Shown here one piece after another: positions 1-64,000 of a stretch of 64,000 nucleotides of DNA. The notes below the pieces were generated by a model. The model searched no databases. It had not been told where the DNA came from and worked only from the letters and a program-made list of their open reading frames with translations. The translations under genes were made by a program, and so were the position numbers. Source of the stretch: a virus; the IMG/VR virus record IMGVR_UViG_3300027976_003475; one strand, given 5' to 3'. Numbering within the stretch: the first letter of the stretch is position 1; each line of letters begins with the position of its first letter.

Positions 1-22
1 CGAGCGCGAGAGCGCGAAGCGC

Positions 23-478
23 GTGATGGACCGCTATCTCGCCCGTTACGGGAGCGAGGTGGAGATTCCCGAGGCCGAGCCCAAGATTCGGCGCGACGTC
101 CACTATGGCAACGCGCACGAGGACGCTCTCTCCATGCACTGCGGGGTGTTCGCCGGGTGCAGCGTGCGGAGCGTCGGGCGCCTGCTGTACGAGGGCACCA
201 GTCGGGAGGCGTTCCGCGGGGACAAAAAGACAACCCGATACGTTGGGCCGGAGTCGGCCGTGCTCTCTGCGGTGGAGCTGTACGAGCACCATCGCACCGC
301 CCTTGCGGAAATCCTCGAGGTCGTTGCAAACGGCTTTCGCTTCGGCGCGATGCCGCTCCCCCCCAAGGAGGCCCGCACAGAGGCGCGCGCTCTGAGCCCC
401 GCGGTTGCGAACGCTCTGCGCGCCGCCGCAGATTTCGGCCGCGCCAGCAAGCCCGTCAAGCGCCTGGGCCCGGCGTGA
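23..478 (+). CDS. Hypothetical protein
   Basis: Protein-like ORF, GTGA-coupled to the next gene. Confidence 0.6.
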   Translation: MMDRYLARYGSEVEIPEAEPKIRRDVHYGNAHEDALSMHCGVFAGCSVRSVGRLLYEGTSREAFRGDKKTTRYVGPESAVLSAVELYEHHRTALAEILEVVANGFRFGAMPLPPKEARTEARALSPAVANALRAAADFGRASKPVKRLGPA

Positions 479-762
479 ACGCCGACGCGGACGACTACGC
501 GGACGACTACGCGCTGGACGCCGCGCTGGACGCCGCGCCGTCTGAGACGCTCGATGAGTGGTTGGTGGGAAAGCTGCGGTGTGCGCTCGATGCCGAAATG
601 CGCGCGGCGGGCGCCCTCTTCGAGATCGACATGGAGGCGCGATCGTGCGTGGTACGGCTGCCCGACGTGCCGCCGGTGGAGTTCGTTCGATGGATGGCGG
701 CCTCCGCGATTCTCGCGGGGGCGGAATGGGTCCGCGCGGCGCGGGCGGAGAAGAGGCGGTGA
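475..762 (+). CDS. Hypothetical protein
   Basis: GTG start overlapping upstream TGA; acidic N-terminus. Confidence 0.55.
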   Translation: MNADADDYADDYALDAALDAAPSETLDEWLVGKLRCALDAEMRAAGALFEIDMEARSCVVRLPDVPPVEFVRWMAASAILAGAEWVRAARAEKRR

Positions 763-935
763 TGATGGCGACAAGACTGGTGAGGTGCGCGCGTGTTTTG
801 GCGCTGCTGTGCGGCGGGTGCGGCGGGCCGGTTCCGACAGCGGGATCGCAGGTGGTGCGCGCGGAGGTGCCCGGCGCGGCCGTGTCGGTCCTGTCGGTGG
901 ACGGCGCGGCCGTCGTCTGGATCGTTGACCGATGA
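762..935 (+). CDS. Small putative lipoprotein
   Basis: Hydrophobic N-terminus followed by LLCGGC; coupled to its neighbours. Confidence 0.45.
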   Translation: MMATRLVRCARVLALLCGGCGGPVPTAGSQVVRAEVPGAAVSVLSVDGAAVVWIVDR

Positions 936-1120
936 GCGCCCGTCATGTGTGGGTGCCTGAGCCGTCGGTGGGCGACAGCGCCCGCTCGAAGTGCTCGCGG
1001 TGCGGTGTGCTGCGGCGGGTGCGGTTTTCAATCACGGCGGGATACACCCGCGAATGGTCCGCGGCGCCCGAGGGCCCGTGGGATGTGACTGTCAGGGAAT
1101 GCGACAAGGAGCAACGATGA
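932..1120 (+). CDS. Small Cys-containing hypothetical protein
   Basis: CSRC motif; ATGA overlaps on both sides. Confidence 0.5.
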   Translation: MSARHVWVPEPSVGDSARSKCSRCGVLRRVRFSITAGYTREWSAAPEGPWDVTVRECDKEQR

Positions 1121-2040
1121 CCACCGAATCGAAGCGAGACAAGAGGCCCGCGTGGGCCAAGGCGGGCGATCACCTCGGCGTGGAGGTGACGCGCACGGAC
1201 CTGTATTGGTTCCCGCCGGAGTCCCTGCTGATCGCCGGTATTGACAGCCCGGCAGACGCGACGGACCCCCTCTATGATGAGCGCGTCAAGCTCCCGTTGC
1301 AGGCGAAGTTCGTGGCGAACGTCGACCAGCTCGGCGTGAAGCAGACGGTGACGTGTGTCGTGAAGGAAGGACGTCTGTGGGTGGCGGACGGCCGCCAGCG
1401 CGTCCGCGCCGCGCGCGCCGCCAACGGGCTCCGCGCGCAGCGGGGCGACACGCTGTTGAAGGTCCGGGCGTGCTCGACGCCCGAGACGAGCGCGCAGGAG
1501 GTGTTTCTGCTGGCGCGCTCGCTCAATGCGTTCCGGCAGGATGACGGCCCGCTCGCCGTCGCCCGGAATTTCCTCCGGTCGCGGGATACCTACGGAACCT
1601 CCGCCGACGAGTACGCGACGGCCGAAAACATCGCGAGCGCGACCCTGATTGGGTACGTCACGCTGCTGGATCGCGCGTCCCCGGTGCTGCTCCAGGCGAT
1701 CGACGCGGGCGAGGTGTCGACGACGCGGGCGATGCAGGTGGCGCGGCTCAACCCGGAGGATCAGGCCGCTGCGATCGTCGAGACGATGCGCGACACGGTG
1801 GACGAGACCCGGCGCAAGGTGCGCGAGCGGAAGGCGTCGGCGGCGGGAAAGACCGCCGCGACGCGGTTCACGGGGAAGGAAATCCGGCGCGCTGCGGCTG
1901 CGCTGGCGGACGGCGGCGTGCCCCACATGCCGGGGCCCGCGAAGGCGCTGCTCCAGGCGCTCAACGGCGAGCCCATCCCCGAGGGCGCCCCGGCGTGGCT
2001 CGCGGCCGTTTTTGCAGCGGCGGGACGGGGGGAGCCGTGA
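1117..2040 (+). CDS. ParB/Srx N-terminal domain protein
   Basis: YDERVKLP..FVANVDQLGVKQTV..LWVADGRQRVRAAR resembles the ParB N-domain; AAGGAG RBS. Confidence 0.75.
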   Translation: MTTESKRDKRPAWAKAGDHLGVEVTRTDLYWFPPESLLIAGIDSPADATDPLYDERVKLPLQAKFVANVDQLGVKQTVTCVVKEGRLWVADGRQRVRAARAANGLRAQRGDTLLKVRACSTPETSAQEVFLLARSLNAFRQDDGPLAVARNFLRSRDTYGTSADEYATAENIASATLIGYVTLLDRASPVLLQAIDAGEVSTTRAMQVARLNPEDQAAAIVETMRDTVDETRRKVRERKASAAGKTAATRFTGKEIRRAAAALADGGVPHMPGPAKALLQALNGEPIPEGAPAWLAAVFAAAGRGEP

Positions 2041-2534
2041 ACCCCGTGAACCCCGTGGCGTTCGGGGAGCCCCCGCCCCCACGGTCGCAGTTCGAGCGGG
2101 AAGTGCTCGCGCTGGAGAACACCATCCTCCTGGCCGTGGCCGTGGTGGAAACGGCGCACGACATGGTGGCCGTGGCGGTGCACGTCTACGCCGTGCCCGC
2201 TCGTCGCGTCGTGGAGTCGTTCGGATTGCGTCTGCTGGCCCGCCACGGGGGCCACATGGCCGACGAGGTGGCCGCGCTCGCGGAAATCCTACCGGCAGTG
2301 CGGCAGTGCGGCAGCCGCACGCCGCAACCGGCGGAGGTGGCCGCGCTGGTGGCCCTGACGCACGCCGCGGTCGCGGTCGAGAGCATCGCGGCGGGGGAGA
2401 GCCGCCACCACGCCTTCGCGCTGCGGTTCTTCGAGGCCGCGGCGCGGGTGCACGCGCTCCACGCCCCGGCAGGCAGCGAGAGCGACGCCCAAATGTGCTC
2501 GCGTGCTCGCGTGCTCTTGCGAATCAACCCTTAG
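2037..2534 (+). CDS. Hypothetical protein
   Basis: GTGA overlap with the ParB gene. Confidence 0.55.
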   Translation: MNPVNPVAFGEPPPPRSQFEREVLALENTILLAVAVVETAHDMVAVAVHVYAVPARRVVESFGLRLLARHGGHMADEVAALAEILPAVRQCGSRTPQPAEVAALVALTHAAVAVESIAAGESRHHAFALRFFEAAARVHALHAPAGSESDAQMCSRARVLLRINP

Positions 2535-2657
2535 CGGCGATACAGTACGCGCGGGGCGCCGCCGAACTCGGCGCCCGGATTGCGCGCAGCCCCCCCCCTC
2601 CCCTGCGCGCTCGTTCCGGGCGTCGAGTTCGACGGCGCGCGTTGTGCGAGGGATTCC

Positions 2658-3470
2658 ATGGTCGAAGACCGTACGCTGCCCGCTTTCTGTGAGCTGCTCG
2701 ACGTGATGGTCGATTGGCTCGAAGCCGCCAAAATCGACCACGAGGGCGAGGAGGAGGCGCTTGCGGCCGTGCGGGCCTTCGTCGCGCTCCGCACCGGCGC
2801 CACCGCGCGGCGCCTCGACAGCGCGTGCGCGGCCGTGCATCCGCCCGAGAGCGTCACCGGGGCGCGGCGCGACCTGCGGCGGGCCATCCTGGCGCTTGCG
2901 GGGGCGGCGTGTCTCCCGTCCCCGACGCGCGAACAGCTCGCCGGGGTCGAGCGCGCGCTGATCGCAGGCGCGACTGAGGTAGGACGCGCCGCCGCCGTCC
3001 CCTACCCCGCCCGCGAGGCCCGCGTTGTGCTGGAGCGCGCCCGCCGCGAGGGCCGAAAGACGAGCCGCTACCCGGAGCCGGGGTTCGCGCGGCAGCTCGC
3101 GCTGGGGTGTCTGCTCGCGCAGTACCGCGAGATGGGGCGTCTATCGCAGGCCGCGCTGTGTGACCTCGCGGCGCGCAGCGGGGTGAAGGTGCCGAAGGCG
3201 AGCCTCGCGCGGCTGGAGGCGGGCGTCCCGTGGAAGGGCGCCCCGCTCGATGATCTGGTGACGCTGCTCGGCGGGCGCCCGCTGGAGTTCCGCGAGCGAG
3301 CGGTCAGGGCGCACGACTTCGCGGCCCGCCTCACGCGGCCCATCGGGGTGCAGTCGGAAGTGCGCTGGTTTGCGGAGCTGGTGGCCGTGCACGGCGACAC
3401 CGCCGCGCGTGCGTGCGTGCGGTTTGCGGCAGCCGCCGCGTTGGCGGCGCCGCTCAACGGAGCGGGCTAG
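2658..3470 (+). CDS. Protein with a C-terminal XRE-like HTH
   Basis: YREMGRLSQAALCDL..PKASLARLEAG. Confidence 0.55.
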   Translation: MVEDRTLPAFCELLDVMVDWLEAAKIDHEGEEEALAAVRAFVALRTGATARRLDSACAAVHPPESVTGARRDLRRAILALAGAACLPSPTREQLAGVERALIAGATEVGRAAAVPYPAREARVVLERARREGRKTSRYPEPGFARQLALGCLLAQYREMGRLSQAALCDLAARSGVKVPKASLARLEAGVPWKGAPLDDLVTLLGGRPLEFRERAVRAHDFAARLTRPIGVQSEVRWFAELVAVHGDTAARACVRFAAAAALAAPLNGAG

Positions 3471-4024
3471 AGGCGCCCCAGGCGCTCCTGCACCGCTCGC
3501 TCGGCCCGGCGGAGGGTCTGCACCGCAGCGGCTCCCAGCGAGCGCCACAGGGCGCCCGCGGCGGCCCCCACGGTGTCGGTCGAGCGGAGGGCGCTCTCGT
3601 CGACCCACCCGGCCCCGATCACCCTGGACTGCTCGCGGTCGCCCTGGCCCGGCGCGCGCCCCTCGAAGCCCGGCACCTTGAGCGCCGGTTCGAGGTAGCC
3701 CTCCGCGATCTCCACCCGGCTCCCACGCTGGCGCACCGGGTCCGTTGCGTTGGGGGGCGGCGGGAGCGGGTTCGCGTCCGGCGGGTTCGCGTCCGCCACG
3801 CCCCACACCTCGATCCGCCAGCCGGAGCGGCGCACCCACACCGGCGTTCCGTCGATCTTGTGGCGCGCGGTGTGGCCGTCAGGCCAGCAATCGCACTGTG
3901 CCATCCCCACGGCGTTGAAAATCTCCAGCGGCGCGATCAGCGCCGCGCCGCCATGCGCGGTAATCGTGAACTCGTCGATGGCCGACGCGATTGCTACGCC
4001 AGCGAACTGCGTGAACTTCATCAT
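3467..4024 (-). CDS. Hypothetical protein (full-length copy)
   Basis: ATG with GAGG RBS; N-terminal 36 codons duplicated at 4473-4581. Confidence 0.6.
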   Translation of the reverse strand: MMKFTQFAGVAIASAIDEFTITAHGGAALIAPLEIFNAVGMAQCDCWPDGHTARHKIDGTPVWVRRSGWRIEVWGVADANPPDANPLPPPPNATDPVRQRGSRVEIAEGYLEPALKVPGFEGRAPGQGDREQSRVIGAGWVDESALRSTDTVGAAAGALWRSLGAAAVQTLRRAERAVQERLGRL

Positions 4025-4069
4025 CCCTCTACCTCCGCGGACGGCTGTACCGCGGACGGGCGGGAGCGG

Positions 4070-4366
4070 TCAACGCGAGCGCGTGGCCGTGACGTGGATT
4101 TTCAGCGGAGGCTCCTCCGCCTCGCGCCCCTTGGCCTTCGACGCCGCGAGCGACTGCGCGCCCCGGTGAGCGCGCCCCGCGAGGTCGACCGCGACCCGCC
4201 CAAGCGCGGCGGCGGCGCCCACCGTCTCGCGAATCTCGCCCTCGACGCGCCCCGCAAGCTCGCCCGCCTCCTGGCCGACAGCCGTGGCAGCGTCCAGTGC
4301 GGCGTGCACCTCCCTGATCGTCGCGCGCGCCTTCGCAAGATCGCGCAGCATGGACTTGACGCTCAC
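4070..4366 (-). CDS. Hypothetical helical protein, copy 1
   Basis: GTG start after GAGGTG; identical to 4627-4923. Confidence 0.55.
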   Translation of the reverse strand: MSVKSMLRDLAKARATIREVHAALDAATAVGQEAGELAGRVEGEIRETVGAAAALGRVAVDLAGRAHRGAQSLAASKAKGREAEEPPLKIHVTATRSR

Positions 4367-4581
4367 GGGCACCTCTTGCCGTGGCTCCGGCCGTGGCCGC
4401 CGCGGCGCGTACTGGCGCGGCACTTCCGCGCGTGGCTCCGGCCGTGGCGCCGGTTGCTCTTGCGCCCGCCGGTGAAAATCTCCAGCGGCGCGATCAGCGC
4501 CGCGCCGCCATGCGCGGTAATCGTGAACTCGTCGATGGCCAACGCGATTGCTACGCCAGCGAACTGCGTGAACTTCATCAT
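4363..4581 (-). CDS. Chimeric ORF created at the duplication junction
   Basis: N-terminus of the 3467-4024 protein fused in frame to the RKSN basic tail of 4920-5441. Confidence 0.45.
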   Translation of the reverse strand: MMKFTQFAGVAIALAIDEFTITAHGGAALIAPLEIFTGGRKSNRRHGRSHARKCRASTRRGGHGRSHGKRCP

Positions 4582-4626
4582 CCCTCTACCTCCGCGGACG
4601 GCTGTACCGCGGACGGGCGGGAGCGG

Positions 4627-4923
4627 TCAACGCGAGCGCGTGGCCGTGACGTGGATTTTCAGCGGAGGCTCCTCCGCCTCGCGCCCCTTGGCCTTCGACG
4701 CCGCGAGCGACTGCGCGCCCCGGTGAGCGCGCCCCGCGAGGTCGACCGCGACCCGCCCAAGCGCGGCGGCGGCGCCCACCGTCTCGCGAATCTCGCCCTC
4801 GACGCGCCCCGCAAGCTCGCCCGCCTCCTGGCCGACAGCCGTGGCAGCGTCCAGTGCGGCGTGCACCTCCCTGATCGTCGCGCGCGCCTTCGCAAGATCG
4901 CGCAGCATGGACTTGACGCTCAC
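4627..4923 (-). CDS. Hypothetical helical protein, copy 2
   Basis: GTGA overlap with the upstream gene. Confidence 0.55.
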   Translation of the reverse strand: MSVKSMLRDLAKARATIREVHAALDAATAVGQEAGELAGRVEGEIRETVGAAAALGRVAVDLAGRAHRGAQSLAASKAKGREAEEPPLKIHVTATRSR

Positions 4924-5441
4924 GGGCACCTCTTGCCGTGGCTCCGGCCGTGGCCGCCGCGGCGCGTACTGGCGCGGCACTTCCGCGCGTGGCTCCGGCC
5001 GTGGCGCCGGTTGCTCTTGCGCCCGCCGGTGGCCGTGGCCGTGCTCGCGATCACCAGCACCGTCGCGGCGGTGGCGCACCCGAGCACGACCGCCGCGATG
5101 AGCTTGAAAAACCCCGCCGCCCGTTGCTCCGCCGCGCGCGCGGTGGCGCTGGCGTTGCGGATGGCGGCGGCGCCCTCCGAGATGCCTTGGCCGACGCGCC
5201 CGATGTTCGGCCCGATGGTCTGCACCCCCTGCGCGAAGCGCGGCGCTGCCTGCCCCACCTGCTGCGCCCCCTGCCCCACCTGCTGCGCGCCCCGCGTGAC
5301 GGTGGGTGCGTTGCGGTCGAGCGTGGCCGACGAGCGCGCAAGCGCCTCGCTCGCCCGCTGCGCGGCGGCGCTTGCGCGGGCCGCATCGGCTCGGATCGAT
5401 TCCATCGCCGCGGCGACTTCGGAGGGCACAATAGAGCTCAT
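4920..5441 (-). CDS. Membrane-anchored protein with basic tail (putative virion protein)
   Basis: Amphipathic GAQQVGQ repeats, TM LIAAVVLGCATAATVLVIA, then GGRKSNRRHGR; TAAGGA RBS. Confidence 0.65.
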   Translation of the reverse strand: MSSIVPSEVAAAMESIRADAARASAAAQRASEALARSSATLDRNAPTVTRGAQQVGQGAQQVGQAAPRFAQGVQTIGPNIGRVGQGISEGAAAIRNASATARAAEQRAAGFFKLIAAVVLGCATAATVLVIASTATATGGRKSNRRHGRSHARKCRASTRRGGHGRSHGKRCP

Positions 5442-5472
5442 GGCGGGGGCATTCCTTACGGGGTCTTGGGGT

Positions 5473-5790
5473 CTATGGGCAGCGACCATCGGTGCGCGTG
5501 CGAAGCGCCGCGGTCTGCATCAGCGCGCAGAACTTCGCAAGCTCCCGCTCGCCGTAGGAGGCCAAAAGCAACGGGTCGAGCGGGCTGCTGAGGTTCCCTT
5601 GCGTCTGCGCGAGCCGGATGAACTGCGCGGCGCCCTCCGCGACCACGGCACCCACGGCGGCGCGACGCACCAGGGCGTGCGCGTCACGCTCCCCCAGGAG
5701 GAGCTGCCCCGTCGCGAGCGACCCAAAGGAAATCACGAGGCGCAGCCCCGAGCCGCGCAGCGCTGCAACGGAGTTTTCGCCGGTCGCCAT
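5473..5790 (-). CDS. Hypothetical protein
   Basis: Protein-like ORF within the minus-strand operon. Confidence 0.45.
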   Translation of the reverse strand: MATGENSVAALRGSGLRLVISFGSLATGQLLLGERDAHALVRRAAVGAVVAEGAAQFIRLAQTQGNLSSPLDPLLLASYGERELAKFCALMQTAALRTRTDGRCP

Positions 5791-5802
5791 CGCCCTCCGA
5801 CG

Positions 5803-6138
5803 TTACAGCGTTGCGGGGGGCGCGTCGAGCACCAGCACGGCCTGCGGCGCCACGACCAGCATTCGGAGGTGCCGCGGCGCCCGCGGCAGAAGCAGGCGCT
5901 CCACGACGCGCTCGACTTCGGCGCGGCCTTCTCCGCGGGCCGCCGCCGTCATCGCCGCGAGGGGCGCAGCGCGATCCGCGAGACCGATCTGAAAGTTGCC
6001 CCCTTGCACCGTCACGAGTCCCGTGTAGTCGTCGGGGTCGTTGGCGCCGACCATCGCCCACACCCGCGCGCACAGGTCTGCGAACACGGGGCGAAACTGA
6101 GGCGTCAGGTCTTCGATGCGGTCGAGCGTGGTGGTCAT
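5803..6138 (-). CDS. Hypothetical protein
   Basis: ATGA overlap; GAAGGG RBS. Confidence 0.55.
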   Translation of the reverse strand: MTTTLDRIEDLTPQFRPVFADLCARVWAMVGANDPDDYTGLVTVQGGNFQIGLADRAAPLAAMTAAARGEGRAEVERVVERLLLPRAPRHLRMLVVAPQAVLVLDAPPATL

Positions 6139-7670
6139 CGGTCCCTTCCCGTCGTGTCGTTGCGCTTGCGGCGCGGCTTGGCCTTGGCCTTCATTGCGTG
6201 GTGAATGGTCAGCCCTCGGGCCTTCATTTGCTGGTGCGCCCACATCACATGCGCGGGATTGCCAGACTCATGCGCCTCAAGGTGCGCCGTGTCCCAAAAG
6301 TTATTGTCGAGTGCCCACATCGCGTCGAAGTCACTGTGCAGCGTAATCAACGGCTCCAAACGCCCGAAGATCACCAGCGCTTCGTCGGTATTGGCCCGCT
6401 CGTGCGCGTTCACAAACGCCCGAAAGAGCTGCATGACGCCCGCGGTGGCCTGCCCCCTGCCGGTGGGCAACCCCCCCACCTCCGCCTCGGCTTTGAGGTC
6501 ACAGGCGGCCCACTGGCCGTGCATCGGGTGCCGTTGCTCGTGCGCGTTCACGGCGTCCACCCACGCGCGCGAGCCGTGCGGGGTCTCCGGGTCTTCGCCG
6601 ACCTGGGCCTGCAACCGCAGTCGCTCCTGCGAGACCGGGTGATAGAAGCAGCACGCCACGCTTCCGGGGGCGTGGTCGTCGGTGGTTTCGTAGGGCCCAA
6701 GCGGGGGCATTCCCCCGATGCGCCATTCTGTCCGTTGGTCGTCGCTGATTCGATGGGGGCAGCGCACCCGCACGGCGGCGCACTCCCCCGACGGCTCGCG
6801 CTCCTGCTCGATCGCGTCGAGCACCCGGTCGCACTCCGAACCCGGCTCCACGGTGCCCGCGGGGGCGTCGCACACCTCGCGCAGCACCGCGCGCGCGACG
6901 TCCAGGGCCACGGCCGCCTCGCCCTCCACCCGCCGATACCATCGGGTGCGGCCGGGGGTGTCGCGCTCGATGGCGACGTAGCGCTCCCGAAACAGCGCGT
7001 CGAGGAGCTTCGTCACCGGCGCCGACAGCGTTTCGGGCTTGCCACGCGGCGCTGGAACAACAAAGCGTTCGATCAGCTCGGCCGCGTGCCGATGCTGCCC
7101 CACCATCCGCCGAAACGTGGCCGCGCTGCGGTCCACCGGCTCCCGCGCGTCGGCGGCGAGGTATGCGTCTTGGATCGCCTGGAGAACGGGCGAAAGGGGC
7201 GGCCCGCGCCCCGGCCGACGCCCTTCGGCGTCCCGCGCCGCCGTCGCGAGGCACCGCGCGTGCTCCATGGAGCGGTACGCCAGCGCGCCGAACGGCGACA
7301 GCTCCACCCGCTGCGCCGGAGGCCGCGTGCCGCGGAACCCAACGGCCACGAGGGCGCCCAGGTGCTCCTCCAGCGCCGCGCGGCGCGAAGGCACCGCGAG
7401 CACGGTGTCGGTGAGCGCGCGGCGCACTTCCGGGGCGACCGCGCCCGGCAGCTCGAACCGACCCCGCGCGGCGTTCCACGTCGCCGGGCCGGTGGGCGCC
7501 CACCCGCGGCCGTCGTAGCGGTAAAGCGTCCCGGTGGCCTCACCAGGGCGTTGCTGCACCGCCCACGACCCGAACACCGGGTCATCGGCCTGCACGACCA
7601 CCGCGGCCCGGTGGTTGGCGCCGGAGGCGTCGTTGCGGCGTCGTTGCGGCGGCGTCGCCCTCACGGCCAC
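6135..7670 (-). CDS. Hypothetical protein with RRN/KRN motifs at both termini
   Basis: 511-aa ORF; begins QRRRNDASG, ends KAKPRRKRNDTTGRDR. Confidence 0.7.
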   Translation of the reverse strand: MAVRATPPQRRRNDASGANHRAAVVVQADDPVFGSWAVQQRPGEATGTLYRYDGRGWAPTGPATWNAARGRFELPGAVAPEVRRALTDTVLAVPSRRAALEEHLGALVAVGFRGTRPPAQRVELSPFGALAYRSMEHARCLATAARDAEGRRPGRGPPLSPVLQAIQDAYLAADAREPVDRSAATFRRMVGQHRHAAELIERFVVPAPRGKPETLSAPVTKLLDALFRERYVAIERDTPGRTRWYRRVEGEAAVALDVARAVLREVCDAPAGTVEPGSECDRVLDAIEQEREPSGECAAVRVRCPHRISDDQRTEWRIGGMPPLGPYETTDDHAPGSVACCFYHPVSQERLRLQAQVGEDPETPHGSRAWVDAVNAHEQRHPMHGQWAACDLKAEAEVGGLPTGRGQATAGVMQLFRAFVNAHERANTDEALVIFGRLEPLITLHSDFDAMWALDNNFWDTAHLEAHESGNPAHVMWAHQQMKARGLTIHHAMKAKAKPRRKRNDTTGRDR

Positions 7671-7894
7671 TGCTCGCTCCGCAGGAGCTTCGTGCTTATC
7701 ACGACGGGCAAGTCCACGCCTTCAAGGTGCCAGAACTCCACGCCGCCGTTCGGCAGCAAGTACCCCCACAGAAGCACCCACGCCCCGCCGACGCGGCGCC
7801 GAAACCACTGGAACTCCCGCAGCGGCAGGCATTGGTCGATCCACAGGAGCCACGCGCTAGGATGCCGCGGCGGGGAACGGTAGGGCGTTGTCAC
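7661..7894 (-). CDS. Small Trp-rich hypothetical protein
   Basis: GTG start; overlaps the downstream gene start. Confidence 0.4.
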   Translation of the reverse strand: MTTPYRSPPRHPSAWLLWIDQCLPLREFQWFRRRVGGAWVLLWGYLLPNGGVEFWHLEGVDLPVVISTKLLRSEQWP

Positions 7895-7931
7895 CCGCCC
7901 ACGATACACCAGGGCAGCGGGGGCGGGTAGA

Positions 7932-10900
7932 TCACCGCCCGCGGCGGCGCGGCGGCGCGGCGGGGGCGCGGGGGCGCGGGTTACTCTTCGGGGTGCCGTC
8001 GAGCGCGGGAGGCAGCCCGACCTGTGTGTGCTTGTATCGGCTTGCGATGCGGACGGCCATCCGCCACTCGTCGTCGCGCAGCGCGCCGACCATGGCTTTC
8101 GCTTCCAGGGCGTGCCCGATGGCGGAATCCGCCGCCGAGAAACCCATATCGTTGCGGTATCTCGCGAGGTCCGCGTCCGACTCCGACAGGATCGACAGCC
8201 CTCGCGAGGCCCACACCTCGACGGCGTTGCGCGGCCCGCGCATGGGGCTTCCGGCGCGGACGATCGAACGGTGCGCCGTGCCCGCAATCTTGATTGCCAC
8301 GGCCACGGCGGCCCGCGCCTTGGACTCCGACAGGCCCTCCGCATGGCGCTTCACGACATGCTCGATGATGGACAGGTCGTAGGGGTTCAGTGGGTTCATG
8401 CTCCGCTTGTCGCGGGCGTATTGCAGGATGACCTGCACTGCCCACTCCTCGGGGGAGAGGTCGTCGCCGTCGCGCGGCTTGCGCGGCTTGCGGACGCCGC
8501 CCACCACCGTCTCATCGTCGGGACGGGGATACCAGTCCGGGCGCCGCGGCTCCTCCGTATCGAACGTCATCGCGCCGCGCGCGGTGTCCAGCACGGCCGT
8601 CGAGTGCGCCTGCTTCTCGATGATCGCCTCCACGAGCTTGCTGTCCAGCGAGCCGTCCACGATCAGGTGTTGGATCAGCACCGGCTCGGTCTGCCCGATG
8701 CGGTGCACGCGATCCTCCGCCTGCGAGACGTTGCCGGGCACCCAATCAAGCTCCGCAAAGACGAGGTTGTGGGCGCGCGTGAGGGTGATGCCGACGCCGC
8801 TCGCGAGGATGCTGCCCACGAACACCCGGCACTTGGGGTCGTGCGGCTGCGACTTGCCGCCCCCGAGGTCGAGGCCCTGGAACTTCACCACCGCTTCGTC
8901 CTTGGCCTGGGGCGCCAGTCCGCCGGTGTGCAGCACCGTACTCCCGGCGCCGAACCGGGCCGTAAACGCCTTCACCAGTGCGTTCTGCACTTCATGGTGG
9001 TGGGCCATCACCACGACGGCCTCAATGCCGTTCTCCATCAGATTCTCAACGTGCTCGACGACGTACGGAACTTTGGCGACTGCGATGTTGCGGCGGGCGC
9101 GCGAAATCTCGCTGATATGGTACGTCTCGCGCGGCAGCTTCAAGAGCTCTGCGGCGGCGGCCTGATAGCCCGCTTCGTCCTTCGCCTCAATCGCCGCGCT
9201 CATCCGCTCGCGGATGCCCTCCGCGGCCTCCATCAGCGCCTCGTACTGCTCGGCCTCCATGTCGATGTCAACGCCCGCGTCTTCGAGGATGCTCGATGGC
9301 AGCATTACGATCTGGCGCATCTTGGCCGGGAGGTCTTTGAGCACGTCGCGCTTCAATCGGCGCACCATCATCGTCCCGCGGAGGAGCTCGAACAGCTCGC
9401 CGGTGTTCGACGCGCCCTTGAACTCCCACCCGTTCGTGTAGCTATTGCGCTGGGGGTCGCAGTAGCGGAACGCGAACGCGAAGAAGTTATCAAACACCGC
9501 GGGCGCGAGGTCGTGGATGTAAGGCCACATCTCGACGACGCGGTTGGGCATGGGCGTGCCCGTCAAGTAGATGCGCGCCCGCGACCGCTGGGAGAGACCG
9601 GGCTTGGTGACGGAGTGCCTGCGCGTGGTCTTGTCGTACGCCTGGAGCCCGAGGATGGACACGGAGCTCTTCTGCTGCTCCTGGCCTGAGCCTTTGATTT
9701 TGTGCACCTCGTCGACCACCAACAGCCCCCACTCCCGCGCCATGAGGTCGCGGAGGATCAGGCTCGGCCTGACGCGCTTGGTGGGCGTCCCTTCGAGCAC
9801 GTCACCGCGTCGGCTGTGCCCACGATGCTCGTCGGGCAGCACCGCGGCCCGCATCGGCTTCCAGCTCGCGTCGCAGAGCTCGTACTGCGGCGCCTTCGAG
9901 CGACGCCCGCGCTTCTCCCACCAATAGGAAAGGGTCTGCTGCGTCCCGAGAACCGACGTCTGGCGGTACGGCTCGCCGTAGCGGGAGAACTCCAGCGCGG
10001 CCTCCCGCGCCTTGTCCTCGCGCCCGAAACGGACGTCGGGCACCACCCGCCCGTTGACCGTATTGCGGACCCCGTACCAGAGCTTGTCGCCGCGCTTCAC
10101 CGCCGGAAGAAGCACGACGTCGTGCACCTGCTCCACGGGGCCAAAGTCCGTTTCCTTGAACTCGACGTCAATCAGCTTCTCGTAGTTGACAATCACGAAG
10201 TTCGCCCACGGAGGGACGGGCGCTTCGGTGTCGTCAGCGACGTAGATCGCGAACGGCCGCGCGAGCCAGCGCTCCGCCTCGCGCTTCCAGTTGGTGAGGA
10301 GCGATGCCGGGGCCACCACGACCACGGAGTCCACGTCGGGCCGGTTGTTGACATAGCCGAGAGCCTGGATCGTCTTCCCGAGGCCCGGCTCATCCGCGAT
10401 CAGGGTGCCGTTGCGCTGCATCGCGTACGCGATGCCGGGGCACTGAAACGGCAGGTACGTTTTACCGGGCGGCGCGATCAGCACCCCGCATGTCTCCCCG
10501 GTCGCAATGGCCGAGCCCGCAATGCCCGAGCCCAGCGCCGCGGCTTCGGCCACGATGTCGTCGGGAATGTCGAACTTGGCCGACAAGTTCGATCGGATAA
10601 GCGTGTAGACCGGGACGATGGTGGCCGCGATCATGCGGACCCCGTGCGGCTCGAACCCGAGGTCTTTCAGCGGCGCCTTCAACCCCTGCACCGCCCACTC
10701 CGGGCCGCCGACGGTGAAGCCCTTGTGACCGACATTGCGGGTGATGGTCAGGCGCGGCACCTCGCCCGGCGCGAGCCCGAGGCCCGTGTCGGCCACGAAC
10801 AGCGCCCACGCGCGCGGCGTCAGGTACAGGTCCGTCTTGAGCTGCGCCATCAGCTCCGCGATGCCCGTGGGGTGGTTGGACGCCCACGGAAGCCACTTGC

Positions 10901-11741
10901 CCGTGGCGGGGTCTTTGCCCGTGGCAAATCCCATGTTTTTCAGTCCGTCGACCCCGACGTAGTTGCGAAAGAAGGCCATGACGTCGGGGAGGATCAGCTC
11001 GTACCCCCGTCCGCGTTTGCTGACGGCCAGTAGCATCATGTCGGGCGAGTAGGGCTCCGCCGCGATGCCGATGCCGTAGGGCGGCACGGGGAGGCCCAGC
11101 GCGGCCGGGTCGACCGTCGGGTACGCCAGCGCGACGGGGGCGCCTCCAGGCCCCGGCGCGTCCGCCGCGCTCTCTCCGTCGGCGGCCTTCTGGTACGCGG
11201 ACCATGCGCCGGAGGTGATCGCGAGCTTGCCGCGCCCCCGTTCCATGAGCGCCTGAGCGCCGTCGAGGTTGTGCGTCGCCCACGGGAGCCACTCGCCGCG
11301 CGAGCCCTTCCCCGAGCGAAACCCCCACTCCCGCATTTGCTCTTTGTTGCCGAACTTTCGGAAGATAGCGAAGATGTCGCCACGGATCAGGAATCCTCGC
11401 GGGCGCTCCCAATCCAGCAGGAACGGGTACTGACTGAGGGGTGCGGACGCGAGTATCACGCCATGCGGCGGGAACTTCGCAGACGGCGCCTCGACGGCTG
11501 GCGCTGTCGGGGCGCCCAGGCGCGCGCGAATGGCAAGCACCGCCTTGGTGGCGCCGCGGACCTTGGCGACGTCCGCGGGCCCGAGGTCCAGCGCGAAGAG
11601 CGTACGGTCCTCTACGGCGTCCACCAGCTCCATGCGGACGCTTCCGCCCTCGCTCATGTAGAGCCGCACGCTTCGCGTGGGGTCGAGCGCCACGTCGCTC
11701 AAAAGACGATCGGCGCCGTTGCGCTTGCGGGGCGGCTTCAT
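7932..11741 (-). CDS. SNF2/SWI2-family (SMARCAL1/HARP-like) helicase with N-terminal extension
   Basis: LIADEPGLGKT, VVAPASL, VVDEVHKIK, LTGTPMPN, GVGITLTRA, ELDWVPGNVSQAEDRVHRIGQ. Confidence 0.93.
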   Translation of the reverse strand: MKPPRKRNGADRLLSDVALDPTRSVRLYMSEGGSVRMELVDAVEDRTLFALDLGPADVAKVRGATKAVLAIRARLGAPTAPAVEAPSAKFPPHGVILASAPLSQYPFLLDWERPRGFLIRGDIFAIFRKFGNKEQMREWGFRSGKGSRGEWLPWATHNLDGAQALMERGRGKLAITSGAWSAYQKAADGESAADAPGPGGAPVALAYPTVDPAALGLPVPPYGIGIAAEPYSPDMMLLAVSKRGRGYELILPDVMAFFRNYVGVDGLKNMGFATGKDPATGKWLPWASNHPTGIAELMAQLKTDLYLTPRAWALFVADTGLGLAPGEVPRLTITRNVGHKGFTVGGPEWAVQGLKAPLKDLGFEPHGVRMIAATIVPVYTLIRSNLSAKFDIPDDIVAEAAALGSGIAGSAIATGETCGVLIAPPGKTYLPFQCPGIAYAMQRNGTLIADEPGLGKTIQALGYVNNRPDVDSVVVVAPASLLTNWKREAERWLARPFAIYVADDTEAPVPPWANFVIVNYEKLIDVEFKETDFGPVEQVHDVVLLPAVKRGDKLWYGVRNTVNGRVVPDVRFGREDKAREAALEFSRYGEPYRQTSVLGTQQTLSYWWEKRGRRSKAPQYELCDASWKPMRAAVLPDEHRGHSRRGDVLEGTPTKRVRPSLILRDLMAREWGLLVVDEVHKIKGSGQEQQKSSVSILGLQAYDKTTRRHSVTKPGLSQRSRARIYLTGTPMPNRVVEMWPYIHDLAPAVFDNFFAFAFRYCDPQRNSYTNGWEFKGASNTGELFELLRGTMMVRRLKRDVLKDLPAKMRQIVMLPSSILEDAGVDIDMEAEQYEALMEAAEGIRERMSAAIEAKDEAGYQAAAAELLKLPRETYHISEISRARRNIAVAKVPYVVEHVENLMENGIEAVVVMAHHHEVQNALVKAFTARFGAGSTVLHTGGLAPQAKDEAVVKFQGLDLGGGKSQPHDPKCRVFVGSILASGVGITLTRAHNLVFAELDWVPGNVSQAEDRVHRIGQTEPVLIQHLIVDGSLDSKLVEAIIEKQAHSTAVLDTARGAMTFDTEEPRRPDWYPRPDDETVVGGVRKPRKPRDGDDLSPEEWAVQVILQYARDKRSMNPLNPYDLSIIEHVVKRHAEGLSESKARAAVAVAIKIAGTAHRSIVRAGSPMRGPRNAVEVWASRGLSILSESDADLARYRNDMGFSAADSAIGHALEAKAMVGALRDDEWRMAVRIASRYKHTQVGLPPALDGTPKSNPRPRAPAAPPRRRGR

Positions 11742-12005
11742 CGGGCGACGCTATCACCCCGGCGGCGCGGGTGTCGATGGAGCTGCGATGGCGGCCGCAG
11801 TCGACGGTTTTTATTCCTGGCGGGACGCGGAGGAGGGCGGGACCGACATCCGCACGAAACGGCAAATCATTTACCGTTTCGTGCGTGCCCCGCCAGAGCG
11901 CGAACCCCGGCCTCAAAGTCAGGGCAACCGGCGCTGATGGTGCAGCGACAAAAAGTGCTATCCGTCACCGCCGCCGACCCTTCTAGCCCGCGTCGGAGAA
12001 CACCC

Positions 12006-13631
12006 ATGGTTTCGATAAAGTCGCTGTTCTGGCCGCAATCCGAGACGGAGCTTGCAGCTCTCGCGGTGGCCCTCGGAGCGCGTGACGTGCCCGGATGGTC
12101 GGACGCCGAGGAGGCGCTTGTGCGGGGGCTGCCCCCAGCCTCGAAGGCCCACGTCGGGGAGGCGCTGGCGAAGATCCGCGGCGGAGGTGACCCGCTCGGC
12201 GACACGTTCTGCACGTTGCGTAACTCCATCGCGCGCCGCTCTTCGGGCGCGACGTACACGCCCGAGCCGATCGTGTCGTCGATGATGGCGTGGGCCGCCT
12301 CCCACGGGCCGATCGCGCGCGTAGTGGACCCTGGTGCGGGCTCGGCCCGCTTCTCCGTCGCCGCGGGCCGCACGTTGCCACGGGCCGCACTAGTGGCCGT
12401 CGAGACGGACCCGCTGGCCGCGCTTCTCGCGCGGGCTCACCTCGCGGCAGCGGGCCTCGCGTCGCGCGCCTCCGTGCGCGTCGAGGACTACCGCGGCCTG
12501 TCGTTGCCCGAGTCCGCCGGGCGAACGCTGTTCGTCGGCAACCCGCCTTACGTCCGCCACCATTTGCTTGGACCGAAGTGGAAGGCGTGGATGACGGCGA
12601 CGGCTCGCAGCCACGGGCTGACGGCCAGCCAGCTCGCGGGCCTTCACGTCCACTTCTTCCTCGCCACGCTCGAACACGCGCGCCCTGGCGACCTGGGAGT
12701 GTTCGTCACGGCGTCGGAGTGGCTCGATGTGAACTACGGTCAGGTCGTGCGTGACCTGCTCTTGGGCGGTCTCGGCGGGCGCAGCATCCACCTCGTCGAC
12801 CCCAAGGCGATGCCGTTCCCCGACGCGATCACGACGGCTGCCATCACCTGCTTCGAGGTCGCCGCGAAGCCGACGTCGATCTACATGTGCAGCGTCGAGA
12901 GCGTGGCGGACCTCGCGGACCTCGGCGGGGGGCATCCTGTGCGCCGCGACCACCTCGCCCTCGCGCCCCGGTGGAGCGTGTTCACGAAGCCGCCCACCGA
13001 CCGGCGCGAGGGGTTCATTGAACTCGGCGAACTCTGTCGCGTCCACCGCGGACAGGTCACTGGCGCCAACGCCATCTGGATCGCTGGCGACCATTCGGCC
13101 TTCCTCCCGCACTCGGTTCTGTTCCCGACGGTGACGAAGGCCCGCGAACTCTTTAGCGCGGGGGCGGAACTCGCGGACCCCGCGGCGCTGCGCCGCGTGA
13201 TCGACCTTCCAACCGATCTGGACGTCTTCGAGAAGGACGAACGGCGGGCGGTCGAGAAGTTCCTGCGGTACGCCCGCGAGAAGGGCGCCCACGACGGCTT
13301 CATCGCCAAGCACCGCCGCGCGTGGTGGTCCGTCGGCCTCCGCGATCCCGCGCCGATCCTCGCGACCTACATGGCCCGGCGCCCCCCGGCGTTCGTGCGT
13401 AACCGAGCCGCGGCCCGGCACATTAACATCGCGCACGGGCTCTACCCGCGAGAGCCCTTGAGCGAGCGGGTGCTGCGGCGCCTCGCCGCGTACCTCTCCC
13501 ACGGCATCTCTCTGTCCCAGGGCCGGGTGTACGCGGGCGGGCTCACGAAGTTCGAGCCCAAAGAGATGGAGCGTCTGCTCGTTCCGAGCCTCGACGTGCT
13601 CAGTAGAGAGGAAGAGTCTGCCGGTGGGTAG
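12006..13631 (+). CDS. Orphan N6-adenine DNA methyltransferase (Eco57I/XamI-like class)
   Basis: GATYTP, VVDPGAGSARF (motif I), FVGNPPYVRH (motif IV); GGAG RBS; no adjacent endonuclease. Confidence 0.88.
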   Translation: MVSIKSLFWPQSETELAALAVALGARDVPGWSDAEEALVRGLPPASKAHVGEALAKIRGGGDPLGDTFCTLRNSIARRSSGATYTPEPIVSSMMAWAASHGPIARVVDPGAGSARFSVAAGRTLPRAALVAVETDPLAALLARAHLAAAGLASRASVRVEDYRGLSLPESAGRTLFVGNPPYVRHHLLGPKWKAWMTATARSHGLTASQLAGLHVHFFLATLEHARPGDLGVFVTASEWLDVNYGQVVRDLLLGGLGGRSIHLVDPKAMPFPDAITTAAITCFEVAAKPTSIYMCSVESVADLADLGGGHPVRRDHLALAPRWSVFTKPPTDRREGFIELGELCRVHRGQVTGANAIWIAGDHSAFLPHSVLFPTVTKARELFSAGAELADPAALRRVIDLPTDLDVFEKDERRAVEKFLRYAREKGAHDGFIAKHRRAWWSVGLRDPAPILATYMARRPPAFVRNRAAARHINIAHGLYPREPLSERVLRRLAAYLSHGISLSQGRVYAGGLTKFEPKEMERLLVPSLDVLSREEESAGG

Positions 13632-13698
13632 CAAGGGCGCGCGTCGCTTTCCGCTGGTCCGAGCTCGCGCCCGACCGGCGCGAGGGGTTCATTGAACT
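12997..13698. repeat. 28-bp direct repeat at 12997-13024 and 13671-13698
   Basis: ccgaccggcgcgaggggttcattgaact occurs inside the MTase gene and again just downstream of its stop. Confidence 0.9.
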
Positions 13699-13779
13699 TG
13701 GCGGTCACGCGACGGGACGCGACGTTTTCATGGCAGGCGGCAGGCTATCACGGCCCGTAAAAGCGGAGTACGTTGCGCC

Positions 13780-14184
13780 ATGGCGAACAGACGAGACGTG
13801 GCGCGCGCGCGCGCCGGGGCGAAGGACTTACGAGACGCGGACCTCCGGGGAGCTGTGCTCGACGGGCTTGATCTCAGCGGTACGGACCTCAGCGGCGCGG
13901 ACTTGAAGGGCGCGGACCTCAGCGACGCCCGGTTCGACAACGCCCGGCTCCGCGGCGCGAGCCTCCGAGGCGCGACTCTTACCGGCGCCAGCTTCGTCGG
14001 GGCAGACCTCCAGAACGCCGACCTCAGCGGCGCGCTCCTGATCGCAGCCGACCTCAGCGCGTCGGACTGCTTTCGAGCGCTCTTCCGCGGCGCCAAGATG
14101 ACGCACGCGAGGTTTCGTCACGCCTATTGGGCCGAGGCGGATTTCAGCGGGGCCACCGGCCCGGTCGCCGCGCCGGGCTCCTGA
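13780..14184 (+). CDS. Pentapeptide-repeat protein
   Basis: ADLRG/ADLSG/ASLRG/ATLTG repeats. Confidence 0.9.
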   Translation: MANRRDVARARAGAKDLRDADLRGAVLDGLDLSGTDLSGADLKGADLSDARFDNARLRGASLRGATLTGASFVGADLQNADLSGALLIAADLSASDCFRALFRGAKMTHARFRHAYWAEADFSGATGPVAAPGS

Positions 14185-14188
14185 TCGG

Positions 14189-14569
14189 TCATCGGGGAAG
14201 GCACACCTGCGCGCCGTCGTAGCGCGCCCGGCACTCGTAGCGCCCCGACGCACCGCTCCACTTGTCGCAGTCCGCATCAGCCACACAAACCGGCTCGCAG
14301 TAGGCGCGGCCCGACGGGAGCGCGGTGCAGAGCGCGCGCGCGCCATCGGGCATCGTCCCGCACGCGGGGCCGCCCACCTCGCAGGCGCCGAACGGCGGCA
14401 CCTCGCAGGCGCCCGCGGCACAGGTCATCCCGCCGCCGCACGTCCCGCAGGCGCGGCCGGTGTCGTCCAGCCCGCACGTCCAGCCGAGCGCGGCGCACTC
14501 GCGCGGCGCGTCGTCGGCGCATCCAAGCGCGAGCACCACGGCCATCAGCGCGAGCACCACGGCCATCAT
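14189..14569 (-). CDS. Cys-rich lipoprotein of myxobacterial type
   Basis: Signal peptide with LALGC lipobox; many Cys, including CGTCGGGMTCAAGAC and CVADADC. Confidence 0.7.
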   Translation of the reverse strand: MMAVVLALMAVVLALGCADDAPRECAALGWTCGLDDTGRACGTCGGGMTCAAGACEVPPFGACEVGGPACGTMPDGARALCTALPSGRAYCEPVCVADADCDKWSGASGRYECRARYDGAQVCLPR

Positions 14570-15009
14570 TCCCCCGGCTCCGTCAGCGCACCCGCCACCG
14601 GCCCGTCCTCAATCGACTCGGGCAGCGAGAGCTCAAATGTCTCGTCGTCGACCGCGTTCTCCAGCGTTTCGACATCCATCTCGGCGACCTCGTTCCAGCT
14701 ATCAAGAAATGCGCTGTACTCCTCGCCCTTTTCGCCCTCCTGCCAGCGCTCGCTGCGCTCGTCGAAGTGCTCCTGCGCGGCGTCACGGATAGCGGACGCG
14801 AACGCCTTGACGTCTTCGGCCGCGCTCGCCCAGGCGGCCCACGCCGCTTGGGTGGCGTCGCTGACCTCGGTCGGGCGACGCGGCGACTCGTCGGCCGCCG
14901 CCATGTCGTTCCACTGATTGACCAGCGGCTCCAACGTCTCGCGCGCCTGCTCCATGGCCTGCGAGAGCCGCTCCCACTCATTCCCTTGCACCCTGCTCAG
15001 TTTCTTCAT
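14566..15009 (-). CDS. Acidic helical hypothetical protein
   Basis: AAGGAG RBS; ATGA overlap. Confidence 0.65.
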   Translation of the reverse strand: MKKLSRVQGNEWERLSQAMEQARETLEPLVNQWNDMAAADESPRRPTEVSDATQAAWAAWASAAEDVKAFASAIRDAAQEHFDERSERWQEGEKGEEYSAFLDSWNEVAEMDVETLENAVDDETFELSLPESIEDGPVAGALTEPGE

Positions 15010-15137
15010 GCTGCTCCTTGCGCCGATACTACGCCGCCAAGGGTTCAACGGACGCCTCTCCTCGAAACTTCACACGCTCCCTGCATTTTCCGACCTGGGA
15101 GGTTTCCGGCGCCGACACCTCGCGATACGCTGCGCCC

Positions 15138-15509
15138 ATGTACGGTCGACGCGCTTCGGATTCTGCGCTCCTGCACGCCTCTTACGGCCACGTTCGCCCC
15201 GCGGCGGGAATGTGCGACGGGCCGAACCCGCCACCGGGATGCGCGGGCATGGTCACCCTGCCCTCCTCGCCCCCTGCCCCCGCGCCCACGGGGACGGGCG
15301 CGCGGGTGGTCACGCCGGAGCCCGCGCCGGTCACCAGCCTGCTCTGGACGGCGCTCCGCGCGGTGTCGGTCGGGGCAAGCGCCTACCACGGCACGCGGCG
15401 AAACGACTCCGTGGCGTGGGGCGTGACCTGGGGGCTGCTCGGGTGGTTTGCCCCGGTCATCACCCCGGCGGTCGCAGCCGCGCAGGGCTTCGGGAAGCGC
15501 CAGCGATGA
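15138..15509 (+). CDS. Small membrane protein (putative virion protein)
   Basis: AYHGTRRNDSVAWGVTWGLLGWFAPVITPAVAAAQGFGK hydrophobic C-terminus. Confidence 0.65.
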   Translation: MYGRRASDSALLHASYGHVRPAAGMCDGPNPPPGCAGMVTLPSSPPAPAPTGTGARVVTPEPAPVTSLLWTALRAVSVGASAYHGTRRNDSVAWGVTWGLLGWFAPVITPAVAAAQGFGKRQR

Positions 15510-18500
15510 TCCTCCGCAAGCGGAACAGCGAGGGGGGCGCGAAGGCGCTGGTAGACGTCGCGATCGACGCGGAGAGGTCGGTGCGTTTGCTCTCCAGCGA
15601 GGGCGCCGGTTTCATTGGCTACCCCCCGCGGGTGCAGCTCGTACGCACCGCGTCCGGGGAGCTGCTGCTCGACATTCCCCTCCACGACGCCACGACGGCA
15701 AGTGTCCGCGATGCGGTGGGCGCGATCATGCGCTTGCGCGCCCGCTTCGCCGCACCAGTCGCCCCTGACGCCACGGCCGCGCCGCTGTCTCCGCTGGAAG
15801 CCGCGATGCTCGACGCGAACGCCCGGCGCGCGTTCGCGGGCGCCTGGGACGCTCCTGCACCCTTTGGGCTGCTGCCACTGCGCGCCGACCGACACCCCGA
15901 CGGGGGCCTGCGGCTGGTGTGGATTCGCGTGGCCGTGCCCGAGGGATTCCTCGAACCGTTGGGGCCCAAGGAGCGCCGCGGCGAGACGGGGCATTTGAAC
16001 CAGAGCACCCTACCGCCGGGCTTCGTCGAGTCCCGCGCGACGCAGGAGACATGGTGGCCGGTCAAGATTGGCTCTCTCGATCCCTCGCCCGAGTGGCGCG
16101 AGGTGGCGAGCTACCGCACCCGGCCGTTTCCCGAAGATCCGCGCGCCTCGAAGACCCTTCACGAAACGCTCGACGACGCGGAGGAGCGCTCGGGTTACAA
16201 GCAACCGGCGAAGCTCCGCGAGGTGCGTCAACGCCACTGGCGCGGCGTGTCCTTCTACCTCTGGCGCCGCTTCCCCGTCGCGCCCGAGGTGATGCAGTCG
16301 TACCCGGACCTCGCGCAATTCTACGCGACCGACATGGTGGCGGCGCAGACCTTCGCAGAGAAGCGCGTGGAGACCGAAGCGCTCGACAACCCGGAGAACC
16401 CGGACGTGACGGTCGAATGGTCCGCGGAGTCGGGCCTGCTGATCCACACGCGCGGGAAAGACCCCGCCATCATGGCAGCCATCCGCGGGCTCCGCGTGGC
16501 GCGTTTCAAATGGTCGCGCACGATGGGCTGCTACTACCGCCCGCAGAGCGTGGGGGTCAGCGAGAGCACCGTGGACATCGACCGCGTGGCGGGCGAACTC
16601 CGCACCGCGGGCCTGACCGTCGCCGTCGACCGCGGCGAGGTGGGCAGCCTGGGGGATGCGAATGTCCGCCGTCAGGCACATAAATTCTGGCGGGCCGAGC
16701 GCTACGCGCAGCGGGGCGAGGCGGCGCTGGAGAAGGCCACCGGCTTCGAGACGCGCGCGGACGGCATCCGCGCGGACCTTCCCGTCGGGGCCCCGACGAA
16801 GCGCGCCGAGCGCGCGGAGGAGCGCGCCGAGCGCGCCGAGGCCAAGGCGGGCGATGAGCTCGCGTACGCAGGGCACGCGGCGTCGGTGTCGGAGAACCTC
16901 GCGCGCGTCGCCGCGGGCTACGAGACCACAGCGACCCTCACCCGGCGCGAGGCAGAGAAGCGCGCCGATGCGTTCGCGGCCCTCTTCGTCCACAAGGTCA
17001 AGGGCGCCGTCGGCGCGGCTCAACTCCGCAGCGACAAGACCGACAACCTCTCCGCGTACAGCATCTCGTGGGTGGTCGTGTACCCACCGGCGGCGGGCGT
17101 GTTGGGCATGGTGCGGTACGACGGGCGGGTGATCGAAGTCGCGGCGCGCGCGACGGCGAAAGTCGTCGAGCGGAACGAGTACCTGTCAGTGCGTAGCCTC
17201 ACCGCCACCGCCGTAGGAGGCCATAACGCTTACCGCGAAGACGTCACCGCCCTGGACGCGCAAGCGATCTACGACCGCGTAATCCAGGCGCTCCCCGGGT
17301 TCGTGGCCGCGCCCGCATCGGCGCGCATTCCCGCATCGGCGCTGGAGCTCGTGACCGACCTCGCGCAGTACGCCACGCGCCGCGCCGCGAAGGTGTCGGC
17401 CGCCGCGGGGCGGCCGGTGCAGTTTCGCGCGTACCCCCACAAGGGAGACGATCCCACCGCGAGCATCGGCTACTTCGGGGCGTGGAGTTACGAACTGTCG
17501 TATCAGATGCGGCAGGTGGACGGGCTTCGGTTCCGTTTCGCCCTCCACAAGTCGTCGGGCGTCTACGGGGCTCCGCGTGAGGACCGATTCACGACCGACG
17601 CGGTGGATTTCGCCGGGCTGTCGATCGAAGAGGCGTTCGAGTTGTTCCTGGCCGGGACGCGCGCGTTGTTCACGCAGACCCCGCTGGTGGCCCCGGCCGC
17701 GCGCAAGGTGCCGCGCCCGCGCGTCGCAGGGGCCTCGCGGGCGACGGCGCCGGAGCGGAGCGGCGTCAGCGGGGTCGAGGCGCGCGACGCCGCTGCGCGC
17801 GACGCCCAGGCCCGGCGCGCGGAGCTGGGGGAGGCATCGGCGGCGGTATCGGCGCAAGCGAGCGCGCGCCTGCGGAGCCTCCAGGCGTCGGCGGAGGCGG
17901 TCTCGTCGCATGAGCAGGCCATCGACCGGGCGAGGGGCGAGGGCCACACGGCGGGGTTCTACCCAACGCCGCCCACCCTCGCGCGCGCGATGGCGGAGGC
18001 GGTGGGCGTGCGGGCCGGTGAGCGGGTGCTCGAACCGAGCGCGGGCATGGGCGCCCTGGTCGAAGAGCTGGTGTCGCGCGGCGCCGCGGTCGACGCCGCG
18101 GAGTTCAACGAAGCGCGCCGCGCGTACCTGCGAGCCGCGTTCGCCGGGCGCGCGAACATTCTCGACGCGGAGGATTTTCTCGTGATGCCCCCGACCCCCT
18201 ACTACGACGCGGTGGTGATGAATCCGCCCTTTGCGGTCGAGGGGATGCGTCAGGCCGACGCGGTGCACGTCGAGCACGCGCTGCGATTCCTGCGCCCCGG
18301 CGGGCGCGTCGTGGCGCTCATGTCGCCGGGCTCCGTGGACGCCTCGACGGGGCGGCGCCGGGCGGCGCTCCACGCGGCGTTGCAGGGCTTCGGGGTGCAG
18401 TGGGTGCCCGTCGAGGCGGGGCGGTTCCGCATCAGCGGGACCGACACCCCCACGGTGATGCTGGTGGCGACCGCGCCGAAAGCGAACCGTCGTCCGCTCC

Positions 18501-18511
18501 GGCGCTGGTAG
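15506..18511 (+). CDS. Large DUF3560-like + C-terminal SAM-dependent DNA methyltransferase fusion (DarB-like)
   Basis: FKWSR..RAERYAQRGEAA..GIRADLPVG (DUF3560-like); GFYPTP, VLEPSAGMG, VVMNPPF. Confidence 0.8.
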   Translation: MILRKRNSEGGAKALVDVAIDAERSVRLLSSEGAGFIGYPPRVQLVRTASGELLLDIPLHDATTASVRDAVGAIMRLRARFAAPVAPDATAAPLSPLEAAMLDANARRAFAGAWDAPAPFGLLPLRADRHPDGGLRLVWIRVAVPEGFLEPLGPKERRGETGHLNQSTLPPGFVESRATQETWWPVKIGSLDPSPEWREVASYRTRPFPEDPRASKTLHETLDDAEERSGYKQPAKLREVRQRHWRGVSFYLWRRFPVAPEVMQSYPDLAQFYATDMVAAQTFAEKRVETEALDNPENPDVTVEWSAESGLLIHTRGKDPAIMAAIRGLRVARFKWSRTMGCYYRPQSVGVSESTVDIDRVAGELRTAGLTVAVDRGEVGSLGDANVRRQAHKFWRAERYAQRGEAALEKATGFETRADGIRADLPVGAPTKRAERAEERAERAEAKAGDELAYAGHAASVSENLARVAAGYETTATLTRREAEKRADAFAALFVHKVKGAVGAAQLRSDKTDNLSAYSISWVVVYPPAAGVLGMVRYDGRVIEVAARATAKVVERNEYLSVRSLTATAVGGHNAYREDVTALDAQAIYDRVIQALPGFVAAPASARIPASALELVTDLAQYATRRAAKVSAAAGRPVQFRAYPHKGDDPTASIGYFGAWSYELSYQMRQVDGLRFRFALHKSSGVYGAPREDRFTTDAVDFAGLSIEEAFELFLAGTRALFTQTPLVAPAARKVPRPRVAGASRATAPERSGVSGVEARDAAARDAQARRAELGEASAAVSAQASARLRSLQASAEAVSSHEQAIDRARGEGHTAGFYPTPPTLARAMAEAVGVRAGERVLEPSAGMGALVEELVSRGAAVDAAEFNEARRAYLRAAFAGRANILDAEDFLVMPPTPYYDAVVMNPPFAVEGMRQADAVHVEHALRFLRPGGRVVALMSPGSVDASTGRRRAALHAALQGFGVQWVPVEAGRFRISGTDTPTVMLVATAPKANRRPLRRW

Positions 18512-18523
18512 CCGCGGGGCGGG

Positions 18524-19486
18524 TTAGATCGCGACGCCGCTGGCGAGCACCCACGCGGCGCCCGTGTACCAGCAGGGCAGCGGCCCGCCCGCGTTGTCGG
18601 TGCAGAAGGCCATCATGCCCACCACCGGCGCCGCGAACGCCCCGGCGCCGCCGGTGATGTTCGCGGTGGTCCCTGCCTCGATCTGCAACCGGCTCGGCCG
18701 GACGAGGCCGGAGCCCTTCGGCACGAGGTCGAGGTTGATGTTCGCGCCCGTGCCCTCGACGGAAACCTTCGGGCTGACGACGCCGTTCTGGCCCGTAGAA
18801 ATCGTGATGTCCTGATCGCTGTCCGCCGCGAACGGGAAGCCCACCCGCCGCACACCGGCGGCGTCGAGCACCTCATCGAAATACGGGCGGATGATACCGA
18901 CGAGGCCGGAGCCCTTCGGCGCCAGCGCGAGCGAAATGTCCGCATCGGCCCCGTTCGCCGTCACGCTCGGCGGCGTCCCCGGCGCGTTGCCCGCGGTGAT
19001 GTCGACCCATGCGTCCGCGAGGGCGACGGAGTTGATGCCCGCGACCTTGGTGCCGTCCGCCGCGAGCAGCGCCGTGTCGATCCTGGGGTTGGTCAGCGTC
19101 TTGTTGGTCAGCGTTTGCGCCGTGGTCGTGGTCACCGCGCCCGCCGTCACCAGCAGCGCGAGCAGGTCGGCGTCGCTGATCGCGGCGCCGATGCCCCCGA
19201 CCCCGAGGCGGACGTTGGTGTCCGGCGCCGCGGCGTCCAGCAGGACGTCCGCCGGAGCGGCGGGAAGCTCCGCGACGCCGGTGGTGATGGCCTTGAACAC
19301 CGACACGTTCGAGCCTCCTTGGCCCTTCTGGTACAGCGCCACAAATCCCCCGTCGAGGTCTGCGACCACCAGGGCGAACGCACCCCGAGAGAAGGCCCGC
19401 CGTCGGGCGGCAGAGGCCATGACGGCCGCCCACGCCGTTTCGGTGTAGGTGTTTGAACTTCGCCAGCGCTGGATCGATTTCGTCAT
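18524..19486 (-). CDS. Putative spike/fibre (receptor-binding) protein
   Basis: AQTLTNKTLT motif and twice-repeated I.L.L.PKGSGLV, typical of fibre proteins. Confidence 0.6.
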   Translation of the reverse strand: MTKSIQRWRSSNTYTETAWAAVMASAARRRAFSRGAFALVVADLDGGFVALYQKGQGGSNVSVFKAITTGVAELPAAPADVLLDAAAPDTNVRLGVGGIGAAISDADLLALLVTAGAVTTTTAQTLTNKTLTNPRIDTALLAADGTKVAGINSVALADAWVDITAGNAPGTPPSVTANGADADISLALAPKGSGLVGIIRPYFDEVLDAAGVRRVGFPFAADSDQDITISTGQNGVVSPKVSVEGTGANINLDLVPKGSGLVRPSRLQIEAGTTANITGGAGAFAAPVVGMMAFCTDNAGGPLPCWYTGAAWVLASGVAI

Positions 19487-19556
19487 CTCGGCATCGTACC
19501 CGCTCCGTTTCGGGACACAAGGGAGGCGGGAATGATAGTGTTTGCGCCGGAGGGTT

Positions 19557-20123
19557 ATGGGTCATCACACGTCTCGATTCGTCGCATTCGACTGCGAAAC
19601 CACAGGACTTGAAGCGGACGCCCGTATCATCGAACTCGCCGCCGTGCGGGTGGACGTCCCGACGGGCATTGTGGTCGCACGGTGGCGAACGCTGGTGAAC
19701 CCGGAGGTGCCCATCCCGGCCGCCGCGACGAGCGTGCACGGCATCACCGACGCCATGGTGCGCGAGGCGCCCACGATCGCGGAGGCGCTGCGGGAGTTCC
19801 TGGCCTTCATGGCGCGCGGCCCGGCGGTGGCGCATCACGCGCGCTACGACGTGCAGCGGTTGACCTTCGAGGCGCAGCGCGCGGGCGTCGCGCTCCCCGG
19901 CAACGTCCCGGTGTACTGCTCGATCGACGCGAGCCGCGTCGCGTTCCCCGGTGAGCCCAGCCGCGGCTTGCTGAACCTCGCGCGAACGCTCGGGCTCCCG
20001 CGCGAGGGCGCATCGCATCGCGCGGGCGGCGACGCCGCGCTGGTCGTGCAACTCATGCTGCGCTGCTTTGCGGCGGCACCCCGCGACCTGACCGGCTACG
20101 CGCCCGCGGTCGGGTCGCTTTAG
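19557..20123 (+). CDS. DEDDh 3'-5' exonuclease (DnaQ/epsilon-like)
   Basis: VAFDCETTGL, VHGIT, VAHHARYD, HRAGGDA. Confidence 0.9.
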   Translation: MGHHTSRFVAFDCETTGLEADARIIELAAVRVDVPTGIVVARWRTLVNPEVPIPAAATSVHGITDAMVREAPTIAEALREFLAFMARGPAVAHHARYDVQRLTFEAQRAGVALPGNVPVYCSIDASRVAFPGEPSRGLLNLARTLGLPREGASHRAGGDAALVVQLMLRCFAAAPRDLTGYAPAVGSL

Positions 20124-21133
20124 CGCCCCTCGATGACAACCTCGGGCCACGGGTACGGCCCCGCGCCGTTGTTCAGAGCGTCGGGGTCAACGTGCTCGAG
20201 TTTCGCGAGCAGGTTTTCGTACCAGCGACGCGCGTAGAGCTGGCAGTTGTTGCAGTGCTGGTGTGTGCAGCCGGGCAGCGGCGCCGAATAGCGCGCGTCG
20301 AAACTCCACGCCGTCGAGTCCGCGCTCCGCAGGAGCTTCCACACTGGCAACCACGCCCCATATCGCTCCCACGGCGTTCCCCGGAGCGAGGTGCCGAGCG
20401 GGCGGTTACTGAGGGTCACGTTGGTCAGACCGTCGGTCTTGAACCCGAGCGCATGGAGCCGCAGGCCATGCTCCGCGAGGTCCGCAAGCATCATCGCCGC
20501 GCGAAGCGTCGCGGAGCGGCGGCAAATGGAACCCACCCCCACGACGGGCTCGCGCCGGAGGTCGATGCCCCGCGCGTAATACATTTCAAGGTGCCGCTCG
20601 TGATCGCCAATGCCCCAGCCCTGGAGCACCGGGGCCCACGGGACGTCAGGCGCGATCGTGCGGAGCTCGATCAGCGAGTCAATCGTGAGTTGCTGGTGCC
20701 GCTCGACGTCGAGCCCGGTGAGCGAGAGCACGCACTCCTCGGTCATCCAATCCATGATCGCGGCCCACTCCAGGCCACCGCACTCCTGCATGAACCGGCG
20801 CACGCCATCGGCGTAGCGGCGCGCGTCGTACGTCCATCGCCCTTCGGTCGACAGCTCCTTGAACCCGCCGCTGTCGAGGCACCACTTGGTCTGCGCGGGG
20901 CGGAGCGAGCGCACGTCTTGCAACTCGCGCATCTGCCGGTAGCTGATGAAGAGCGGGACACCCTGCATCGCCGGATCGAAGAGCCAATGCGGCTTGTGAA
21001 CGCCCAGGTAGAACGTGAACGGCCGGGCGTTGGGTGAGAGCATCGGCGCCACCCGCCGCGCCGGGGGCGGCGGAGGGGAGGGGCGGGGCGGGGTCGCCCA
21101 CTCGAAAAGCATTTGATCTGTGCGGCGCTTCAT
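20120..21133 (-). CDS. dpdA: DpdA-like / tRNA-guanine-transglycosylase-fold protein (7-deazaguanine DNA insertion)
   Basis: LDSGGF, IMDWM, PVLQG, VGVGSIC, LHALG, ADSTAW, terminal HCNNC. Confidence 0.75.
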   Translation of the reverse strand: MKRRTDQMLFEWATPPRPSPPPPPARRVAPMLSPNARPFTFYLGVHKPHWLFDPAMQGVPLFISYRQMRELQDVRSLRPAQTKWCLDSGGFKELSTEGRWTYDARRYADGVRRFMQECGGLEWAAIMDWMTEECVLSLTGLDVERHQQLTIDSLIELRTIAPDVPWAPVLQGWGIGDHERHLEMYYARGIDLRREPVVGVGSICRRSATLRAAMMLADLAEHGLRLHALGFKTDGLTNVTLSNRPLGTSLRGTPWERYGAWLPVWKLLRSADSTAWSFDARYSAPLPGCTHQHCNNCQLYARRWYENLLAKLEHVDPDALNNGAGPYPWPEVVIEGR

Positions 21134-21148
21134 GGACGATGCCGTTCT

Positions 21149-21544
21149 CTACCGATGCAGGTGTAGCGGGCGGGGCCACGCGCCCGCGCCGAAGGTCTGC
21201 ACCGCATCGGCGGCCGTGTAGCGGATCGGCTTGCCCAGGATCACCGCGGCGAGGTCGTCGGCGCGCTGCTCCGAGCCCGGCAGGTGACGCGACGCATCGG
21301 CGGCGTGTCCCAGCTCGTGCGCGAGGAGGGCCCCTACGACGTCGCGGCCCCGCTTGAGCGCCCGCGCGAGGAGGTGCACGTCCCCGTTGACCATCCACGC
21401 GAGGTCACGCCCCGCACAGGGCGTCCAGGCGTCCGGGCAGGGTCGGCGGACGATGTAGAGCTGCGCCCGAGACACCGCCGGAAAGAGCGACGCGAACGCC
21501 TCGCGCTGGCGCCGGAACACGGCTCGTGTCTCATCGAAGGTCAT
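21149..21544 (-). CDS. Small HExxH zinc-metallopeptidase-like protein
   Basis: LLAHELGH..EQRADDLA. Confidence 0.6.
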   Translation of the reverse strand: MTFDETRAVFRRQREAFASLFPAVSRAQLYIVRRPCPDAWTPCAGRDLAWMVNGDVHLLARALKRGRDVVGALLAHELGHAADASRHLPGSEQRADDLAAVILGKPIRYTAADAVQTFGAGAWPRPLHLHR

Positions 21545-22665
21545 CGCCGCTTGGCGTTGGGCTTGGGCTTGTGCGCGGCGCGGTGGGCCGCCAGCGCCGC
21601 CGCGCCAGCGGGCGTCAGCGTCAGGCGGTCCTTGGTGGCAGTGAGCAGACCTGCTTTCTGGCACCGCCGGAGGTGCGGCACGCTCGCGGGCTGCACGCGG
21701 TTCGGCACGCTCTGCGAGTCCCCGAAGAACTCTGCCAGCACCCACACGTTGAGGTCCGTCGGCGTTCCCGCGGCCGGGCGGGGCGCCGCGGCCGGGCGGG
21801 GCGCCGGGGCGTAGCGGGGCGCCGCGGCCGGGCGGGGCGCCGGGGCGTACCGGGGCGCCGCCCCCGGCGCGGCGTGGGGGTTGTGCTGCGCGGCGCGGTG
21901 GTCCGCCAGCGCCGCCGCGCCAGCGGTCGTCAGCGTCAGGCGGTCCTTGGTGACCGTGATCAGACCTGCTTTCAAGCAACGCTGGAGGTACGGCCGTTTT
22001 GTGGGCTCCATGCGGTTCGGCACGCTCTGCGCGTCCCCGAAGAACTCGTCCAGCACCCACACATAGAGGTCCGTCGAGGGCGCCGGGGCCGGGCGGGGCG
22101 CCGGGGCCGGGCGGCCCCATTCTCTCTCAGCCGCGCGGTTCGCCGCGGCCCGTTGGCGTATCGCGGCGTCCATGGCGTCTTCGCCGCGGGACGCCGGGCG
22201 GGGGTCGGGTGCGTACCGGGGCGACGGGGCCGGGCGGCCGGATTCTCTCGCAGCCTCGCGGCGCATCGCGGCGTCCATGGCGTCTTCCCCACGGCGCATC
22301 GCGGCGCCGATGGCCGCTTCCTCGCGGCGCGACTCCTCGCGCGTCCGCGCGTCCTCCCGCGCGATCATCTCGACGCCCGTAGGCGTCAGGTGGAACTGGT
22401 GACGGGACTCGATGACGTACCCCACCTCGGTCGCGCGCCGCAGCGGCTCGACGTCGTACGCAAGCACCCGCTCTCGCTCGACGACGTGCGCGCGGCCGTA
22501 GAGGAAGAGCGTGTGCAGACTCAGCTTGTCGTCCGCCGACAACAGTGGGGGCGCGACGAGGAGCGGTGACCGCTCGGGCGCCGGAGGGCGACGGGGCATG
22601 GCCGACTGCATCGGGGGCGCGTCGAAGAGCGACGGCTGCGCGGGGGCGTAGGTGCGACGGGGCAT
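21541..22665 (-). CDS. Protein with repeated winged-helix-like modules and Pro-rich linkers
   Basis: Two near-identical VWVL.EFFGD.QSVPNR..KAGL.T.TKDRLTLT.AG units; ends KPKPNAKRR. Confidence 0.65.
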   Translation of the reverse strand: MPRRTYAPAQPSLFDAPPMQSAMPRRPPAPERSPLLVAPPLLSADDKLSLHTLFLYGRAHVVERERVLAYDVEPLRRATEVGYVIESRHQFHLTPTGVEMIAREDARTREESRREEAAIGAAMRRGEDAMDAAMRREAARESGRPAPSPRYAPDPRPASRGEDAMDAAIRQRAAANRAAEREWGRPAPAPRPAPAPSTDLYVWVLDEFFGDAQSVPNRMEPTKRPYLQRCLKAGLITVTKDRLTLTTAGAAALADHRAAQHNPHAAPGAAPRYAPAPRPAAAPRYAPAPRPAAAPRPAAGTPTDLNVWVLAEFFGDSQSVPNRVQPASVPHLRRCQKAGLLTATKDRLTLTPAGAAALAAHRAAHKPKPNAKRR

Positions 22666-22689
22666 GGTGCGAACCTACCCCGACCCGCG

Positions 22690-22870
22690 CCCGGACGAAA
22701 GGTGCCGCGCCCGTTGAGCGGGCGGGCATCGCGCTTCCGGCGATGTACGCGCTCGGCTTCGACCACAACAACTGCCTCGGGTGCGTCAAGGCCACGTCGG
22801 CGGGCTACTGGAACCGCACGCGAAGACTCTCCCCGAGGTGTTCGCGGGGCGTTCTACCGGCGCGCGGTAG
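22690..22870 (+). pseudogene. Relic of a phage PAPS-reductase-like/PP-loop gene
   Basis: VERAGIALPAMYALGFDHNNCLGCVKATSAGYWN, then an apparent 1-nt frameshift that would restore LFPEVFA; N-terminal part absent. Confidence 0.65.
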
Positions 22871-23663
22871 CGCGGGTGCGGCGGGCGGGCGCGATCTCGG
22901 GCGGGGTCAGCCGCACCGTGGGCGCCGGTGGCGCTGCTACTGGCGCGCGGGAGAGGTCACCGAGGGTGTACGCGGCCTCGTCGCTTCCCACCGGGTTGAT
23001 GTGCGCGAGGTTGGGGCTGATGGCCCACCCGGCGCCGCCCTGGCCGTCCGTCGCGATCATTTGCGACCCGGCGAAGCTGTGATCGTAGGCATCGGCCGCT
23101 TCATGCTGAAGCCGCGTCGCGGCCTCGCGGATGTTTTCGACCGTGCCGTTGTGGGGCGCCTGGAGCACGTCAATGGCGAAGCCGTCGCGCGAGCGCAGGA
23201 AATAGTACACCGTGAACGGCGCGTGACCCGGGCGACGCGAGGGCGCGGGGGCGCGGGGGCGCGGGGGCGCGAGCGCAGCGGGCCGCGCGTTGCGCTTTAC
23301 GGTCGACTCTCGCACCGCATCGCGCACGCCCTGATTGAACGCGGCGAGGAGGGCCTTGTCGTCCCCGATGTCGTAGCGATACGGGCTTCCCGACGCGCCC
23401 ATGTTCCAGAACGCAAGCTCTTGGACGGCGTACAGGAACGAGGCGGGGGACGGCTTCGGCAGCTTGTACGCGCCCGTGCTGTGGCGCTCATGGAGCTCCT
23501 GCTCTGACCGCAGCTCCACCTTCACCGCCTCGCGCCCGAACTCCGCCCCGAGCGAGCGCGCGACCGAGCGCGGGGCCGTGAACCTCACAGGGGCCGCATG
23601 GGGCACCTCGACGGCGAAAACTCTCTGGCCGTACTGCCCCGCCCTGTGTCCGTTGCTCTGCAT
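22854..23663 (-). CDS. Two-domain hypothetical protein split by a KRN/Pro linker
   Basis: ATG overlaps the desulfurase stop; STVKRNARPAALAPP junction. Confidence 0.65.
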   Translation of the reverse strand: MQSNGHRAGQYGQRVFAVEVPHAAPVRFTAPRSVARSLGAEFGREAVKVELRSEQELHERHSTGAYKLPKPSPASFLYAVQELAFWNMGASGSPYRYDIGDDKALLAAFNQGVRDAVRESTVKRNARPAALAPPRPRAPAPSRRPGHAPFTVYYFLRSRDGFAIDVLQAPHNGTVENIREAATRLQHEAADAYDHSFAGSQMIATDGQGGAGWAISPNLAHINPVGSDEAAYTLGDLSRAPVAAPPAPTVRLTPPEIAPARRTRATARR

Positions 23664-24877
23664 CACCGCACCCTGTTCTTTCGCGCGCACTCCACCAGAA
23701 TCCCCGCCGCTTCTTCGACTTGAGCCGCGTCGTTGCAGGCGCCCAGGCCCACACGCACAATCGCGCCGTCATCCGGCGCCCCGAGGGCCTCCAGCACATG
23801 CGAGCGCTGCCCCCCGAGGGCCTTGCAGGCGCTCCCGGCGGACACGCACACGCGCTCGCGCGCGTCGGCGTGGAAGCCCGCGGAGTCGATGCCCACCAGG
23901 GTCACGTTGAGGTTGTGCGGGAGACGCACCAGACGCACCAGCCGCTCCGGCGCGGCCCCTTCGTCCCAGCACGGCGGGTCGATCGCGCCGTTGACGCGCA
24001 CGATCTCCCCCAGGCCCGATTGCAGCCGCGCGAGCAGGAGGTCGCGCAGGTAGCGCAGCCGCGCCGCCTCGGGCCGCGGCCCGCGGGCCCAGCGCTCCGC
24101 CATCTCGTCGCACGCCACGCCGAACCCGGCGATGGCGTGGGCGTTGATCGTACCCGCGCGGCGGCCTCGCTCCTGGCCGCCGCCGAGGGTCTGCGGGTCG
24201 AGGAACTCCCACACCCGCGGGCGTGCGTAGAGAGCGCCCACGCCCGTCGGGCCGTAGAGCTTGTGAGCACTCATGGCGGCGGAGTCGATGTTCGCGAGGT
24301 CGAACGGCACGCGCCCGAAACTCTGGCAGAGGTCCGCGTGCAGGAGCACTCCACGGCGTCCGCAGAGCTCTCCCACCTCGTTGATGGGATTGATGCTGCC
24401 CACCTCGTTGTTCGCGCCCTGGAGCGCCACCATGACCGTCTGCGGGCGCAACCGGCGCTCGACGCACCCAACGCGCACGGCGCCGCCGTCGCGCACCGGC
24501 ACCAGCTCGAAGTCGATCTCACCGCGCGCCGCGGCGCGCTTCAACGGCGCGAGGATGGAGCTGTGCTCCGCGGCGCCCGCGAGCACATGCGGCTTGGCGA
24601 GTCCGCGCGCCTTCGCGCCTGCAATCGCGCCCATTACCGCGAGGTTGTTGGCTTCGGTCGCGCCGCTGGTGAACGTCACGTCTGCGGGATCACAGGCCCC
24701 CAGGAGCGACGCGACCGACGCGCGCGCGCAGTCGATGCGCTCCGCCGACGCGCGCCCCGCGTGGTGCGCGGACGAAGCGTTGCCGCACTGCTGCATCGCA
24801 GCAAGCACTGCTGCTTGAACGCGCGGCGAGGTCGGGGTGGTTGCGTTGCAGTCGAGGTAGATCAGTGGTCGGGGCAT
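23663..24877 (-). CDS. iscS: Cysteine desulfurase (IscS/NifS/DndA family)
   Basis: YLDCNATTP, FTSGATEANN, ANNEVG, SAHKLYGP (PLP Lys), GGGQERG, VSAGSAC (catalytic Cys). Confidence 0.93.
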   Translation of the reverse strand: MPRPLIYLDCNATTPTSPRVQAAVLAAMQQCGNASSAHHAGRASAERIDCARASVASLLGACDPADVTFTSGATEANNLAVMGAIAGAKARGLAKPHVLAGAAEHSSILAPLKRAAARGEIDFELVPVRDGGAVRVGCVERRLRPQTVMVALQGANNEVGSINPINEVGELCGRRGVLLHADLCQSFGRVPFDLANIDSAAMSAHKLYGPTGVGALYARPRVWEFLDPQTLGGGQERGRRAGTINAHAIAGFGVACDEMAERWARGPRPEAARLRYLRDLLLARLQSGLGEIVRVNGAIDPPCWDEGAAPERLVRLVRLPHNLNVTLVGIDSAGFHADARERVCVSAGSACKALGGQRSHVLEALGAPDDGAIVRVGLGACNDAAQVEEAAGILVECARKNRVR

Positions 24878-24886
24878 TGGTGGGGT

Positions 24887-25975
24887 CTACCTCCAGCGGC
24901 GCGCGCGGTGGGGAGGGTGGTCGCGTTCAAGGCCCACCTCCAGGCCGACGTGTTCGGCCACCGTCGCGCCCATGTCGCCGCTGTTGCGCTTCGGCGGGAC
25001 GTCGAGAGTGATGATGTTCGTGGTGAGGTCGAGCGTCGCGACGAACGGCGTCGGCGGCTCTTGATTTGTCCAGCGAAGCGGCATGTCGAGGGCGACGTCG
25101 GCGCGGCGGTCGTGCTTCGCGGCGTCGTTGAACGCGCCCGTCAGCCATTCCTTTACCTCGCGCGGTTCGAGGCGCAGGTAACCGAAGATCGCCGACCAGG
25201 GCATCGCGCCCGCCGCGCGCGGCGTGAGCATCACCGTCCACGATCCCCACGGCACGATTACCGGCGAGGTAAAGTCGCGCGCCGTAACGTGGTAGCTGCT
25301 CGGGAGGTACTTGTACCAGCGATAAATGGCGTCGAGGCTCCCGAGACGGCGCGGCTCGACGTCCGGCACTGCGAAGGTTCGCGTGAACGCGGCGTGCTGC
25401 GCCGCCGCCGCGGCCCGGTCTGCCTCGCGCCGTTGAATCTCGGCGAGGAATGACGCGAACGCGCCGGGCGGCGCGACGTGCGCGTCGAGCGGCACGCGAG
25501 CAAGGTCCGCCATGCCCCGCGCGGCGGCCTCGACGCGGCGCTCCATGTACGAAACGCGGCGCTCGGCTTCGGCGCTCTGGCCCGTCGCGATCAGGTGCGC
25601 GAGCTCCTCCTGTCCGGGGTACTCGCCCGCAATCGCGGTCGTGGTCGCGACGTCCGGGTCACCGTGCGGGTCATCGGGCGCGAACTCCCAGGCGCGGCGC
25701 CACGCCGCTTCGACCCGCGCCCACAACGCGCCAGCGTCCGGGGCCCCAGCAGGCCCAGGAGCGCCCGCCGCCGCGGTGGCGGGCGCCGTGCGCGCCACGA
25801 CCCGCAACGCGGCACCAAGGGCGGCGCGGAGGGCGGCAACGGTCACCTCAAAGGGGATCGCGAACACCTCGCGGTGCTGCGCGCGATCGAAGAGCACCAG
25901 CCGCGCGGTGTCGCCGTCGACATGGAGCTGCAACGCGCGGCCCGCGTCGAGCGGAACCTCTTGGAGCAGGCCCAC
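24887..25975 (-). CDS. Hypothetical protein carrying the shared N-terminal domain
   Basis: N-terminus aligns with those of the SNF2 and DUF3560-MTase proteins; PPKRN near the C-terminus. Confidence 0.65.
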   Translation of the reverse strand: MGLLQEVPLDAGRALQLHVDGDTARLVLFDRAQHREVFAIPFEVTVAALRAALGAALRVVARTAPATAAAGAPGPAGAPDAGALWARVEAAWRRAWEFAPDDPHGDPDVATTTAIAGEYPGQEELAHLIATGQSAEAERRVSYMERRVEAAARGMADLARVPLDAHVAPPGAFASFLAEIQRREADRAAAAAQHAAFTRTFAVPDVEPRRLGSLDAIYRWYKYLPSSYHVTARDFTSPVIVPWGSWTVMLTPRAAGAMPWSAIFGYLRLEPREVKEWLTGAFNDAAKHDRRADVALDMPLRWTNQEPPTPFVATLDLTTNIITLDVPPKRNSGDMGATVAEHVGLEVGLERDHPPHRARRWR

Positions 25976-25979
25976 GGGA

Positions 25980-28274
25980 TCAGTACCGGCGGCGCGGGGG
26001 CGGGCGGCGGTTCTGCTTGACCACGATGCCTGCCGCGGCGAGCTCCTCCATCATGGCGCGCATGAGCTCCTCGTCGCTGGCGCGGCGCGGCGCCGGGGCA
26101 GCGGGCGGGCGGGCCACGGGGGCGCGGCGGGGGCGCGGCTCCTCCAGGGCGGGGGCGCCGAAGCGCGCCGCGCGCGGCGGGAGGGGACGGCGCTCCTCCA
26201 GGGCGGGGACGCCGAAGCGCGCCGCGCGCGGCGGGAGGGGACGGCGCTCCTCCAGGGCGGGGGGGGCGCTCCAGGGGCGGCGCGCGGGGACGTCGCGGTA
26301 GATGTTGCCGGGCTGGTGGGGCGCGATCTCCAGCGTGTGCTGGCCGCGCATCACGCGCAGCGTGTCGCCGGGGCGCTGGCCTTCGTAGCGCGGCGCCCAC
26401 GTCCCGTTGCCTTCGAGCAGTCGTTGCGGGTCGAGCAGCACCACGCCCGGCTCGCCCGCCTGATCGCGCACCACCTCCGCCACGGTTCCGCGCAGCGTCG
26501 ACTCCATGCGATGCCCCGACCGCAGCACGACCTGATCGCCCGCCTTCACGACGGCCCAATGGCCCAGGTTGCGCGAAGCGCGCCCGCCCCCGCCCCCGCT
26601 GCTCTTCACGCCGCCGCCGCTGTTCGTGAACGGCGTCGGCATGTCGGGGCCGGAGCGCTCGGGGACGTGATAGTCGCCCTTGGCCGCGTACTTCGACGCG
26701 AGCCGGACGAACTGCGCGAGGTCGGTCGGGATCGGATCACCGATGTCATACCGACCCTCGTAATAGAACCCGTCGGGGTATTCCACCTTGATCCCCGTCT
26801 TGCAGTAGCCCTTTTCGCCCACGATGCCCTCGCGGCGCCCGCGCGCCTTCGCCGCGATGCCCTCGCGCAGCAACGCCGTGGCTTCCTGCCACATTGCCGG
26901 GCCGGAGAACGTGCGCGGGAGTCCGAGTTCGTTGAGCCGCTCCGATTCGCTCCACTCGAACGTGATGGCGCTGGCGCCGAGGGGGCGTGGGCGGGCCTCT
27001 TCAAGCGCGGGCACGCCGAACCGCGGGGTGCGCGGGGGCGGCGGCATGGTGACGGGGCGGGGTGCGCGGGGCGCGAGCGGCCGGGACGCATGGGGCGGCT
27101 CCTCGCCGCGCACCGTCGCGACCACCTTGGGCGAGCGGCCGGGACGCCTGGGGGGGGGCAACGCGCCCGTACGGATGTCCTCGCGGCGAGCGCCCGCGAG
27201 GGCGCGCGAGCGGGTCATGACATGGCCGCCGACGACGTGCGCGGGGGCGCCGTCGCGGGCGACCGCGCGCGCTCGAATCTCGCCCGCGTAGTCGTCTCCG
27301 CCGACGGTCTGACCGATCCAGGCGTCGGCGCGGTCGGAGTAGTAGGAGCCGCCGGGCACGCCCTGCGAACCGCGGTTGGGCTTGCGGGGCGCTTGCTGCG
27401 CCGCGTACAGCGCCAGGGCGCGGTGCGCGGCGTCAGGGGTGTCGTAGTACGACAACACCGTGTCGCGGGCGGGGCGCCCGTCGTAGCCGTCCGAGGGGTT
27501 CCAGACCTGCGCCACATAGCCGCGGCCTCGCACCTCACCAACCGCGAACTGCAAGCCCAGCGCCGGGTGCCTCCACACGCGCACGTTGCCGACGCCCTGC
27601 GCGAGCCCGCTGGAGACGGTCCTCCACTGCGCGAGCGGGGGCATGTACCCCCCCAGCGGGTCACCGGGCGCGTGATACCCGCCGTGGTGGTTGGGCTTCG
27701 GGGACTCGAACTCGAAGGGCTCGAAAGACGTGTCGTAGGGAACGCCGCCGACGTCGGGCAGGCTTGGGCACTCGTCGTAGGCTTCCGCCGGGACGGGGCG
27801 CCCCGCGCGGAGCTGATCCCCGTAGGTCTCGCACGCGGTTTGGGGGGGTGCCTTCGGCACCCGCACGGCTCGTCGGAGCTCGCGGTCGGGGACGATGTAC
27901 CGCTGCCCCTTCTGCACCGCGAATACCTGCTTGGTCTTCGGCTTCGCCGCGGACGGCGACGCGCCCCCGACGACGGTCACGCGCTGCGTGTCGCAGCGGT
28001 TCACGAGCTTGCCCTTGCGGTTCGGGGTGAGCTCGCAGTTGACGCGCGCGTAGAACTCGCGCCCGACCAGGGTGTCCGCGAACGGGAGGATGGGGAAGTT
28101 CGCCGGGAGCGCGGCGCGTTCGGCAGCGAGCCGATCGCGCGCCTGCTGCGCCGTCAGCTTCGCGGCCTTGTGCGCGGTGAGGTTCTCCGCCGCCATCCGC
28201 TGCTCGATGGTCGTGCGCTTCTGCTCGACGGCCTTGCGGGGCTTCGCGGGCGCCTTCTTCTTCTGCTTCGCCAT
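25980..28274 (-). CDS. Basic multidomain (polyprotein-like) putative virion core protein
   Basis: Lys-rich N-terminus; PKPN, RKPN and KQN junctions; RFGVPALEE repeats. Confidence 0.7.
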   Translation of the reverse strand: MAKQKKKAPAKPRKAVEQKRTTIEQRMAAENLTAHKAAKLTAQQARDRLAAERAALPANFPILPFADTLVGREFYARVNCELTPNRKGKLVNRCDTQRVTVVGGASPSAAKPKTKQVFAVQKGQRYIVPDRELRRAVRVPKAPPQTACETYGDQLRAGRPVPAEAYDECPSLPDVGGVPYDTSFEPFEFESPKPNHHGGYHAPGDPLGGYMPPLAQWRTVSSGLAQGVGNVRVWRHPALGLQFAVGEVRGRGYVAQVWNPSDGYDGRPARDTVLSYYDTPDAAHRALALYAAQQAPRKPNRGSQGVPGGSYYSDRADAWIGQTVGGDDYAGEIRARAVARDGAPAHVVGGHVMTRSRALAGARREDIRTGALPPPRRPGRSPKVVATVRGEEPPHASRPLAPRAPRPVTMPPPPRTPRFGVPALEEARPRPLGASAITFEWSESERLNELGLPRTFSGPAMWQEATALLREGIAAKARGRREGIVGEKGYCKTGIKVEYPDGFYYEGRYDIGDPIPTDLAQFVRLASKYAAKGDYHVPERSGPDMPTPFTNSGGGVKSSGGGGGRASRNLGHWAVVKAGDQVVLRSGHRMESTLRGTVAEVVRDQAGEPGVVLLDPQRLLEGNGTWAPRYEGQRPGDTLRVMRGQHTLEIAPHQPGNIYRDVPARRPWSAPPALEERRPLPPRAARFGVPALEERRPLPPRAARFGAPALEEPRPRRAPVARPPAAPAPRRASDEELMRAMMEELAAAGIVVKQNRRPPPRRRY
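26139..26261. repeat. 54-bp coding tandem repeat (PALEERRPLPPRAARFG)
   Basis: cctccagggcggg recurs at 26141, 26195 and 26249. Confidence 0.9.
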
Positions 28275-28306
28275 GGCGGCGAGTAGACGCCACCGCCCGC
28301 AACCCG

Positions 28307-29028
<722 letters not shown>

Positions 29029-29032
<4 letters not shown>

Positions 29033-30354
29033 CGACCGGCGCGGGCCTTCTGCGGGCGGCGGCGCGGGCGCGCGGCGGCGCCGTTGGGGCGCAGGGAGCT
29101 CATTGCGTCGTACTCGTCGATGGAGCGGCGGCGCGGGCGCGCGAGCGCGTCGTCGAGCGTCATGGCGCGGCCGATGGGCATGGCGTCCGCGTAGTGCGGC
29201 ACGGCCTCGGGCGTCACGGTCCCCCGGCGGCCCTGGAGCCGCTGGTTGGGCTTCGCGGGGGGGGCGGGCGCGTAAGAGGTACGATTGGCGGCGAGGTGCT
29301 TGAAGAGCTCCTGCTGCGAGGTGAACTTGAACCCGGTGTCGTGCCATGCGTCCCGCCATGCGTCCCGCGAACGGGCGCCCACGGCAACCCCGTGGTGCTG
29401 GTGCAGCACTTCGTACACGCCGCGCTCATGCCAGACGCCGACCCCGGCCCACCCGAGGCGCGGGAGGTGGCCGAAGCGGGTCGTTGGGTGCCCGTCGCGG
29501 TCGGCGGTGAGTACCTCCCATCGAATCGGGACGCGGAACGTGTCCAGGCTCTTCGCCGCCGCCGCGCGGACGTCGCCAGGATCGCCGCCGCGCGACGCGG
29601 TGCGAAGTGCAGCGGCGTACAGCTTGGGAATCTCCGCGTCGTGATAGAGCTCCGCCTCCCCGAGCACCAGCCATCCCGCCGTGCGCGCGATTTCGGCCTT
29701 GCCCGCGTCACGCGGCCGGGCGATCGGCACGCCGGGAAACCCGTAGCCGTAGCCGCCCGTGAGTGCGCCGTCGCTCCACAGCCGGAGGCGCGAGCCGTCC
29801 GCCGTGGTGCGCTCCGCCATCACGCGAGCGGGCGCGGGCGGGGAGCCATTGAACTTGAACCCGACCTGCTGCCCCGGCGCTGCCACTTCGCGGGCCGCGA
29901 AGAGGCCCCCGCCTTCGATGCTGGCGCCGCGCCGCGCGGGCGCCCTGGAGGCCCCGCCGCGGCTCGCCGCGCCCGCCTGGAGCGTCAGCTCGCGGGCGCG
30001 GGCCATCGCCTCGAACTTCGACGAGAACGCGCCGTCAGGGCCCGAGACGTAGGAGCGGGTGGGCGGGTTCCACACTCGCCAGCCGTCGCTGAATTGCTTG
30101 AGGTGCACCCGCTCCGGGTCTTCGGCGTCGGCGTCGACGCCGCCGCGGCGCGCGGCGCGCACGTCGCTCACTTCGAGCACGAGCTCCCGCGGCGTCTCGG
30201 CGGCGCGCTTTCGCCGCTTGGGCTCCAACCGTTGCAGGTGCGCGCTCGCGCTCGCGTGGTCGTCGGGTTCGTAGATCGCGACGAAGCGCTCCCCGTCCCA
30301 AACGCGGAAGCGACCGTCGGAGCCGGTATGAATGTGGGGGGGGGCGCCAGCCAT
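29029..30354 (-). CDS. Multidomain hypothetical protein (putative virion core)
   Basis: Several short domains; AKPN and LRPN junctions; Arg-rich tail. Confidence 0.65.
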
Positions 30355-30405
30355 GCGACCGACGATGCCGGAGCGGAGGGGGCGCGTCAACGACGCGCGG
30401 AGGGA

Positions 30406-30954
30406 TCAGACGACGAGCAGCGCGAGGATGTACGTCTCGTTGCCGAACGTGAGCACGAGGAACTTCTCGCCGACTGCGAGGTACAGGAACACGCCGCTGT
30501 AAACGCCCGTCACGGAGTCGGAGACGAGGTGGCCGGTGGCGCGGGCCCCGGCGACGCTGGGGCCGACCGCGACGGCGTTGCCGGTGACGTCGGTGATGCT
30601 CACGATGTCGTCGGACGCCGAGAACGCGACGGCGTTGCCGTACGCCTCCTTGCCCGTATTGACGATGCGCTGCGTCGTGAAGCGCACGCGCGCCTCCTTG
30701 GGGTTGGCGCCCAGCTCGAAGACGCCGGTGATGTTGCCATTGCCGATGAGCGCGAGGGGCGCCTTGGAGGCTCGCCCCACGGTGGTCGCGATCAGCGGAA
30801 TGATGTTGTTCCCCTGGTCCTTGACGACGCTCGGGGGCGCCGACAGCGGCGAGTAGATCAGCCCGCCCGGCTGGTTGGGGGTGTAGTTGGGGGTGGCACT
30901 CGCAGTGCGAGCGCTCTTGATGACGGGTCCGGTCTTCTGTCCCTGTCGAGCCAT
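30406..30954 (-). CDS. Beta-rich putative structural protein
   Basis: Alternating hydrophobic strands; AAGGAAA RBS; follows the capsid candidates. Confidence 0.6.
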   Translation of the reverse strand: MARQGQKTGPVIKSARTASATPNYTPNQPGGLIYSPLSAPPSVVKDQGNNIIPLIATTVGRASKAPLALIGNGNITGVFELGANPKEARVRFTTQRIVNTGKEAYGNAVAFSASDDIVSITDVTGNAVAVGPSVAGARATGHLVSDSVTGVYSGVFLYLAVGEKFLVLTFGNETYILALLVV

Positions 30955-31007
30955 GGTCTCTTTCCTTCGTCTCTCTGCGCCGGAGGCGCCTGCGGGTCCG
31001 TGAAACC

Positions 31008-31535
31008 TTAACCGATCGCGGTCCCCACCGTCACCTCGGGCCGCCCACTCAGGGGCCAGAAAATCGTGCGGAGGGAGACTTGAAGCTGGAGCTGGCCGAC
31101 GGGATCAATGATCCGGCCGCAGAGCCACATCGTATTGCAGACGTGGGCGTTGATCTGGAAAACCATCCCCTCGCGGGTGATGGTCGACCCCACGAAGTCC
31201 GCGCCTTGGAGGATGGTGACGCCCTTCGGGGGGTCGTTGTCGGGCATACAGCCGCCGACCCCGACAAACAGCTTCCATTCAATCCGCAGCTTCGGGGGGA
31301 GGGTCGCGCCGCTGCGGTTGGAATACTGCCCGTCCATCCAAATCGCCGCGGTGCACGGCTCGACGTGATCGTACTGGATGAGGCACTGCTCGGCGGTGTC
31401 AGAGGCGGCGCGCTCGCCAATCTCCACGCTGCACGAGGTCCGCAACGGCCCGCCCTTCGGGGCCCTCGCGTCCAGCACCACGCCGCCGGGGCCGTAGGCA
31501 AAAGCGACGACCTTCTGCGGGCCACGGAAGAGCAT
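31008..31535 (-). CDS. Putative minor/small jelly-roll capsid or penton protein
   Basis: 175-aa beta-strand-rich protein directly downstream of the capsid candidate. Confidence 0.45.
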   Translation of the reverse strand: MLFRGPQKVVAFAYGPGGVVLDARAPKGGPLRTSCSVEIGERAASDTAEQCLIQYDHVEPCTAAIWMDGQYSNRSGATLPPKLRIEWKLFVGVGGCMPDNDPPKGVTILQGADFVGSTITREGMVFQINAHVCNTMWLCGRIIDPVGQLQLQVSLRTIFWPLSGRPEVTVGTAIG

Positions 31536-31577
31536 GGGGAGCGCCTTGAACGGTGGGGGGGGGGGGGGGGGGAGCGC

Positions 31578-31617
31578 GACGGCGCCGCGCGGCGGGGGCC
31601 CGCGGAGCGGCGCCGTC
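31578..31617 (-). terminator. 11-bp-stem hairpin after the capsid candidate (terminator/stabiliser-like, no U-tract)
   Basis: gacggcgccgc (31578-88) and gcggcgccgtc (31607-17) inverted repeat; 18-G run at 31555-31572. Confidence 0.45.
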
Positions 31618-31623
31618 AGGCAC

Positions 31624-32559
31624 TCAGACGCAGTTGCGGTACTCGGTGTACTTGCGCGCGTCGAAGTCGGACGCGAAGCGGAAGCGCCCGTCCTGAAGCA
31701 TCCCGAAGGCGACGTCGACCACGCACACGAGGTCGAGCGCGAGGAGGGTGCCCAGCACGCGCGGCGCGGAGTCGGTGATGGGCTCGATGGCGTCCAGCAC
31801 GCCGTCGAGCCACTGGAGCGCCAGCCGGTTCGGCTGGTCGTTGTTCCCCGAGACGCCGGGGTTGACGAGGATGTCGTCGCGGAACGCGAACATCACGCTC
31901 GGGCGGTTGGCGCCGGGACCGGGGGGGCCGTTCTCCCAGCCGGTGCGGGCGGTCATGAGCTGCCCGACGCCCAGCATCAGGTTGCAGTCGGTGTTGGTGT
32001 TCACCGGGATGAGCTGCCACTCGCTGGCGCCGAGGGCCGAGATGAGCAGACGGTCGGAGAGGTTCCACTCGTTGTCGCCCACCACGCCGCCCGATCGCTC
32101 GACGTGAGCGGGGACGGTGCCGACCGCCGCGACGTTGCTGGCGTCGGGGGCGATGACGCGGATGCGCTCCAGCACGAGGCCGATGCCCAGGACGATGGCC
32201 TGATAGAGCATCGAGAAGCCGCCGTTGCGGGGGCTGTTGGTGATCTCCAGCGAGCGCACCGCCGGTGTCCCGGAGATGCCCGCGTTCACGAAGGGGTCGG
32301 GCACGCCGGAGAAGTTGTCGTTGACGCCGTGCTCGAACACGATCTGCGGGAGCGTCGCGCTGTTCTGCGGCACCCACGCGCCGTCGGCGTCGGCCCGGAA
32401 GATGATCGAGAGCTTGTAGTACGGGCGCGGGATCGCGCGCCCGAGCCCGAAGGCTTCGTTGGAGCCGAAACTCTGAGCGCCCTGGCCGAGCGAGGAAACG
32501 GGGACCGTCGCCTTGTCGGTGAACGCCTTGCTCATGTCTGCGGTGATGTCGGTGGGCAC
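31624..32559 (-). CDS. Putative major capsid protein (jelly-roll type)
   Basis: 311 aa from a GTG with AAGGA RBS; beta-rich; VFEHG..ITN..GGF..IVLGIGL pattern; low Arg/Ala bias; follows a basic/TM protein. Confidence 0.55.
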   Translation of the reverse strand: MPTDITADMSKAFTDKATVPVSSLGQGAQSFGSNEAFGLGRAIPRPYYKLSIIFRADADGAWVPQNSATLPQIVFEHGVNDNFSGVPDPFVNAGISGTPAVRSLEITNSPRNGGFSMLYQAIVLGIGLVLERIRVIAPDASNVAAVGTVPAHVERSGGVVGDNEWNLSDRLLISALGASEWQLIPVNTNTDCNLMLGVGQLMTARTGWENGPPGPGANRPSVMFAFRDDILVNPGVSGNNDQPNRLALQWLDGVLDAIEPITDSAPRVLGTLLALDLVCVVDVAFGMLQDGRFRFASDFDARKYTEYRNCV

Positions 32560-32656
32560 GATCTTGTCCTTCTGTGGAGCGAACGCTTGTTGCGAAAACC
32601 TGTGTCGGGGGGCGCCCCGAAGCAACCGGGGGCGCCCGATTCAGACGGGCGCGGGA

Positions 32657-33382
32657 TCAGCCCAGCGCGTACTGCGCCATCGGCGTCGTGAAATTCACGA
32701 GGGAGTCGGGGCGGATGCTCTGCTCCGCCATGCCCGGCTGCCAGTCGGGCGACGCGGCGAGGTATCCGCCGGGGTTGTACCCGAAGAACCCGAGGGCGGG
32801 GTTGATCGGAGCGGCCAGCGCCGGGGCGGGCTGCCAGTCGGGCGACGCGGCGAGGTATCCGCCGGGGTTGTACCCGAAGAACCCGAGGGCGGGGTTGATC
32901 GGAGCGGCCAGCGCCGGGGCGGGCTGCACCGGAGCGGCCTGCGCCGGGTTGCTGATGGACGCGATGAGCTCCTGCGCGCGCGCGGTGATGCCCCAGGTGA
33001 GCACCCGACGCGAGAGCCCGAGCGTCACCGGCCCCGCGATCACGGCGACGGCGACGTGCGTGTAGCCCATCGCGAACAGGGCGCCACCGATCACGACGCC
33101 GCCCGCGATCAGGATGCCATCCTGCGCCATCGCGGAGAGCGACGTGGCGGACAGGAGGAGCATCCCGCCGATGGCGATGGCGGCGCCCGCCATGACGGCG
33201 CCGAACGCCTTGAGGACGCGCATCCCGAGGCCGCCCTCCATCCCGTTGCGCTTGTAGGCGCGGCGCCGGAGCTGCATCCCGTTGTGCTTGGCGCCGTTGC
33301 GCTTGGCCCGCTTGGTGCGCTTGCTCGCCGCCTTGTGGCTGTTGCGCTTGCTCGCCGCCTTCTTCTTCGTCGTCTTCGCCAT
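32657..33382 (-). CDS. Membrane protein with Lys/Arg-rich N-terminus (putative capsid-membrane/DNA linker)
   Basis: KRN, KRN, KHN and KRN in the first 50 aa, followed by 2-3 TM segments; GAGGA RBS. Confidence 0.75.
   Translation of the reverse strand: MAKTTKKKAASKRNSHKAASKRTKRAKRNGAKHNGMQLRRRAYKRNGMEGGLGMRVLKAFGAVMAGAAIAIGGMLLLSATSLSAMAQDGILIAGGVVIGGALFAMGYTHVAVAVIAGPVTLGLSRRVLTWGITARAQELIASISNPAQAAPVQPAPALAAPINPALGFFGYNPGGYLAASPDWQPAPALAAPINPALGFFGYNPGGYLAASPDWQPGMAEQSIRPDSLVNFTTPMAQYALG
32736..32927. repeat. 93-bp coding tandem duplication (PAPALAAPINPALGFFGYNPGGYLAASPDWQ x2)
   Basis: Copies start at 32736 and 32829. Confidence 0.9.
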
Positions 33383-33481
33383 GGAGATCCTCGTCGTGTC
33401 GTTGAGCAGCCGAATGGTTCGGGCCATATCGGCGTGAAGGGTAGCGCGACCCTTTTCAGAAATGCAAGCGGGGTGCGCTGC

Positions 33482-34120
33482 CTAGCCCGCGAGCCACCCG
33501 TCAATCACGGAGTACGTTCCGCCCGCGAACCACAGGCCCGTGCCCGTTGCGTCGGTGCAAATCATCGGCTGCGTGTGAGTCTGCGCGGTCACGCCCGGCA
33601 GCCCCTCGTGCTCGAAGGGGTGAATCCACTCGCTGCGGCCGTCGCCGTCGTTGCGGTCGGTCTTGTAGACGGCGTGCTCCATTGCCCCGAGCGCGATCAT
33701 CGCGCGCGGCAGGTCCAGCACGCCGTCGACTGCTTCCACCGGGTCGAGCCCGTTGTGGGTGCGCCGGAACTCGCGGAGCTGTCCCTTCATCGTCGGGGCG
33801 CGGCGCGCGCGCTCCACCGGCACGACCTTCAAGCCGTGCGGAGCGCCCCCGCGCGGATGGAACCCGAGCCCGTCGATACGAAACCCCGCCCCGAGGCACC
33901 ACAAGCGCTTGCTCTGCGCGTGGAAGCAGAGGCGTGGCATCGGATCGAAGCGCCACGTTTCGAGCACGCCGTCGCGGAAGCGCCGCACGGCCAGTTCAAC
34001 GAACGGACCCATCGGCCGCACGGTCGCCCCGGTCGGGACTTCGCCCATCACGACGGAGCGGCGCGGCGCGGCGCCGTAGCGACGTTGCAGCGCCGCGCTC
34101 ACGTCGCGAGGCGCGCTCAT
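33482..34120 (-). CDS. Hypothetical structural-operon protein
   Basis: ATGA-type overlap; C-terminal WIHPFEH..P..LWFAGGTYSV..GW. Confidence 0.65.
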   Translation of the reverse strand: MSAPRDVSAALQRRYGAAPRRSVVMGEVPTGATVRPMGPFVELAVRRFRDGVLETWRFDPMPRLCFHAQSKRLWCLGAGFRIDGLGFHPRGGAPHGLKVVPVERARRAPTMKGQLREFRRTHNGLDPVEAVDGVLDLPRAMIALGAMEHAVYKTDRNDGDGRSEWIHPFEHEGLPGVTAQTHTQPMICTDATGTGLWFAGGTYSVIDGWLAG

Positions 34121-35013
34121 CGACCGTACCCGAGCGTCCGCACGGCACGGCGCGTCTGGTACTCGCGCCACTTGACCCAGCCGAGCACAAACGCCGCAGC
34201 GCCCGCGTACGCGGCCGGGAGGAGCAGCACGCTCGCGTCGAACGTCGAGGGCGGGGCCCTTCCCTCGACGCGCGGGAGCTGCACCGGGTCCGTCTCGATG
34301 GGCGACGGCGGCGGCAGGGTGCCCGTCTGCTGCGCGAACGCGAGGCGCTGCGCGAGCGCGTTGGTCCGCGCGTTGGTCTGCGCGACCACCTGCGCGACGC
34401 GCGCGTCCTCACGAATCCGCACCTGTTGGGTAGCAGCCCCGGCTTCGACCACGCGGGCCTGCACCACGGTGTTGTACGCCGCGACGGCCGCGACGGCCGC
34501 GACGGCTACGACGACCCCCGCCACGAGATAGGCGAGCCCGCCGGGATTGTTCTCGGGCACGAGCACAAGCTGCCCCGGCTGGAGTCGCAGGTACGCCAGC
34601 GCGCCGCCGCACGCATCGAACGCCGCGCGCCGCTGCGCGTCCGTGACGGTCGTCGTCGCCGCGGCACCCGGCGCGACGGCCAGGGCGCCGCCGGGTCGGG
34701 CCTGGGGCAGCACCACGTCGCCGTGCTGATAGTCCCCCTGCGCGGCCCCAAGCACGAGCTCTCGCTCGCGCGACACCCCGAAGGGGAACGGCAGCCCGTT
34801 CGCGAGGCGCGGCACGGAGGCGGGCGGGCGGGCGAGCATTGATTGCGACCACGCGAGCTGCGCGACGATCGCATTGCGCTCGAACACCGACACCAGCCCG
34901 CCCTGCGGCGCGGTCGTGAGCCAGCGCTGATATGCAGTCGTGAGGGCGTACCCCGCGACTGAATCGGGCCCACCCACACCCACCAGCGCCACCGTGTCAC
35001 CCAGGGCGCTCAC
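34117..35013 (-). CDS. Membrane protein (two hydrophobic segments)
   Basis: LAYLVAGVVVAVAAVAAVAAY and a C-terminal TM followed by basic residues. Confidence 0.7.
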   Translation of the reverse strand: MSALGDTVALVGVGGPDSVAGYALTTAYQRWLTTAPQGGLVSVFERNAIVAQLAWSQSMLARPPASVPRLANGLPFPFGVSRERELVLGAAQGDYQHGDVVLPQARPGGALAVAPGAAATTTVTDAQRRAAFDACGGALAYLRLQPGQLVLVPENNPGGLAYLVAGVVVAVAAVAAVAAYNTVVQARVVEAGAATQQVRIREDARVAQVVAQTNARTNALAQRLAFAQQTGTLPPPSPIETDPVQLPRVEGRAPPSTFDASVLLLPAAYAGAAAFVLGWVKWREYQTRRAVRTLGYGR

Positions 35014-36053
35014 TTGAGCAGCGCCCCGAGCGCGGCGGCGGCGGCGGCGGCGGTCAGGCCGCCCGCGGTGAGCACGCCCGCGGTCTTGTCCGCGTTGCGG
35101 TAGGTCGATGGGTCCGCGAAGTCGACCACGATCCCGTGCGGGTTCGGGAGCGCCATGCGCGCACCGGGAATCTTGCCGTACCCCTTGAGCTTGCAGACGC
35201 CGTTCTCATCGACGTACTGCTTGGGGCAGGGCACGCCCGGCGTCGACGGGCCCGCCACCATCGCCCCAAAGGGCGAGAGGGCGACGCTGGCGACGCTGGC
35301 GCCCCGTTCGTCCTTCTGCGGCGCCACCGGCGCGAACTGGAACAGCGTGCCGTTCACGTTCACGTTCATGGGGAGGGGCGGCGCCGGGGGCGCGTAGTTC
35401 ATCACCGCGCCGGGCGGCGCCGGGGGCGCCGGGGGCGCCGGGGGCGCCGGGGGCGCGTAGTTCATCACCGCGCCGGGCGGCGCCGGGGGCGCGTAGTTCA
35501 TCACCGCGCCGGGCGGCGCCGGGGGCGCCGGGGGCGCCGGGGGCGCCGGGGCGGGCTGCACCGCCACCGGCTGCGGCGTTGTACTCAGCGGCGCCTCGCG
35601 GCCCGTGAGGAGGTCGAGGAGGCCGATGTAGCTCGACTCACGGCCGTTGGGGCTGCGCGCGAGCGCCGGGCGCGACGTGTTCGGGAAGTCGTTGCGCGCC
35701 GGGAAGAGCACGGCGCCCCCCCCGAGGAGCGCGTTCGAGAGCGCGTACCCGAGCATTTCGGGGCCCGCCGTCCAGTTGCGCGGCACGTTGAGGCCCGCTG
35801 ACCGCGCGTGATTCTCGATCGCGGTGCGGGTCACGTCTCCGAAGATGCCATCCACGTCCGTCCCGAAGTAGCGCTGAATCACGCGGACGACATACGGCGC
35901 CTGCGTCCGCACCAGTCGAGCGCCGCCCGACGGCGGCTCCCAAAAGAACGCGAGCGCGCGCTCCGTGCCGTCCGTCCAGCTTGACCGGCGCGGGTTGCCG
36001 ACGGTCAGATACCGCTCGATGGGGAACCGCGCGGCCGTGAGCGCGAGCGTCAT
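35010..36053 (-). CDS. Membrane-anchored protein with a PG-binding-like motif and Pro-rich stalk
   Basis: DVDGIFGDVTRTAI; PPAPPA/GAVMNYA repeats; C-terminal hydrophobic anchor. Confidence 0.6.
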   Translation of the reverse strand: MTLALTAARFPIERYLTVGNPRRSSWTDGTERALAFFWEPPSGGARLVRTQAPYVVRVIQRYFGTDVDGIFGDVTRTAIENHARSAGLNVPRNWTAGPEMLGYALSNALLGGGAVLFPARNDFPNTSRPALARSPNGRESSYIGLLDLLTGREAPLSTTPQPVAVQPAPAPPAPPAPPAPPGAVMNYAPPAPPGAVMNYAPPAPPAPPAPPAPPGAVMNYAPPAPPLPMNVNVNGTLFQFAPVAPQKDERGASVASVALSPFGAMVAGPSTPGVPCPKQYVDENGVCKLKGYGKIPGARMALPNPHGIVVDFADPSTYRNADKTAGVLTAGGLTAAAAAAALGALLK

Positions 36054-37999
36054 GACGCCCTCGCAGCGCGGCGCGCGCGGCCGTGGCTCCGCCTCGGGCG
36101 GCCGTTGTGCTTGCGGCTCCGCCTCGGGCGGCCGTTGTGCTTGCGGCGGGTGAGCAGGTACGCGCCCCCACCGATCACCGCGAGCAGGAGCGCGCCGATG
36201 CCGACCTGCGTGGCCGTGATGCCGGTGGGCGGCGTCTGCGGCGTCTGCGGCGTCTGCGGCGTCTGCTGCGTCTGGAACTGCTGCACCGTCTGCTGCGTCG
36301 CATTCGCGGCGGCCTGGAGGCGCGCGATTTCGGCGGAGTCGGTGGACGCCGTGCGGCCCGCGGCGAGCTGCGCCATGGCCTGCTGGTGCGCGTACTGCGC
36401 GTTGCTCGCCGCGAGGTCATCCACACGGCCCTGGTGAATGCCGGTGATGATGACGCCGATGGCCTGGAGCGCCGCCGCTGACACCGACACGAACGTAGAG
36501 GGACGGGCCTGGAACTCGCGCCAGAGTTGCGCGGCGACGTCAGGGTGCCCGGACAGCAGTTGCGACCACTGCGCGCCGGTGAGGCCCGACGCCGCGAGGA
36601 ACTCCGCGGGCGCGGCGGCTGGGGTGGGCGTCGGGGCCGCGGGCGGCCGGGGCTTGGGCGGCCGGGGCGCGGGCGGCCGGGGCGCGGGCGCGGGCGCGGG
36701 CGCGGGCGGGTTGCCAGCGGGGCGGATGAACCCCGCGGGAGCGATGGCGTCGCCGCGGATCGCGTCCTGCACCGCGAGTTGGAACAGCACCTTCCGCGGG
36801 TCACCGAAGAGGAGCGGCGCCATGTGCCCGGCGAGGAGGTCGGACACCAGCACGCCGTCGATCGTCCCGGGGCCCGCGAGCGCGTTCGCGAGCGCGAGCG
36901 CGTACGGGTCACCCAGGAACGCGGAGCCGCGGAGGATGGCGGCCTGATACGACGCGGGGAGGACCGCGAAAAGCTGGAGCGCCGAGTTGGAGTCGATGAG
37001 CGCGAGCTCTCCGGCGGGGTTGAACTCGTGCGCGAACGCGGAGCGGGCGTCGCCGTACGCGCGCGTCCAACGATCGGCCGTAGCCCCGGCCAGCACGACG
37101 GAGCCCGCGGGGAGCACCTCGTGAGCAGCGAGGGAGGCCACGGCCGTACAGAACTGCCGCACCTCGCTGCTGTTGCGCTGGAACGACCCGAAAAGCCAGT
37201 CGGCGCCGACCCGCGTGGCTTGCGGGTCGCCGCTCATGGCGTCGCGCACCACGGCCTGCATCAGCTCGTACCGGGCGAGCGTCCCGCTGGTGAGCACGCG
37301 GAGCTGCACCTCCGTCGGGAGCGCCAGAAATGCCCGATAGCAGTCGTCGGCCGTGGACGCCTGCCGGGCGACCGCGCCTGCCGGGTTCGCCGCCTGCTGC
37401 TGGGCGTACGCCGCGCGCGTCCGAAACACCTCTCGCTCCTTGGGGGTCATCGCGTCCAGCTCCGCCTGCGTCGGGGCGCTGGCGGTGCGCGCGGCGGGCG
37501 TGGACACCTGCGCGCTCGCCGGGTTCTCGGGGGTCAGGGTGACCACCTCGCCGGGCTTGCCCGCGCGCGCGAGGGTCACGGGGGGATAGCCCGTCACGTC
37601 GCTTCCCTCCTGGCGCGCGAGGGTCACCGGGGTCACCGGGGTCACCGGGGTCACCGGGGTCACCGAGCCCCCCCCACCCGCCACGCCGTCGCGGCGCGGG
37701 ACGCCGCCGTTGAAGGCCACGTCACGGACCACCGCGGGAATCGCGGCGCGCGCGTCGGTGGGCCGGGTCTGCTCGACGGTGATCGTGCTCGACGGCTGCC
37801 TCGGGTCGAGCCCGAGCGTCACCTCGCGACGCGGCGTCGGGGAAACGTCGCCCGGATCGACCGCACCCCGCCGCTCGCCGCGTTGGCCGCGCTCGCCGCA
37901 TCGGTCAGCGTTGACCGCGTTGTTGAGGGGCGTCCCGTCGGCGTTTTCGGGGTTGATCTTGCCGTCGATGGAGCACGTTGGCGTGTTGCAGTTTCCCAT
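36050..37999 (-). CDS. Large tail-anchored protein (putative virion membrane/ejection protein)
   Basis: GGAGG RBS; TM VGIGALLLAVIGGGAYLL, then RKHNGRPRRS x2. Confidence 0.7.
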   Translation of the reverse strand: MGNCNTPTCSIDGKINPENADGTPLNNAVNADRCGERGQRGERRGAVDPGDVSPTPRREVTLGLDPRQPSSTITVEQTRPTDARAAIPAVVRDVAFNGGVPRRDGVAGGGGSVTPVTPVTPVTPVTLARQEGSDVTGYPPVTLARAGKPGEVVTLTPENPASAQVSTPAARTASAPTQAELDAMTPKEREVFRTRAAYAQQQAANPAGAVARQASTADDCYRAFLALPTEVQLRVLTSGTLARYELMQAVVRDAMSGDPQATRVGADWLFGSFQRNSSEVRQFCTAVASLAAHEVLPAGSVVLAGATADRWTRAYGDARSAFAHEFNPAGELALIDSNSALQLFAVLPASYQAAILRGSAFLGDPYALALANALAGPGTIDGVLVSDLLAGHMAPLLFGDPRKVLFQLAVQDAIRGDAIAPAGFIRPAGNPPAPAPAPAPRPPAPRPPKPRPPAAPTPTPAAAPAEFLAASGLTGAQWSQLLSGHPDVAAQLWREFQARPSTFVSVSAAALQAIGVIITGIHQGRVDDLAASNAQYAHQQAMAQLAAGRTASTDSAEIARLQAAANATQQTVQQFQTQQTPQTPQTPQTPPTGITATQVGIGALLLAVIGGGAYLLTRRKHNGRPRRSRKHNGRPRRSHGRARRAARAS

Positions 38000-38054
38000 G
38001 GTTCTTCGGGCCTCCTGGCCTTGCGTGTAAGTGTCAGCGATCAGAGCGGTGGCG

Positions 38055-40019
38055 TCAACGACCGCGGCGAGTGTGGGCGCGGGCGCGGGCTTTCCGTCGA
38101 AGCGCGCGGTTGGGCTTTGCGCGGTGCCGCGGCTTGCGGGTCGCGAGGTAGTAACCGCCGCCCACGAGCACGGCGAGCACGAGCGCGCCGAGCCCAACCT
38201 TCGCGCCCGGTGGCAGCCCGGACGAGGGCACCATGACTGCCGGGGCATCGGGCGTAAGCTGGTAGGTCTGAGTCTGCGTCTGCGTGCTCCCTGGTTGAAG
38301 CACGGGCAGACCAATCCCGAGCAGGCCGAACGCAAGCAGGCCGAACGCAAGCTGCGGGCGCGCGGGCATCCCGATTGTCTGCGCGTACGCGACCGCGAAC
38401 GACGCGCGCGTTTGCTGAATCGCGAAGGGGGAGAACGCCGGGCACATCGCGCCGAAGACGTCCACGTTGACCACCGCGCCGGAGGGCTGGAGCGCGCTCA
38501 TCAGCGCGATGGTGGCCGTGGTCACGGCGCCAATGACCAACGCCACCACCGGGCCCGCGACCGGGATACCCGCTACGGCGGCAGCGGCGGCACCACCCGC
38601 CCCCTGCACGAGCTGCACGTTCGCAAGGTTCTCGCGCTCGCGGGTGAGCGCCCGCCGGGCCGCGTCGACCTGGGCAGACCCCGCAAGGCTTTCGATCAGG
38701 GTGTTGTACTGCCCGGCCATGCGAATGTTCCGCATGGTGTTTGAGCGCCGCATGGTGCGAACAAATTCGGAAGGGCTCATCGCGAGCACCCACTCCGCGA
38801 AGCTGCGCCCGCCAAACTCGGGCTGCGGCGCGAAATACATGCGCCAATACCACTCAAGCGGCGGAACCATCCACAGTCGGCTCTTGCCAGTGACGTTCTT
38901 CCGCGCGTTGAAAAAAGGCGCGCGCCACTCGGGATTGGCGCCGTGCACCATATAGAAATCGCCGTTGGGGTCGACCGGACTGGCGCGGTCGTAGAAGTCT
39001 CCGCCGTCCGTGGCGCGCAGCACCACCGCGGGCGTCGGGCTCCACCCGCCCGTCGCCCGCCCGTTGTACTGGAACCACACCCGATGCGTCTCCCCGGTGG
39101 GGGCGACGCAGGTGTCGGAGTTCACCGGGTTGACGACCGACGAGTCACCGCTGCGGCACCCGATGGACTCGCTGTTGAACCGGGCCTCACTCCCGAAAAG
39201 CACATCACCGGGCCCCCAGGTCGAGGCGCGGGCTCCCCAAGTGGCCTGTTGAATCGCAACGCCGCGGCGGCGCCACCCGCCGACCACATAGGGCGCAGGG
39301 GAATACGGCGCATAGTAATCGCGAATGACCGACGAGGACATGCCCTGCATGTAGGCGTCGGAGTCGAACGCGAAATAACCCCACAGACGTTCGGCCACGC
39401 GGCGCAGCGGCTCGATCGCGCTGTAACAGACGTTGATGGATCGCAGAAACTTCGTGAACGACGCGACCGCGGCGGCGATCACGGCGGGTTGTGCGTCGCG
39501 GGGTAGGGCGTCGATCACCGCCGCGATTCGCTCCCACTCCGGCGGCGTCTCGGGCGCGAGTTGCGCGAACCGAACGGCCGTCGTCGCGGGGAGCGCGAGG
39601 AGGTCGCGCATGGTCTCCGCGTCGGAGCTGTCCATCGGGGACCATGCGTTTTGCGAGGCCGCCGTCAGCCGCTCGCGGGCGACGGCGACGGTGGTGTCTT
39701 CGGTGATGGCGAGAATGCCGAGGAGCCGCAGTTTGTTCGCGCGCGTTCGACCCGCCGGGTAAACGCCCCCGGCGCGCTTGGCGGCGGGGTTGAACGGCAC
39801 GTCTGCGGCCCGGCGCTCCCCGATCATCGGGTTGCGGGCCTCGCGGAGCCACGCATAGGCCGCGACCGGCTCGTACGAATGCATGAAAGCCTCGATGCCC
39901 TGGGCCTCTGCCTGGGCCTCGGGGACGGTCATCGTGCGGCCCGCGAGCGCGCCTTGCCGCGCTTCGGCCGCCGTGCCCGTGTCCGTGGTGATGTAAAGCA
40001 GCGCGCGCTCGACGCTCAT
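38055..40019 (-). CDS. Large tail-anchored protein (putative virion membrane protein)
   Basis: TM VGLGALVLAVLVGGGYYL, then RAKPNRALRRK. Confidence 0.75.
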   Translation of the reverse strand: MSVERALLYITTDTGTAAEARQGALAGRTMTVPEAQAEAQGIEAFMHSYEPVAAYAWLREARNPMIGERRAADVPFNPAAKRAGGVYPAGRTRANKLRLLGILAITEDTTVAVARERLTAASQNAWSPMDSSDAETMRDLLALPATTAVRFAQLAPETPPEWERIAAVIDALPRDAQPAVIAAAVASFTKFLRSINVCYSAIEPLRRVAERLWGYFAFDSDAYMQGMSSSVIRDYYAPYSPAPYVVGGWRRRGVAIQQATWGARASTWGPGDVLFGSEARFNSESIGCRSGDSSVVNPVNSDTCVAPTGETHRVWFQYNGRATGGWSPTPAVVLRATDGGDFYDRASPVDPNGDFYMVHGANPEWRAPFFNARKNVTGKSRLWMVPPLEWYWRMYFAPQPEFGGRSFAEWVLAMSPSEFVRTMRRSNTMRNIRMAGQYNTLIESLAGSAQVDAARRALTRERENLANVQLVQGAGGAAAAAVAGIPVAGPVVALVIGAVTTATIALMSALQPSGAVVNVDVFGAMCPAFSPFAIQQTRASFAVAYAQTIGMPARPQLAFGLLAFGLLGIGLPVLQPGSTQTQTQTYQLTPDAPAVMVPSSGLPPGAKVGLGALVLAVLVGGGYYLATRKPRHRAKPNRALRRKARARAHTRRGR

Positions 40020-42010
40020 CGCGGGCTCACCAGCGCCACCGGCGCGAGGCTCTTCAGGTCGAGCTCGAAGGGCAGATAACCGAGCGCGTTGACCTTGCCC
40101 GTGGAGAGCACGGCGATCTCGCGGGCGAGGCGGGCCGCCTGCGGTACGGTAGCGCGCATCCCGGTCATCCCGTGCCCCTTCACGAACACGGCATAAATCG
40201 CGCGCCCCAGCGCGTCGGGCGCGGTCAGTCGCTCGAACTCCTTGACCACACGCCGCGCGGTCGCGTCGGGGAGAAACTTGTTCTGTTCGTTGCTGAACAT
40301 CGTGGCGTCAGAGAGGTAGCCGCAGCGCAGCCCCCTCGCGTCGCACGACACCAACCCGTCGAGGCCCGCGGCGAATTGCGAGGCGCGGCGAATGTCAAAC
40401 GCCACGTCCACCTCCGCGCCACCCGGCGGCACCGACACGTTGCGGACCACCAGCGGCGTCGACACGTTGCTGGCGTCGCGGTACAGCGCGATCCGTACGA
40501 CCGCACCCGCGGCCGGAAGGGCGACGGCGCAGGCGTCGGGCGCGGCGCACGTCTGCGGCCCGGCGGCGCCGCCGACGATCGCCACCCGCCAGCCCTCCGC
40601 GATGCCCGTCACGCGCAGCGTGGTGCCCAGCTCCGCGCCCACCGTCGGCGGGCTCTGGATGAGGCTCTCGATGAGGTCCGCGAACGGCACGATGTTCTCA
40701 CCGGCGCGCAGCTCCACCACGTTCGGCAGCGCGCGGTAATCGGTCAGCACCGGCTGCCCCGAGGCCGAGGCCGAGGTCGATCGGTACGCCTGGACGCGGT
40801 ACACCCCCGGCGCGACGCGACCGGCGAACGTGGTGCGGTCGGGCTGCTGCTCAAGCTGAATCGCGGGCGCGTCATTGTCCGCCGGGCGCGTCAGCTCCAC
40901 CACCCACGCCGAGCCACCGTCCAGCGGGATCGCGCCGGGCATGGCGTTCGTGAGCGGCGCCCCCATCACCTTCACCGCCGCCAGCGGCTCCGAGGCGTCG
41001 GGCGTCATCGCGGCGTAATCAACGCGCTGATCGCCGCTCGCGCTGATCGACACGCGCTGGCGGCGCGAGGCGCCCTCCCGCGTGGTCACGCGCACCTCGC
41101 GGGCGGTGTTCGCCGTGGCGGCGGGCAGCGGCAGCGCCCACGACACGCCATCCGCGAGCCACACGCCGCGCGCGTCGTCGAGCCGGGTCTCCCCCAGGAA
41201 CGTCGCGCCGTACGGAGGCATCGGAGAAATCACCAGCCGCAGCGGGCGCAGCGTTTCGAGGCTTGTCAGCATCGTCGGCGTGAGGCCCATCGTCGGGGTA
41301 GCGACCAAGCCGGGGGCGGGAGCGGGCGGGGCGCCGTCAAGACCACCGATGAAGTCCACCGGCGGGCGACCACTGCGGTTGATGACCAAGCGGCCCGCGG
41401 GCGCGAACGCCGCCGTGTCCTCGAAGCCGTAGACCCGCGAACGGAAGTCGGGCCCGAGGCGCGCGAGCGCGTCGTACGGGTTCTCGCCAAGCCGCGCGCC
41501 GGGCAGCGTGGCGTCAAGCCAGAGCCAGCAATCGTCGCCGCGCGACGGGTCCACGCACACCTGCGCGGACACATGGTTGAGCGGCGAGCCGGGCTGCTCC
41601 ATCCACACGACGCGAGCGCGGAGACCCACCACCATGCACAGCGCGACGAGTAGCGAGGCCAAGTCCTCGCAGTCACCGCCACCCTTCGGGGCGTTGGTGA
41701 TCGGAGAGACGGTGCGACCGCCCTCCCCTCCGAGCGTCCACAGCACCGTCTGAAGCACCTCCTCCCCAGCGGGGTCGGGGGCGTAGTCGACGAGCAGGTG
41801 CACCGCATCGCCCAACCACTGCACCAGCTCCTCGGGCGTCGGCACTCGCCCGAGGCGCTCCCCAAGCATTGCCGTCAGGCCAGCCCCCAGGATTTTCACG
41901 CGGTCGTCCGCGGCGCCCGCGGCAGCGAGCCGCATGAGCAGGTCGAGCCGCGCCAGCGGGAGCATGGTGGGGGGGATCAGAATGCATCGCGCGCAGATTT
42001 CCGTCGCCAT
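40016..42010 (-). CDS. Transglutaminase-like (Cys-His-Asp) protein with beta-rich C-terminal domains
   Basis: GDCEDLASLL, LNHVSAQV, WLWLDATL; start codon uncertain. Confidence 0.78.
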   Translation of the reverse strand: MATEICARCILIPPTMLPLARLDLLMRLAAAGAADDRVKILGAGLTAMLGERLGRVPTPEELVQWLGDAVHLLVDYAPDPAGEEVLQTVLWTLGGEGGRTVSPITNAPKGGGDCEDLASLLVALCMVVGLRARVVWMEQPGSPLNHVSAQVCVDPSRGDDCWLWLDATLPGARLGENPYDALARLGPDFRSRVYGFEDTAAFAPAGRLVINRSGRPPVDFIGGLDGAPPAPAPGLVATPTMGLTPTMLTSLETLRPLRLVISPMPPYGATFLGETRLDDARGVWLADGVSWALPLPAATANTAREVRVTTREGASRRQRVSISASGDQRVDYAAMTPDASEPLAAVKVMGAPLTNAMPGAIPLDGGSAWVVELTRPADNDAPAIQLEQQPDRTTFAGRVAPGVYRVQAYRSTSASASGQPVLTDYRALPNVVELRAGENIVPFADLIESLIQSPPTVGAELGTTLRVTGIAEGWRVAIVGGAAGPQTCAAPDACAVALPAAGAVVRIALYRDASNVSTPLVVRNVSVPPGGAEVDVAFDIRRASQFAAGLDGLVSCDARGLRCGYLSDATMFSNEQNKFLPDATARRVVKEFERLTAPDALGRAIYAVFVKGHGMTGMRATVPQAARLAREIAVLSTGKVNALGYLPFELDLKSLAPVALVSPR

Positions 42011-42074
42011 CCGGGGACAGTACGCGCGGCGCATCGCGTTGACAACGGCATCGCGCATACCCATACCGGCGGAC

Positions 42075-42449
42075 ATGGCGAACGGTGTGGGGGAGGTCAT
42101 TCGCGCGGCACGCGAGGCACGGGGCACCGGGGGCCGGGCGCTGGCCCGCGCCGTGGGTATTTCAGCCTCCTACCTGTGCGACGTCGAGCACGGACGCCGC
42201 GCGCCGTCCCTGGACGTCCTCACGCGCCTCGCCGCACACCTCTCGATTGAGTCGGCGTTGCGCGATCACCTTGACACCGGCACGGAGGCATGGCTGCGCG
42301 AGACGCCCGGCGTCGTCGCGTTGCTGCGCGCGCTTCGCGCCGCGGGCGCGACGGCCGACGACCTGACGGCGATGCAGCGGGCCGCGGAGCGCCTGCGGGT
42401 CACCCGCTGCGTGGCCGTCCCCGCGGGCGCGGCGTGCGCCCATGAATGA
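42075..42449 (+). CDS. XRE-family HTH regulator
   Basis: IRAAREARG..LARAVGISASYLCDVEHGRRAPS. Confidence 0.85.
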   Translation: MANGVGEVIRAAREARGTGGRALARAVGISASYLCDVEHGRRAPSLDVLTRLAAHLSIESALRDHLDTGTEAWLRETPGVVALLRALRAAGATADDLTAMQRAAERLRVTRCVAVPAGAACAHE

Positions 42450-43866
42450 GCTCGCGTTCGCGTGGTGCGTCGATTGTCAGCGAATGGTCCCGCGGCTGTC
42501 GTGGCTCGATCACGACGCCCACGAAATGCGGGAGGCGCACCCGAAGGGCGCGCGGCGCGCGGCGCCGCTCGGCACGGGCACGACCGACGCCCCTTTGCGC
42601 CGGTGGGTGTCGGGCCTCGACGGTTGGGATCGATGTTTGGGCGGTGGGATCGTCCCCCGAACCCGCATCCTGCTGACGGGCGACCCTGGTGCGGGAAAGA
42701 GCACGCTGACGTTGCTGGTGCTCTACCTGCTCGCGGCGCAGGGTCTTCGCGCGCTGCTTTTGACCTCCGAGGAAACCCGCGAGGAAATTGAGCTCCGGTT
42801 CCGGGGCATGGGCCTTCCGCCGCAGCCGCGACTGTGGGTGTACGCCACCGAATCGTGGGAGCACGGGCGCTCCGCCATCGTCGAGCACAACCCCCAGGTG
42901 GTTGTGCTCGACTCGCTGCAAGAGTTCGGCACGGCGGCTGCCAAGGGCGAGCCCGGCAGCGACGCGCAGATCCAGGGCCTCATGCGACTCACCAAAGGCG
43001 TCGTGAATGAGAAGGTGCAGCGCTCCATGATTATTATTGGGCACGTCAACGCGGACGGCGACGCCTACGGCCGCATGGCGAACGTGCACAAAGTCACGAC
43101 CTGGGTGCATTTCAGTCGCGACGTGGCGGGCCGCCGCGTGCTGACCACCCGAAAAAACCGACACGGGCGCTCGGGCGAGGTGGCGTTGTTCGAGTTTCCT
43201 CCCAACGGCAAGCGCATTCGCGAGATTCCCGACGCGACGGCGCTGTTGCTCGCGGACCTCCTGGGGCGAGAGGGGGTGTGTGCGTACCCGGTCCTCCCCT
43301 CCGAGCGTCTGGCGCGGGCGGTGGTGGTGCCCGTCGAGGCGTCGGTGTCGCCGCCGAAGGCGGTTTCGGAGCCGCGCGTGCGCGCGTCGACCGGGTTGCC
43401 CGGCCGCTTGCTGGACGACGCGCTCGACCGCCTGGGCGACGCGGCGGTGAAGCTCACCGACCGCTCCGTTCGGGTGCAGGTGCCGCTCCTGGGCGAGATG
43501 CCCGTCACGGACGCAGCCACCATGCTCGCGGTGTGCTGCGCGATCACGGCGCAACTGGAGCGGGTCTCGCTGGGCGCCGTGGGCGCCTTTGGGGCGCTGG
43601 GCGCGTCGGGCCGGGTGATGCCCGACCCGCAGACCGACGCACGCCTCGCGGAGCTGGCGCGCGCCGGGGTGACGCTGGCGTTCGGGCCCCCACTGCCCCC
43701 GACCGGCGTGGTGATGCCGCGTGGGCTGACGTACGTCCCGATTGAATCGCTGGACGACCTGATAGAGCACGTCCGGGCGCGCGCGGCGATGGTGCGATTG
43801 CAGGAGGCTGGCGTGGAGGCGGCGCGGACGGCCGCGCGCCTCGACGCCGCAGAGGGGCGGCCGTAG
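42442..43866 (+). CDS. radA: RadA/Sms-like recombination ATPase
   Basis: GDPGAGKSTL, LTSEE, VVLDSLQ, KNRHG motif, Lon-like C-terminal domain. Confidence 0.85.
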   Translation: MNELAFAWCVDCQRMVPRLSWLDHDAHEMREAHPKGARRAAPLGTGTTDAPLRRWVSGLDGWDRCLGGGIVPRTRILLTGDPGAGKSTLTLLVLYLLAAQGLRALLLTSEETREEIELRFRGMGLPPQPRLWVYATESWEHGRSAIVEHNPQVVVLDSLQEFGTAAAKGEPGSDAQIQGLMRLTKGVVNEKVQRSMIIIGHVNADGDAYGRMANVHKVTTWVHFSRDVAGRRVLTTRKNRHGRSGEVALFEFPPNGKRIREIPDATALLLADLLGREGVCAYPVLPSERLARAVVVPVEASVSPPKAVSEPRVRASTGLPGRLLDDALDRLGDAAVKLTDRSVRVQVPLLGEMPVTDAATMLAVCCAITAQLERVSLGAVGAFGALGASGRVMPDPQTDARLAELARAGVTLAFGPPLPPTGVVMPRGLTYVPIESLDDLIEHVRARAAMVRLQEAGVEAARTAARLDAAEGRP

Positions 43867-43908
43867 CCGCGGCACCCTTGGGCGCCATCACGACGTTCGG
43901 CTGCTTTT

Positions 43909-44490
43909 CTAGCCGCAAGCGACGCTGGCGCCGATCTGGTGCGTCATCGCGTCCCAGCCGCCGCCGCGCGAGCCGCCGCGCGAGGCGTGGCGCCAGACGG
44001 CCCCGTAGGTGTCGCTGCCCGCCGCTGCCCGCCAGTGCGCCGTCTCGCCCCACACCCGCGCAGCCGCCGCGTCGAGCGCGGCGCGCTCGCTGCCCGCCAG
44101 GACGGCCACGATGCGGTGTCGCTCGGGCGCGTCCCAGCCCCCGATGCGGAAGGTCACCCGGTAGGGCGCGAGGGGCAGCCCCTCACCGACGACCTTGGCC
44201 CGCGCCCAAACGTCACGGTCGCGCGCCCCGACGCTGAGGAGGAGGACATACACCTCGCCGCCGAGGTCGCCGAGGGCGTTCCCCTCGCGCAGCTCGTCGT
44301 CGAGGGCGTCGAGGGTGTCGGTGTCGGTGTCGATCTCCAGCACACGGGGCACGCTGAGGGCGTCCCCCGTGTGCTCGCGGTACAGGCGCTCGAACCGGGC
44401 GCTCGCGACGGCGCGACGGGTGGCGGGCAGTGTCTCCATCGTGTCGGTGGCGAGCAGGTTGACGATGACGGTGGCGGTGGCGGTCTTCAT
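43909..44490 (-). CDS. Hypothetical protein (cassette)
   Basis: GAAAGGA RBS. Confidence 0.65.
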   Translation of the reverse strand: MKTATATVIVNLLATDTMETLPATRRAVASARFERLYREHTGDALSVPRVLEIDTDTDTLDALDDELREGNALGDLGGEVYVLLLSVGARDRDVWARAKVVGEGLPLAPYRVTFRIGGWDAPERHRIVAVLAGSERAALDAAAARVWGETAHWRAAAGSDTYGAVWRHASRGGSRGGGWDAMTHQIGASVACG

Positions 44491-44510
44491 GGTGGTCCTT
44501 TCGTATGCGA

Positions 44511-44930
44511 TCAGGTGCCGAGGATGTGCGCCGTCCAGCCGCGAGCGCGGAGGTCGTCGAGCGAGGCGCCCGGTTGGGCGTGGTCGCCGACGATCGCGAG
44601 GGCGGTGAGCTCGTCGGTGGCGACCACGAGCTCGTCGTCGCCGTCGCCGTCGGTGTCGACGGACCACAGGCGCCCGTCGAGCTCCGCGACCGCGGCCAGC
44701 AGCGCAGTGTCCAGGGCCTCGTAGGCGCCCTCGCTGCCAGACTCGCTGCCATCGCCAAGGTTGGCAGAGCAGTAGACGTGTCGGCCGTCCCAGCGCCCCA
44801 CACCGGCCGAGTGGCCGTCCTGCGCGATCGTGACCGAGCGGTTCGAGGCAAGGGCCCCCACGATTCGGTGCCCCGTGGGGGCCCTAATGGATGCCGTCGC
44901 GAGGACGTTTTCGGGGATGCGGGTGGTCAT
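44511..44930 (-). CDS. Hypothetical acidic protein (cassette)
   Basis: CAGGAG RBS. Confidence 0.6.
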   Translation of the reverse strand: MTTRIPENVLATASIRAPTGHRIVGALASNRSVTIAQDGHSAGVGRWDGRHVYCSANLGDGSESGSEGAYEALDTALLAAVAELDGRLWSVDTDGDGDDELVVATDELTALAIVGDHAQPGASLDDLRARGWTAHILGT

Positions 44931-44947
44931 GTTCGTGGCTCCTGGGG

Positions 44948-45571
44948 TCACTCGGCCGACGCGACCGCGATCTCGGCCGCGGTGAGTGCGCGCCGTCGGT
45001 CGTGCGACGACGTGGAGAGCAGGATGCGTCGGCTCGCAGCGGGGCTGGGCAGGTCGGTCCAGTCGACCTGCTCGGCGGACACGCCCGCGTCGGCGGGGTC
45101 GGCGGCGTCGGCGCTCGCCTCGGCGAGCGCGGCGGCGGTGCAGGGCCACCAGCCCGCCATCGAAGCAGTACCGCGGTACTCGACGAGCAGCGCGATCCCC
45201 TGGGCGCTCATCGCGGGGAGGTCGGCTGATCCGTCGGTGAGGGTGACGTCCTGCCACCTCCTCAGCGGCACGAGGGGGCCGTCGAGCTGCGACCGGACGC
45301 GGGCGAACTCCAGCGCCTCAAGGGCCTCGTTGGCCTCGTCGTTGGCCTCGTCGTCGGCGGGGTCGGCGGCGTCGTCGGTGTCGCAGAGCTTGGCGCCAGC
45401 GCAGAGGGCGCCAAGGTTTGCGTACCGCTCGACGGCGCCGTCGTAGTAGGTCGCCACGATGACGCCCCGCTCGGCGTGGAGCGCGGTCGGCGTCAGCGCG
45501 GCGTCGAAGGTGCCGAGCCGGACGTGGAAGGTGCCACTGGGGGCGGGGGTCGTGATTTCGGTGGTGCTCAT
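44948..45571 (-). CDS. Hypothetical acidic protein (cassette)
   Basis: CAGGAG RBS. Confidence 0.6.
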   Translation of the reverse strand: MSTTEITTPAPSGTFHVRLGTFDAALTPTALHAERGVIVATYYDGAVERYANLGALCAGAKLCDTDDAADPADDEANDEANEALEALEFARVRSQLDGPLVPLRRWQDVTLTDGSADLPAMSAQGIALLVEYRGTASMAGWWPCTAAALAEASADAADPADAGVSAEQVDWTDLPSPAASRRILLSTSSHDRRRALTAAEIAVASAE

Positions 45572-45617
45572 GGTCGTCTTGCTCCTGGGTGGCCGCAGCG
45601 CAGCGTGATACGGACGC

Positions 45618-45673
45618 TCACGATTCACGATTCACGATTCACGATTCACGATGTGCGATTCACGATGTGCGAT
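45618..45673. repeat. Heptamer array (TCACGAT x6 and GTGCGAT x2) upstream of the cassette
   Basis: Eight consecutive 7-bp units in intergenic DNA. Confidence 0.9.
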
Positions 45674-45824
45674 TGCAGGCGGCGCGGACGGCCGCGCGCC
45701 TCGACGCCGCAGAGGGGCGGCCGTAGCCGGGGCGCGTAAGCCCGGCGAAGTGACAGGGCACCGTCAATAAACTCGCCCCCCTTGGGCGCCTTCTTTTGGC
45801 TGTTTTTCTAGCCGCAAGCGACGC

Positions 45825-45852
45825 TTGACTTACGTCCCATAAGTGATGATAT
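45825..45852 (+). promoter_or_regulatory. Possible sigma70-like promoter for the 45862 gene
   Basis: TTGACT-16 nt-TGATAT in an AT-richer intergenic stretch. Confidence 0.35.
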
Positions 45853-45861
45853 GCGGGTCGC

Positions 45862-48039
45862 ATGGCAACCCCCCCTCCTGGCACTCCGTCTCCCGAGCAT
45901 TTCGACGTCGTGGACGACGCCGCGAGCCCGCGCGAACACCCGTGGACGCGCGAGGACATTGGCGCCGCCGGGTGCGTGCTCTTCGATCTGGCGGAGGTGC
46001 ACGCTCGCTGCGAGGTCGCGCGGCAGTACCCCATCCACCAGCTCGCGATTCGGCTGTGCGTCAAGTGGGGGACGTACGAGCTCCCGCTCAAAAGCGATTT
46101 GCTTCCGCTGAACGTCACGCAGGAGGAGATCGCGGAGACCTGGGGGTGTTCGCCCCCGGACGCCGAGACCCCGAACCGGCGGACGTACGTCCCGCTTCTG
46201 GTGGGGCGGAACCCGCGCACCGGCGGGTTTCAGAAAGTGATTACGCGCACCGGCGGAGCGTTTGTAATCAGCGTCGAGGACGCGCCGTGCAGCGCGTGGG
46301 AGTTCGACGAGACCGCGCAGCGGAACATGCGCCGGGATCTGCGCGAATACATGGCGGAGCGTCAACGGCTGGAGGGGCGGCACCACGAGTCCGCGCAGCG
46401 GTGGGAGGGCCCCGGCGGGGGCGGAGGACACTCGTACGGGGCTCCTCCGTACGCCGGGGGATACGACGCGGCGCCGCCCGAGCCGACGCAGCCGATGCCC
46501 GTGGCGCAGTCGATGCCCGTGGCGCAGTCGATGCCCATGCTTCCACCGGGGGCGCGCGGCCCCAACGGTGAAGACATCTATCACCCCGGCATCGGCTGGG
46601 TAAACAGCGCCATGCGGAACATGCAAATGCAATCGCAGTCCGCGACCCCGCCGCCCATCGATGCTCGCACCGCGGAGCTCGAAGCGCGGCTCCAGGTGTA
46701 CGAGGCGCGGGACAAGGCGCGCGAGGAGCGCGAGGCGCGCGAGGCCAAAGAGCGCGAGGAGCGCGAGAAGCGCGCCGAGGAGAAGCGCGAGCGCGAGGAG
46801 CGCGACCGGCGCGAGCAGGCGCGGCACGACGCGATGATCGCGCAGATGGCCGCGCAGAACACCGCGATGGTCAACGCCCTCGCGGCGATGCAGCGCCCCG
46901 CGGCGCCCGAGCAGAAATCGGAGAGCACCGGGCAGATTGTGGCGGCTGTGGTCAGCGCGGTCGGCACGGCGCTCGCGCCCATGGTGACGATGTGGCAGGG
47001 GTCGCAGACGCAGGCATTCGCCGAGGCGGAGCGGCGGCATGAGCGCGAGGCCAAAGAGCGCGAGAACGCGCACAAGGAACGGATCGCAGACATGCGCGCA
47101 CGGGAGTCCACCGCGGCGCAGCGACCGGCCGGGCCCGACCCGACGCTCCTGGCGCTCCAGTCGTCGATGGAGTCGATGAAGTCGGCCCTGAGTAGGTTGC
47201 GCGAGTCCCCGAAGGACTCCGGCGCGAAGGACAACCTGCTGGATCGGATGAAAGAGTTTCAGTCGATGAGGAAGCTCCTGGGGGTGAGCGACGACAAGAC
47301 CGCGGGCATCGATTCGGCCATGAAGCAGATCGCGGAAGAAGACCCGACCATCGCGCTGGTCGACAAGATCGGGGAGCGGCTCGAAACGCCGCTGACCGTG
47401 CTCGCCAACTACATCACGAAGCGCATGGACGCGAGCGACCACCGCGAGGAGCGCGAGCGGAGCAAGACCCGGCGCGGCGGGTGGGTGTCCGATGCAAGCG
47501 GGCAGCTCCACGCCGCGCTCCGGGCGAAACTCGCGAGCGGGCAGGAGGTGGACGTCCCCGACGACGCCGTGATGCTCGCAGACGGGACCATGATCCCGCT
47601 CGCGACGTATCCCGCGTACATGGCCCGCGCGCTCGCCGCGCAGCGTGTCGCGCAGCGCGGGCCGCAGCGCGGGCCGCAGCAGTTCGCGCCGCAGCCGCAG
47701 TTCGCGCCGCAGTTCGCGCCGCAGTTCGCGCCGCAGTTCGCGCCGCAGTTCGCACCGCAGTTCGCACCGGCACCGGAGTTCGCGCCGCAGCAGCAGTTCG
47801 CACCGGCGCCGCCTCCGCCTGACTGGCTCGGGCAGTCGCCCGATGCGCCGCAGGTGATCGCTGCACCTCACAGCGCCCCCGAGGGCCCCGCCGCGTCCGA
47901 GGGCCCCGCCGCGTTCGAGGAGCCCCTCGACCCCGAGGGCCCCGCCGCGTTCGAGGAGCCCCTCGACCCCGAGGGAGCGTCTGGCGACGACACCATCGCG
48001 CCGTTTGTGCCGGACTCCGCGCCGCGTGGTGCCGCGTGA
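45862..48039 (+). CDS. Coiled-coil, Gln/Pro-repeat hypothetical protein
   Basis: E/R coiled coil, QFAP 12-bp repeats (47680-47810), EGPAAFEEPLDP repeats. Confidence 0.75.
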   Translation: MATPPPGTPSPEHFDVVDDAASPREHPWTREDIGAAGCVLFDLAEVHARCEVARQYPIHQLAIRLCVKWGTYELPLKSDLLPLNVTQEEIAETWGCSPPDAETPNRRTYVPLLVGRNPRTGGFQKVITRTGGAFVISVEDAPCSAWEFDETAQRNMRRDLREYMAERQRLEGRHHESAQRWEGPGGGGGHSYGAPPYAGGYDAAPPEPTQPMPVAQSMPVAQSMPMLPPGARGPNGEDIYHPGIGWVNSAMRNMQMQSQSATPPPIDARTAELEARLQVYEARDKAREEREAREAKEREEREKRAEEKREREERDRREQARHDAMIAQMAAQNTAMVNALAAMQRPAAPEQKSESTGQIVAAVVSAVGTALAPMVTMWQGSQTQAFAEAERRHEREAKERENAHKERIADMRARESTAAQRPAGPDPTLLALQSSMESMKSALSRLRESPKDSGAKDNLLDRMKEFQSMRKLLGVSDDKTAGIDSAMKQIAEEDPTIALVDKIGERLETPLTVLANYITKRMDASDHREERERSKTRRGGWVSDASGQLHAALRAKLASGQEVDVPDDAVMLADGTMIPLATYPAYMARALAAQRVAQRGPQRGPQQFAPQPQFAPQFAPQFAPQFAPQFAPQFAPAPEFAPQQQFAPAPPPPDWLGQSPDAPQVIAAPHSAPEGPAASEGPAAFEEPLDPEGPAAFEEPLDPEGASGDDTIAPFVPDSAPRGAA

Positions 48040-48084
48040 CATTGAAAACGGGGCGTGCGAATCTCCGACCCCGGAGACCTAACG

Positions 48085-49341
48085 ATGACCCGTACACGCT
48101 CAGAACGTCGCACTGCCCCCTCCCATGACGCAGGCTGCATCGGGGATTACCTCCCGATCGCGGGCGAGCACCAGCTCTCCATCACGACGCCTTCCGTGCC
48201 ACCCGCGGGCGACCTGACGGGCCGACCGGCGACGCAGTACGGGGCGGGTCAGTTTCAGTTCGAGTCGAAGATTCTCGTGCTCGGCGTAGAGCCGACGCTC
48301 GACGCGGCCGGTTTCCAGGCCCGCCTGCAAAGCGCGGTTCGGCAGCTTGTGCCGGGCGTGCAGGTCACCGCCCGCATCGCAAAGGGCGCCGTGAGCAGCG
48401 TGCAGGTGCCGCGCATTCGGGGGACGCCCATGACGTCCCTGGTGCCGCTTCGCACGATCGACGGATGGTGGCTCGGCGTCACCGGGCAGATCAACTCCGG
48501 CGGCGGGTTCGCGGTCAACGGCAACAGCGGATTCAATCGCGCGCTCGCGCGCGCCGTCGCGCAGTCGGTGGCCTTCCGGGGGTTCGTCGATGCGGACTAC
48601 CGTTCGAACATCCCGACGGACGGAGCGCCGCTCGACGCGCAGTTCCGGCGCGACGATGCGTGCACGGGGGGATTCAACCCGGTGAGCGTGTACGCCCGCG
48701 CCTGCACGCGCTTCGCGGGCTCGACGCCGACGCAGCCCGCGGAGCCGCCCCCCCCGAGCCCGGCGCCGCCCAACGGCGTCGAGATGCCCAACGCAGGCGC
48801 CACCGGCGCCACCTGCGCCATCCGCATTCAGAGCAAGATGTTCCTGCGCCCCACGGCGACGTTCGCGACCCGCAACGCCGCCGGGCAGTCGTACCCCGAG
48901 ATTCCCGCCGGGACGGCCGTGCTGGTCACCGGGCCCAAGGTGTCGCAACAGCGCACCCTCGGGCTCTATCCCGTGTCCGTCGCAGGGCGCGCGGGCTTCG
49001 GCGCGCTGAACGCGGACGACTTCCTCGGCTGCACGCTCTACGCGGGGCCGGGCGGCACGGCCCCCACCGTCAGCACGCGGCCCCCGAGCGCCAGCAGCAC
49101 CTCCACGACCCCGCCCGCGCAGCGGTATCCGGGCATCGCGCTGCTCGACACCGGCGGGAGCTCCACGAGCTCCACGAGCACCTACGCCTACGGCGCGGTC
49201 GCATTCCTGGCCGTGCTCGCGCTCGGCGGCGCCGCCCTCTACGCGAGCCGGGCGAGCGAGAGACGCGCCGCGCGCGATCACCGCAAGCCGAACGGCCGCA
49301 GGGCGCGGCGCCGCGGGCGTCGTGTCCGCAGGGCGCGCTGA
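48085..49341 (+). CDS. Tail-anchored protein (putative virion protein)
   Basis: TM YGAVAFLAVLALGGAALY, then DHRKPNGRRARRR. Confidence 0.7.
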   Translation: MTRTRSERRTAPSHDAGCIGDYLPIAGEHQLSITTPSVPPAGDLTGRPATQYGAGQFQFESKILVLGVEPTLDAAGFQARLQSAVRQLVPGVQVTARIAKGAVSSVQVPRIRGTPMTSLVPLRTIDGWWLGVTGQINSGGGFAVNGNSGFNRALARAVAQSVAFRGFVDADYRSNIPTDGAPLDAQFRRDDACTGGFNPVSVYARACTRFAGSTPTQPAEPPPPSPAPPNGVEMPNAGATGATCAIRIQSKMFLRPTATFATRNAAGQSYPEIPAGTAVLVTGPKVSQQRTLGLYPVSVAGRAGFGALNADDFLGCTLYAGPGGTAPTVSTRPPSASSTSTTPPAQRYPGIALLDTGGSSTSSTSTYAYGAVAFLAVLALGGAALYASRASERRAARDHRKPNGRRARRRGRRVRRAR

Positions 49342-49343
49342 AC

Positions 49344-49736
49344 GTGCCCACGCTCGGTTATCAGAACCGACAGGCCACGACGCCGTTTGTCGTCACGAAC
49401 GGGGTGGAGCTCGACGTGCTCGCGACGACGGACAGCGCCAACGACTACCTCGACGGCATGAGCGTCAACGGCGGCGCGACGCTGCACCTCGAAGTCGATG
49501 CGCTGCTCGCGCTCGCGAACCTCGAACTCAAGGTGTACCGGCGCTCAGACAGGGGCTCCGCGTGGGGCATTTTCTTCGTCCAAACGGTGGTGCTTGGGAA
49601 GGTGCACACCGTCGACGTCGGTGGGCTGGCAGGGTACTCTGACGTGCGCTGCACGCTCAAGAGCACTGCGGCCGATGGTGCGGTCACGGTCGCCGCCAAG
49701 ATCACGATTTTTCCAGCGCCGACGCCGCAGCCCTAA
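49344..49736 (+). CDS. Small beta-sandwich-like protein (putative structural)
   Basis: GTG just after the upstream stop; alternating-strand pattern. Confidence 0.55.
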   Translation: MPTLGYQNRQATTPFVVTNGVELDVLATTDSANDYLDGMSVNGGATLHLEVDALLALANLELKVYRRSDRGSAWGIFFVQTVVLGKVHTVDVGGLAGYSDVRCTLKSTAADGAVTVAAKITIFPAPTPQP

Positions 49737-50563
49737 CGCAGCTCCGCGAACTCCGCGAGCGCCGACGCCGGGATGGTGTCGAGCGCCGCAAGCCGGGCCT
49801 CGCCGTCAGGCCCGCGGTAGCTCTCCGCGCTTTGGTACTGACGCCAGTACGGGCACCCTGCGCCTTGCTGCGCGCCGCGCAGTCGATCCGCGAGGCGTCC
49901 GTTGCCGGGCGTCGTCGCGTCGGGCTCATCGGTCGCGAGGTACACGTCGCAGAACGCCTCCGCGTCCCGGTTGGTGGTGACCACCGTGGCGCGGCCATCG
50001 TTGTACCGGGCCAGGAGCAACGGCCCGCAACGGCCCGCCACGCGCGACGTCGCGCGGCCGTCGCGCTCGGCGCCAACGTCGTCGAGAATCAGCAAATCGA
50101 CGCGGCGCCAGCGGTCGCGCGCGTCCACATGCGTCGACCAGTCGGTGTCGGGGACCGCGCCCAACTCCTCCGCCGTCAGGAATTGTGCATCCCGAGGCCA
50201 CCGCGCCGCGATCCAAGCGCCCGCCGTGCTTTTCCCGCAGCCGGGCGGGCCCTGGAGGATCAGCACCATCCCCGGCGACTCCCCCGTGGGCAGTCGACGC
50301 CCGCGGCGCCACCGCAGGGCGTCCAGGGCGTCCAGCAAGGGCGCCGTGGCAGCCGCCGCGTCCCGACGGACTGCGGCGCGTACGCAAGCGTCGCGGGGCA
50401 CGCCTCGGGCTTGCAGCGCCACCTCGAGTCGCGCCGCCCGTTGTTCGGCGTCGTGACGCACGCGCCGCAGGGCGCGCGCCTCCGGGTCAAGCTCTCGCAG
50501 CCGGGCCAGGGTGACGTCGAGCAGGCTTCCCACCGGCGCCGCGGGGCGGGGGCGCTCCGTCAC
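49733..50563 (-). CDS. DnaC/IstB-like AAA+ helicase loader
   Basis: GPPGCGKST, LLILDDVG, VVTTN; downstream of the rep-like gene. Confidence 0.85.
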   Translation of the reverse strand: MTERPRPAAPVGSLLDVTLARLRELDPEARALRRVRHDAEQRAARLEVALQARGVPRDACVRAAVRRDAAAATAPLLDALDALRWRRGRRLPTGESPGMVLILQGPPGCGKSTAGAWIAARWPRDAQFLTAEELGAVPDTDWSTHVDARDRWRRVDLLILDDVGAERDGRATSRVAGRCGPLLLARYNDGRATVVTTNRDAEAFCDVYLATDEPDATTPGNGRLADRLRGAQQGAGCPYWRQYQSAESYRGPDGEARLAALDTIPASALAEFAELR

Positions 50564-50925
50564 AGCGCCTCGGACGCGGCAACGGTCAAGCGCAAGCTCT
50601 CCTCCGCGGCCCGTAGGGCCTTGCTCCGGCTCTCGAACTCGCGCTCAAACTCCCGCAGCGCGCGACCCGCGGCACTGGCGCTGGTGCAATCCCACTCCGC
50701 CCGCTCCACCGCCCACCGCGCCACGCGCACGGCCTCCGTCGCGCGCCACACTTTCCACGCCGCTTGGGGCTTGGAGCCGTCGCGCGACGAACCCGCGCAC
50801 AGTCCAGAGCGACCGGCGCCGATCGTCCAGCGATGCACGGGCAGCAGGCCGTCGCGGCGCAATGTCACCGTCGCGGCGCACTCGGGACAGATAGCGAAGC
50901 CCCTGATCTTTGCCGTAATCGTCAT
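50560..50925 (-). CDS. Small Zn-finger hypothetical protein
   Basis: CPEC..LLPVH..C. Confidence 0.55.
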   Translation of the reverse strand: MTITAKIRGFAICPECAATVTLRRDGLLPVHRWTIGAGRSGLCAGSSRDGSKPQAAWKVWRATEAVRVARWAVERAEWDCTSASAAGRALREFEREFESRSKALRAAEESLRLTVAASEAL

Positions 50926-52286
50926 CGTCTGCCTCTACCCTTTGCAAGCGGGTCCAGCGCTACAACGCGGACGCCCGCGGCGAGATTCACGCTGCGCGCC
51001 ACTACCACGTCGATTTCGTCCGGGGAACGCGCGGGCGCAGGCTCCGTTGGTGTGGTCCGGGTCGCCCACGCGCCGGAGCGCACCATGGCGTCGGCCAGGG
51101 CATCGGACGCAGCCCACGCAGGCCCGAGCACGCCGCGGTACGCATCGCCCCCCTGCGCGAGCCACGCGCCGAGCGTGCGCCACTGCGGGAGCGTCCCAAA
51201 CGCGCGCACATGCCCTTCGACGCGCACCAGCACCGACCGCGGCCACTGCGCGTCGGACCCGGCCACAAAGCGCCCTTTGCTCGTCGACTCGATCGCCCCG
51301 AGCGCGTCGGCCACGCCAAACGGGGGCTCCGCCCGTCGCACCCCGCCGGTCGTCCTCCGCCTTGGCTGCTCCGCCCCTCCGATCGTCGGGACACCCGGCA
51401 GGGTGGGCTGCCCCCCTCGCTCACCCTTACTAGAAAATCCGGGGGGCGCCGCAGGCGTCCCCCCGAAGGTGTCGGGTGCCTCGGTGTATTTGGTAGGGGA
51501 GGGTAGGGTAGGGGAGGTAGGGAGCGCGCTGGTTTGGGCAACGGGTGTCGTGTGATTCCGTACACTTGGGCCGATGGGTCGGGGTGACGTCGGGGTGACG
51601 TCGGGGGCGGGTCGGGGTGACGTCGGGGTGACGTCGGGGGCGGGTCGGGGTGACGTCCCGCGCGCCGCGCGTCGCTCGACGCGGGCCTGCGCGGTCTCAA
51701 AGTTCCGCACCCTCAGCGCGCTGTCCGCGAGCAGGAACCCGTCCATCACCAGCGCCCGGAGCCCCGCGAGGATGCGCCGCCGCGTGGCGCCGCGGGAGGG
51801 GTCTCGATGCTGCGCGGTCGCGACGTCGGCGTGATGACGCGCGTAGGACTCGACGCTGCCCACCCACACCACGCCGCGGTCGTCGGCGGTGCGGATCATC
51901 TCCGCGGCGAGGAATCGGGCCCACGCAGGGAGGTGCGTGAACTCCGGGGGCTCGGTCGCGTAGAGACGGCGGGAGGGTTCTCGGGTGCGCTGCCAGGAGG
52001 AAAAGTCCGCGAGCGTGAGGGCCCCGCCCTCTAGCCGGATGCCGGGCCGCGCGAGCACCCGCGGCACCAGTTCGGAAAACGCTCTCCGCTCCAGCGGGTG
52101 AACCGCGCACGCCATCACCAGGGCGCGGAAGGGGGGCGTGCTCCCGATGGCAAGCGCTCCTGTTCGCGGGTCGACCAGCTTCGTCAAATATGCGATCAGG
52201 GCCCGCTCTTCATAACCGGCCCCGCGCAATACGCCCAGCGGTTCGCGCGGAACCCAGCAATACCTCTCGTGGCGAAAGTTCAGCAT
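50922..52286 (-). CDS. Putative replication initiator
   Basis: Upstream of the DnaC-like gene; N-terminal HTH-like region, internal DNA repeats, low-complexity linker; GGAGG RBS. Confidence 0.6.
   Translation of the reverse strand: MLNFRHERYCWVPREPLGVLRGAGYEERALIAYLTKLVDPRTGALAIGSTPPFRALVMACAVHPLERRAFSELVPRVLARPGIRLEGGALTLADFSSWQRTREPSRRLYATEPPEFTHLPAWARFLAAEMIRTADDRGVVWVGSVESYARHHADVATAQHRDPSRGATRRRILAGLRALVMDGFLLADSALRVRNFETAQARVERRAARGTSPRPAPDVTPTSPRPAPDVTPTSPRPIGPSVRNHTTPVAQTSALPTSPTLPSPTKYTEAPDTFGGTPAAPPGFSSKGERGGQPTLPGVPTIGGAEQPRRRTTGGVRRAEPPFGVADALGAIESTSKGRFVAGSDAQWPRSVLVRVEGHVRAFGTLPQWRTLGAWLAQGGDAYRGVLGPAWAASDALADAMVRSGAWATRTTPTEPAPARSPDEIDVVVARSVNLAAGVRVVALDPLAKGRGRR
51581..51657. 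repeat. Iteron-like 11-bp array inside the rep gene (GGGGTGACGTC x5, GGGGGCGGGTC x2)
   Basis: Seven consecutive 11-bp units. Confidence 0.85.
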
Positions 52287-52296
52287 GGCCCTCCTG

Positions 52297-52333
52297 TATT
52301 GCGACGTTATGCAATAGCTATTGCGACGTCAAT
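52297..52333. promoter_or_regulatory. Operator-like site between the divergent rep and RHH-like genes
   Basis: TATTGCGACGT twice, 22 bp apart; perfect palindrome GCAATAGCTATTGC at 52311-52324. Confidence 0.65.
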
Positions 52334-52349
52334 GTTTTACGCTCTGCCC

Positions 52350-52619
52350 ATGCCAGCCCAAGCCCGCAAGCCCGCAAACCGTGTCCCTAAAGCGTTTCGG
52401 ATCAGCGCGACGGTCGAGCGCGACCTGCGGAGGTTCGCGCGGCGGTTCACGAAGGGCGACCCGACGGGGCGCGTGTGGACGCAAACCGACGTCGTGGAGC
52501 TTGCGCTCATCCAGGCGGCGAAGGCGTGGCACGCTGGCGCGACCCCGTGGGCTGCGGAACACGCGGAGGTGTATCCCGCCGTCCGCACCGAACCGTCAAG
52601 GCAGGGCGTGGCGCGATGA
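52350..52619 (+). CDS. Small RHH-like DNA-binding protein
   Basis: KAFRISATVERDL..TQTDVVELAL. Confidence 0.5.
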   Translation: MPAQARKPANRVPKAFRISATVERDLRRFARRFTKGDPTGRVWTQTDVVELALIQAAKAWHAGATPWAAEHAEVYPAVRTEPSRQGVAR

Positions 52620-53182
52620 CGCCCGTCGGCATCACCCGCCTCCGCGAGCTCTCGGTCGTCGAGCCGGGGCGCACCGGCGGGGTGCTGATCGACGGCGCCC
52701 TGCTGCGCGAGATGGCGGCCGAGCTCATCGCGGCGCGGACGTCGAGGGCGGCGCTGGACGACGCCGTGCGCGAGCGGGATCTGGCGCTGGCGCAGGCCGC
52801 GTCCGCGGCGCCGTGCGTCGACGCGATGCAGGAGATTCAGACGCGGCTCGTCGGCGGGGGCGCGGCGATCCTGTGCGGCGCCGTGGTGGCAGCCGTGGAC
52901 ACGCTGATGCTGGCGCGCGACACGCTGGCCGTCGCCTGGCGCGAGCAGGAGGCGGCGCGAGTAGTCTCGACGTGGGCGCTCATCGACGAGATCGTGAGGG
53001 AGCGCGACCACTACCGCGAGCGGGCGACGACGCACGCGGAGCGGCTGCGGTCGTTGGAGGGCACCTGCGCGTCGGCGATGCGTCAGGGGCTCGATGCCTG
53101 CCACCGGCTGCGGGTGCGTGCGGCGTGGCTGGAGCGCCGATGGCGGGAGGAAGCCGCCGACCCGTCGCGCGGGGTGCCGTGA
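52616..53182 (+). CDS. Coiled-coil hypothetical protein
   Basis: ATGA overlap. Confidence 0.6.
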   Translation: MTPVGITRLRELSVVEPGRTGGVLIDGALLREMAAELIAARTSRAALDDAVRERDLALAQAASAAPCVDAMQEIQTRLVGGGAAILCGAVVAAVDTLMLARDTLAVAWREQEAARVVSTWALIDEIVRERDHYRERATTHAERLRSLEGTCASAMRQGLDACHRLRVRAAWLERRWREEAADPSRGVP

Positions 53183-53213
53183 ACACCTGCGAACACGCGC
53201 CCCGGCGGGCGCG

Positions 53214-53501
53214 ATGATGGGCGTTCGGTATGGTCAGTGGTGTGTGCGCGTCACCCACCGGGCGACGGGGTTGTCCGTCGCGCTCTGGCGGACTTTGGGC
53301 ACCGGCTCAAGCGCCACGATGCAGAACCTCCGCGCTGATGCCTTCCGCTTGCTTCGCGCTCGGCTCTGGCAGCGCCGCCATCGGTGCGGGCCGCCGCCGA
53401 TCGTTCGCACCTACGACCTGACCGGGGAGGACCGCGAGCGTGTCGCGGTGTTCCTCGACGGGGAAGGCGCGTTTGAGGGGGTGGTTGCCGCCGGTGAATA
53501 G
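53214..53501 (+). CDS. Class-I release-factor C-terminal-like protein lacking GGQ
   Basis: VRVTHRATGLSV, QNLRADAFRLLRARLW, IVRTYDL and VFLDGE parallel RF1/RF2 motifs. Confidence 0.6.
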   Translation: MMGVRYGQWCVRVTHRATGLSVALWRTLGTGSSATMQNLRADAFRLLRARLWQRRHRCGPPPIVRTYDLTGEDRERVAVFLDGEGAFEGVVAAGE

Positions 53502-53528
53502 CCCCGCGGCCGACCCGTCAGACGGTAC

Positions 53529-54044
53529 ATGAGCAATGCCGTCCGCAAGCTGACCGGCGCCGTCTCGCGTTATGCACCGATCGTCTCCGCCGACATTACG
53601 GCCGCGCCGCCGCAGCGGTCGCGGACGCCCTACCGTCGCCGCGTTGGCGTGCGGTCGAGTACGTTGTCGATCCGCGACCTACGGAGCCTCGCGCGCGACC
53701 CCCAGGAGGCATCGCCCGAGGAGGTCGAGGCCAATGAGTCGCTCCGCCCGAGGACGCGCGCCGCGTGCGAGCACGCAATCAGGCCGTGCCCGTGGGTGGG
53801 TTGTAAATTCAACCTGTACCTCGACGTAAACACCGCGGGAGGGCTGAAATTGAACTGGCCCGAGATTGAGCCCTTGGACATGGACCCGTCGGCATCCTGC
53901 GTGCTCGACATTGCGAAGCGCGGAGCCATGAAGCTGATTTCCATCGGGCGTATGATGAACCTGACGCGCGAGCGGGTGCGCCAACTCGAAGACATCGCCC
54001 TCGCGCGAGCGCGCTCGACCACGGAGAGCCTCGACGTGTTGTGA
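53529..54044 (+). CDS. Sigma-70 region-4 HTH protein with Cys-rich N-domain (myxobacterial-type family)
   Basis: RPRTRAAC..RPCPWVGCKFNLYLDV..CVLD..IGRMMNLTRERVRQLE. Confidence 0.75.
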   Translation: MSNAVRKLTGAVSRYAPIVSADITAAPPQRSRTPYRRRVGVRSSTLSIRDLRSLARDPQEASPEEVEANESLRPRTRAACEHAIRPCPWVGCKFNLYLDVNTAGGLKLNWPEIEPLDMDPSASCVLDIAKRGAMKLISIGRMMNLTRERVRQLEDIALARARSTTESLDVL

Positions 54045-54073
54045 ACTGCTCGGCTGGCGTGCGACTATGCGCC

Positions 54074-56404
54074 ATGCACGCCGTGGAGCTTCACTCCCCC
54101 TTCGACCCCCGCACCCTCCGCTCCGGTCTCTACCGCGCGTCCAGCGCCTCGCCCGCGTACGCGCAGCTTCACGCGCTGTGTGTGCTCGGGAGGGGGCGGG
54201 TGGTGGCGCAGCGCCATTTCGGCGGCGGCGTCAAGAGCATCGTGTGCGAGCTCCGCGCGCCGAAGCGCAACAACGACGGCGCGGGGCAGATCACCCTGGA
54301 CCCGGATTTCTTCCAGGGCGCGCTGAAGGACTATCACCAGTGGGAGGTGAAGTGGTGGCGCGAGGCCATCCAGAACGCGGTCGACGCGGGCGCGAAGAGC
54401 GTGCACTGCTCCGTGCTGAAACTGCCCGACGGCACGGTGCAGGTGCGGTGCGACGACGACGGCCGCGGGATGGATCGCGACACCCTCATCACGAAGTTCC
54501 TGCGCCTGGGCGCGAGCGGAAAGAAGGCCGACGCCGGGGCCGCGGGCGGGTTCGGCAAGGCCAAGGAAATGCTCCTGCTCCCGTGGCTCCAGTGGAGCGT
54601 CACGACGCGCACGACGCACGTCGTCGGGGCGGGGCTTCGGTACGAGACGACGGCCGTGTCCGAGCGCAAGGGGACGCGCCTGGAGGTGGTGATGCCTGCC
54701 GACAACTGCACGCGCATCCAACTCGCGATGGCCTTCGTCGCGCGCTGCAACCTCCCGCACGTCCGCTTCTACTTCCACGGCGACGGGACGGAACTCGCCG
54801 GGACGCAGGCCGCCGCGAAGCCCGGCAAGCTGATCCGCGAGATTCCCGGCAAGGCCAAGCTGTATTTCGCCAAGGGTGCCGAGTCGGAGCTGTCGATTCG
54901 CACCGGGGGCCTGTGGATGTTCAACCGCTACCTGCCCAGCGCGGTGCAGGGTCGGGTGACGGCAGAGCTCATCGGGCGCTCCATCGACCTGCTCACTGCG
55001 AACCGAGACAGCTTCCGCGACTACGACCTTGCGCGCGGGATCGAAGCCCTCGCGGCGGAGATCGCGGCCGACGTGAAAAGCGCGACCAAGGAGCGCGACA
55101 AGAGCCGCAAGGTGTACCGCGGCACGGGGAAGTTTAGCCCCCGCGCGGCGAAGGAACTGGAGGCTAGCCTTGCCGTGGCGTCGGCTGGCGCGATGGAACT
55201 CGCCAGCAAGATCAGCACGGGCAGCGGTGCCTCGGTGCAGCTCGACGCGCAGACGGTCACCCGGATGGGCGACGTCCTGCTGCACGACGGGGGCGCGGGC
55301 GAGGCCGTCGTGACGGACGGAGAACTCCGCGTGGGTGGCAGCCCGGCGGCGGCGGCGGTCGTGGTGTTGTCCGTGACGCCGGTGCTCGGCCAGGAGCACC
55401 TTGAGCGGATTATGAAGCAACTGGCGTGGAGCCCGGACTTCTACGTCGTGAACAATCTTGAGGGGTGGAAGCCCCCGCCGGGCCTCCTGCCGGAGCGCAT
55501 GAACCGCAAGGCGCTCGCGCTCGCGAAGGCGTGGACAGAGCTCTGTCGCTACGTCCTCATCATGCTCAACTCGTCGGCGGAGTTCGGGGTGGGGTGGGTT
55601 TTCGACGACGACACCGGCGCGGGCTATCTGCGGGAGCACGGGCAGCACTGGCTCATGCTCAACCCGTCCGCGGACAAGGCCGATCGCGCCAAGCTGTTCG
55701 ACCCGCAGATCCCGGCTCATCTGAACTGGCTCGTCGCGTGCGCCGTGCACGAGGCGACGCACATGGCGAACGGGATCGACCTGCACAACGAGGCATTCTC
55801 GTCCGCGCTCACCGCGAACATGGCGACGTGCGCGGGCATTTGGGCGATCGCGCCGTTGCTGGTGCAGGCCATCTTTGGCGGCGCCGACGTCCAGCAGGCG
55901 CGGGCGCTCGCGGTGGGCCTCGGGGGCAAGGCCGCTGCGCCCCGCAAGGATCGCGTGGTGGAGCGGATCGTCGAGAAGCCCGTTTTTGTGGATCGCGTGG
56001 TGGAGCGGATCGTCGAGAGGCCCGCCTCGTTGTGGGACGCGGGCATCGCGTCGTCGGGGGCGGCGCGCGAGCTCCGGCTCACCGCGCCGGAGCGGCAGCC
56101 GGGACGTGCACAGCCGCAACTCGGGCTGAAGTTCAACGGCTTGTCGAAGCCCCGCAAGCGTAACGCCGGTGACGCGGGCGATGCTCGACGGGGCCTTGGC
56201 GGTACATGGGCGCGGGCCGACCACACGGCCCACGTTCGACGGCTGTACGAGGAGGCGTTCCGGGCCGATCCGTACTTCATGGAGGAGGTGACGGAGGCCG
56301 TCACGGGGTCGCCCGTGTTCGTGTGGGACAACCTCACGCTGAATCAGACGCGCGCGCTCGGTCGCTCGGCGTACATTGTCGTACTCCAGGCGAGGGGGGG
56401 CTAG
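54074..56404 (+). CDS. GHKL (HSP90/MORC-like) ATPase fused to a HExxH zincin-like domain
   Basis: REAIQNAVDA, DDDGRGM, GGFGKAK; VHEATH..HNEAF; KRN motifs flank the core. Confidence 0.8.
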   Translation: MHAVELHSPFDPRTLRSGLYRASSASPAYAQLHALCVLGRGRVVAQRHFGGGVKSIVCELRAPKRNNDGAGQITLDPDFFQGALKDYHQWEVKWWREAIQNAVDAGAKSVHCSVLKLPDGTVQVRCDDDGRGMDRDTLITKFLRLGASGKKADAGAAGGFGKAKEMLLLPWLQWSVTTRTTHVVGAGLRYETTAVSERKGTRLEVVMPADNCTRIQLAMAFVARCNLPHVRFYFHGDGTELAGTQAAAKPGKLIREIPGKAKLYFAKGAESELSIRTGGLWMFNRYLPSAVQGRVTAELIGRSIDLLTANRDSFRDYDLARGIEALAAEIAADVKSATKERDKSRKVYRGTGKFSPRAAKELEASLAVASAGAMELASKISTGSGASVQLDAQTVTRMGDVLLHDGGAGEAVVTDGELRVGGSPAAAAVVVLSVTPVLGQEHLERIMKQLAWSPDFYVVNNLEGWKPPPGLLPERMNRKALALAKAWTELCRYVLIMLNSSAEFGVGWVFDDDTGAGYLREHGQHWLMLNPSADKADRAKLFDPQIPAHLNWLVACAVHEATHMANGIDLHNEAFSSALTANMATCAGIWAIAPLLVQAIFGGADVQQARALAVGLGGKAAAPRKDRVVERIVEKPVFVDRVVERIVERPASLWDAGIASSGAARELRLTAPERQPGRAQPQLGLKFNGLSKPRKRNAGDAGDARRGLGGTWARADHTAHVRRLYEEAFRADPYFMEEVTEAVTGSPVFVWDNLTLNQTRALGRSAYIVVLQARGG

Positions 56405-56640
56405 GCGTCGCTTTCCTTCCGATCGACCATCCACCGGCACCCGGCGCAGCGGTACTGCACCCACGCGCCGGGCGCCAGGGAGTCACCGTGCTGACGCGCG
56501 TCGGTCGTCCGGGTGAGGTCGCCGCGGCACTGCGGGCAGCGCCTCGCGTCGCACGCCGCCTCCTGCTCCCGGCTCCACTTTTCGACGGTAGCGCGCACCT
56601 CGTCGGGGACGTCGGTCCACTTGTCGCGGTCGACGCTCAC
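56401..56640 (-). CDS. Small Zn-ribbon protein
   Basis: CPQC..YRCAGC. Confidence 0.6.
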   Translation of the reverse strand: MSVDRDKWTDVPDEVRATVEKWSREQEAACDARRCPQCRGDLTRTTDARQHGDSLAPGAWVQYRCAGCRWMVDRKESDA

Positions 56641-57038
56641 AGGTCACCGCCAGCCGCCGAAGGGCCCCGCCACCGCTCCGCCCTTGCCCGGAGGTCGACC
56701 ACCACAGCCCGCAGTAGGTCTCCGCGGAGGTCGCCCGCGGCGAGCGCGGCGGCGGTGCGCTCGTAATCGTCGGCGGTGTCCGCAAGCGTCCCGAGCGCAG
56801 CCTTCCACACGTCCCCGTGCATCGGGAGCGGGCCGTAGTCGTCGGACGTGGCGAGCGAGCAGCCCGGCTTGTGCTGGGACGCGCGAGGCCCCGCGAACTC
56901 CTCGCGCAAGATGGATGCCCCGCACTCGCGGCAGCTTGACCGCGCCGTGACATGCGCGATGTCACAGGCACGGCAGCGCCAGCCGGGGCATCCCGCAGAG
57001 TCGGGTTCGTTGCAGTCGATGCACGTCGGCAGACTCAT
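56637..57038 (-). CDS. Cys-rich hypothetical protein
   Basis: CIDC, CRAC, CREC; ATGA overlap. Confidence 0.55.
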   Translation of the reverse strand: MSLPTCIDCNEPDSAGCPGWRCRACDIAHVTARSSCRECGASILREEFAGPRASQHKPGCSLATSDDYGPLPMHGDVWKAALGTLADTADDYERTAAALAAGDLRGDLLRAVVVDLRARAERWRGPSAAGGDL

Positions 57039-57955
57039 CGCGCGGCGCGCAGCTCGCGGAGGGTGTTGGGCCCGATCACCCCATCGGCCGTAAGGCCGTG
57101 CGCCGTCTGGAACGCTTCGACGGCGAGGGGCCCGTGGCCGTGCGCCGCCCGGAGCTTGCGCGCCAACTGGAGCGCCTCCAAAGCCTCGGGCGACCACGAC
57201 CCCGGACATGCCCACAGTCGCGCCGTAGGGGCCTCGCAGAGCCCCCACACCAGCGCGCCCACGTCATGCCCCCATCCCTGGAGGTACGCGCTCCAGCAAG
57301 GCCCGCCGGGCACCTTGTCGGTGGGCACACCACCCATCAGCGCGAGGGCCTCCCACCGGCCCCGTGAGGTCGCGATGCGGCGCTCAAGGTCGCGCTGTCG
57401 CGCGACACGCCCCGCCTGCGCCGGGTAGTGCTGGGGAGCGTGCAGGTCGACCCGGGTCAGAATGGGCTGCCAGGGCAGCCGGAATCCAGGCATGTCGTGC
57501 GACGTCCACGACACCGCGCAGCGGTCCTTGAGCACGTCGTGCGTGGCGTCGAGCAAGGCCGTCGCGAGCTCGATCAGCCGATGACGCTCGGGGATGTCCG
57601 CGACCGCGCTCGTCCAATCGCCAGACGGTGCGCCGTCGGAGGCGCCCTCGCCGTTCACCTCGAACACCTCCGCGCCCATGTCGAGGGCCACGGCCGCGCA
57701 CCGCCGTACCTCCGCCACGGCCACCGCGCGCCCGCGCTCGCGACCCAAACGCGAGAGGTAGTTTCCTGGGATCGCGAGCCACACGCGCGCGCTCGGATTG
57801 ATCCGCCGCACGGCCTCGGCGCTCCGCGCGTCCGTGGCGTCGGCGGCGGTGTGCAGCGTCACCGTGTCGCACGCGCGGAGCACGGCCTCGTGGGCTTCGA
57901 GGTCGCGCGGAAGTTTGCCGTAGAACGTCGCGCCGACGCCGGGCGCGGGCCTCAT
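57035..57955 (-). CDS. Putative endolysin (glycoside-hydrolase-like barrel + PG-binding domain)
   Basis: C-terminal VEAFQTAHGLTADGVIGPNT; EVNGE and APQHY motifs. Confidence 0.65.
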   Translation of the reverse strand: MRPAPGVGATFYGKLPRDLEAHEAVLRACDTVTLHTAADATDARSAEAVRRINPSARVWLAIPGNYLSRLGRERGRAVAVAEVRRCAAVALDMGAEVFEVNGEGASDGAPSGDWTSAVADIPERHRLIELATALLDATHDVLKDRCAVSWTSHDMPGFRLPWQPILTRVDLHAPQHYPAQAGRVARQRDLERRIATSRGRWEALALMGGVPTDKVPGGPCWSAYLQGWGHDVGALVWGLCEAPTARLWACPGSWSPEALEALQLARKLRAAHGHGPLAVEAFQTAHGLTADGVIGPNTLRELRAAR

Positions 57956-58575
57956 CGAATCTCCACCACGATCGCGGCCGGGTCGGTGCGTCGCAGGAAG
58001 GCGTACGCCTCGATCGCCGCCGAAATCGGCGGGCAGAGGCCCGCGTTGATCGTCGCGACGTGCGACCGCACGATGCGTCGCGCGAAATCAACCTCCGGCG
58101 GCGCGAGGTGGTACGGGCCCGACGTCAGCCGGGCGGCGGCCTCGTCTTCGGTCACCGGGATGCCCGTCACGAGGTAGCGCGCGAAGAGCCCCGCCGCGTA
58201 GGCGTCGGCCTCCGCCCGCGCGCGCAGTTCCGGGGAGAGGAGGTAGTCGACCGTGGCTTGCAGCGTGCCGCCGTCCTGCTGCTGCGCGCCGTGCTGCGCC
58301 TCGTGGACGATGGTCTCCACCTCGTCCTCCAGCGTCGCGACGCTGGCCTCGGACAGCGGCACCAGCGGCCCGAGGGTCAGTGATACGGTGTCGAGGTCAG
58401 GCATGGGGATCACCACCCCAAACGTGCGCTGCACGAACGCGGTGGCGGCGTGCAGCGCGTCGGACACGACGCGCAGCCCGAGGCCCGCCGCGGCGTCGCG
58501 CGGGTCGAGGTAGGTCAGGCCGTAGGTCTCCCCGAGGTGGTCGCGCAGCGCGCGAACGGAGACGGCGCCGATCAT
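57952..58575 (-). CDS. HExxH metallopeptidase-like protein
   Basis: TIVHEAQH..RARAEADAY. Confidence 0.6.
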   Translation of the reverse strand: MIGAVSVRALRDHLGETYGLTYLDPRDAAAGLGLRVVSDALHAATAFVQRTFGVVIPMPDLDTVSLTLGPLVPLSEASVATLEDEVETIVHEAQHGAQQQDGGTLQATVDYLLSPELRARAEADAYAAGLFARYLVTGIPVTEDEAAARLTSGPYHLAPPEVDFARRIVRSHVATINAGLCPPISAAIEAYAFLRRTDPAAIVVEIR

Positions 58576-59018
58576 CGCGGCCCCCCGTAGCAGCGTGCCG
58601 TACCCGCGCCGTCGACCACGCACACGCCGCCCACATAGCTGCACGGCCGGTCCCCGGCAGGCTGCCATCGCTGGGACGCGGAGCACACCCGCGGCCGGTC
58701 GTTCTCGCAGCTCATTGAGCCGACGGTGCAGCCCGACACCGGCGGGAGCCGCGGACACCCCGCCGCCGACACGAGCAGGACACCGACCACACCGACCACA
58801 CCGACCACAGAGGTGCGCTCCCCGTGAAGCCGCGGGGTGGGCTCGCTGGGGCTCGCGACCCCCATGCAGGGGGTCGGCGTCGAGCGCTCGACGGCGCATG
58901 GGTTCGCAGGGCGGCGCGCGCGCGCGCTTTGGTTGACGTCGAGGGCGCGCGCAGTGGCGCGATCCATCGCGCGCAACGCCGCATCGATTCGCGGATTGTT
59001 CAGCAGCTTCACGTTCAC
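58572..59018 (-). CDS. Putative Cys-rich lipoprotein/membrane protein (spanin-like position)
   Basis: VVGVLLVSAAGC lipobox-like segment and six further Cys; start uncertain. Confidence 0.45.
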   Translation of the reverse strand: MNVKLLNNPRIDAALRAMDRATARALDVNQSARARRPANPCAVERSTPTPCMGVASPSEPTPRLHGERTSVVGVVGVVGVLLVSAAGCPRLPPVSGCTVGSMSCENDRPRVCSASQRWQPAGDRPCSYVGGVCVVDGAGTARCYGGPR

Positions 59019-59308
59019 GGGTTGGTTCCTTTCGAGGCTAGGGTGATGATGGCGGCTTCGACGCGGAGCGTACGGTCGGAAAGCTCCGCTAGGGTCTCGG
59101 CGGTGCGGGCATGAGCGGCGGCGGCTCGCGCGAGCACACTGCCCAACCGCTCGGCGGCGTCGCGGTCCTCCTTGCGGCGGTTGTCCTCCTCGATGCGATC
59201 CGCGCGTCGCATCCGCTCCGCCCGCTCAATAAACCACCTGAACCCCCCGACAATGCCGGTGATGCCACCGATTGGGCCTAGCACGGACACAAGCTCCACG
59301 ACCGTCAT
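59015..59308 (-). CDS. Holin-like protein
   Basis: N-terminal TM followed by a charged coiled coil; heads the lysis genes. Confidence 0.5.
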   Translation of the reverse strand: MTVVELVSVLGPIGGITGIVGGFRWFIERAERMRRADRIEEDNRRKEDRDAAERLGSVLARAAAAHARTAETLAELSDRTLRVEAAIITLASKGTNP

Positions 59309-59376
59309 GCGTGCAGTAGAACCGGGCGCGGGCGCGCCGTCAATCTCTGCGTGCGCCGGAGCGTTCACGGTGCGCC

Positions 59377-59742
59377 TCAGCTCCCGGTGGATCGCGTCGC
59401 GCAGCGCGAGCACCTGCACTCCGTCGACCACATCGCCTCCGCCCCGAACGCCGCGACGTACTCCCGCGCCGCCGTCGTCCCGTCGACGTCCCCATTCCCG
59501 ATGGGAGTGACTCGGTTCCCACTATCGGCCTTCCGATTTCCAATCATGGCGTGCAGCAGTCCAGAACCCTTGTGAATAATCAAGGAACCCAAGCCTGCAA
59601 GGACTGCCCAAGGCGCATAGTTTGGCGCCAAGAGAGCCGCGCCGATTGTGCCCGCGGTCGCTACAGTCAACTGCAAGGTAGCCCAGCCCGACTGCTTCGT
59701 CTGCTCCCGCGCCTCGATCGCCGCGAGGTCGGCGGGCGTCAC
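59377..59742 (-). CDS. Chimeric small membrane protein with a lower-GC core
   Basis: VTPADLAAIEAR start and TAAREYVAA end shared with the neighbour; foreign-looking two-TM middle. Confidence 0.55.
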   Translation of the reverse strand: MTPADLAAIEAREQTKQSGWATLQLTVATAGTIGAALLAPNYAPWAVLAGLGSLIIHKGSGLLHAMIGNRKADSGNRVTPIGNGDVDGTTAAREYVAAFGAEAMWSTECRCSRCATRSTGS

Positions 59743-60140
59743 GGCGCACCTCCGATCGCTGCGAGCAGCCGCACGCGGGCGGCCTCGCGGGCAGCAATGG
59801 CCCGGCCGGTCCGATCGATGTACCCGCGCACGTCGGGCTCGGATCGCCCGCACGTCGCGGACTCCGCGCCGTCGACCGCCGCGACGTACTCCCGCGCCGC
59901 CGTCTCCAGCGCGCCGAGGCGCAGGTAGAGATCCCGCTCCGTCTCCTCCATCGAGGCGTTCGCGCGGCCGAGGCACGCCGTCAGCCGCGCAACCTCGGCG
60001 GCCTGCGCGTGGCCGTGGGCGAGCAGCGTGTGCACGTCGTCGTCGGCGAACGTCTGCGCGCTGCCCACTGCCCCAGCGTCGCCGCGCTCGCGCGCAGCCT
60101 CCGCCCGCGCCACGATCGCCGCGAGGTCGTCGGGCGTCAC
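59739..60140 (-). CDS. Hypothetical protein (VTP-start family)
   Basis: GGAGGTGCGCC-GTG start; coiled coil. Confidence 0.65.
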   Translation of the reverse strand: MTPDDLAAIVARAEAARERGDAGAVGSAQTFADDDVHTLLAHGHAQAAEVARLTACLGRANASMEETERDLYLRLGALETAAREYVAAVDGAESATCGRSEPDVRGYIDRTGRAIAAREAARVRLLAAIGGAP

Positions 60141-60634
60141 GGCGCACCTCCGTCGGAGAGCAGGGCGTCGAGCGCGACGGTCGCGCGCGCTTCCGATGCC
60201 CAGGCAGCGGCCAGCGCCGCATCGCCGGGGAGCGTCCCCCCGGCGATCATCCCAAAGGTCGTGTCGACGATCGCGGCGGGTGCGATCGGGACAGCCGCGG
60301 CCTTTCGCGCATCACGCGCATCCCGCTCCGCACGCACCGCAGCCCGCAGCCCTGCGTGCCGCGCCTCCGCAACCTCGGCCTGCTGGCGCTCGCGAGCGAT
60401 CACATCGGTGAGGCGTCGCACCTCAGCGACGAGGGCGAGCACCTCGGGGCCTGCGCCTGCCCACAGCGCCGCGAGCTCGGCCGCGTCGTCGCAATCGACG
60501 TGCGCGAGCGTGTGGTCCGGGTGGTCCTCCGACGCGGTGACATACACGTCGCCATCGTCGTCAACACGCACGCCCATCGCGGCGCTGTATCCCTCCCACT
60601 TCGCCTCGATCGCCGCGAGCACGGCGGGCGTCAC
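60137..60634 (-). CDS. Hypothetical protein (VTP-start family; Ead/Ea22-like layout)
   Basis: VTPAVLAAIEAK..AELAALWAGAGPEVLALVAEVRRL. Confidence 0.65.
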   Translation of the reverse strand: MTPAVLAAIEAKWEGYSAAMGVRVDDDGDVYVTASEDHPDHTLAHVDCDDAAELAALWAGAGPEVLALVAEVRRLTDVIARERQQAEVAEARHAGLRAAVRAERDARDARKAAAVPIAPAAIVDTTFGMIAGGTLPGDAALAAAWASEARATVALDALLSDGGAP

Positions 60635-60909
60635 GCCGCACCTCGCACGCAACGGGGCTGCGCGTCGCGCCATTCGATGTACGCGATCATGGCGTGCCCG
60701 TAGGCGTAGCCGCACCATCCGTCCGCCGCCCACCACTCCCAGCCGTGCAGCTCTTCGCGCGCCCGCACGCACCGCCCGACGACGGTCGCCTGCGGCTCGC
60801 ACGCGATGTCCGCGGGGAGATCGACCGCGGGCGTCACGGCGCACCTCCGATCGCCGCGGCTGCGAGCGTCGCCGATGGGGTACGCATCTGGAAACGCGCG
60901 AGGCGTCAC
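60631..60909 (-). CDS. Small hypothetical protein (VTP start; internal boundary motif and alternative start at 60837)
   Basis: GTGA overlaps. Confidence 0.5.
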   Translation of the reverse strand: MTPRAFPDAYPIGDARSRGDRRCAVTPAVDLPADIACEPQATVVGRCVRAREELHGWEWWAADGWCGYAYGHAMIAYIEWRDAQPRCVRGAA

Positions 60910-61550
60910 AATGACACCTCGGCAAGTCCACGGAGGAGGTGCGGCCCAATGACGCGGCGGAGGGTTGCGCGTGACCGAGCGCGGGATGCTTGGGCGGCGG
61001 CGAGGGCGGCGGGGGCGGGGGCGGCGGCGGCGGCCGCGTCGGCGGCGGCGTCGGCGGCGTCGGTGGCGTAGAAGGCGGCGGCGTCGGACGCGGCGGCGGC
61101 GTCGGCGGCGGCGGCGGACGCGGCGGCGGACGCGGCGGCGGACGCGGCGGCGGCGGCGGACGCGGCGGCGTAGTCGGAGGCGGTGGCGTAGTCGTAGGCG
61201 GCGGCGGTGGCCGCGTCGGCGGAGGCGGCGGCGACCCGGACCTCCGCGGGTGTCACCTCCCCGTGGCACCTCCCCTCGGCGGCCTCGATCGCCGCGAGCG
61301 GCCGGGGCTCGTGCGCGGGGACGTAGACCAGCGCCGTGCGAGCAATCTCGCACACTGCCATCACGAGCGGATCGCGCGGCACAAGCCCGCGGACCATCAG
61401 GCGCGCGTACAGCCAGATCAACCAGCCGTGATCGGGGCACGCGCCCAGCGCCGTCGACCACACGCGCTCGTAAGCCGCGGCCCATGTGATCGACTCATCG
61501 CAGGCGCCGAGGGCGCGGAGGACATCGCCGAGGGCGCGGAGACCGCTCAC
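60906..61550 (-). CDS. Imm5-like, Ala-rich phage protein
   Basis: CEIARTAL..EPRPLAAIEAAEG followed by a poly-Ala tract. Confidence 0.6.
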   Translation of the reverse strand: MSGLRALGDVLRALGACDESITWAAAYERVWSTALGACPDHGWLIWLYARLMVRGLVPRDPLVMAVCEIARTALVYVPAHEPRPLAAIEAAEGRCHGEVTPAEVRVAAASADAATAAAYDYATASDYAAASAAAAASAAASAAASAAAADAAAASDAAAFYATDAADAAADAAAAAAPAPAALAAAQASRARSRATLRRVIGPHLLRGLAEVSL

Positions 61551-62290
61551 CGGCCCCCCCCGTCGAAGAACATCGCCGCGAGGGCTTCGAGGTCGGGCGC
61601 GGCCATCTCCATCTCGTGCCGCTGCGCGGGGGCCTCCCCCCCCCACGCGAGGAGCCGGGTCAACTTCGCCACCACCTCCCCGAAGGGCGCATCGCTGGTG
61701 AGCGAGGCGTACGCGGCGAAGTGGACAAGGTGCTCGATCTGCCCCCACCCGCGGATAAACGTCTCCGTCGTCGCCACGGTGCGGAGCGCGGGGGAGTACC
61801 CGAGGCCCCCCGGGTGGAACTCGCCGTCAAAGACGTGGAGCCATGACGCGGGCGCTGCGTCGCTCCACGTCAGCCGTCGGTCGACGCGGACGGGGGCGCG
61901 GAACCCGTCGGAGAACCGACGCACGCGGAAGTCGTAACGACCAAACGTGAGGTAGCGCACATCCATCGGGTCAGGCAGCGGGAGGAGCGGGCGGGCCGCG
62001 GCAAGGTGCCTCGCCAGGAGGGGGAAGAACTGCGTGCCATCCTCGCCCGAGCCGTGCTCCTGCTCCACCATTCGCAGGCCCTCGTCGCAGAGCGCCGCCG
62101 TCAGTAGCCACAGGGACTCCCTCTCCGGGTGGTCGAGGGAGCCATCGGGGCTCAGAACAGCAAACCGCACGTCGACCCGCGCCTCGCGGCGCGCGACGTA
62201 GAAACGGAGGGTGCCCTGGTCGACCATTGTGTCTTGCGGCGCGAGGGCGTTCCGCATGGCCTGGAGGTCGGGGCCGGTGTCGGTCTTCAC
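61547..62290 (-). CDS. Hypothetical protein
   Basis: GTGA overlaps. Confidence 0.6.
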   Translation of the reverse strand: MKTDTGPDLQAMRNALAPQDTMVDQGTLRFYVARREARVDVRFAVLSPDGSLDHPERESLWLLTAALCDEGLRMVEQEHGSGEDGTQFFPLLARHLAAARPLLPLPDPMDVRYLTFGRYDFRVRRFSDGFRAPVRVDRRLTWSDAAPASWLHVFDGEFHPGGLGYSPALRTVATTETFIRGWGQIEHLVHFAAYASLTSDAPFGEVVAKLTRLLAWGGEAPAQRHEMEMAAPDLEALAAMFFDGGGR

Positions 62291-62808
62291 GCGCCCCTCG
62301 GCAGTTTCGCCTTCATGACCTTCCGGTACGCGGTGAGCAGGTGATGCGCGAGGCGCTGCACCTCCGGCGGCACCTCGAGGGTCGAAATCGCCAGCGGGTT
62401 GTCGGCCGCGATGGAGCCCCCGAGGTAGTGCAGGAGCACCTCGACGGTGACCATCAGCGAGCCGGGCGCGCGGGGCGCGGCCTTCGCCATCGCGTCGGTC
62501 ATGCCTTCGGCCCATGCGTGGTCGTCCGAGCATTCGAGCTGCTCCTCTGGCACGGCCTCGATGCTCTCCAGCATTTTGAGGTTCGCATCGCGCACAATCG
62601 CGATCAGCGGCGGCAACTCCTGGCCCTCGGGCGCCACCAGCTCCGCCAGCGTTTCGGAGGCGTACACGGCGATGCAGAGCGCATCGCGAGGCGGCATTGA
62701 CAGCAGAATCAGCCGCGCGCATTGCAACGCGAAAAAGTGCCCCTCGGCGTCCTTCTGCGCTTCGGCTTGCTTCGTGGCGTCGGTCGGCTTCGTGTTTGTG
62801 GTGCTCAT
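62287..62808 (-). CDS. Hypothetical protein
   Basis: GAGGGG RBS. Confidence 0.65.
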   Translation of the reverse strand: MSTTNTKPTDATKQAEAQKDAEGHFFALQCARLILLSMPPRDALCIAVYASETLAELVAPEGQELPPLIAIVRDANLKMLESIEAVPEEQLECSDDHAWAEGMTDAMAKAAPRAPGSLMVTVEVLLHYLGGSIAADNPLAISTLEVPPEVQRLAHHLLTAYRKVMKAKLPRGA

Positions 62809-63101
62809 CGGCTACGTCCCCTCATCCCTTGTGCCCTACGAGAATGAAACAGCAGACGCTCCGCGAGTAGGGCCGCCGCGGCGGGCGTCAGGTCGAGGCG
62901 GGTCACGCCCTCCTCGACGTGTAGCGACAGGCTGACCCGCGACGTCTCATGCCCGACGACGACGCGGGCGCGCGCCTCGGGAAAGAGCGCCACGACGGGC
63001 GCCGGAGCGCGCGCGTCGCGCGACTCCATCACCAGCCGCGTCGGGAATGTCAGGATCGTCGCCACGGCATACAGTGTATAACGCTCGTGCCGCAGCGCCA
63101 A
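62805..63101 (-). CDS. Hypothetical protein
   Basis: Fills the operon gap; start uncertain. Confidence 0.4.
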   Translation of the reverse strand: MALRHERYTLYAVATILTFPTRLVMESRDARAPAPVVALFPEARARVVVGHETSRVSLSLHVEEGVTRLDLTPAAAALLAERLLFHSRRAQGMRGRSR

Positions 63102-63107
63102 GGAATA

Positions 63108-63326
63108 TCAGCGGTCGCGCTCCCATCCGTGGCGCAGCGCGCGCGCCTTCCACCGGGTCGCGTCGTTCTGCGCGCACCACCTTGCGTGGTCGCTCTCACA
63201 CAAGTCACCAGCGAGCGCGACGTTGCGCGCACACAGCCGCTTCCAACGGTGACCCGCGCGCCAGTGACCCGCGACAAAGCCCAACGCCAGCGAGGCCACC
63301 ATGCACACCAGCTCCGCGCCGCTCAT
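63108..63326 (-). CDS. Small membrane protein
   Basis: N-terminal TM; ATGA overlap. Confidence 0.5.
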   Translation of the reverse strand: MSGAELVCMVASLALGFVAGHWRAGHRWKRLCARNVALAGDLCESDHARWCAQNDATRWKARALRHGWERDR

Positions 63327-63727
63327 GGCGAGACCGAGCCCGAGGAGCCCACCAGCGCCGCCCACGCGGCGTCGGCGCCCTCCGCCAGCGCGCGGTCTTC
63401 GGCCGACGCCGCCCAGCGGTGACCACAGCCGGGGCAGAAGAGGAGCGGCGGCGGAAGCGTCCGCCCGTCGCGATCCACCGCGACGGCCACGCGCTCGTCG
63501 CACGCCGGGCACGCCGGGCATTCGGTGTAGTTCGTCTCAATCGGCGGGAGGGGCGACCGGGCCGCGGCCTGGACGGCAAACACCGACGTTGCCGCGATCG
63601 AAATACACCACTGAGCACGCGCGAGGCGATCCCGAAGGTGCTCCGCGTCCCTTTCGGTGGGCGCCGCGCGAAGCGCGCCCAGCGCCGTTTCCAGGGACTC
63701 GACGGCTTTCGTTAGCTCCGATCTCAT
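63323..63727 (-). CDS. Zn-ribbon hypothetical protein
   Basis: CPACPAC..FCPGCGHRW. Confidence 0.55.
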   Translation of the reverse strand: MRSELTKAVESLETALGALRAAPTERDAEHLRDRLARAQWCISIAATSVFAVQAAARSPLPPIETNYTECPACPACDERVAVAVDRDGRTLPPPLLFCPGCGHRWAASAEDRALAEGADAAWAALVGSSGSVSP

Positions 63728-63990
63728 TCCAGTGCTGCGAGCCCGGCGACAATCACCCGGCGCCACGCCGCAGGCAACCCCTCCCCGTCGCGCGCGATAT
63801 GACGCACCCGCGCGCGCAGCGTCGCATCCATCAGGATCGCGCCGTCGTGCAGGATCGCGCGCACCACCTCCGACCGCGACCCCAGCGCGCTATCCGCGTC
63901 GCGGTACTCCGCGCGCAGCGCCTCAACAGCGGCGTCTGTCTCGGGCGAAATGCGCGCCGACACGCGCGGGCGTCCTGTGTCGGCGCTCAT
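63724..63990 (-). CDS. RHH/CopG-like protein
   Basis: VSARISPETDAAVEAL..SRSEVVRAIL; AGGAG RBS. Confidence 0.55.
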   Translation of the reverse strand: MSADTGRPRVSARISPETDAAVEALRAEYRDADSALGSRSEVVRAILHDGAILMDATLRARVRHIARDGEGLPAAWRRVIVAGLAALE

Positions 63991-64000
63991 CGGTGCTCCT

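Follow-up and report, generated by a model that had tools for sequence, protein, structure and literature searches.

The protein encoded on the minus strand at 40016..42010 of the window (the whole 64,000-nucleotide stretch of viral DNA analysed) is a thiol enzyme of the transglutaminase fold (papain-like, clan CA) with an intact Cys114-His146-Asp166 triad, and its gene is a core gene that always stands first in a conserved operon. The element that carries it is uncultured, about 72 kb long, of freshwater origin, virus-like and linked to myxobacteria. By analogy with gp34 of phage SSIP-1, the operon likely builds a tailless, membrane-containing particle that carries the enzyme, and the favoured reading, tentative at a probability of roughly 0.35, is that of a putative particle-borne hydrolase directed at the host envelope during entry. 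A conserved and probably active enzyme of this kind would offer a handle on maturation and envelope breach by poorly known viruses.

The reading frame is a real gene, with a GC content of 0.89 at third codon positions against 0.72 at position 1 and 0.55 at position 2; its homologues number 419 at E<=1e-3 in a set of 1.84 billion representatives. Two observations favour the ATG at 42010 as the start: relatives of 49-84% identity keep the N-terminal words downstream of it, and it leaves 64 bp to the divergent HTH gene, the spacing also seen in the related locus L008, if the HTH gene starts at 42075. Pfam Transglut_core (PF01841) matches the full-length protein at 26.1 bits (cut-off 23, E 1e-5) and the catalytic domain alone at 28.4 bits (E 2e-6); it also matches 46 of 57 family members (best E 1.4e-12) and is the sole Pfam family reported for the enzyme and these 46 relatives. 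Neither the Peptidase_C71, NlpC/P60 and CHAP models, in Pfam searches with the protein and the domain, nor PF06035 (LapG/BTLCP, MEROPS C93) and PF13471 (Transglut_core3, McjB type) matched the enzyme.

The catalytic motifs named in the original prediction were located and their codons checked: GDCEDL with Cys114 (41669-41671), NHV with His146 (41573-41575) and LDAT with Asp166 (41513-41515). Among 142 aligned homologues, Cys114 is kept in 141, His146 in 142, and position 166 is Asp or Glu in 142; this conservation, together with the Pfam score above cut-off, places the triad far beyond chance. The full-length AlphaFold model is poor (mean pLDDT 53), with local pLDDT of 64-87 in the superposed core, and VIA superposition of model residues 12-188 gave Z 8.9 (4kty), 8.7 (3ly6, 8oxv), 8.5 (3kd4) and 8.1 (3isr), followed by further fold members such as PNGase (7.8), LapG 4fgo (6.6) and PeiP 8z4f (6.5). 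The Cys-His-Asp order and the papain-like alpha+beta core place the protein in the transglutaminase-like superfamily (PF01841, clan Peptidase_CA). The best structural matches are animal transglutaminases and factor XIII (EC 2.3.2.13), which share the triad order and the succession of a core and beta-sandwich domains; identity to them is 14-15%, GDCEDL is not the animal motif around the Cys, and the sandwiches of the window enzyme are, unlike theirs, PEGA/carboxypeptidase-regulatory-like.

The 664-aa protein has no detectable signal peptide or membrane segment and divides into four parts:

41426..42010, minus strand: catalytic head, residues 1-195, with a helical N-terminal part, the Cys114-His146-Asp166 core and a family-specific GAxxGExPxxAxxR tail
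41246..41425, minus strand: Pro/Ala/Thr-rich linker, residues 196-255, with pLDDT <40, no secondary structure and variable length in the alignment
40397..41245, minus strand: three beta-sandwiches, PEGA/carboxypeptidase-regulatory-like, residues 256-538, from the model and structure matches
40019..40396, minus strand: C-terminal alpha/beta domain, family unassigned, residues 539-664, conserved in alignment A6

The head holds further invariant positions besides the triad (142 homologues) and resembles small stand-alone transglutaminase-domain proteins at TM 0.65-0.68. The several beta-rich domains that had been predicted behind it resolve, in the AlphaFold model, into the three sandwiches (DSSP strands span 291-535), which match carboxypeptidase regulatory-like and PEGA proteins among AFDB clusters at E 3e-7 and CBM20/Ig-like domains at VIA Z 6-8. 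Their number varies across relatives of 625-1365 aa, and the family as a whole extends from stand-alone heads of 198 aa, with neither stalk nor docking domain, to 1365-aa forms with extra sandwiches. The C-terminal domain gave no sequence match in Pfam or PDB; alignment A6 (n=13) shows invariant RA, G, GxRxGY, EF and G positions, and the domain occurs also as a separate 158-aa protein (P0053). An OmpA-like structural match at TM 0.57 comes from a poor model and lacks sequence corroboration.

The genomic setting of the enzyme is given by the following features:

42442..43866, plus strand: AAA_25/KaiC/DnaB-like ATPase by Pfam, probably replicative, a conserved divergent neighbour in the relatives
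42075..42449, plus strand: Xre-type HTH regulator, divergent from the enzyme gene (HTH_31, E 2e-10), presumed start 42075
42011..42074, no strand: divergent intergenic control region of 64 bp between the enzyme and HTH genes, equal to the gap in L008
40016..42010, minus strand: transglutaminase-fold enzyme gene, 664 aa plus stop
38055..40019, minus strand: 654-aa membrane protein with C-terminal membrane segments and an Arg-rich tail containing KPN, from its sequence
35010..36053, minus strand: 347-aa tail-anchored protein with a PG-binding-like motif, from sub-threshold matches
32657..33382, minus strand: membrane protein with a basic N-terminal tail and four K-[RH]-N copies
31624..32559, minus strand: 311-aa beta-sandwich protein, candidate major capsid protein from its conservation, AlphaFold model and non-significant jelly-roll matches

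As predicted, the enzyme gene is the first of its operon: its stop overlaps the start of the 654-aa membrane protein gene (ATGA at 40016-40019), coupling the two translationally, and it holds the same place wherever a related element gives sufficient context. Its position in the lead, divergent from the HTH and AAA_25 ATPase genes, recurs in L001 and L003-L012, with the HTH neighbour shared with L003-L005, L008, L009, L011 and L012; no sigma-70 consensus was found in the 64-bp control region. About 9 kb downstream lies the highly conserved 311-aa protein, an arrangement seen in 7/7 related loci with enough coverage. The 311-aa protein is 79% identical to its L001 counterpart, against 51% for the enzyme. 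Its model (pLDDT 71.5, pTM 0.72) retrieves only jelly-roll capsid proteins among the best 50 Foldseek PDB rows, none of them significant (E>=0.14; VIA Z<=4). The 347-aa protein matches PG_binding_1 or PG_binding_3 at E 0.004-0.2, below all cut-offs, at the same place in 4/5 orthologues. A separate PG_binding_1 protein is encoded at 57035-57955.

SSIP-1, a membrane-containing tailless phage, provides the closest characterised analogue of the enzyme. Its gp34 matches Transglut_core at E 9e-7 with the same Cys-His-Asp order and aligns with the enzyme-family profile in hhalign at a probability of 97.7% (E 2.5e-12, 133 columns), the alignment including a Y-x-PDP-x-G-x-E-x-x-Q word that precedes the catalytic Cys. 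It is among the 13 of 57 SSIP-1 ORFs annotated 'structural protein' and leads the main structural-gene block, ahead of gp37, gp40, gp41, gp43-48, gp53 and gp57, as the enzyme leads its operon. Because a cellular control, the transglutaminase domain of a Verrucomicrobiota protein, scores almost as well against the profile (probability 96.7%, E 4e-10), what the likeness shows is superfamily kinship and analogy, short of orthology. Gp34 is a 304-aa protein ending in a hydrophobic, Gly-rich membrane anchor, whereas the window enzyme is soluble, more than twice as long and equipped with sandwiches and a separate C-terminal domain; the other genes of the two modules show no detectable relatedness. 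By this analogy a part for the enzyme in a particle module is probable, and the operon, called structural in the original prediction, is plausibly a particle-building one.

In the favoured reading of an envelope-directed hydrolase, the flexible linker and the beta-sandwich stalk would hold the catalytic head away from the particle, on which the C-terminal domain would dock the enzyme. The target of the cysteine would be an amide bond of the host envelope, with a peptide or isopeptide bond in the peptidoglycan stem as the likeliest choice. Its cleavage would open the wall locally at entry, in concert with tail-anchored membrane proteins from genes farther downstream, and exit would fall to distinct lysis genes in another part of the window. 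The fold and active site (Pfam match, conserved triad, VIA Z 8.1-8.9), the constant lead position and the surface-type architecture with its variable number of sandwiches are consistent with this proposal, and the annotation of gp34 suggests particle association. Wall-directed action has a precedent in PeiP/PeiW of methanogen phages (MEROPS C71, PF12386), transglutaminase-fold enzymes that hydrolyse a cell-wall isopeptide bond (PMC10318531) and that are likewise virus-encoded cysteine enzymes joined to non-catalytic domains. PeiP superposes at Z 6.5 with rmsd 3.5 over 118 residues, a Z lower than that of several other fold members; PeiP/PeiW differ in carrying the catalytic domain at the C-terminus along with different, wall-binding repeats, and in acting at lysis in archaea, whereas murein would form the host wall here. 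The sub-threshold motif of the 347-aa protein hints at wall contact within the operon, the PG_binding_1 protein fits a distinct exit system, and the jelly-roll matches, together with contigs of ~72.5 kb from two samples that break at different places, speak for a virus-like context.

Several observations weigh against the same reading. The Verrucomicrobiota domain resembles the enzyme family in the same way as gp34 does and almost as strongly, and the enzyme lacks the anchor that gp34 has. The C71, NlpC/P60 and CHAP models do not match it. The OmpA-like match is the sole wall-binding hint for the C-terminal domain, the 198-aa forms lack stalk and docking domain, and both the capsid assignment, built on non-significant matches, and the poor full-length model count on this side as well.

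The original prediction saw in the enzyme a candidate processor of KxN tags, either as a maturation protease cutting at K/R-x-N or as a maker of isopeptide links through these Lys/Asn residues. Judged by sequence statistics, K-x-N is a genuine motif of the element, with 30 copies against 8.6 expected (Lys two residues before Asn enriched 3.5-fold, p 1e-8) and with mostly R, P or H in the middle; the Arg half of the proposed tag fell away, Arg in that position showing no enrichment. The copies lie at protein termini beside basic tails and are kept in L001 orthologues, such as RKPN in the tail of the 654-aa membrane protein and KSN and KRN in the protein at 32657..33382, whose N-terminus had been put forward as a test substrate. 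Genes of tagged proteins lie dispersed throughout the genome. Among relatives, the motif is enriched in L011 (4.3-fold) and L012 (2.0-fold), and tagged relatives lacking the enzyme, which would have spoken against the proposal, were looked for and none was found, the enzyme being present in 7/7 related loci with enough coverage. However, members of the enzyme family also occur without any excess of the motif, in SSIP-1 (18 against 17 expected) and, in small samples, in L010 (0.9-fold) and L013, L014 and L017 (~1.0-fold), Myxococcota MAG loci included, so that a specific enzyme-tag link is not supported. It is improbable that the enzyme recognises Lys-x-Asn beside the Arg-rich tails of ~15 otherwise unrelated proteins, DNA enzymes among them, and then either removes the tails within the particle, much as the basic core peptides of adenovirus arise, or links Lys with the Asn side chain.

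A maturation protease, cutting virion-bound proteins at K-x-N near their Arg-rich tails and freeing basic peptides or cargo, is unlikely and nevertheless a live rival of the envelope hydrolase. The model for it is adenain (MEROPS C5, clan CE): this small cysteine protease of the adenovirus virion processes numerous particle proteins, cutting at a short consensus adjacent to basic peptides that bind DNA. The likeness is functional only: the site consensus differs, and adenain has the order His-Glu/Asp-Cys, so that the Cys-His-Asp order and clan CA fold found here rule out membership of an adenain-type family. The specificity of the motif for Lys, its terminal placement and its enrichment in L011 and L012 favour such a protease, as does a scan of ~50 window proteins that recognised no other protease-fold gene, and the 198-aa stand-alone relatives have the size of adenain. 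Against it stand the loci that have the enzyme and no enrichment, the genome-wide spread of the tagged proteins and a stalk of surface-type sandwiches, variable in number, that would serve no evident purpose in an internal protease; no member of the fold is known to cut after Asn. Within the fold, the lasso-peptide leader peptidase McjB (MEROPS C96), a cysteine protease that matures its precursor at a defined site, is a precedent for peptide maturation (PMC10318531), although lasso-peptide genes are not present here and the proposed substrates are many large proteins. A cross-linking transamidase, which would tie virion proteins into an enzyme-made chainmail by isopeptide bonds, possibly through the Lys and Asn of the tags, is very unlikely. 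The fold does include true cross-linkers, factor XIII, TG2 and TG3 being the top structural rows (Z 8.7-8.9), and the tags supply both amine and carboxamide; yet canonical transglutaminases use Gln, not Asn, as the acyl donor, and the phyletic mismatch with the tags applies equally. The Z-scores from 8.9 down to 6.5 do not discriminate, mixing cross-linkers with putative proteases, PNGase, LapG and PeiP. PNGase demonstrates that the fold can attack an Asn side-chain amide, but most bacterial PF01841 members are thought to be hydrolases (PMC10318531).

Two further explanations place the enzyme outside a virion. As a late-expressed deamidase, protease or acyl-transferase it could modify host or viral proteins in the cytoplasm, a quite unlikely role that agrees with the missing signal peptide and membrane segment, with a promoter-proximal gene beside a regulatory region, with the deamidase and protease effectors known in the fold (PMC10318531) and with stand-alone relatives in elements that have no detectable 311-aa homologue. 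It fits poorly with stalk-like sandwiches, with the virion-borne analogue gp34 (by its annotation) and with the enzyme gene's close coupling to those of membrane and beta-sandwich proteins, which is kept across elements whose other genes differ. It is very doubtful that the element is non-viral and that the operon encodes the envelope or surface apparatus of a plasmid-like entity, with the enzyme processing or anchoring its components. Pfam scans of the window proteins recognised no terminase, portal, known capsid or packaging ATPase families, the capsid-like match of the 311-aa protein is not significant, and there is no match in IMG/VR or GenBank phages; but the same scans found no conjugation, partition or secretion families either, the structural rows of the 311-aa protein are uniformly viral, the genes resemble those of phages (DpdA, DUF3560, a sigma-like HTH and a lysis-type PG_binding protein), and the SSIP-1 analogy speaks for a virus.

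Transglutaminase-fold enzymes head the annotated or probable particle-gene block in unrelated lineages, SSIP-1 and the Myxococcota-linked group, and a search of the open literature returned no paper tying this fold to membrane-containing tailless phages. Should the enzyme act on the K-x-N tags after all, it would bring new maturation or cross-linking chemistry and, whether by clipping or by joining, a new tag-and-enzyme system that sorts or fixes cargo in a large tailless bacterial virus; joining would give the first viral Lys-Asn chainmail built by an enzyme. The enzyme-family profile also retrieves relatives that virus catalogues miss, with zero matches in IMG/VR against 419 in metagenome proteins. 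The operon belongs to a family of uncultured, high-GC, virus-like elements of 64-168 kb, with more distant relatives in Myxococcota metagenome bins, where stand-alone forms adjoin D5-like primase-helicases.

The gene at 40016-42010 (-) encodes a conserved and probably active thiol enzyme that belongs to the core of its module. It matches Pfam Transglut_core at 26.1 bits (curated cut-off 23), as do 46 of 57 family members independently, and when 1.84 billion representative proteins were searched exhaustively with HMMER, 419 homologues emerged at E ≤ 1e-3, the majority short (~150-250 aa) and matched only over profile positions 10-195. The transglutaminase-like Cys-His-Asp triad reported in the original prediction is confirmed, Cys114 being kept in 141 and His146 in all of 142 homologues, with position 166 occupied by Asp (54) or Glu (88) and nothing else. 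Near-invariant positions extend beyond the Pfam core, which marks the family as a subfamily of its own: they include Trp136 and Gln139, Tyr76 within the word PDP-x-G-x-E, and a tail reading G-A-x-x-G-E-x-P-x-x-A-x-x-R. AlphaFold models the full-length protein poorly (pLDDT 53), although the core is acceptable (64-87). In an all-against-all structural comparison residues 12-188 superpose at Z 7.6-8.9 on factor XIII, TG2, TG3, TglA, PNGase and two putative bacterial cysteine proteases, and at Z ~6.5 on LapG and the phage enzyme PeiP. The fold is thus secure; the scores do not tell which reaction is catalysed. PHROGs, PADLOC and NCBIfam gave no match for the enzyme or its operon neighbours, and an IMG/VR pattern scan found no relative. 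Searching 50,697 GenBank phage records by tblastn with the head brought up chance matches alone (E ≥ 3), and PDB sequences showed no significant match to profiles built from the full-length, head and C-terminal alignments.

In a window of 70-75% G+C, a third-position G+C of 0.89 sets this minus-strand frame apart from shadow ORFs. The longest ORF begins at a GTG at 42127, a start disfavoured because relatives (49-84% identity) open with the words that follow ATG 42010. The divergent helix-turn-helix (HTH) gene opposite was called as follows:

41934-42449 (+), HTH gene with the start given by the gene caller, 155 aa, overlapping the 5' end of the enzyme gene

Most plausibly this gene starts at 42075, which gives a non-overlapping product of 124 aa beginning M-A-N-G-V (122 aa in the orthologue of the related locus L008) and leaves a 64-bp gap to the enzyme gene, identical in L008. 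The relatives' shared start words and this gap uphold the coordinates originally assigned to the enzyme, and hence a length of 664 residues for the product. The stop codon of the enzyme gene and the start codon of the gene after it overlap in ATGA; a scan for promoter and terminator consensus sequences was uninformative.

Two samples yielded contigs, of 72,585 and 72,545 bases, that encode an identical protein, and their different break points suggest that the element has a circular or permuted genome of ~72.5 kb. The enzyme occurs complete in freshwater metagenomes, no RNA being listed among the sequencing runs that hold it, and contigs of relatives span 64-168 kb. As originally proposed, its gene leads the operon, and it does so in every relative with context, facing a divergent Xre-type HTH gene and/or an AAA_25/DnaB-like ATPase gene. 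Downstream genes encode two large proteins, each with membrane segments at the C-terminus and an Arg-rich tail, and several tail-anchored proteins; beyond these lie genes for 311-aa and 175-aa beta proteins. None of these downstream products has a match in Pfam, PHROGs, PADLOC or NCBIfam. The enzyme and 311-aa genes are both present in 7 of 7 related loci covering both.

Several features of the operon proteins accompany this arrangement. The C-terminal anchors of the two large proteins, at 38055-40019 (-) and 36050-37999 (-), end in G-G-G-x-Y-L ahead of the Arg-rich tail. Residues 56-84 of the 347-aa tail-anchored protein at 35010-36053 (-) form a peptidoglycan-binding-like helix pair, where PG_binding_1 and PG_binding_3 score below cut-offs (E 0.004-0.2) at the same site in four of five orthologues. 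In-frame short tandem repeats occur in the genes at 36050-37999 (-), 35010-36053 (-) and 32657-33382 (-), comprising PVT x5, QTP x4, KHNGRPRRS x2, a ~17-aa proline-rich unit x3 and a ~31-aa unit x2. The number of copies is not constant among contigs of this element, with products of 643 aa (L003) and 646 aa (L004); one repeat-bearing product is 210 aa long in L003 and ~241 aa long in the window.

The description of this operon as structural is plausible. The 311-aa protein at 31624-32559 (-) is 79% identical to its counterpart in the related locus L001, compared with 51% for the enzyme. Searches of the PDB (Foldseek, VIA), BFVD and the Atlas brought up nothing significant for its model (pLDDT 71.5, pTM 0.72); the best 50 Foldseek rows from 350,000 PDB chains are all jelly-roll capsid proteins but none is significant, and weak VIA rows point the same way. 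These rows lend moderate support to a capsid protein and hence to a "structural" operon, a label that they favour but do not decide. The 311-aa profile was not found in five metagenome-assembled genomes (MAGs) with distant enzyme relatives, an absence that carries no weight in incomplete bins. The N-terminal arm of the protein is disordered and closes, directly before the ordered sandwich, with A-F-G-L-G-R (residues 36-41), of which F37, G38 and L39 are fully or almost invariant across 23 homologues. In the basic membrane protein at 32657-33382 (-), G-G-L-G-M-R (S-G-L-G-M-R in L001) stands immediately before the membrane segment. Genome-wide, G-L-G is not enriched (15 vs 16 expected), and [LMI]xGxG (12 vs 7.7) was counted as not enriched.

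The enzyme had been proposed to process K/R-x-N tags. In an approximate window proteome of 56 genes, Lys stands two residues before Asn 30 times against 8.6 expected (p 1e-8), whereas Arg at the same distance is not enriched, nor is Lys before six control residues; the tag is therefore real as K-x-N and not as K/R-x-N. Its middle residue is chiefly Arg, Pro or His, and it lies at termini beside basic tails and is kept in L001 orthologues. Of 42 occurrences of the word AAR-NNN-AAY, 28 fall in coding frame 0, a share that makes a protein-level motif more probable than a DNA-level one. Enrichment reaches 4.3-fold in locus L011 and 2.0-fold in L012, and is ~1.0-fold, in small samples, in L010 and the MAG loci; Salisaeta phage SSIP-1, which has the transglutaminase-fold protein gp34, gives 18 against 17 expected. 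All of these non-enriched loci carry such an enzyme, and the family thus reaches far beyond the tag. This breadth removes co-occurrence as support for a link between enzyme and tag, neither proving nor refuting it. No relative turned up that has the tags and lacks the enzyme.

K-x-N also occurs at the ends of several members of a further gene set on the same element:

20120-21133 (-), DpdA (E 5e-57)
23663-24877 (-), class-V aminotransferase/cysteine-desulfurase-like protein
7932-11741 (-), SNF2 helicase
11271-13631 (+), methylase-like protein
14918-18511 (+), methylase-like protein

A disordered linker rich in Pro, Ala and Thr joins the head to three beta-sandwiches at ~residues 256-538, the "several beta-rich domains" already recognised, which match carboxypeptidase-regulatory-like, PEGA, CBM20 and Ig-like domains and vary in number among relatives of 625-1365 aa. 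At the C-terminus, ~125 residues make up a conserved alpha/beta domain that also occurs on its own as a 158-aa protein. It matches no Pfam family and no PDB sequence; when 13 members were scanned against Pfam at E ≤ 10, noise alone came back. Its resemblance to the OmpA-family fold (TM 0.57, feature score 0.75, on Atlas's own low-confidence model) is a weak, uncorroborated lead, and a complex prediction with three copies scored 0.00, which speaks neither for nor against.

The closest characterised analogue is in SSIP-1, where gp34 (L022 6297-7211) heads the main structural-gene block; only 13 of the phage's 57 ORFs bear the annotation "structural protein" in the record, gp34 among them. This Transglut_core protein (E 9e-7) matches the enzyme family profile with a probability of 97.7% (E 2.5e-12, 133 columns, the PDP-x-G-x-E word included). 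A control, the transglutaminase domain of a 2027-aa Verrucomicrobiota protein, also scores 96.7% (E 4e-10), and for this reason the sequence comparison is read as superfamily kinship with a functional parallel, orthology not being claimed. Unlike the window enzyme, gp34 has a C-terminal membrane anchor; this G-G-G-Y-L anchor is similar to the G-G-G-x-Y-L anchors of the window's two large proteins but has no basic tail. The 311-aa protein has no detectable relation to the capsid-like SSIP-1 proteins gp40 and gp41, and no open paper linking transglutaminase-fold enzymes to membrane-containing tailless viruses was found.

The favoured reading, with a probability of roughly 35%, is that the enzyme is carried by the particle and would hydrolyse the host envelope during entry. 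It is favoured because the head is borne on a stalk of surface-type sandwiches of variable number, because record annotation locates the SSIP-1 analogue in the virion, because PeiP and PeiW, phage wall isopeptidases, share the transglutaminase fold (PMC10318531), and because four of the five 347-aa orthologues share the sub-threshold peptidoglycan-binding motif. The original interpretation is supported in part: the enzyme stands, as does its position in the module, and a link to the tags is hypothetical.

A maturation protease acting on K-x-N tags is the foremost rival, at a lower probability; the tag is real, but the enzyme family also occurs where it is not enriched. Cross-linking, the other activity first proposed, meets the same tag distribution and is the least probable reading of all, although factor XIII and TG2 are among the superposed structures. 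Quite improbable is a non-virion modifier, against which stands the annotated virion location of gp34. That the element is non-viral is slightly more doubtful still; the capsid-like rows of the 311-aa protein stand on one side and their non-significance on the other.

In a search of one genome per prokaryote species, heads 37-41% identical were found only in Myxococcales, Polyangiales and 'Deltaproteobacteria' MAGs, where they adjoin D5-like primase-helicases and DUF3560 proteins and therefore sit in mobile elements. Those on the Myxococcales/Polyangiales contigs L013, L014, L016 and L017 are stand-alone heads (37-41% identical) in elements with no detectable homologue of the 311-aa protein, and may represent a second, more distant element group using the same enzyme. 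The transglutaminase domain of a 2027-aa cellular protein in a Roseibacillus MAG (L018 9023-15106) shares a D-A-T-I-P-G-A-R-V-G-E word with the enzyme family, and could be its cellular source or a sister to it.

Elsewhere in the window, a 276-aa protein at 49733-50563 (-) has a Walker A loop around residue 100 and, in its N-terminal region, a weak likeness to sigma-70 region 4; conserved at 59% in L001 and 52% in L011, it could be a regulator or else the missing packaging ATPase.

What the first reader, a model, noticed from the sequence alone, without database searches (positions are those of the whole stretch)
53214..53501. Mini release-factor homologue lacking the catalytic GGQ
Seen: four ordered motifs matching the RF1/RF2 region after GGQ (VRITHxPTG, QN..A..L+ARL, IRxY, VLDG). 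Only a degenerate YGQ precedes them, with the normal spacer missing. Inference: a catalytically dead ribosome-binding mimic that could modulate termination, readthrough or ribosome rescue. It sits among early genes next to a sigma-like protein.
Basis: partly seen in the sequence, partly recalled or inferred. Interest (0 to 1): 0.62.

Follow-up and report, generated by a model that had tools for sequence, protein, structure and literature searches.

The report
Viral release-factor fragment lacking GGQ
An uncultured high-GC virus-like element carries a small conserved gene copied from the back third of a bacterial translation release factor, starting just after the catalytic GGQ loop, so it cannot release peptides; its real role is untested.

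Summary
The ORF at 53214-53501 (+) is a real, coding-like gene for a 95-aa basic protein. It belongs to a family of at least 24 proteins of 80-95 aa from uncultured viruses and deltaproteobacterial MAG contigs.

Neither Pfam nor NCBIfam recognises the window's protein. A family profile does show the homology:
- Searched against all PDB sequences, its top 45 hits are all class-I release factors (best E 6e-7).
- hhalign against E. coli RF1/RF2/ArfB/PrfH gives 91% probability.

The four ordered motifs are confirmed and collinear with RFs. The C-terminal pair looks RF2-like, which is suggestive only (p about 0.001).

The "degenerate YGQ" is not a GGQ relic. Its Gln is Tyr or His in close relatives and the motif is absent in distant ones. 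The protein simply begins where the GGQ loop ends.

"Catalytically dead" is therefore supported. "Ribosome-binding mimic" is untested. The sigma-like neighbour is weak and is not conserved in two relatives' loci.

GGQ-less mini RF-domain proteins turned out to be common in sequenced phages (Acinetobacter, Pseudomonas, Xanthomonas, Rhizobium, Clostridium, Aeromonas). Databases name them, but I found no study of them. This scan has already met such proteins on other DNA. This is a new, more reduced variant of that known kind.

The parts
53214..53501 (+). CDS of the 95-aa mini release-factor fragment (P0001). The start may be the second ATG at 53217, since relatives begin M-I-G.
   Evidence: coding-type GC3 pattern; 23+ homologues; RF homology.
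53229..53237 (+). 'YGQ' (res 6-8). This is not a GGQ relic; it is a variable N-terminal segment.
   Evidence: Q8 is Y/H in P0007/P0008 and the tripeptide is absent in distant members. pLDDT is low here in the deeper model.
53244..53294 (+). Beta-hairpin, res 11-27. VRVTHRATG plus the following strand, equivalent to RF domain-3 strands 'VRITHxPTG / IVVxCQ'. T14, H15 and G19 are (nearly) invariant.
53319..53381 (+). Arg-rich helix, res 36-56. Equivalent to the start of the long RF helix after domain 3 (NK..A..L.ARL), but roughly half as long.
   Evidence: AF2 models; hhalign and HMM alignments.
53388..53426 (+). GPPPIVRTYDLTG, res 59-71. G59, P60, V64, R65, D68 and L69 are conserved. It aligns with E. 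coli RF2 'G..QIRSY[8-aa hairpin]DLRTG', the switch-loop / first domain-4 strand region.
53433..53462 (+). Short helix plus FLDG, res 74-83. Aligns with RF2 '..AVLDGSL'. L81 and G83 are conserved.
52475..53182 (+). Context only: upstream co-directional ORF (235 aa, no family hit). It ends 32 nt before the mini-RF gene.
53529..54044 (+). Context only: 171-aa protein with a weak sigma-70 region-4-like HTH (res 139-160).
   Evidence: Pfam Sigma70_r4 E 7.3e-5, 22.7 bits, below the cut-off of 24.1.
54041..56404 (+). Context only: 787-aa GHKL-type ATPase (HATPase_c_3), the last gene of the same-strand cluster.

Best explanation
Shown: the gene encodes a small, very basic protein (pI about 10.6). It descends from the C-terminal third of a bacterial class-I release factor, probably RF2. 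What is kept is the two strands that follow the GGQ loop, a shortened version of the long helix, and remnants of the switch-loop/domain-4 segment (VRxYDLTG...LDG). What is missing is the GGQ loop, the strand before it, and the whole stop-codon-reading part. It therefore cannot catalyse peptide release.

Inferred: it is kept by selection as a non-catalytic binding module aimed at the translation machinery. The most likely target is the ribosomal site or partner that this part of RF2 normally touches. There it would compete with, or modulate, host release or rescue factors during infection. The gene seems to act on its own, because its neighbours differ between relatives.

The confidence given is for the whole statement. 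The identity part alone is about 0.9.
For: Identity:
- Profile against PDB: top 45 hits are all RF family, best E 6.3e-7 (earlier 1.5e-5).
- hhalign probability 90.9%, P 1.2e-6, mini 8-52 to RF1 241-279.
- Pfam RF-1 hits in 4 of 23 members.
- Collinear alignment to E. coli RF2 257-353.
- C-terminal sub-profile against RF2: 7 of 5000 shuffles reach the score.
- AF2 models superpose on RF1, PrfH, mtRF1 and mtRF-R at about 2 A rmsd with 23-34% identity, Z 4-5.
- The ESM Atlas top structural neighbour is an 82-aa viral cluster in which 41% carry PF00472.

Selection:
- 24 members at 26-82% identity keep T14, H15, G19, G59, P60, V64, R65, D68, L69, L81 and G83.
- They occur in backgrounds of 56% to 74% GC.
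- All are intact 80-95-aa ORFs.

Translation link, by analogy:
- Many sequenced phages carry GGQ-less RF-domain proteins.
- In T4-like Acinetobacter phages these sit next to tRNA genes.
- High pI fits RNA binding.
Against: - No binding or activity data exist.
- For ArfB, the GGQ domain alone does not hold the ribosome; the C-terminal tail residues are needed (PMC3950681).
- The RF motif 'RSQ..NK' at the start of the helix is lost in the window's subfamily.
- The shortened helix could not span from the decoding centre to the peptidyl-transferase centre.
- 28 of 42 coding-like ORFs in the window end in TGA, so a strong RF2 antagonist would also hurt the virus.
- Structural Z-scores are tied with unrelated alpha/beta folds such as LptE.
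- No conserved translation-related neighbours.
Confidence: 0.45

Rival explanations
1. Exapted small basic protein. The RF-derived hairpin-helix scaffold now serves a role unrelated to termination, for example nucleic-acid binding, regulation of the early/replication gene cluster, or a structural role in the particle.
For: - pI 10-12 with an Arg-rich helix.
- The RF motifs that are not purely structural (RSQ..NK, GGQ) are gone.
- The fold is a generic beta-hairpin plus helix that also matches many unrelated proteins at Z about 5.
- In the window it sits beside an HTH protein and a GHKL ATPase.
- Organellar RF relatives without GGQ are thought to have other functions (PMC3472500).
Against: - Neighbours are not conserved in relatives, so no link to the HTH protein or ATPase.
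- The recurrent, independent appearance of GGQ-less RF domains in many phage lineages, sometimes next to tRNA genes, points to the translation machinery.
Confidence: 0.28
2. Decoy for a protein partner of RF2 rather than for the ribosome. It would bind host RF2 itself, by fragment complementation or a dominant-negative effect on the domain 2/4 sheet, or bind an RF-interacting factor.
For: - The conserved C-terminal VRxYDLTG...LDG segment corresponds to RF2 strands that normally pack onto domain 2 (packing is from established RF2 structures such as 1GQE, my knowledge).
- These are the most conserved residues of the family.
Against: - PrmC, the best-known RF partner, recognises the GGQ loop, which is absent here.
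- There is no co-variation or complex prediction available, so this is pure inference.
Confidence: 0.12
3. Non-functional relic, or not homologous to RFs at all (chance motif resemblance).
For: - The single sequence gets no Pfam or NCBIfam hit.
- Foldseek finds nothing significant.
- dN/dS could not be measured.
Against: - The family is conserved across 24 members and very different GC backgrounds, with invariant residues.
- All members are intact ORFs of similar length.
- The family profile hits only RFs at E 6e-7, and hhalign gives 91%.
Confidence: 0.05

Closest known systems
Bacterial class-I release factor RF2 (PrfB; e.g. E. coli RF2, PDB 1GQE/5MDV), C-terminal third
   Same: Collinear motifs: VR(I/V)TH..TG, the start of the long helix (A..LL.ARL), (I/V)R.Y, D(L)(R)TG and (V/L)LDG.L. 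The profile aligns to RF2 257-353. Predicted hairpin plus helix superposes on RF domain 3.
   Different: Only 95 aa against 365. It lacks domain 1, the codon-reading domain 2 (SPF), the strand before GGQ and the GGQ loop. The long helix is about half as long, an 8-residue hairpin is deleted between 'RxY' and 'DLTG', and the C-terminal helix is missing. The RSQ..NK motif is lost in the window's subfamily.
Phage 'RF-1 domain peptide chain release factor' mini-proteins (PHROG 20323, e.g. Acinetobacter phage ZZ1 p0148 / DP45 gp138; PHROG 4279, Clostridium phage phiMMP03; Aeromonas phage PAc gp72; Xanthomonas DoCa11 gp35; phiPsa347 gp6; Rhizobium LG08 gp66)
   Same: Small stand-alone phage proteins built on RF domain 3 that have lost GGQ. 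I found no study of them. The Aeromonas PAc protein likewise begins directly at 'VRVKHLPSG'. Family member P0012 hits PHROG 20323 at E 4e-4.
   Different: Most of these keep the strand before the loop and a full-length loop with GGQ substituted (e.g. SGARRWVN). They lack the RF2-like C-terminal VRxYDLTG...LDG segment. The window's protein matches PHROG 20323 only at E 0.2. The A2 profile scores them at E 0.1-0.3, so this is a separate family.
Mycobacteriophage RF-1 domain proteins (PHROG 3122; Rizal, EniyanLRS gp129) and ArfB/YaeJ, ICT1, C12orf65
   Same: Stand-alone RF domain-3 proteins without a codon-reading domain.
   Different: They retain GGQ and, in ArfB/ICT1, a basic C-terminal tail needed for ribosome binding (PMC3950681). 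They are, or are presumed to be, active hydrolases.
GGQ-less organellar RF relatives (e.g. the extra ICT1-like protein of ticks; non-canonical plastid/mitochondrial RFs; PMC3472500)
   Same: RF family members that lost GGQ and are presumed to have taken on non-catalytic roles.
   Different: These are eukaryotic, much longer, arose by gene duplication of full-length factors, and are not viral.

Membership tests
Class-I release factor RF-1 domain (Pfam PF00472) | Significant sequence-profile match to the RF-1 domain | tested here: inconclusive
   P0001 alone gets no Pfam hit even at E 10. Four of 23 family members hit PF00472, best E 4e-4. The family profile hits only RFs in PDB, E 6.3e-7, and hhalign gives 90.9%. 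Homology is supported, but Pfam's own threshold is not met by the window's protein.
Class-I release factor RF-1 domain (Pfam PF00472) | Universally conserved GGQ motif in a loop between two strands | tested here: not met
   No GGQ in any of the 24 members. YGQ in P0001 is not conserved (YGY, YGH in P0007/P0008). The alignment starts after the GGQ position.
Bona fide release factor RF1/RF2 | Codon-recognition domain with PxT or SPF motif (PCRF domain) | tested here: not met
   The protein is 95 aa and all of it aligns to the region after GGQ. The all-lengths representative search found no longer fused relatives, only two spurious repeat proteins.
ArfB / ICT1-type rescue factors | GGQ domain followed by a linker and a conserved basic C-terminal tail that enters the mRNA channel | tested here: not met
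   No GGQ. The C-terminus is acidic/neutral (EDRERVAVFLDGEG...) and aligns to RF2 domain-4 remnants, not to the ArfB tail. The A2 profile does not report E. coli ArfB even at a permissive threshold.
Phage GGQ-less RF-domain proteins, PHROG 20323 | Match to the PHROG 20323 profile | tested here: inconclusive
   P0001 E 0.2, P0012 E 4.2e-4, and other members no hit. Related at superfamily level, but not a member by profile.
RF2 rather than RF1 origin | RF2-type C-terminal motif D(H/L)RTG ... VLDG.L | tested here: inconclusive
   The C-terminal sub-profile scores 5.8 bits on E. coli RF2 at the collinear site, and 7 of 5000 shuffles reach that score. RF1 is not significant. Only E. coli sequences were tested.

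The most novel reading that the evidence does not exclude
The protein is a virus-encoded antagonist of host class-I release factors or ribosome-rescue factors. It would be an RF2-derived fragment that occupies the factor's ribosomal or partner site without hydrolysis, letting the virus tune UGA termination/readthrough or block a host rescue or abortive response. It would be one lineage of a widespread, unstudied class of GGQ-less phage RF mimics.
Probability: 0.2. Interest if true: 0.8.

Novelty: new variant of a known kind. Interest (0 to 1): 0.5.

Why it matters
Viruses are known to bring their own tRNAs and, when recoded, whole release factors. Catalytically dead release-factor fragments are named in phage databases, but I found no study of them. 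This family shows the most extreme reduction seen here: it starts right after GGQ and carries RF2-type tail remnants. It also occurs in a virus-like element that is probably not a tailed phage.

If such fragments bind the ribosome or RF partners, they would be natural, genetically encoded modulators of translation termination. That makes them a testable handle on how infection rewires termination and ribosome rescue, and possible tools for controlling stop-codon readthrough.

If they do not bind, they would be a clean example of a translation-factor domain being put to a new use.

Tried and rejected
Searches that gave nothing or nothing significant:
- Single-sequence Pfam and NCBIfam: no hit.
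- Single-sequence PDB phmmer: only noise.
- Foldseek against PDB and BFVD: nothing significant.
- blastn of the region against phages: no match.
- tblastn of P0012 against phages: only weak hits to host-like RF genes.

Getting DNA of relatives, for synteny and dN/dS:
- The search for related loci with A1, P0011, the GHKL ATPase and the sigma-like protein found nothing in the viral, genome or metagenome collections.
- A2 was too diverse to give search patterns.
- A degenerate DNA pattern for P..VR.YDLTG gave six unrelated loci.
- Only P0022 and a P0020-like gene could be fetched (L021, L022). Both are too diverged from the window for dN/dS.

Other dead ends:
- No whole genome is held for the window.
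- P0009 and P0014, the long 'hits' of the representative search, are repeat proteins whose scores add up spuriously.

Ideas rejected:
- YGQ as a GGQ remnant: rejected on conservation.
- A conserved operon with the sigma-like gene: rejected for the two relatives available.
- Programmed readthrough in the window: two same-frame gene pairs are separated by one stop, which is about what chance predicts.

Full report
**The object.** Window 53214-53501 (+) is an intact ORF of 95 codons. Its GC by codon position (0.70/0.55/0.81) shows the same coding signature as the flanking genes. The ORFs that overlap it in other frames do not show this pattern. It lies 32 nt after a 235-aa ORF and 27 nt before a 171-aa ORF, in a same-strand cluster (about 52475-56404). 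That cluster diverges from a DnaC-like loader and other replication-type genes. A longer reading from the ATG at 53094 is unlikely, because it would overlap the upstream gene and all relatives begin at the M-I-G position.

The window is 71.6% GC and no whole genome is held for it. It carries phage-type helicase, methyltransferase, DpdA-like transglycosylase and endolysin-like genes. Earlier notes of this scan call it an uncultured, roughly 72-kb freshwater virus-like element linked to myxobacteria. I checked only the phage-like gene content.

**Is the gene real and conserved?** A word-indexed search found six close relatives at 67-82% identity. An exhaustive HMM search of 1.84 billion representatives added six distant relatives of 80-94 aa. 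A profile search then raised the family to 23 members, and one more came from a fetched locus. The two long 'hits' are repeat proteins and spurious, so no fused forms are known.

Members come from JGI, ENA, Logan and NCBI assemblies. They include two IMG/VR viral contigs and a MAG labelled Deltaproteobacteria. Identity to the window's protein ranges from 26% to 82%, yet T14, H15, G19, G59, P60, V64, R65, D68, L69, L81 and G83 are invariant or nearly so. One member sits in DNA of 56% GC and another in 74% GC, so the conservation is not a by-product of base composition. All members are strongly basic (pI mostly 10-12).

**Is it a release-factor homologue?**
- The single sequence matches nothing in Pfam or NCBIfam. 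It matches the PHROG named 'RF-1 domain peptide chain release factor' only at E 0.2.
- With the 13-member profile, the best 44 matches among 177,635 PDB sequences were all RF1, RF2, mtRF1, PrfH or C12orf65, best E 1.5e-5.
- With the 23-member profile, the best 45 were all of that family, best E 6.3e-7.
- hhalign against an alignment of E. coli RF1, RF2, ArfB and the PrfH fragment gave 90.9% probability and P 1.2e-6. Residues 8-52 aligned to RF1 241-279.
- Four of the 23 members individually hit Pfam RF-1, best E 4e-4.
- Distant members carry the canonical 'RITHLPTG'.

*Structure.* Two AlphaFold models (pLDDT 73.7 and 75.6) give a beta-hairpin (8-14, 21-27), a long helix (about 36-56) and a short C-terminal helix (74-81). 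These superpose on RF1, PrfH, mtRF1, mtRF-R and RF2 at roughly 2 A rmsd over 45-50 residues, with 23-34% identity and Z 4-5. Those Z values are tied with unrelated small alpha/beta folds such as LptE, so the structure is consistent with the homology but not decisive. Foldseek alone found nothing significant. The ESM Atlas's nearest structural cluster is an 82-aa viral family in which 41% of members carry PF00472.

**What is kept and what is lost.** The HMM alignment to E. coli RF2 runs collinearly from just after GGQ to the C-terminal VLDGSL, RF2 257-353.

Kept:
- the two strands after the GGQ loop;
- the first half of the long helix;
- 'GP.P.VR.Y', aligned to 'G..QIRSY';
- 'DLTG', aligned to 'DLRTG' after an 8-residue deletion;
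- 'LDG.L'.

Lost:
- the first two thirds of an RF;
- the strand before GGQ and the GGQ loop itself;
- about half of the long helix;
- the last helix.

A profile of the C-terminal part alone finds the collinear site in E. coli RF2. Only 7 of 5000 shuffles score as well, and it finds nothing in RF1. That suggests RF2 ancestry but does not prove it.

It reads YGY and YGH in close relatives and is absent in the rest. The structural alignments place residue 4 opposite RF1 residue 234. The protein therefore starts where the catalytic loop ends, rather than carrying a degenerate loop.

**Context.** The downstream neighbour's sigma-70 region-4 match covers 22 residues and falls below Pfam's threshold. 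The next gene is a GHKL-type ATPase. In the two relatives' loci that could be fetched, no window protein has a homologue near the mini-RF gene. The neighbours there are RTX-repeat proteins, an AAA ATPase and an HTH protein. The gene thus behaves as an independent accessory gene. The window has one tRNA-Pro(CGG) about 6 kb away and no second copy of the gene or full-length RF.

**Comparison with what is known.** A tblastn of E. coli RF1 residues 220-300 against 50,697 phage records hit 406 records. I read out ten complete proteins and one fragment from these.
- Mycobacteriophage proteins (Rizal, EniyanLRS; PHROG 3122) keep GGQ.
- GGQ is missing in proteins of:
  - Acinetobacter phages ZZ1 and DP45 (PHROG 20323)
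  - Xanthomonas phage DoCa11
  - Pseudomonas phages phiPsa347 and Ep020
  - Rhizobium phage LG08
  - Clostridium phage phiMMP03 (PHROG 4279)
  - Aeromonas phage PAc
- The Aeromonas protein even begins directly at 'VRVKHLPSG', as the present family does.

GGQ-less stand-alone RF-domain proteins are therefore common in sequenced phages and are named in databases. Four full-text searches found no paper that studies them. One paper merely notes an RF-1-domain gene in mycobacterial tRNA arrays (PMC5966550). This scan has also reported such proteins on other DNA, including a high-GC phage protein described as the RF2 tail end cut after GGQ. No earlier window shares sequence words with this protein.

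The present family is separate by profile: E 0.1-0.3 to those phage proteins, and PHROG 20323 at E 0.2 for the window's protein. It is also distinguished by its RF2-type C-terminal remnant. Organellar RF relatives that lost GGQ are a further precedent (PMC3472500).

**Mechanism.** It is shown that the protein cannot act as a peptidyl-tRNA hydrolase in the RF manner. The rest is inference.

I favour (about 0.45) a non-catalytic binder of the translation machinery that competes with or modulates release or rescue factors. Three observations support this:
- the scaffold comes from the ribosome-contacting part of RF2;
- the protein is very basic;
- independent phage lineages repeatedly keep GGQ-less RF domains, sometimes beside tRNA genes.

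Against it:
- ArfB needs its C-terminal tail, not the GGQ domain, to hold the ribosome (PMC3950681);
- the RSQ..NK motif is lost in the window's subfamily;
- the helix is too short to bridge the two ribosomal centres;
- most genes in the window end in TGA, so a strong RF2 antagonist would also hurt the virus.

Rivals are exaptation to a role unrelated to termination (0.28), a decoy for RF2 itself or an RF partner (0.12), and a relic or chance similarity (0.05).

**Limits.** The public collections that could be scanned held only two distant relatives.

Noticed in passing
L014:989-1219; L018:380-616; L015:386-880; L016:383-778; L017:383-580; L011:1327-1668; L012:1483-1908: Seven annotated phage proteins built on the RF-1 domain have no GGQ (for example 'SGARRWVN' or 'GKHSNWVN' in its place). 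They come from Acinetobacter ZZ1 and DP45, Xanthomonas DoCa11, Pseudomonas phiPsa347, Rhizobium LG08, Clostridium phiMMP03 and Aeromonas PAc. Several are labelled 'RF-1 domain peptide chain release factor' or 'peptide chain release factor 1'. Only the mycobacteriophage versions keep GGQ.
   Followed up: partly
L013:999-1223 vs L013:1001-1240 (Mycobacterium phage Rizal, NC_011272): The annotated CDS gp202 is in a different reading frame from the RF-1-domain ORF that tblastn finds. The annotated frame translates to an Arg/Ser/Pro-rich sequence, and the other frame gives a GGQ-containing RF domain. This is probably a frame misannotation in that record.
   Followed up: partly
L014:273-344 and 989-1219; L018:1-15 and 380-616: In T4-like Acinetobacter phages the GGQ-less RF-domain gene lies within a few hundred bases of tRNA genes (tRNA-Trp/Pro in ZZ1, tRNA-Leu in DP45).
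   Followed up: no
window 30406-31104(-) / 29029-30405(-); 24887-26050(-) / 23663-24886(-): Two pairs of coding-like ORFs are in the same frame and separated by a single stop (TGA and TAG). The downstream gene of the first pair has no obvious ribosome-binding site. This is about what chance predicts, so I do not take it as evidence of readthrough.
   Followed up: partly
window, whole: Stop-codon use among 42 coding-like ORFs is TGA 28, TAG 12, TAA 2. There is one tRNA-Pro(CGG) at 59911-59999 (-).
   Followed up: no
window 54041-56404 (+): A 787-aa protein with an N-terminal GHKL/HATPase_c_3 ATPase domain (res 108-193) and a long uncharacterised remainder. It matches only PHROG 6203 (unknown function).
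   Followed up: no
L021:4876-5988 and 8406-9758: The 143-kb IMG/VR contig that carries family member P0022 encodes two RTX calcium-binding repeat proteins within 5 kb of the mini-RF gene, and is only 56% GC.
   Followed up: no
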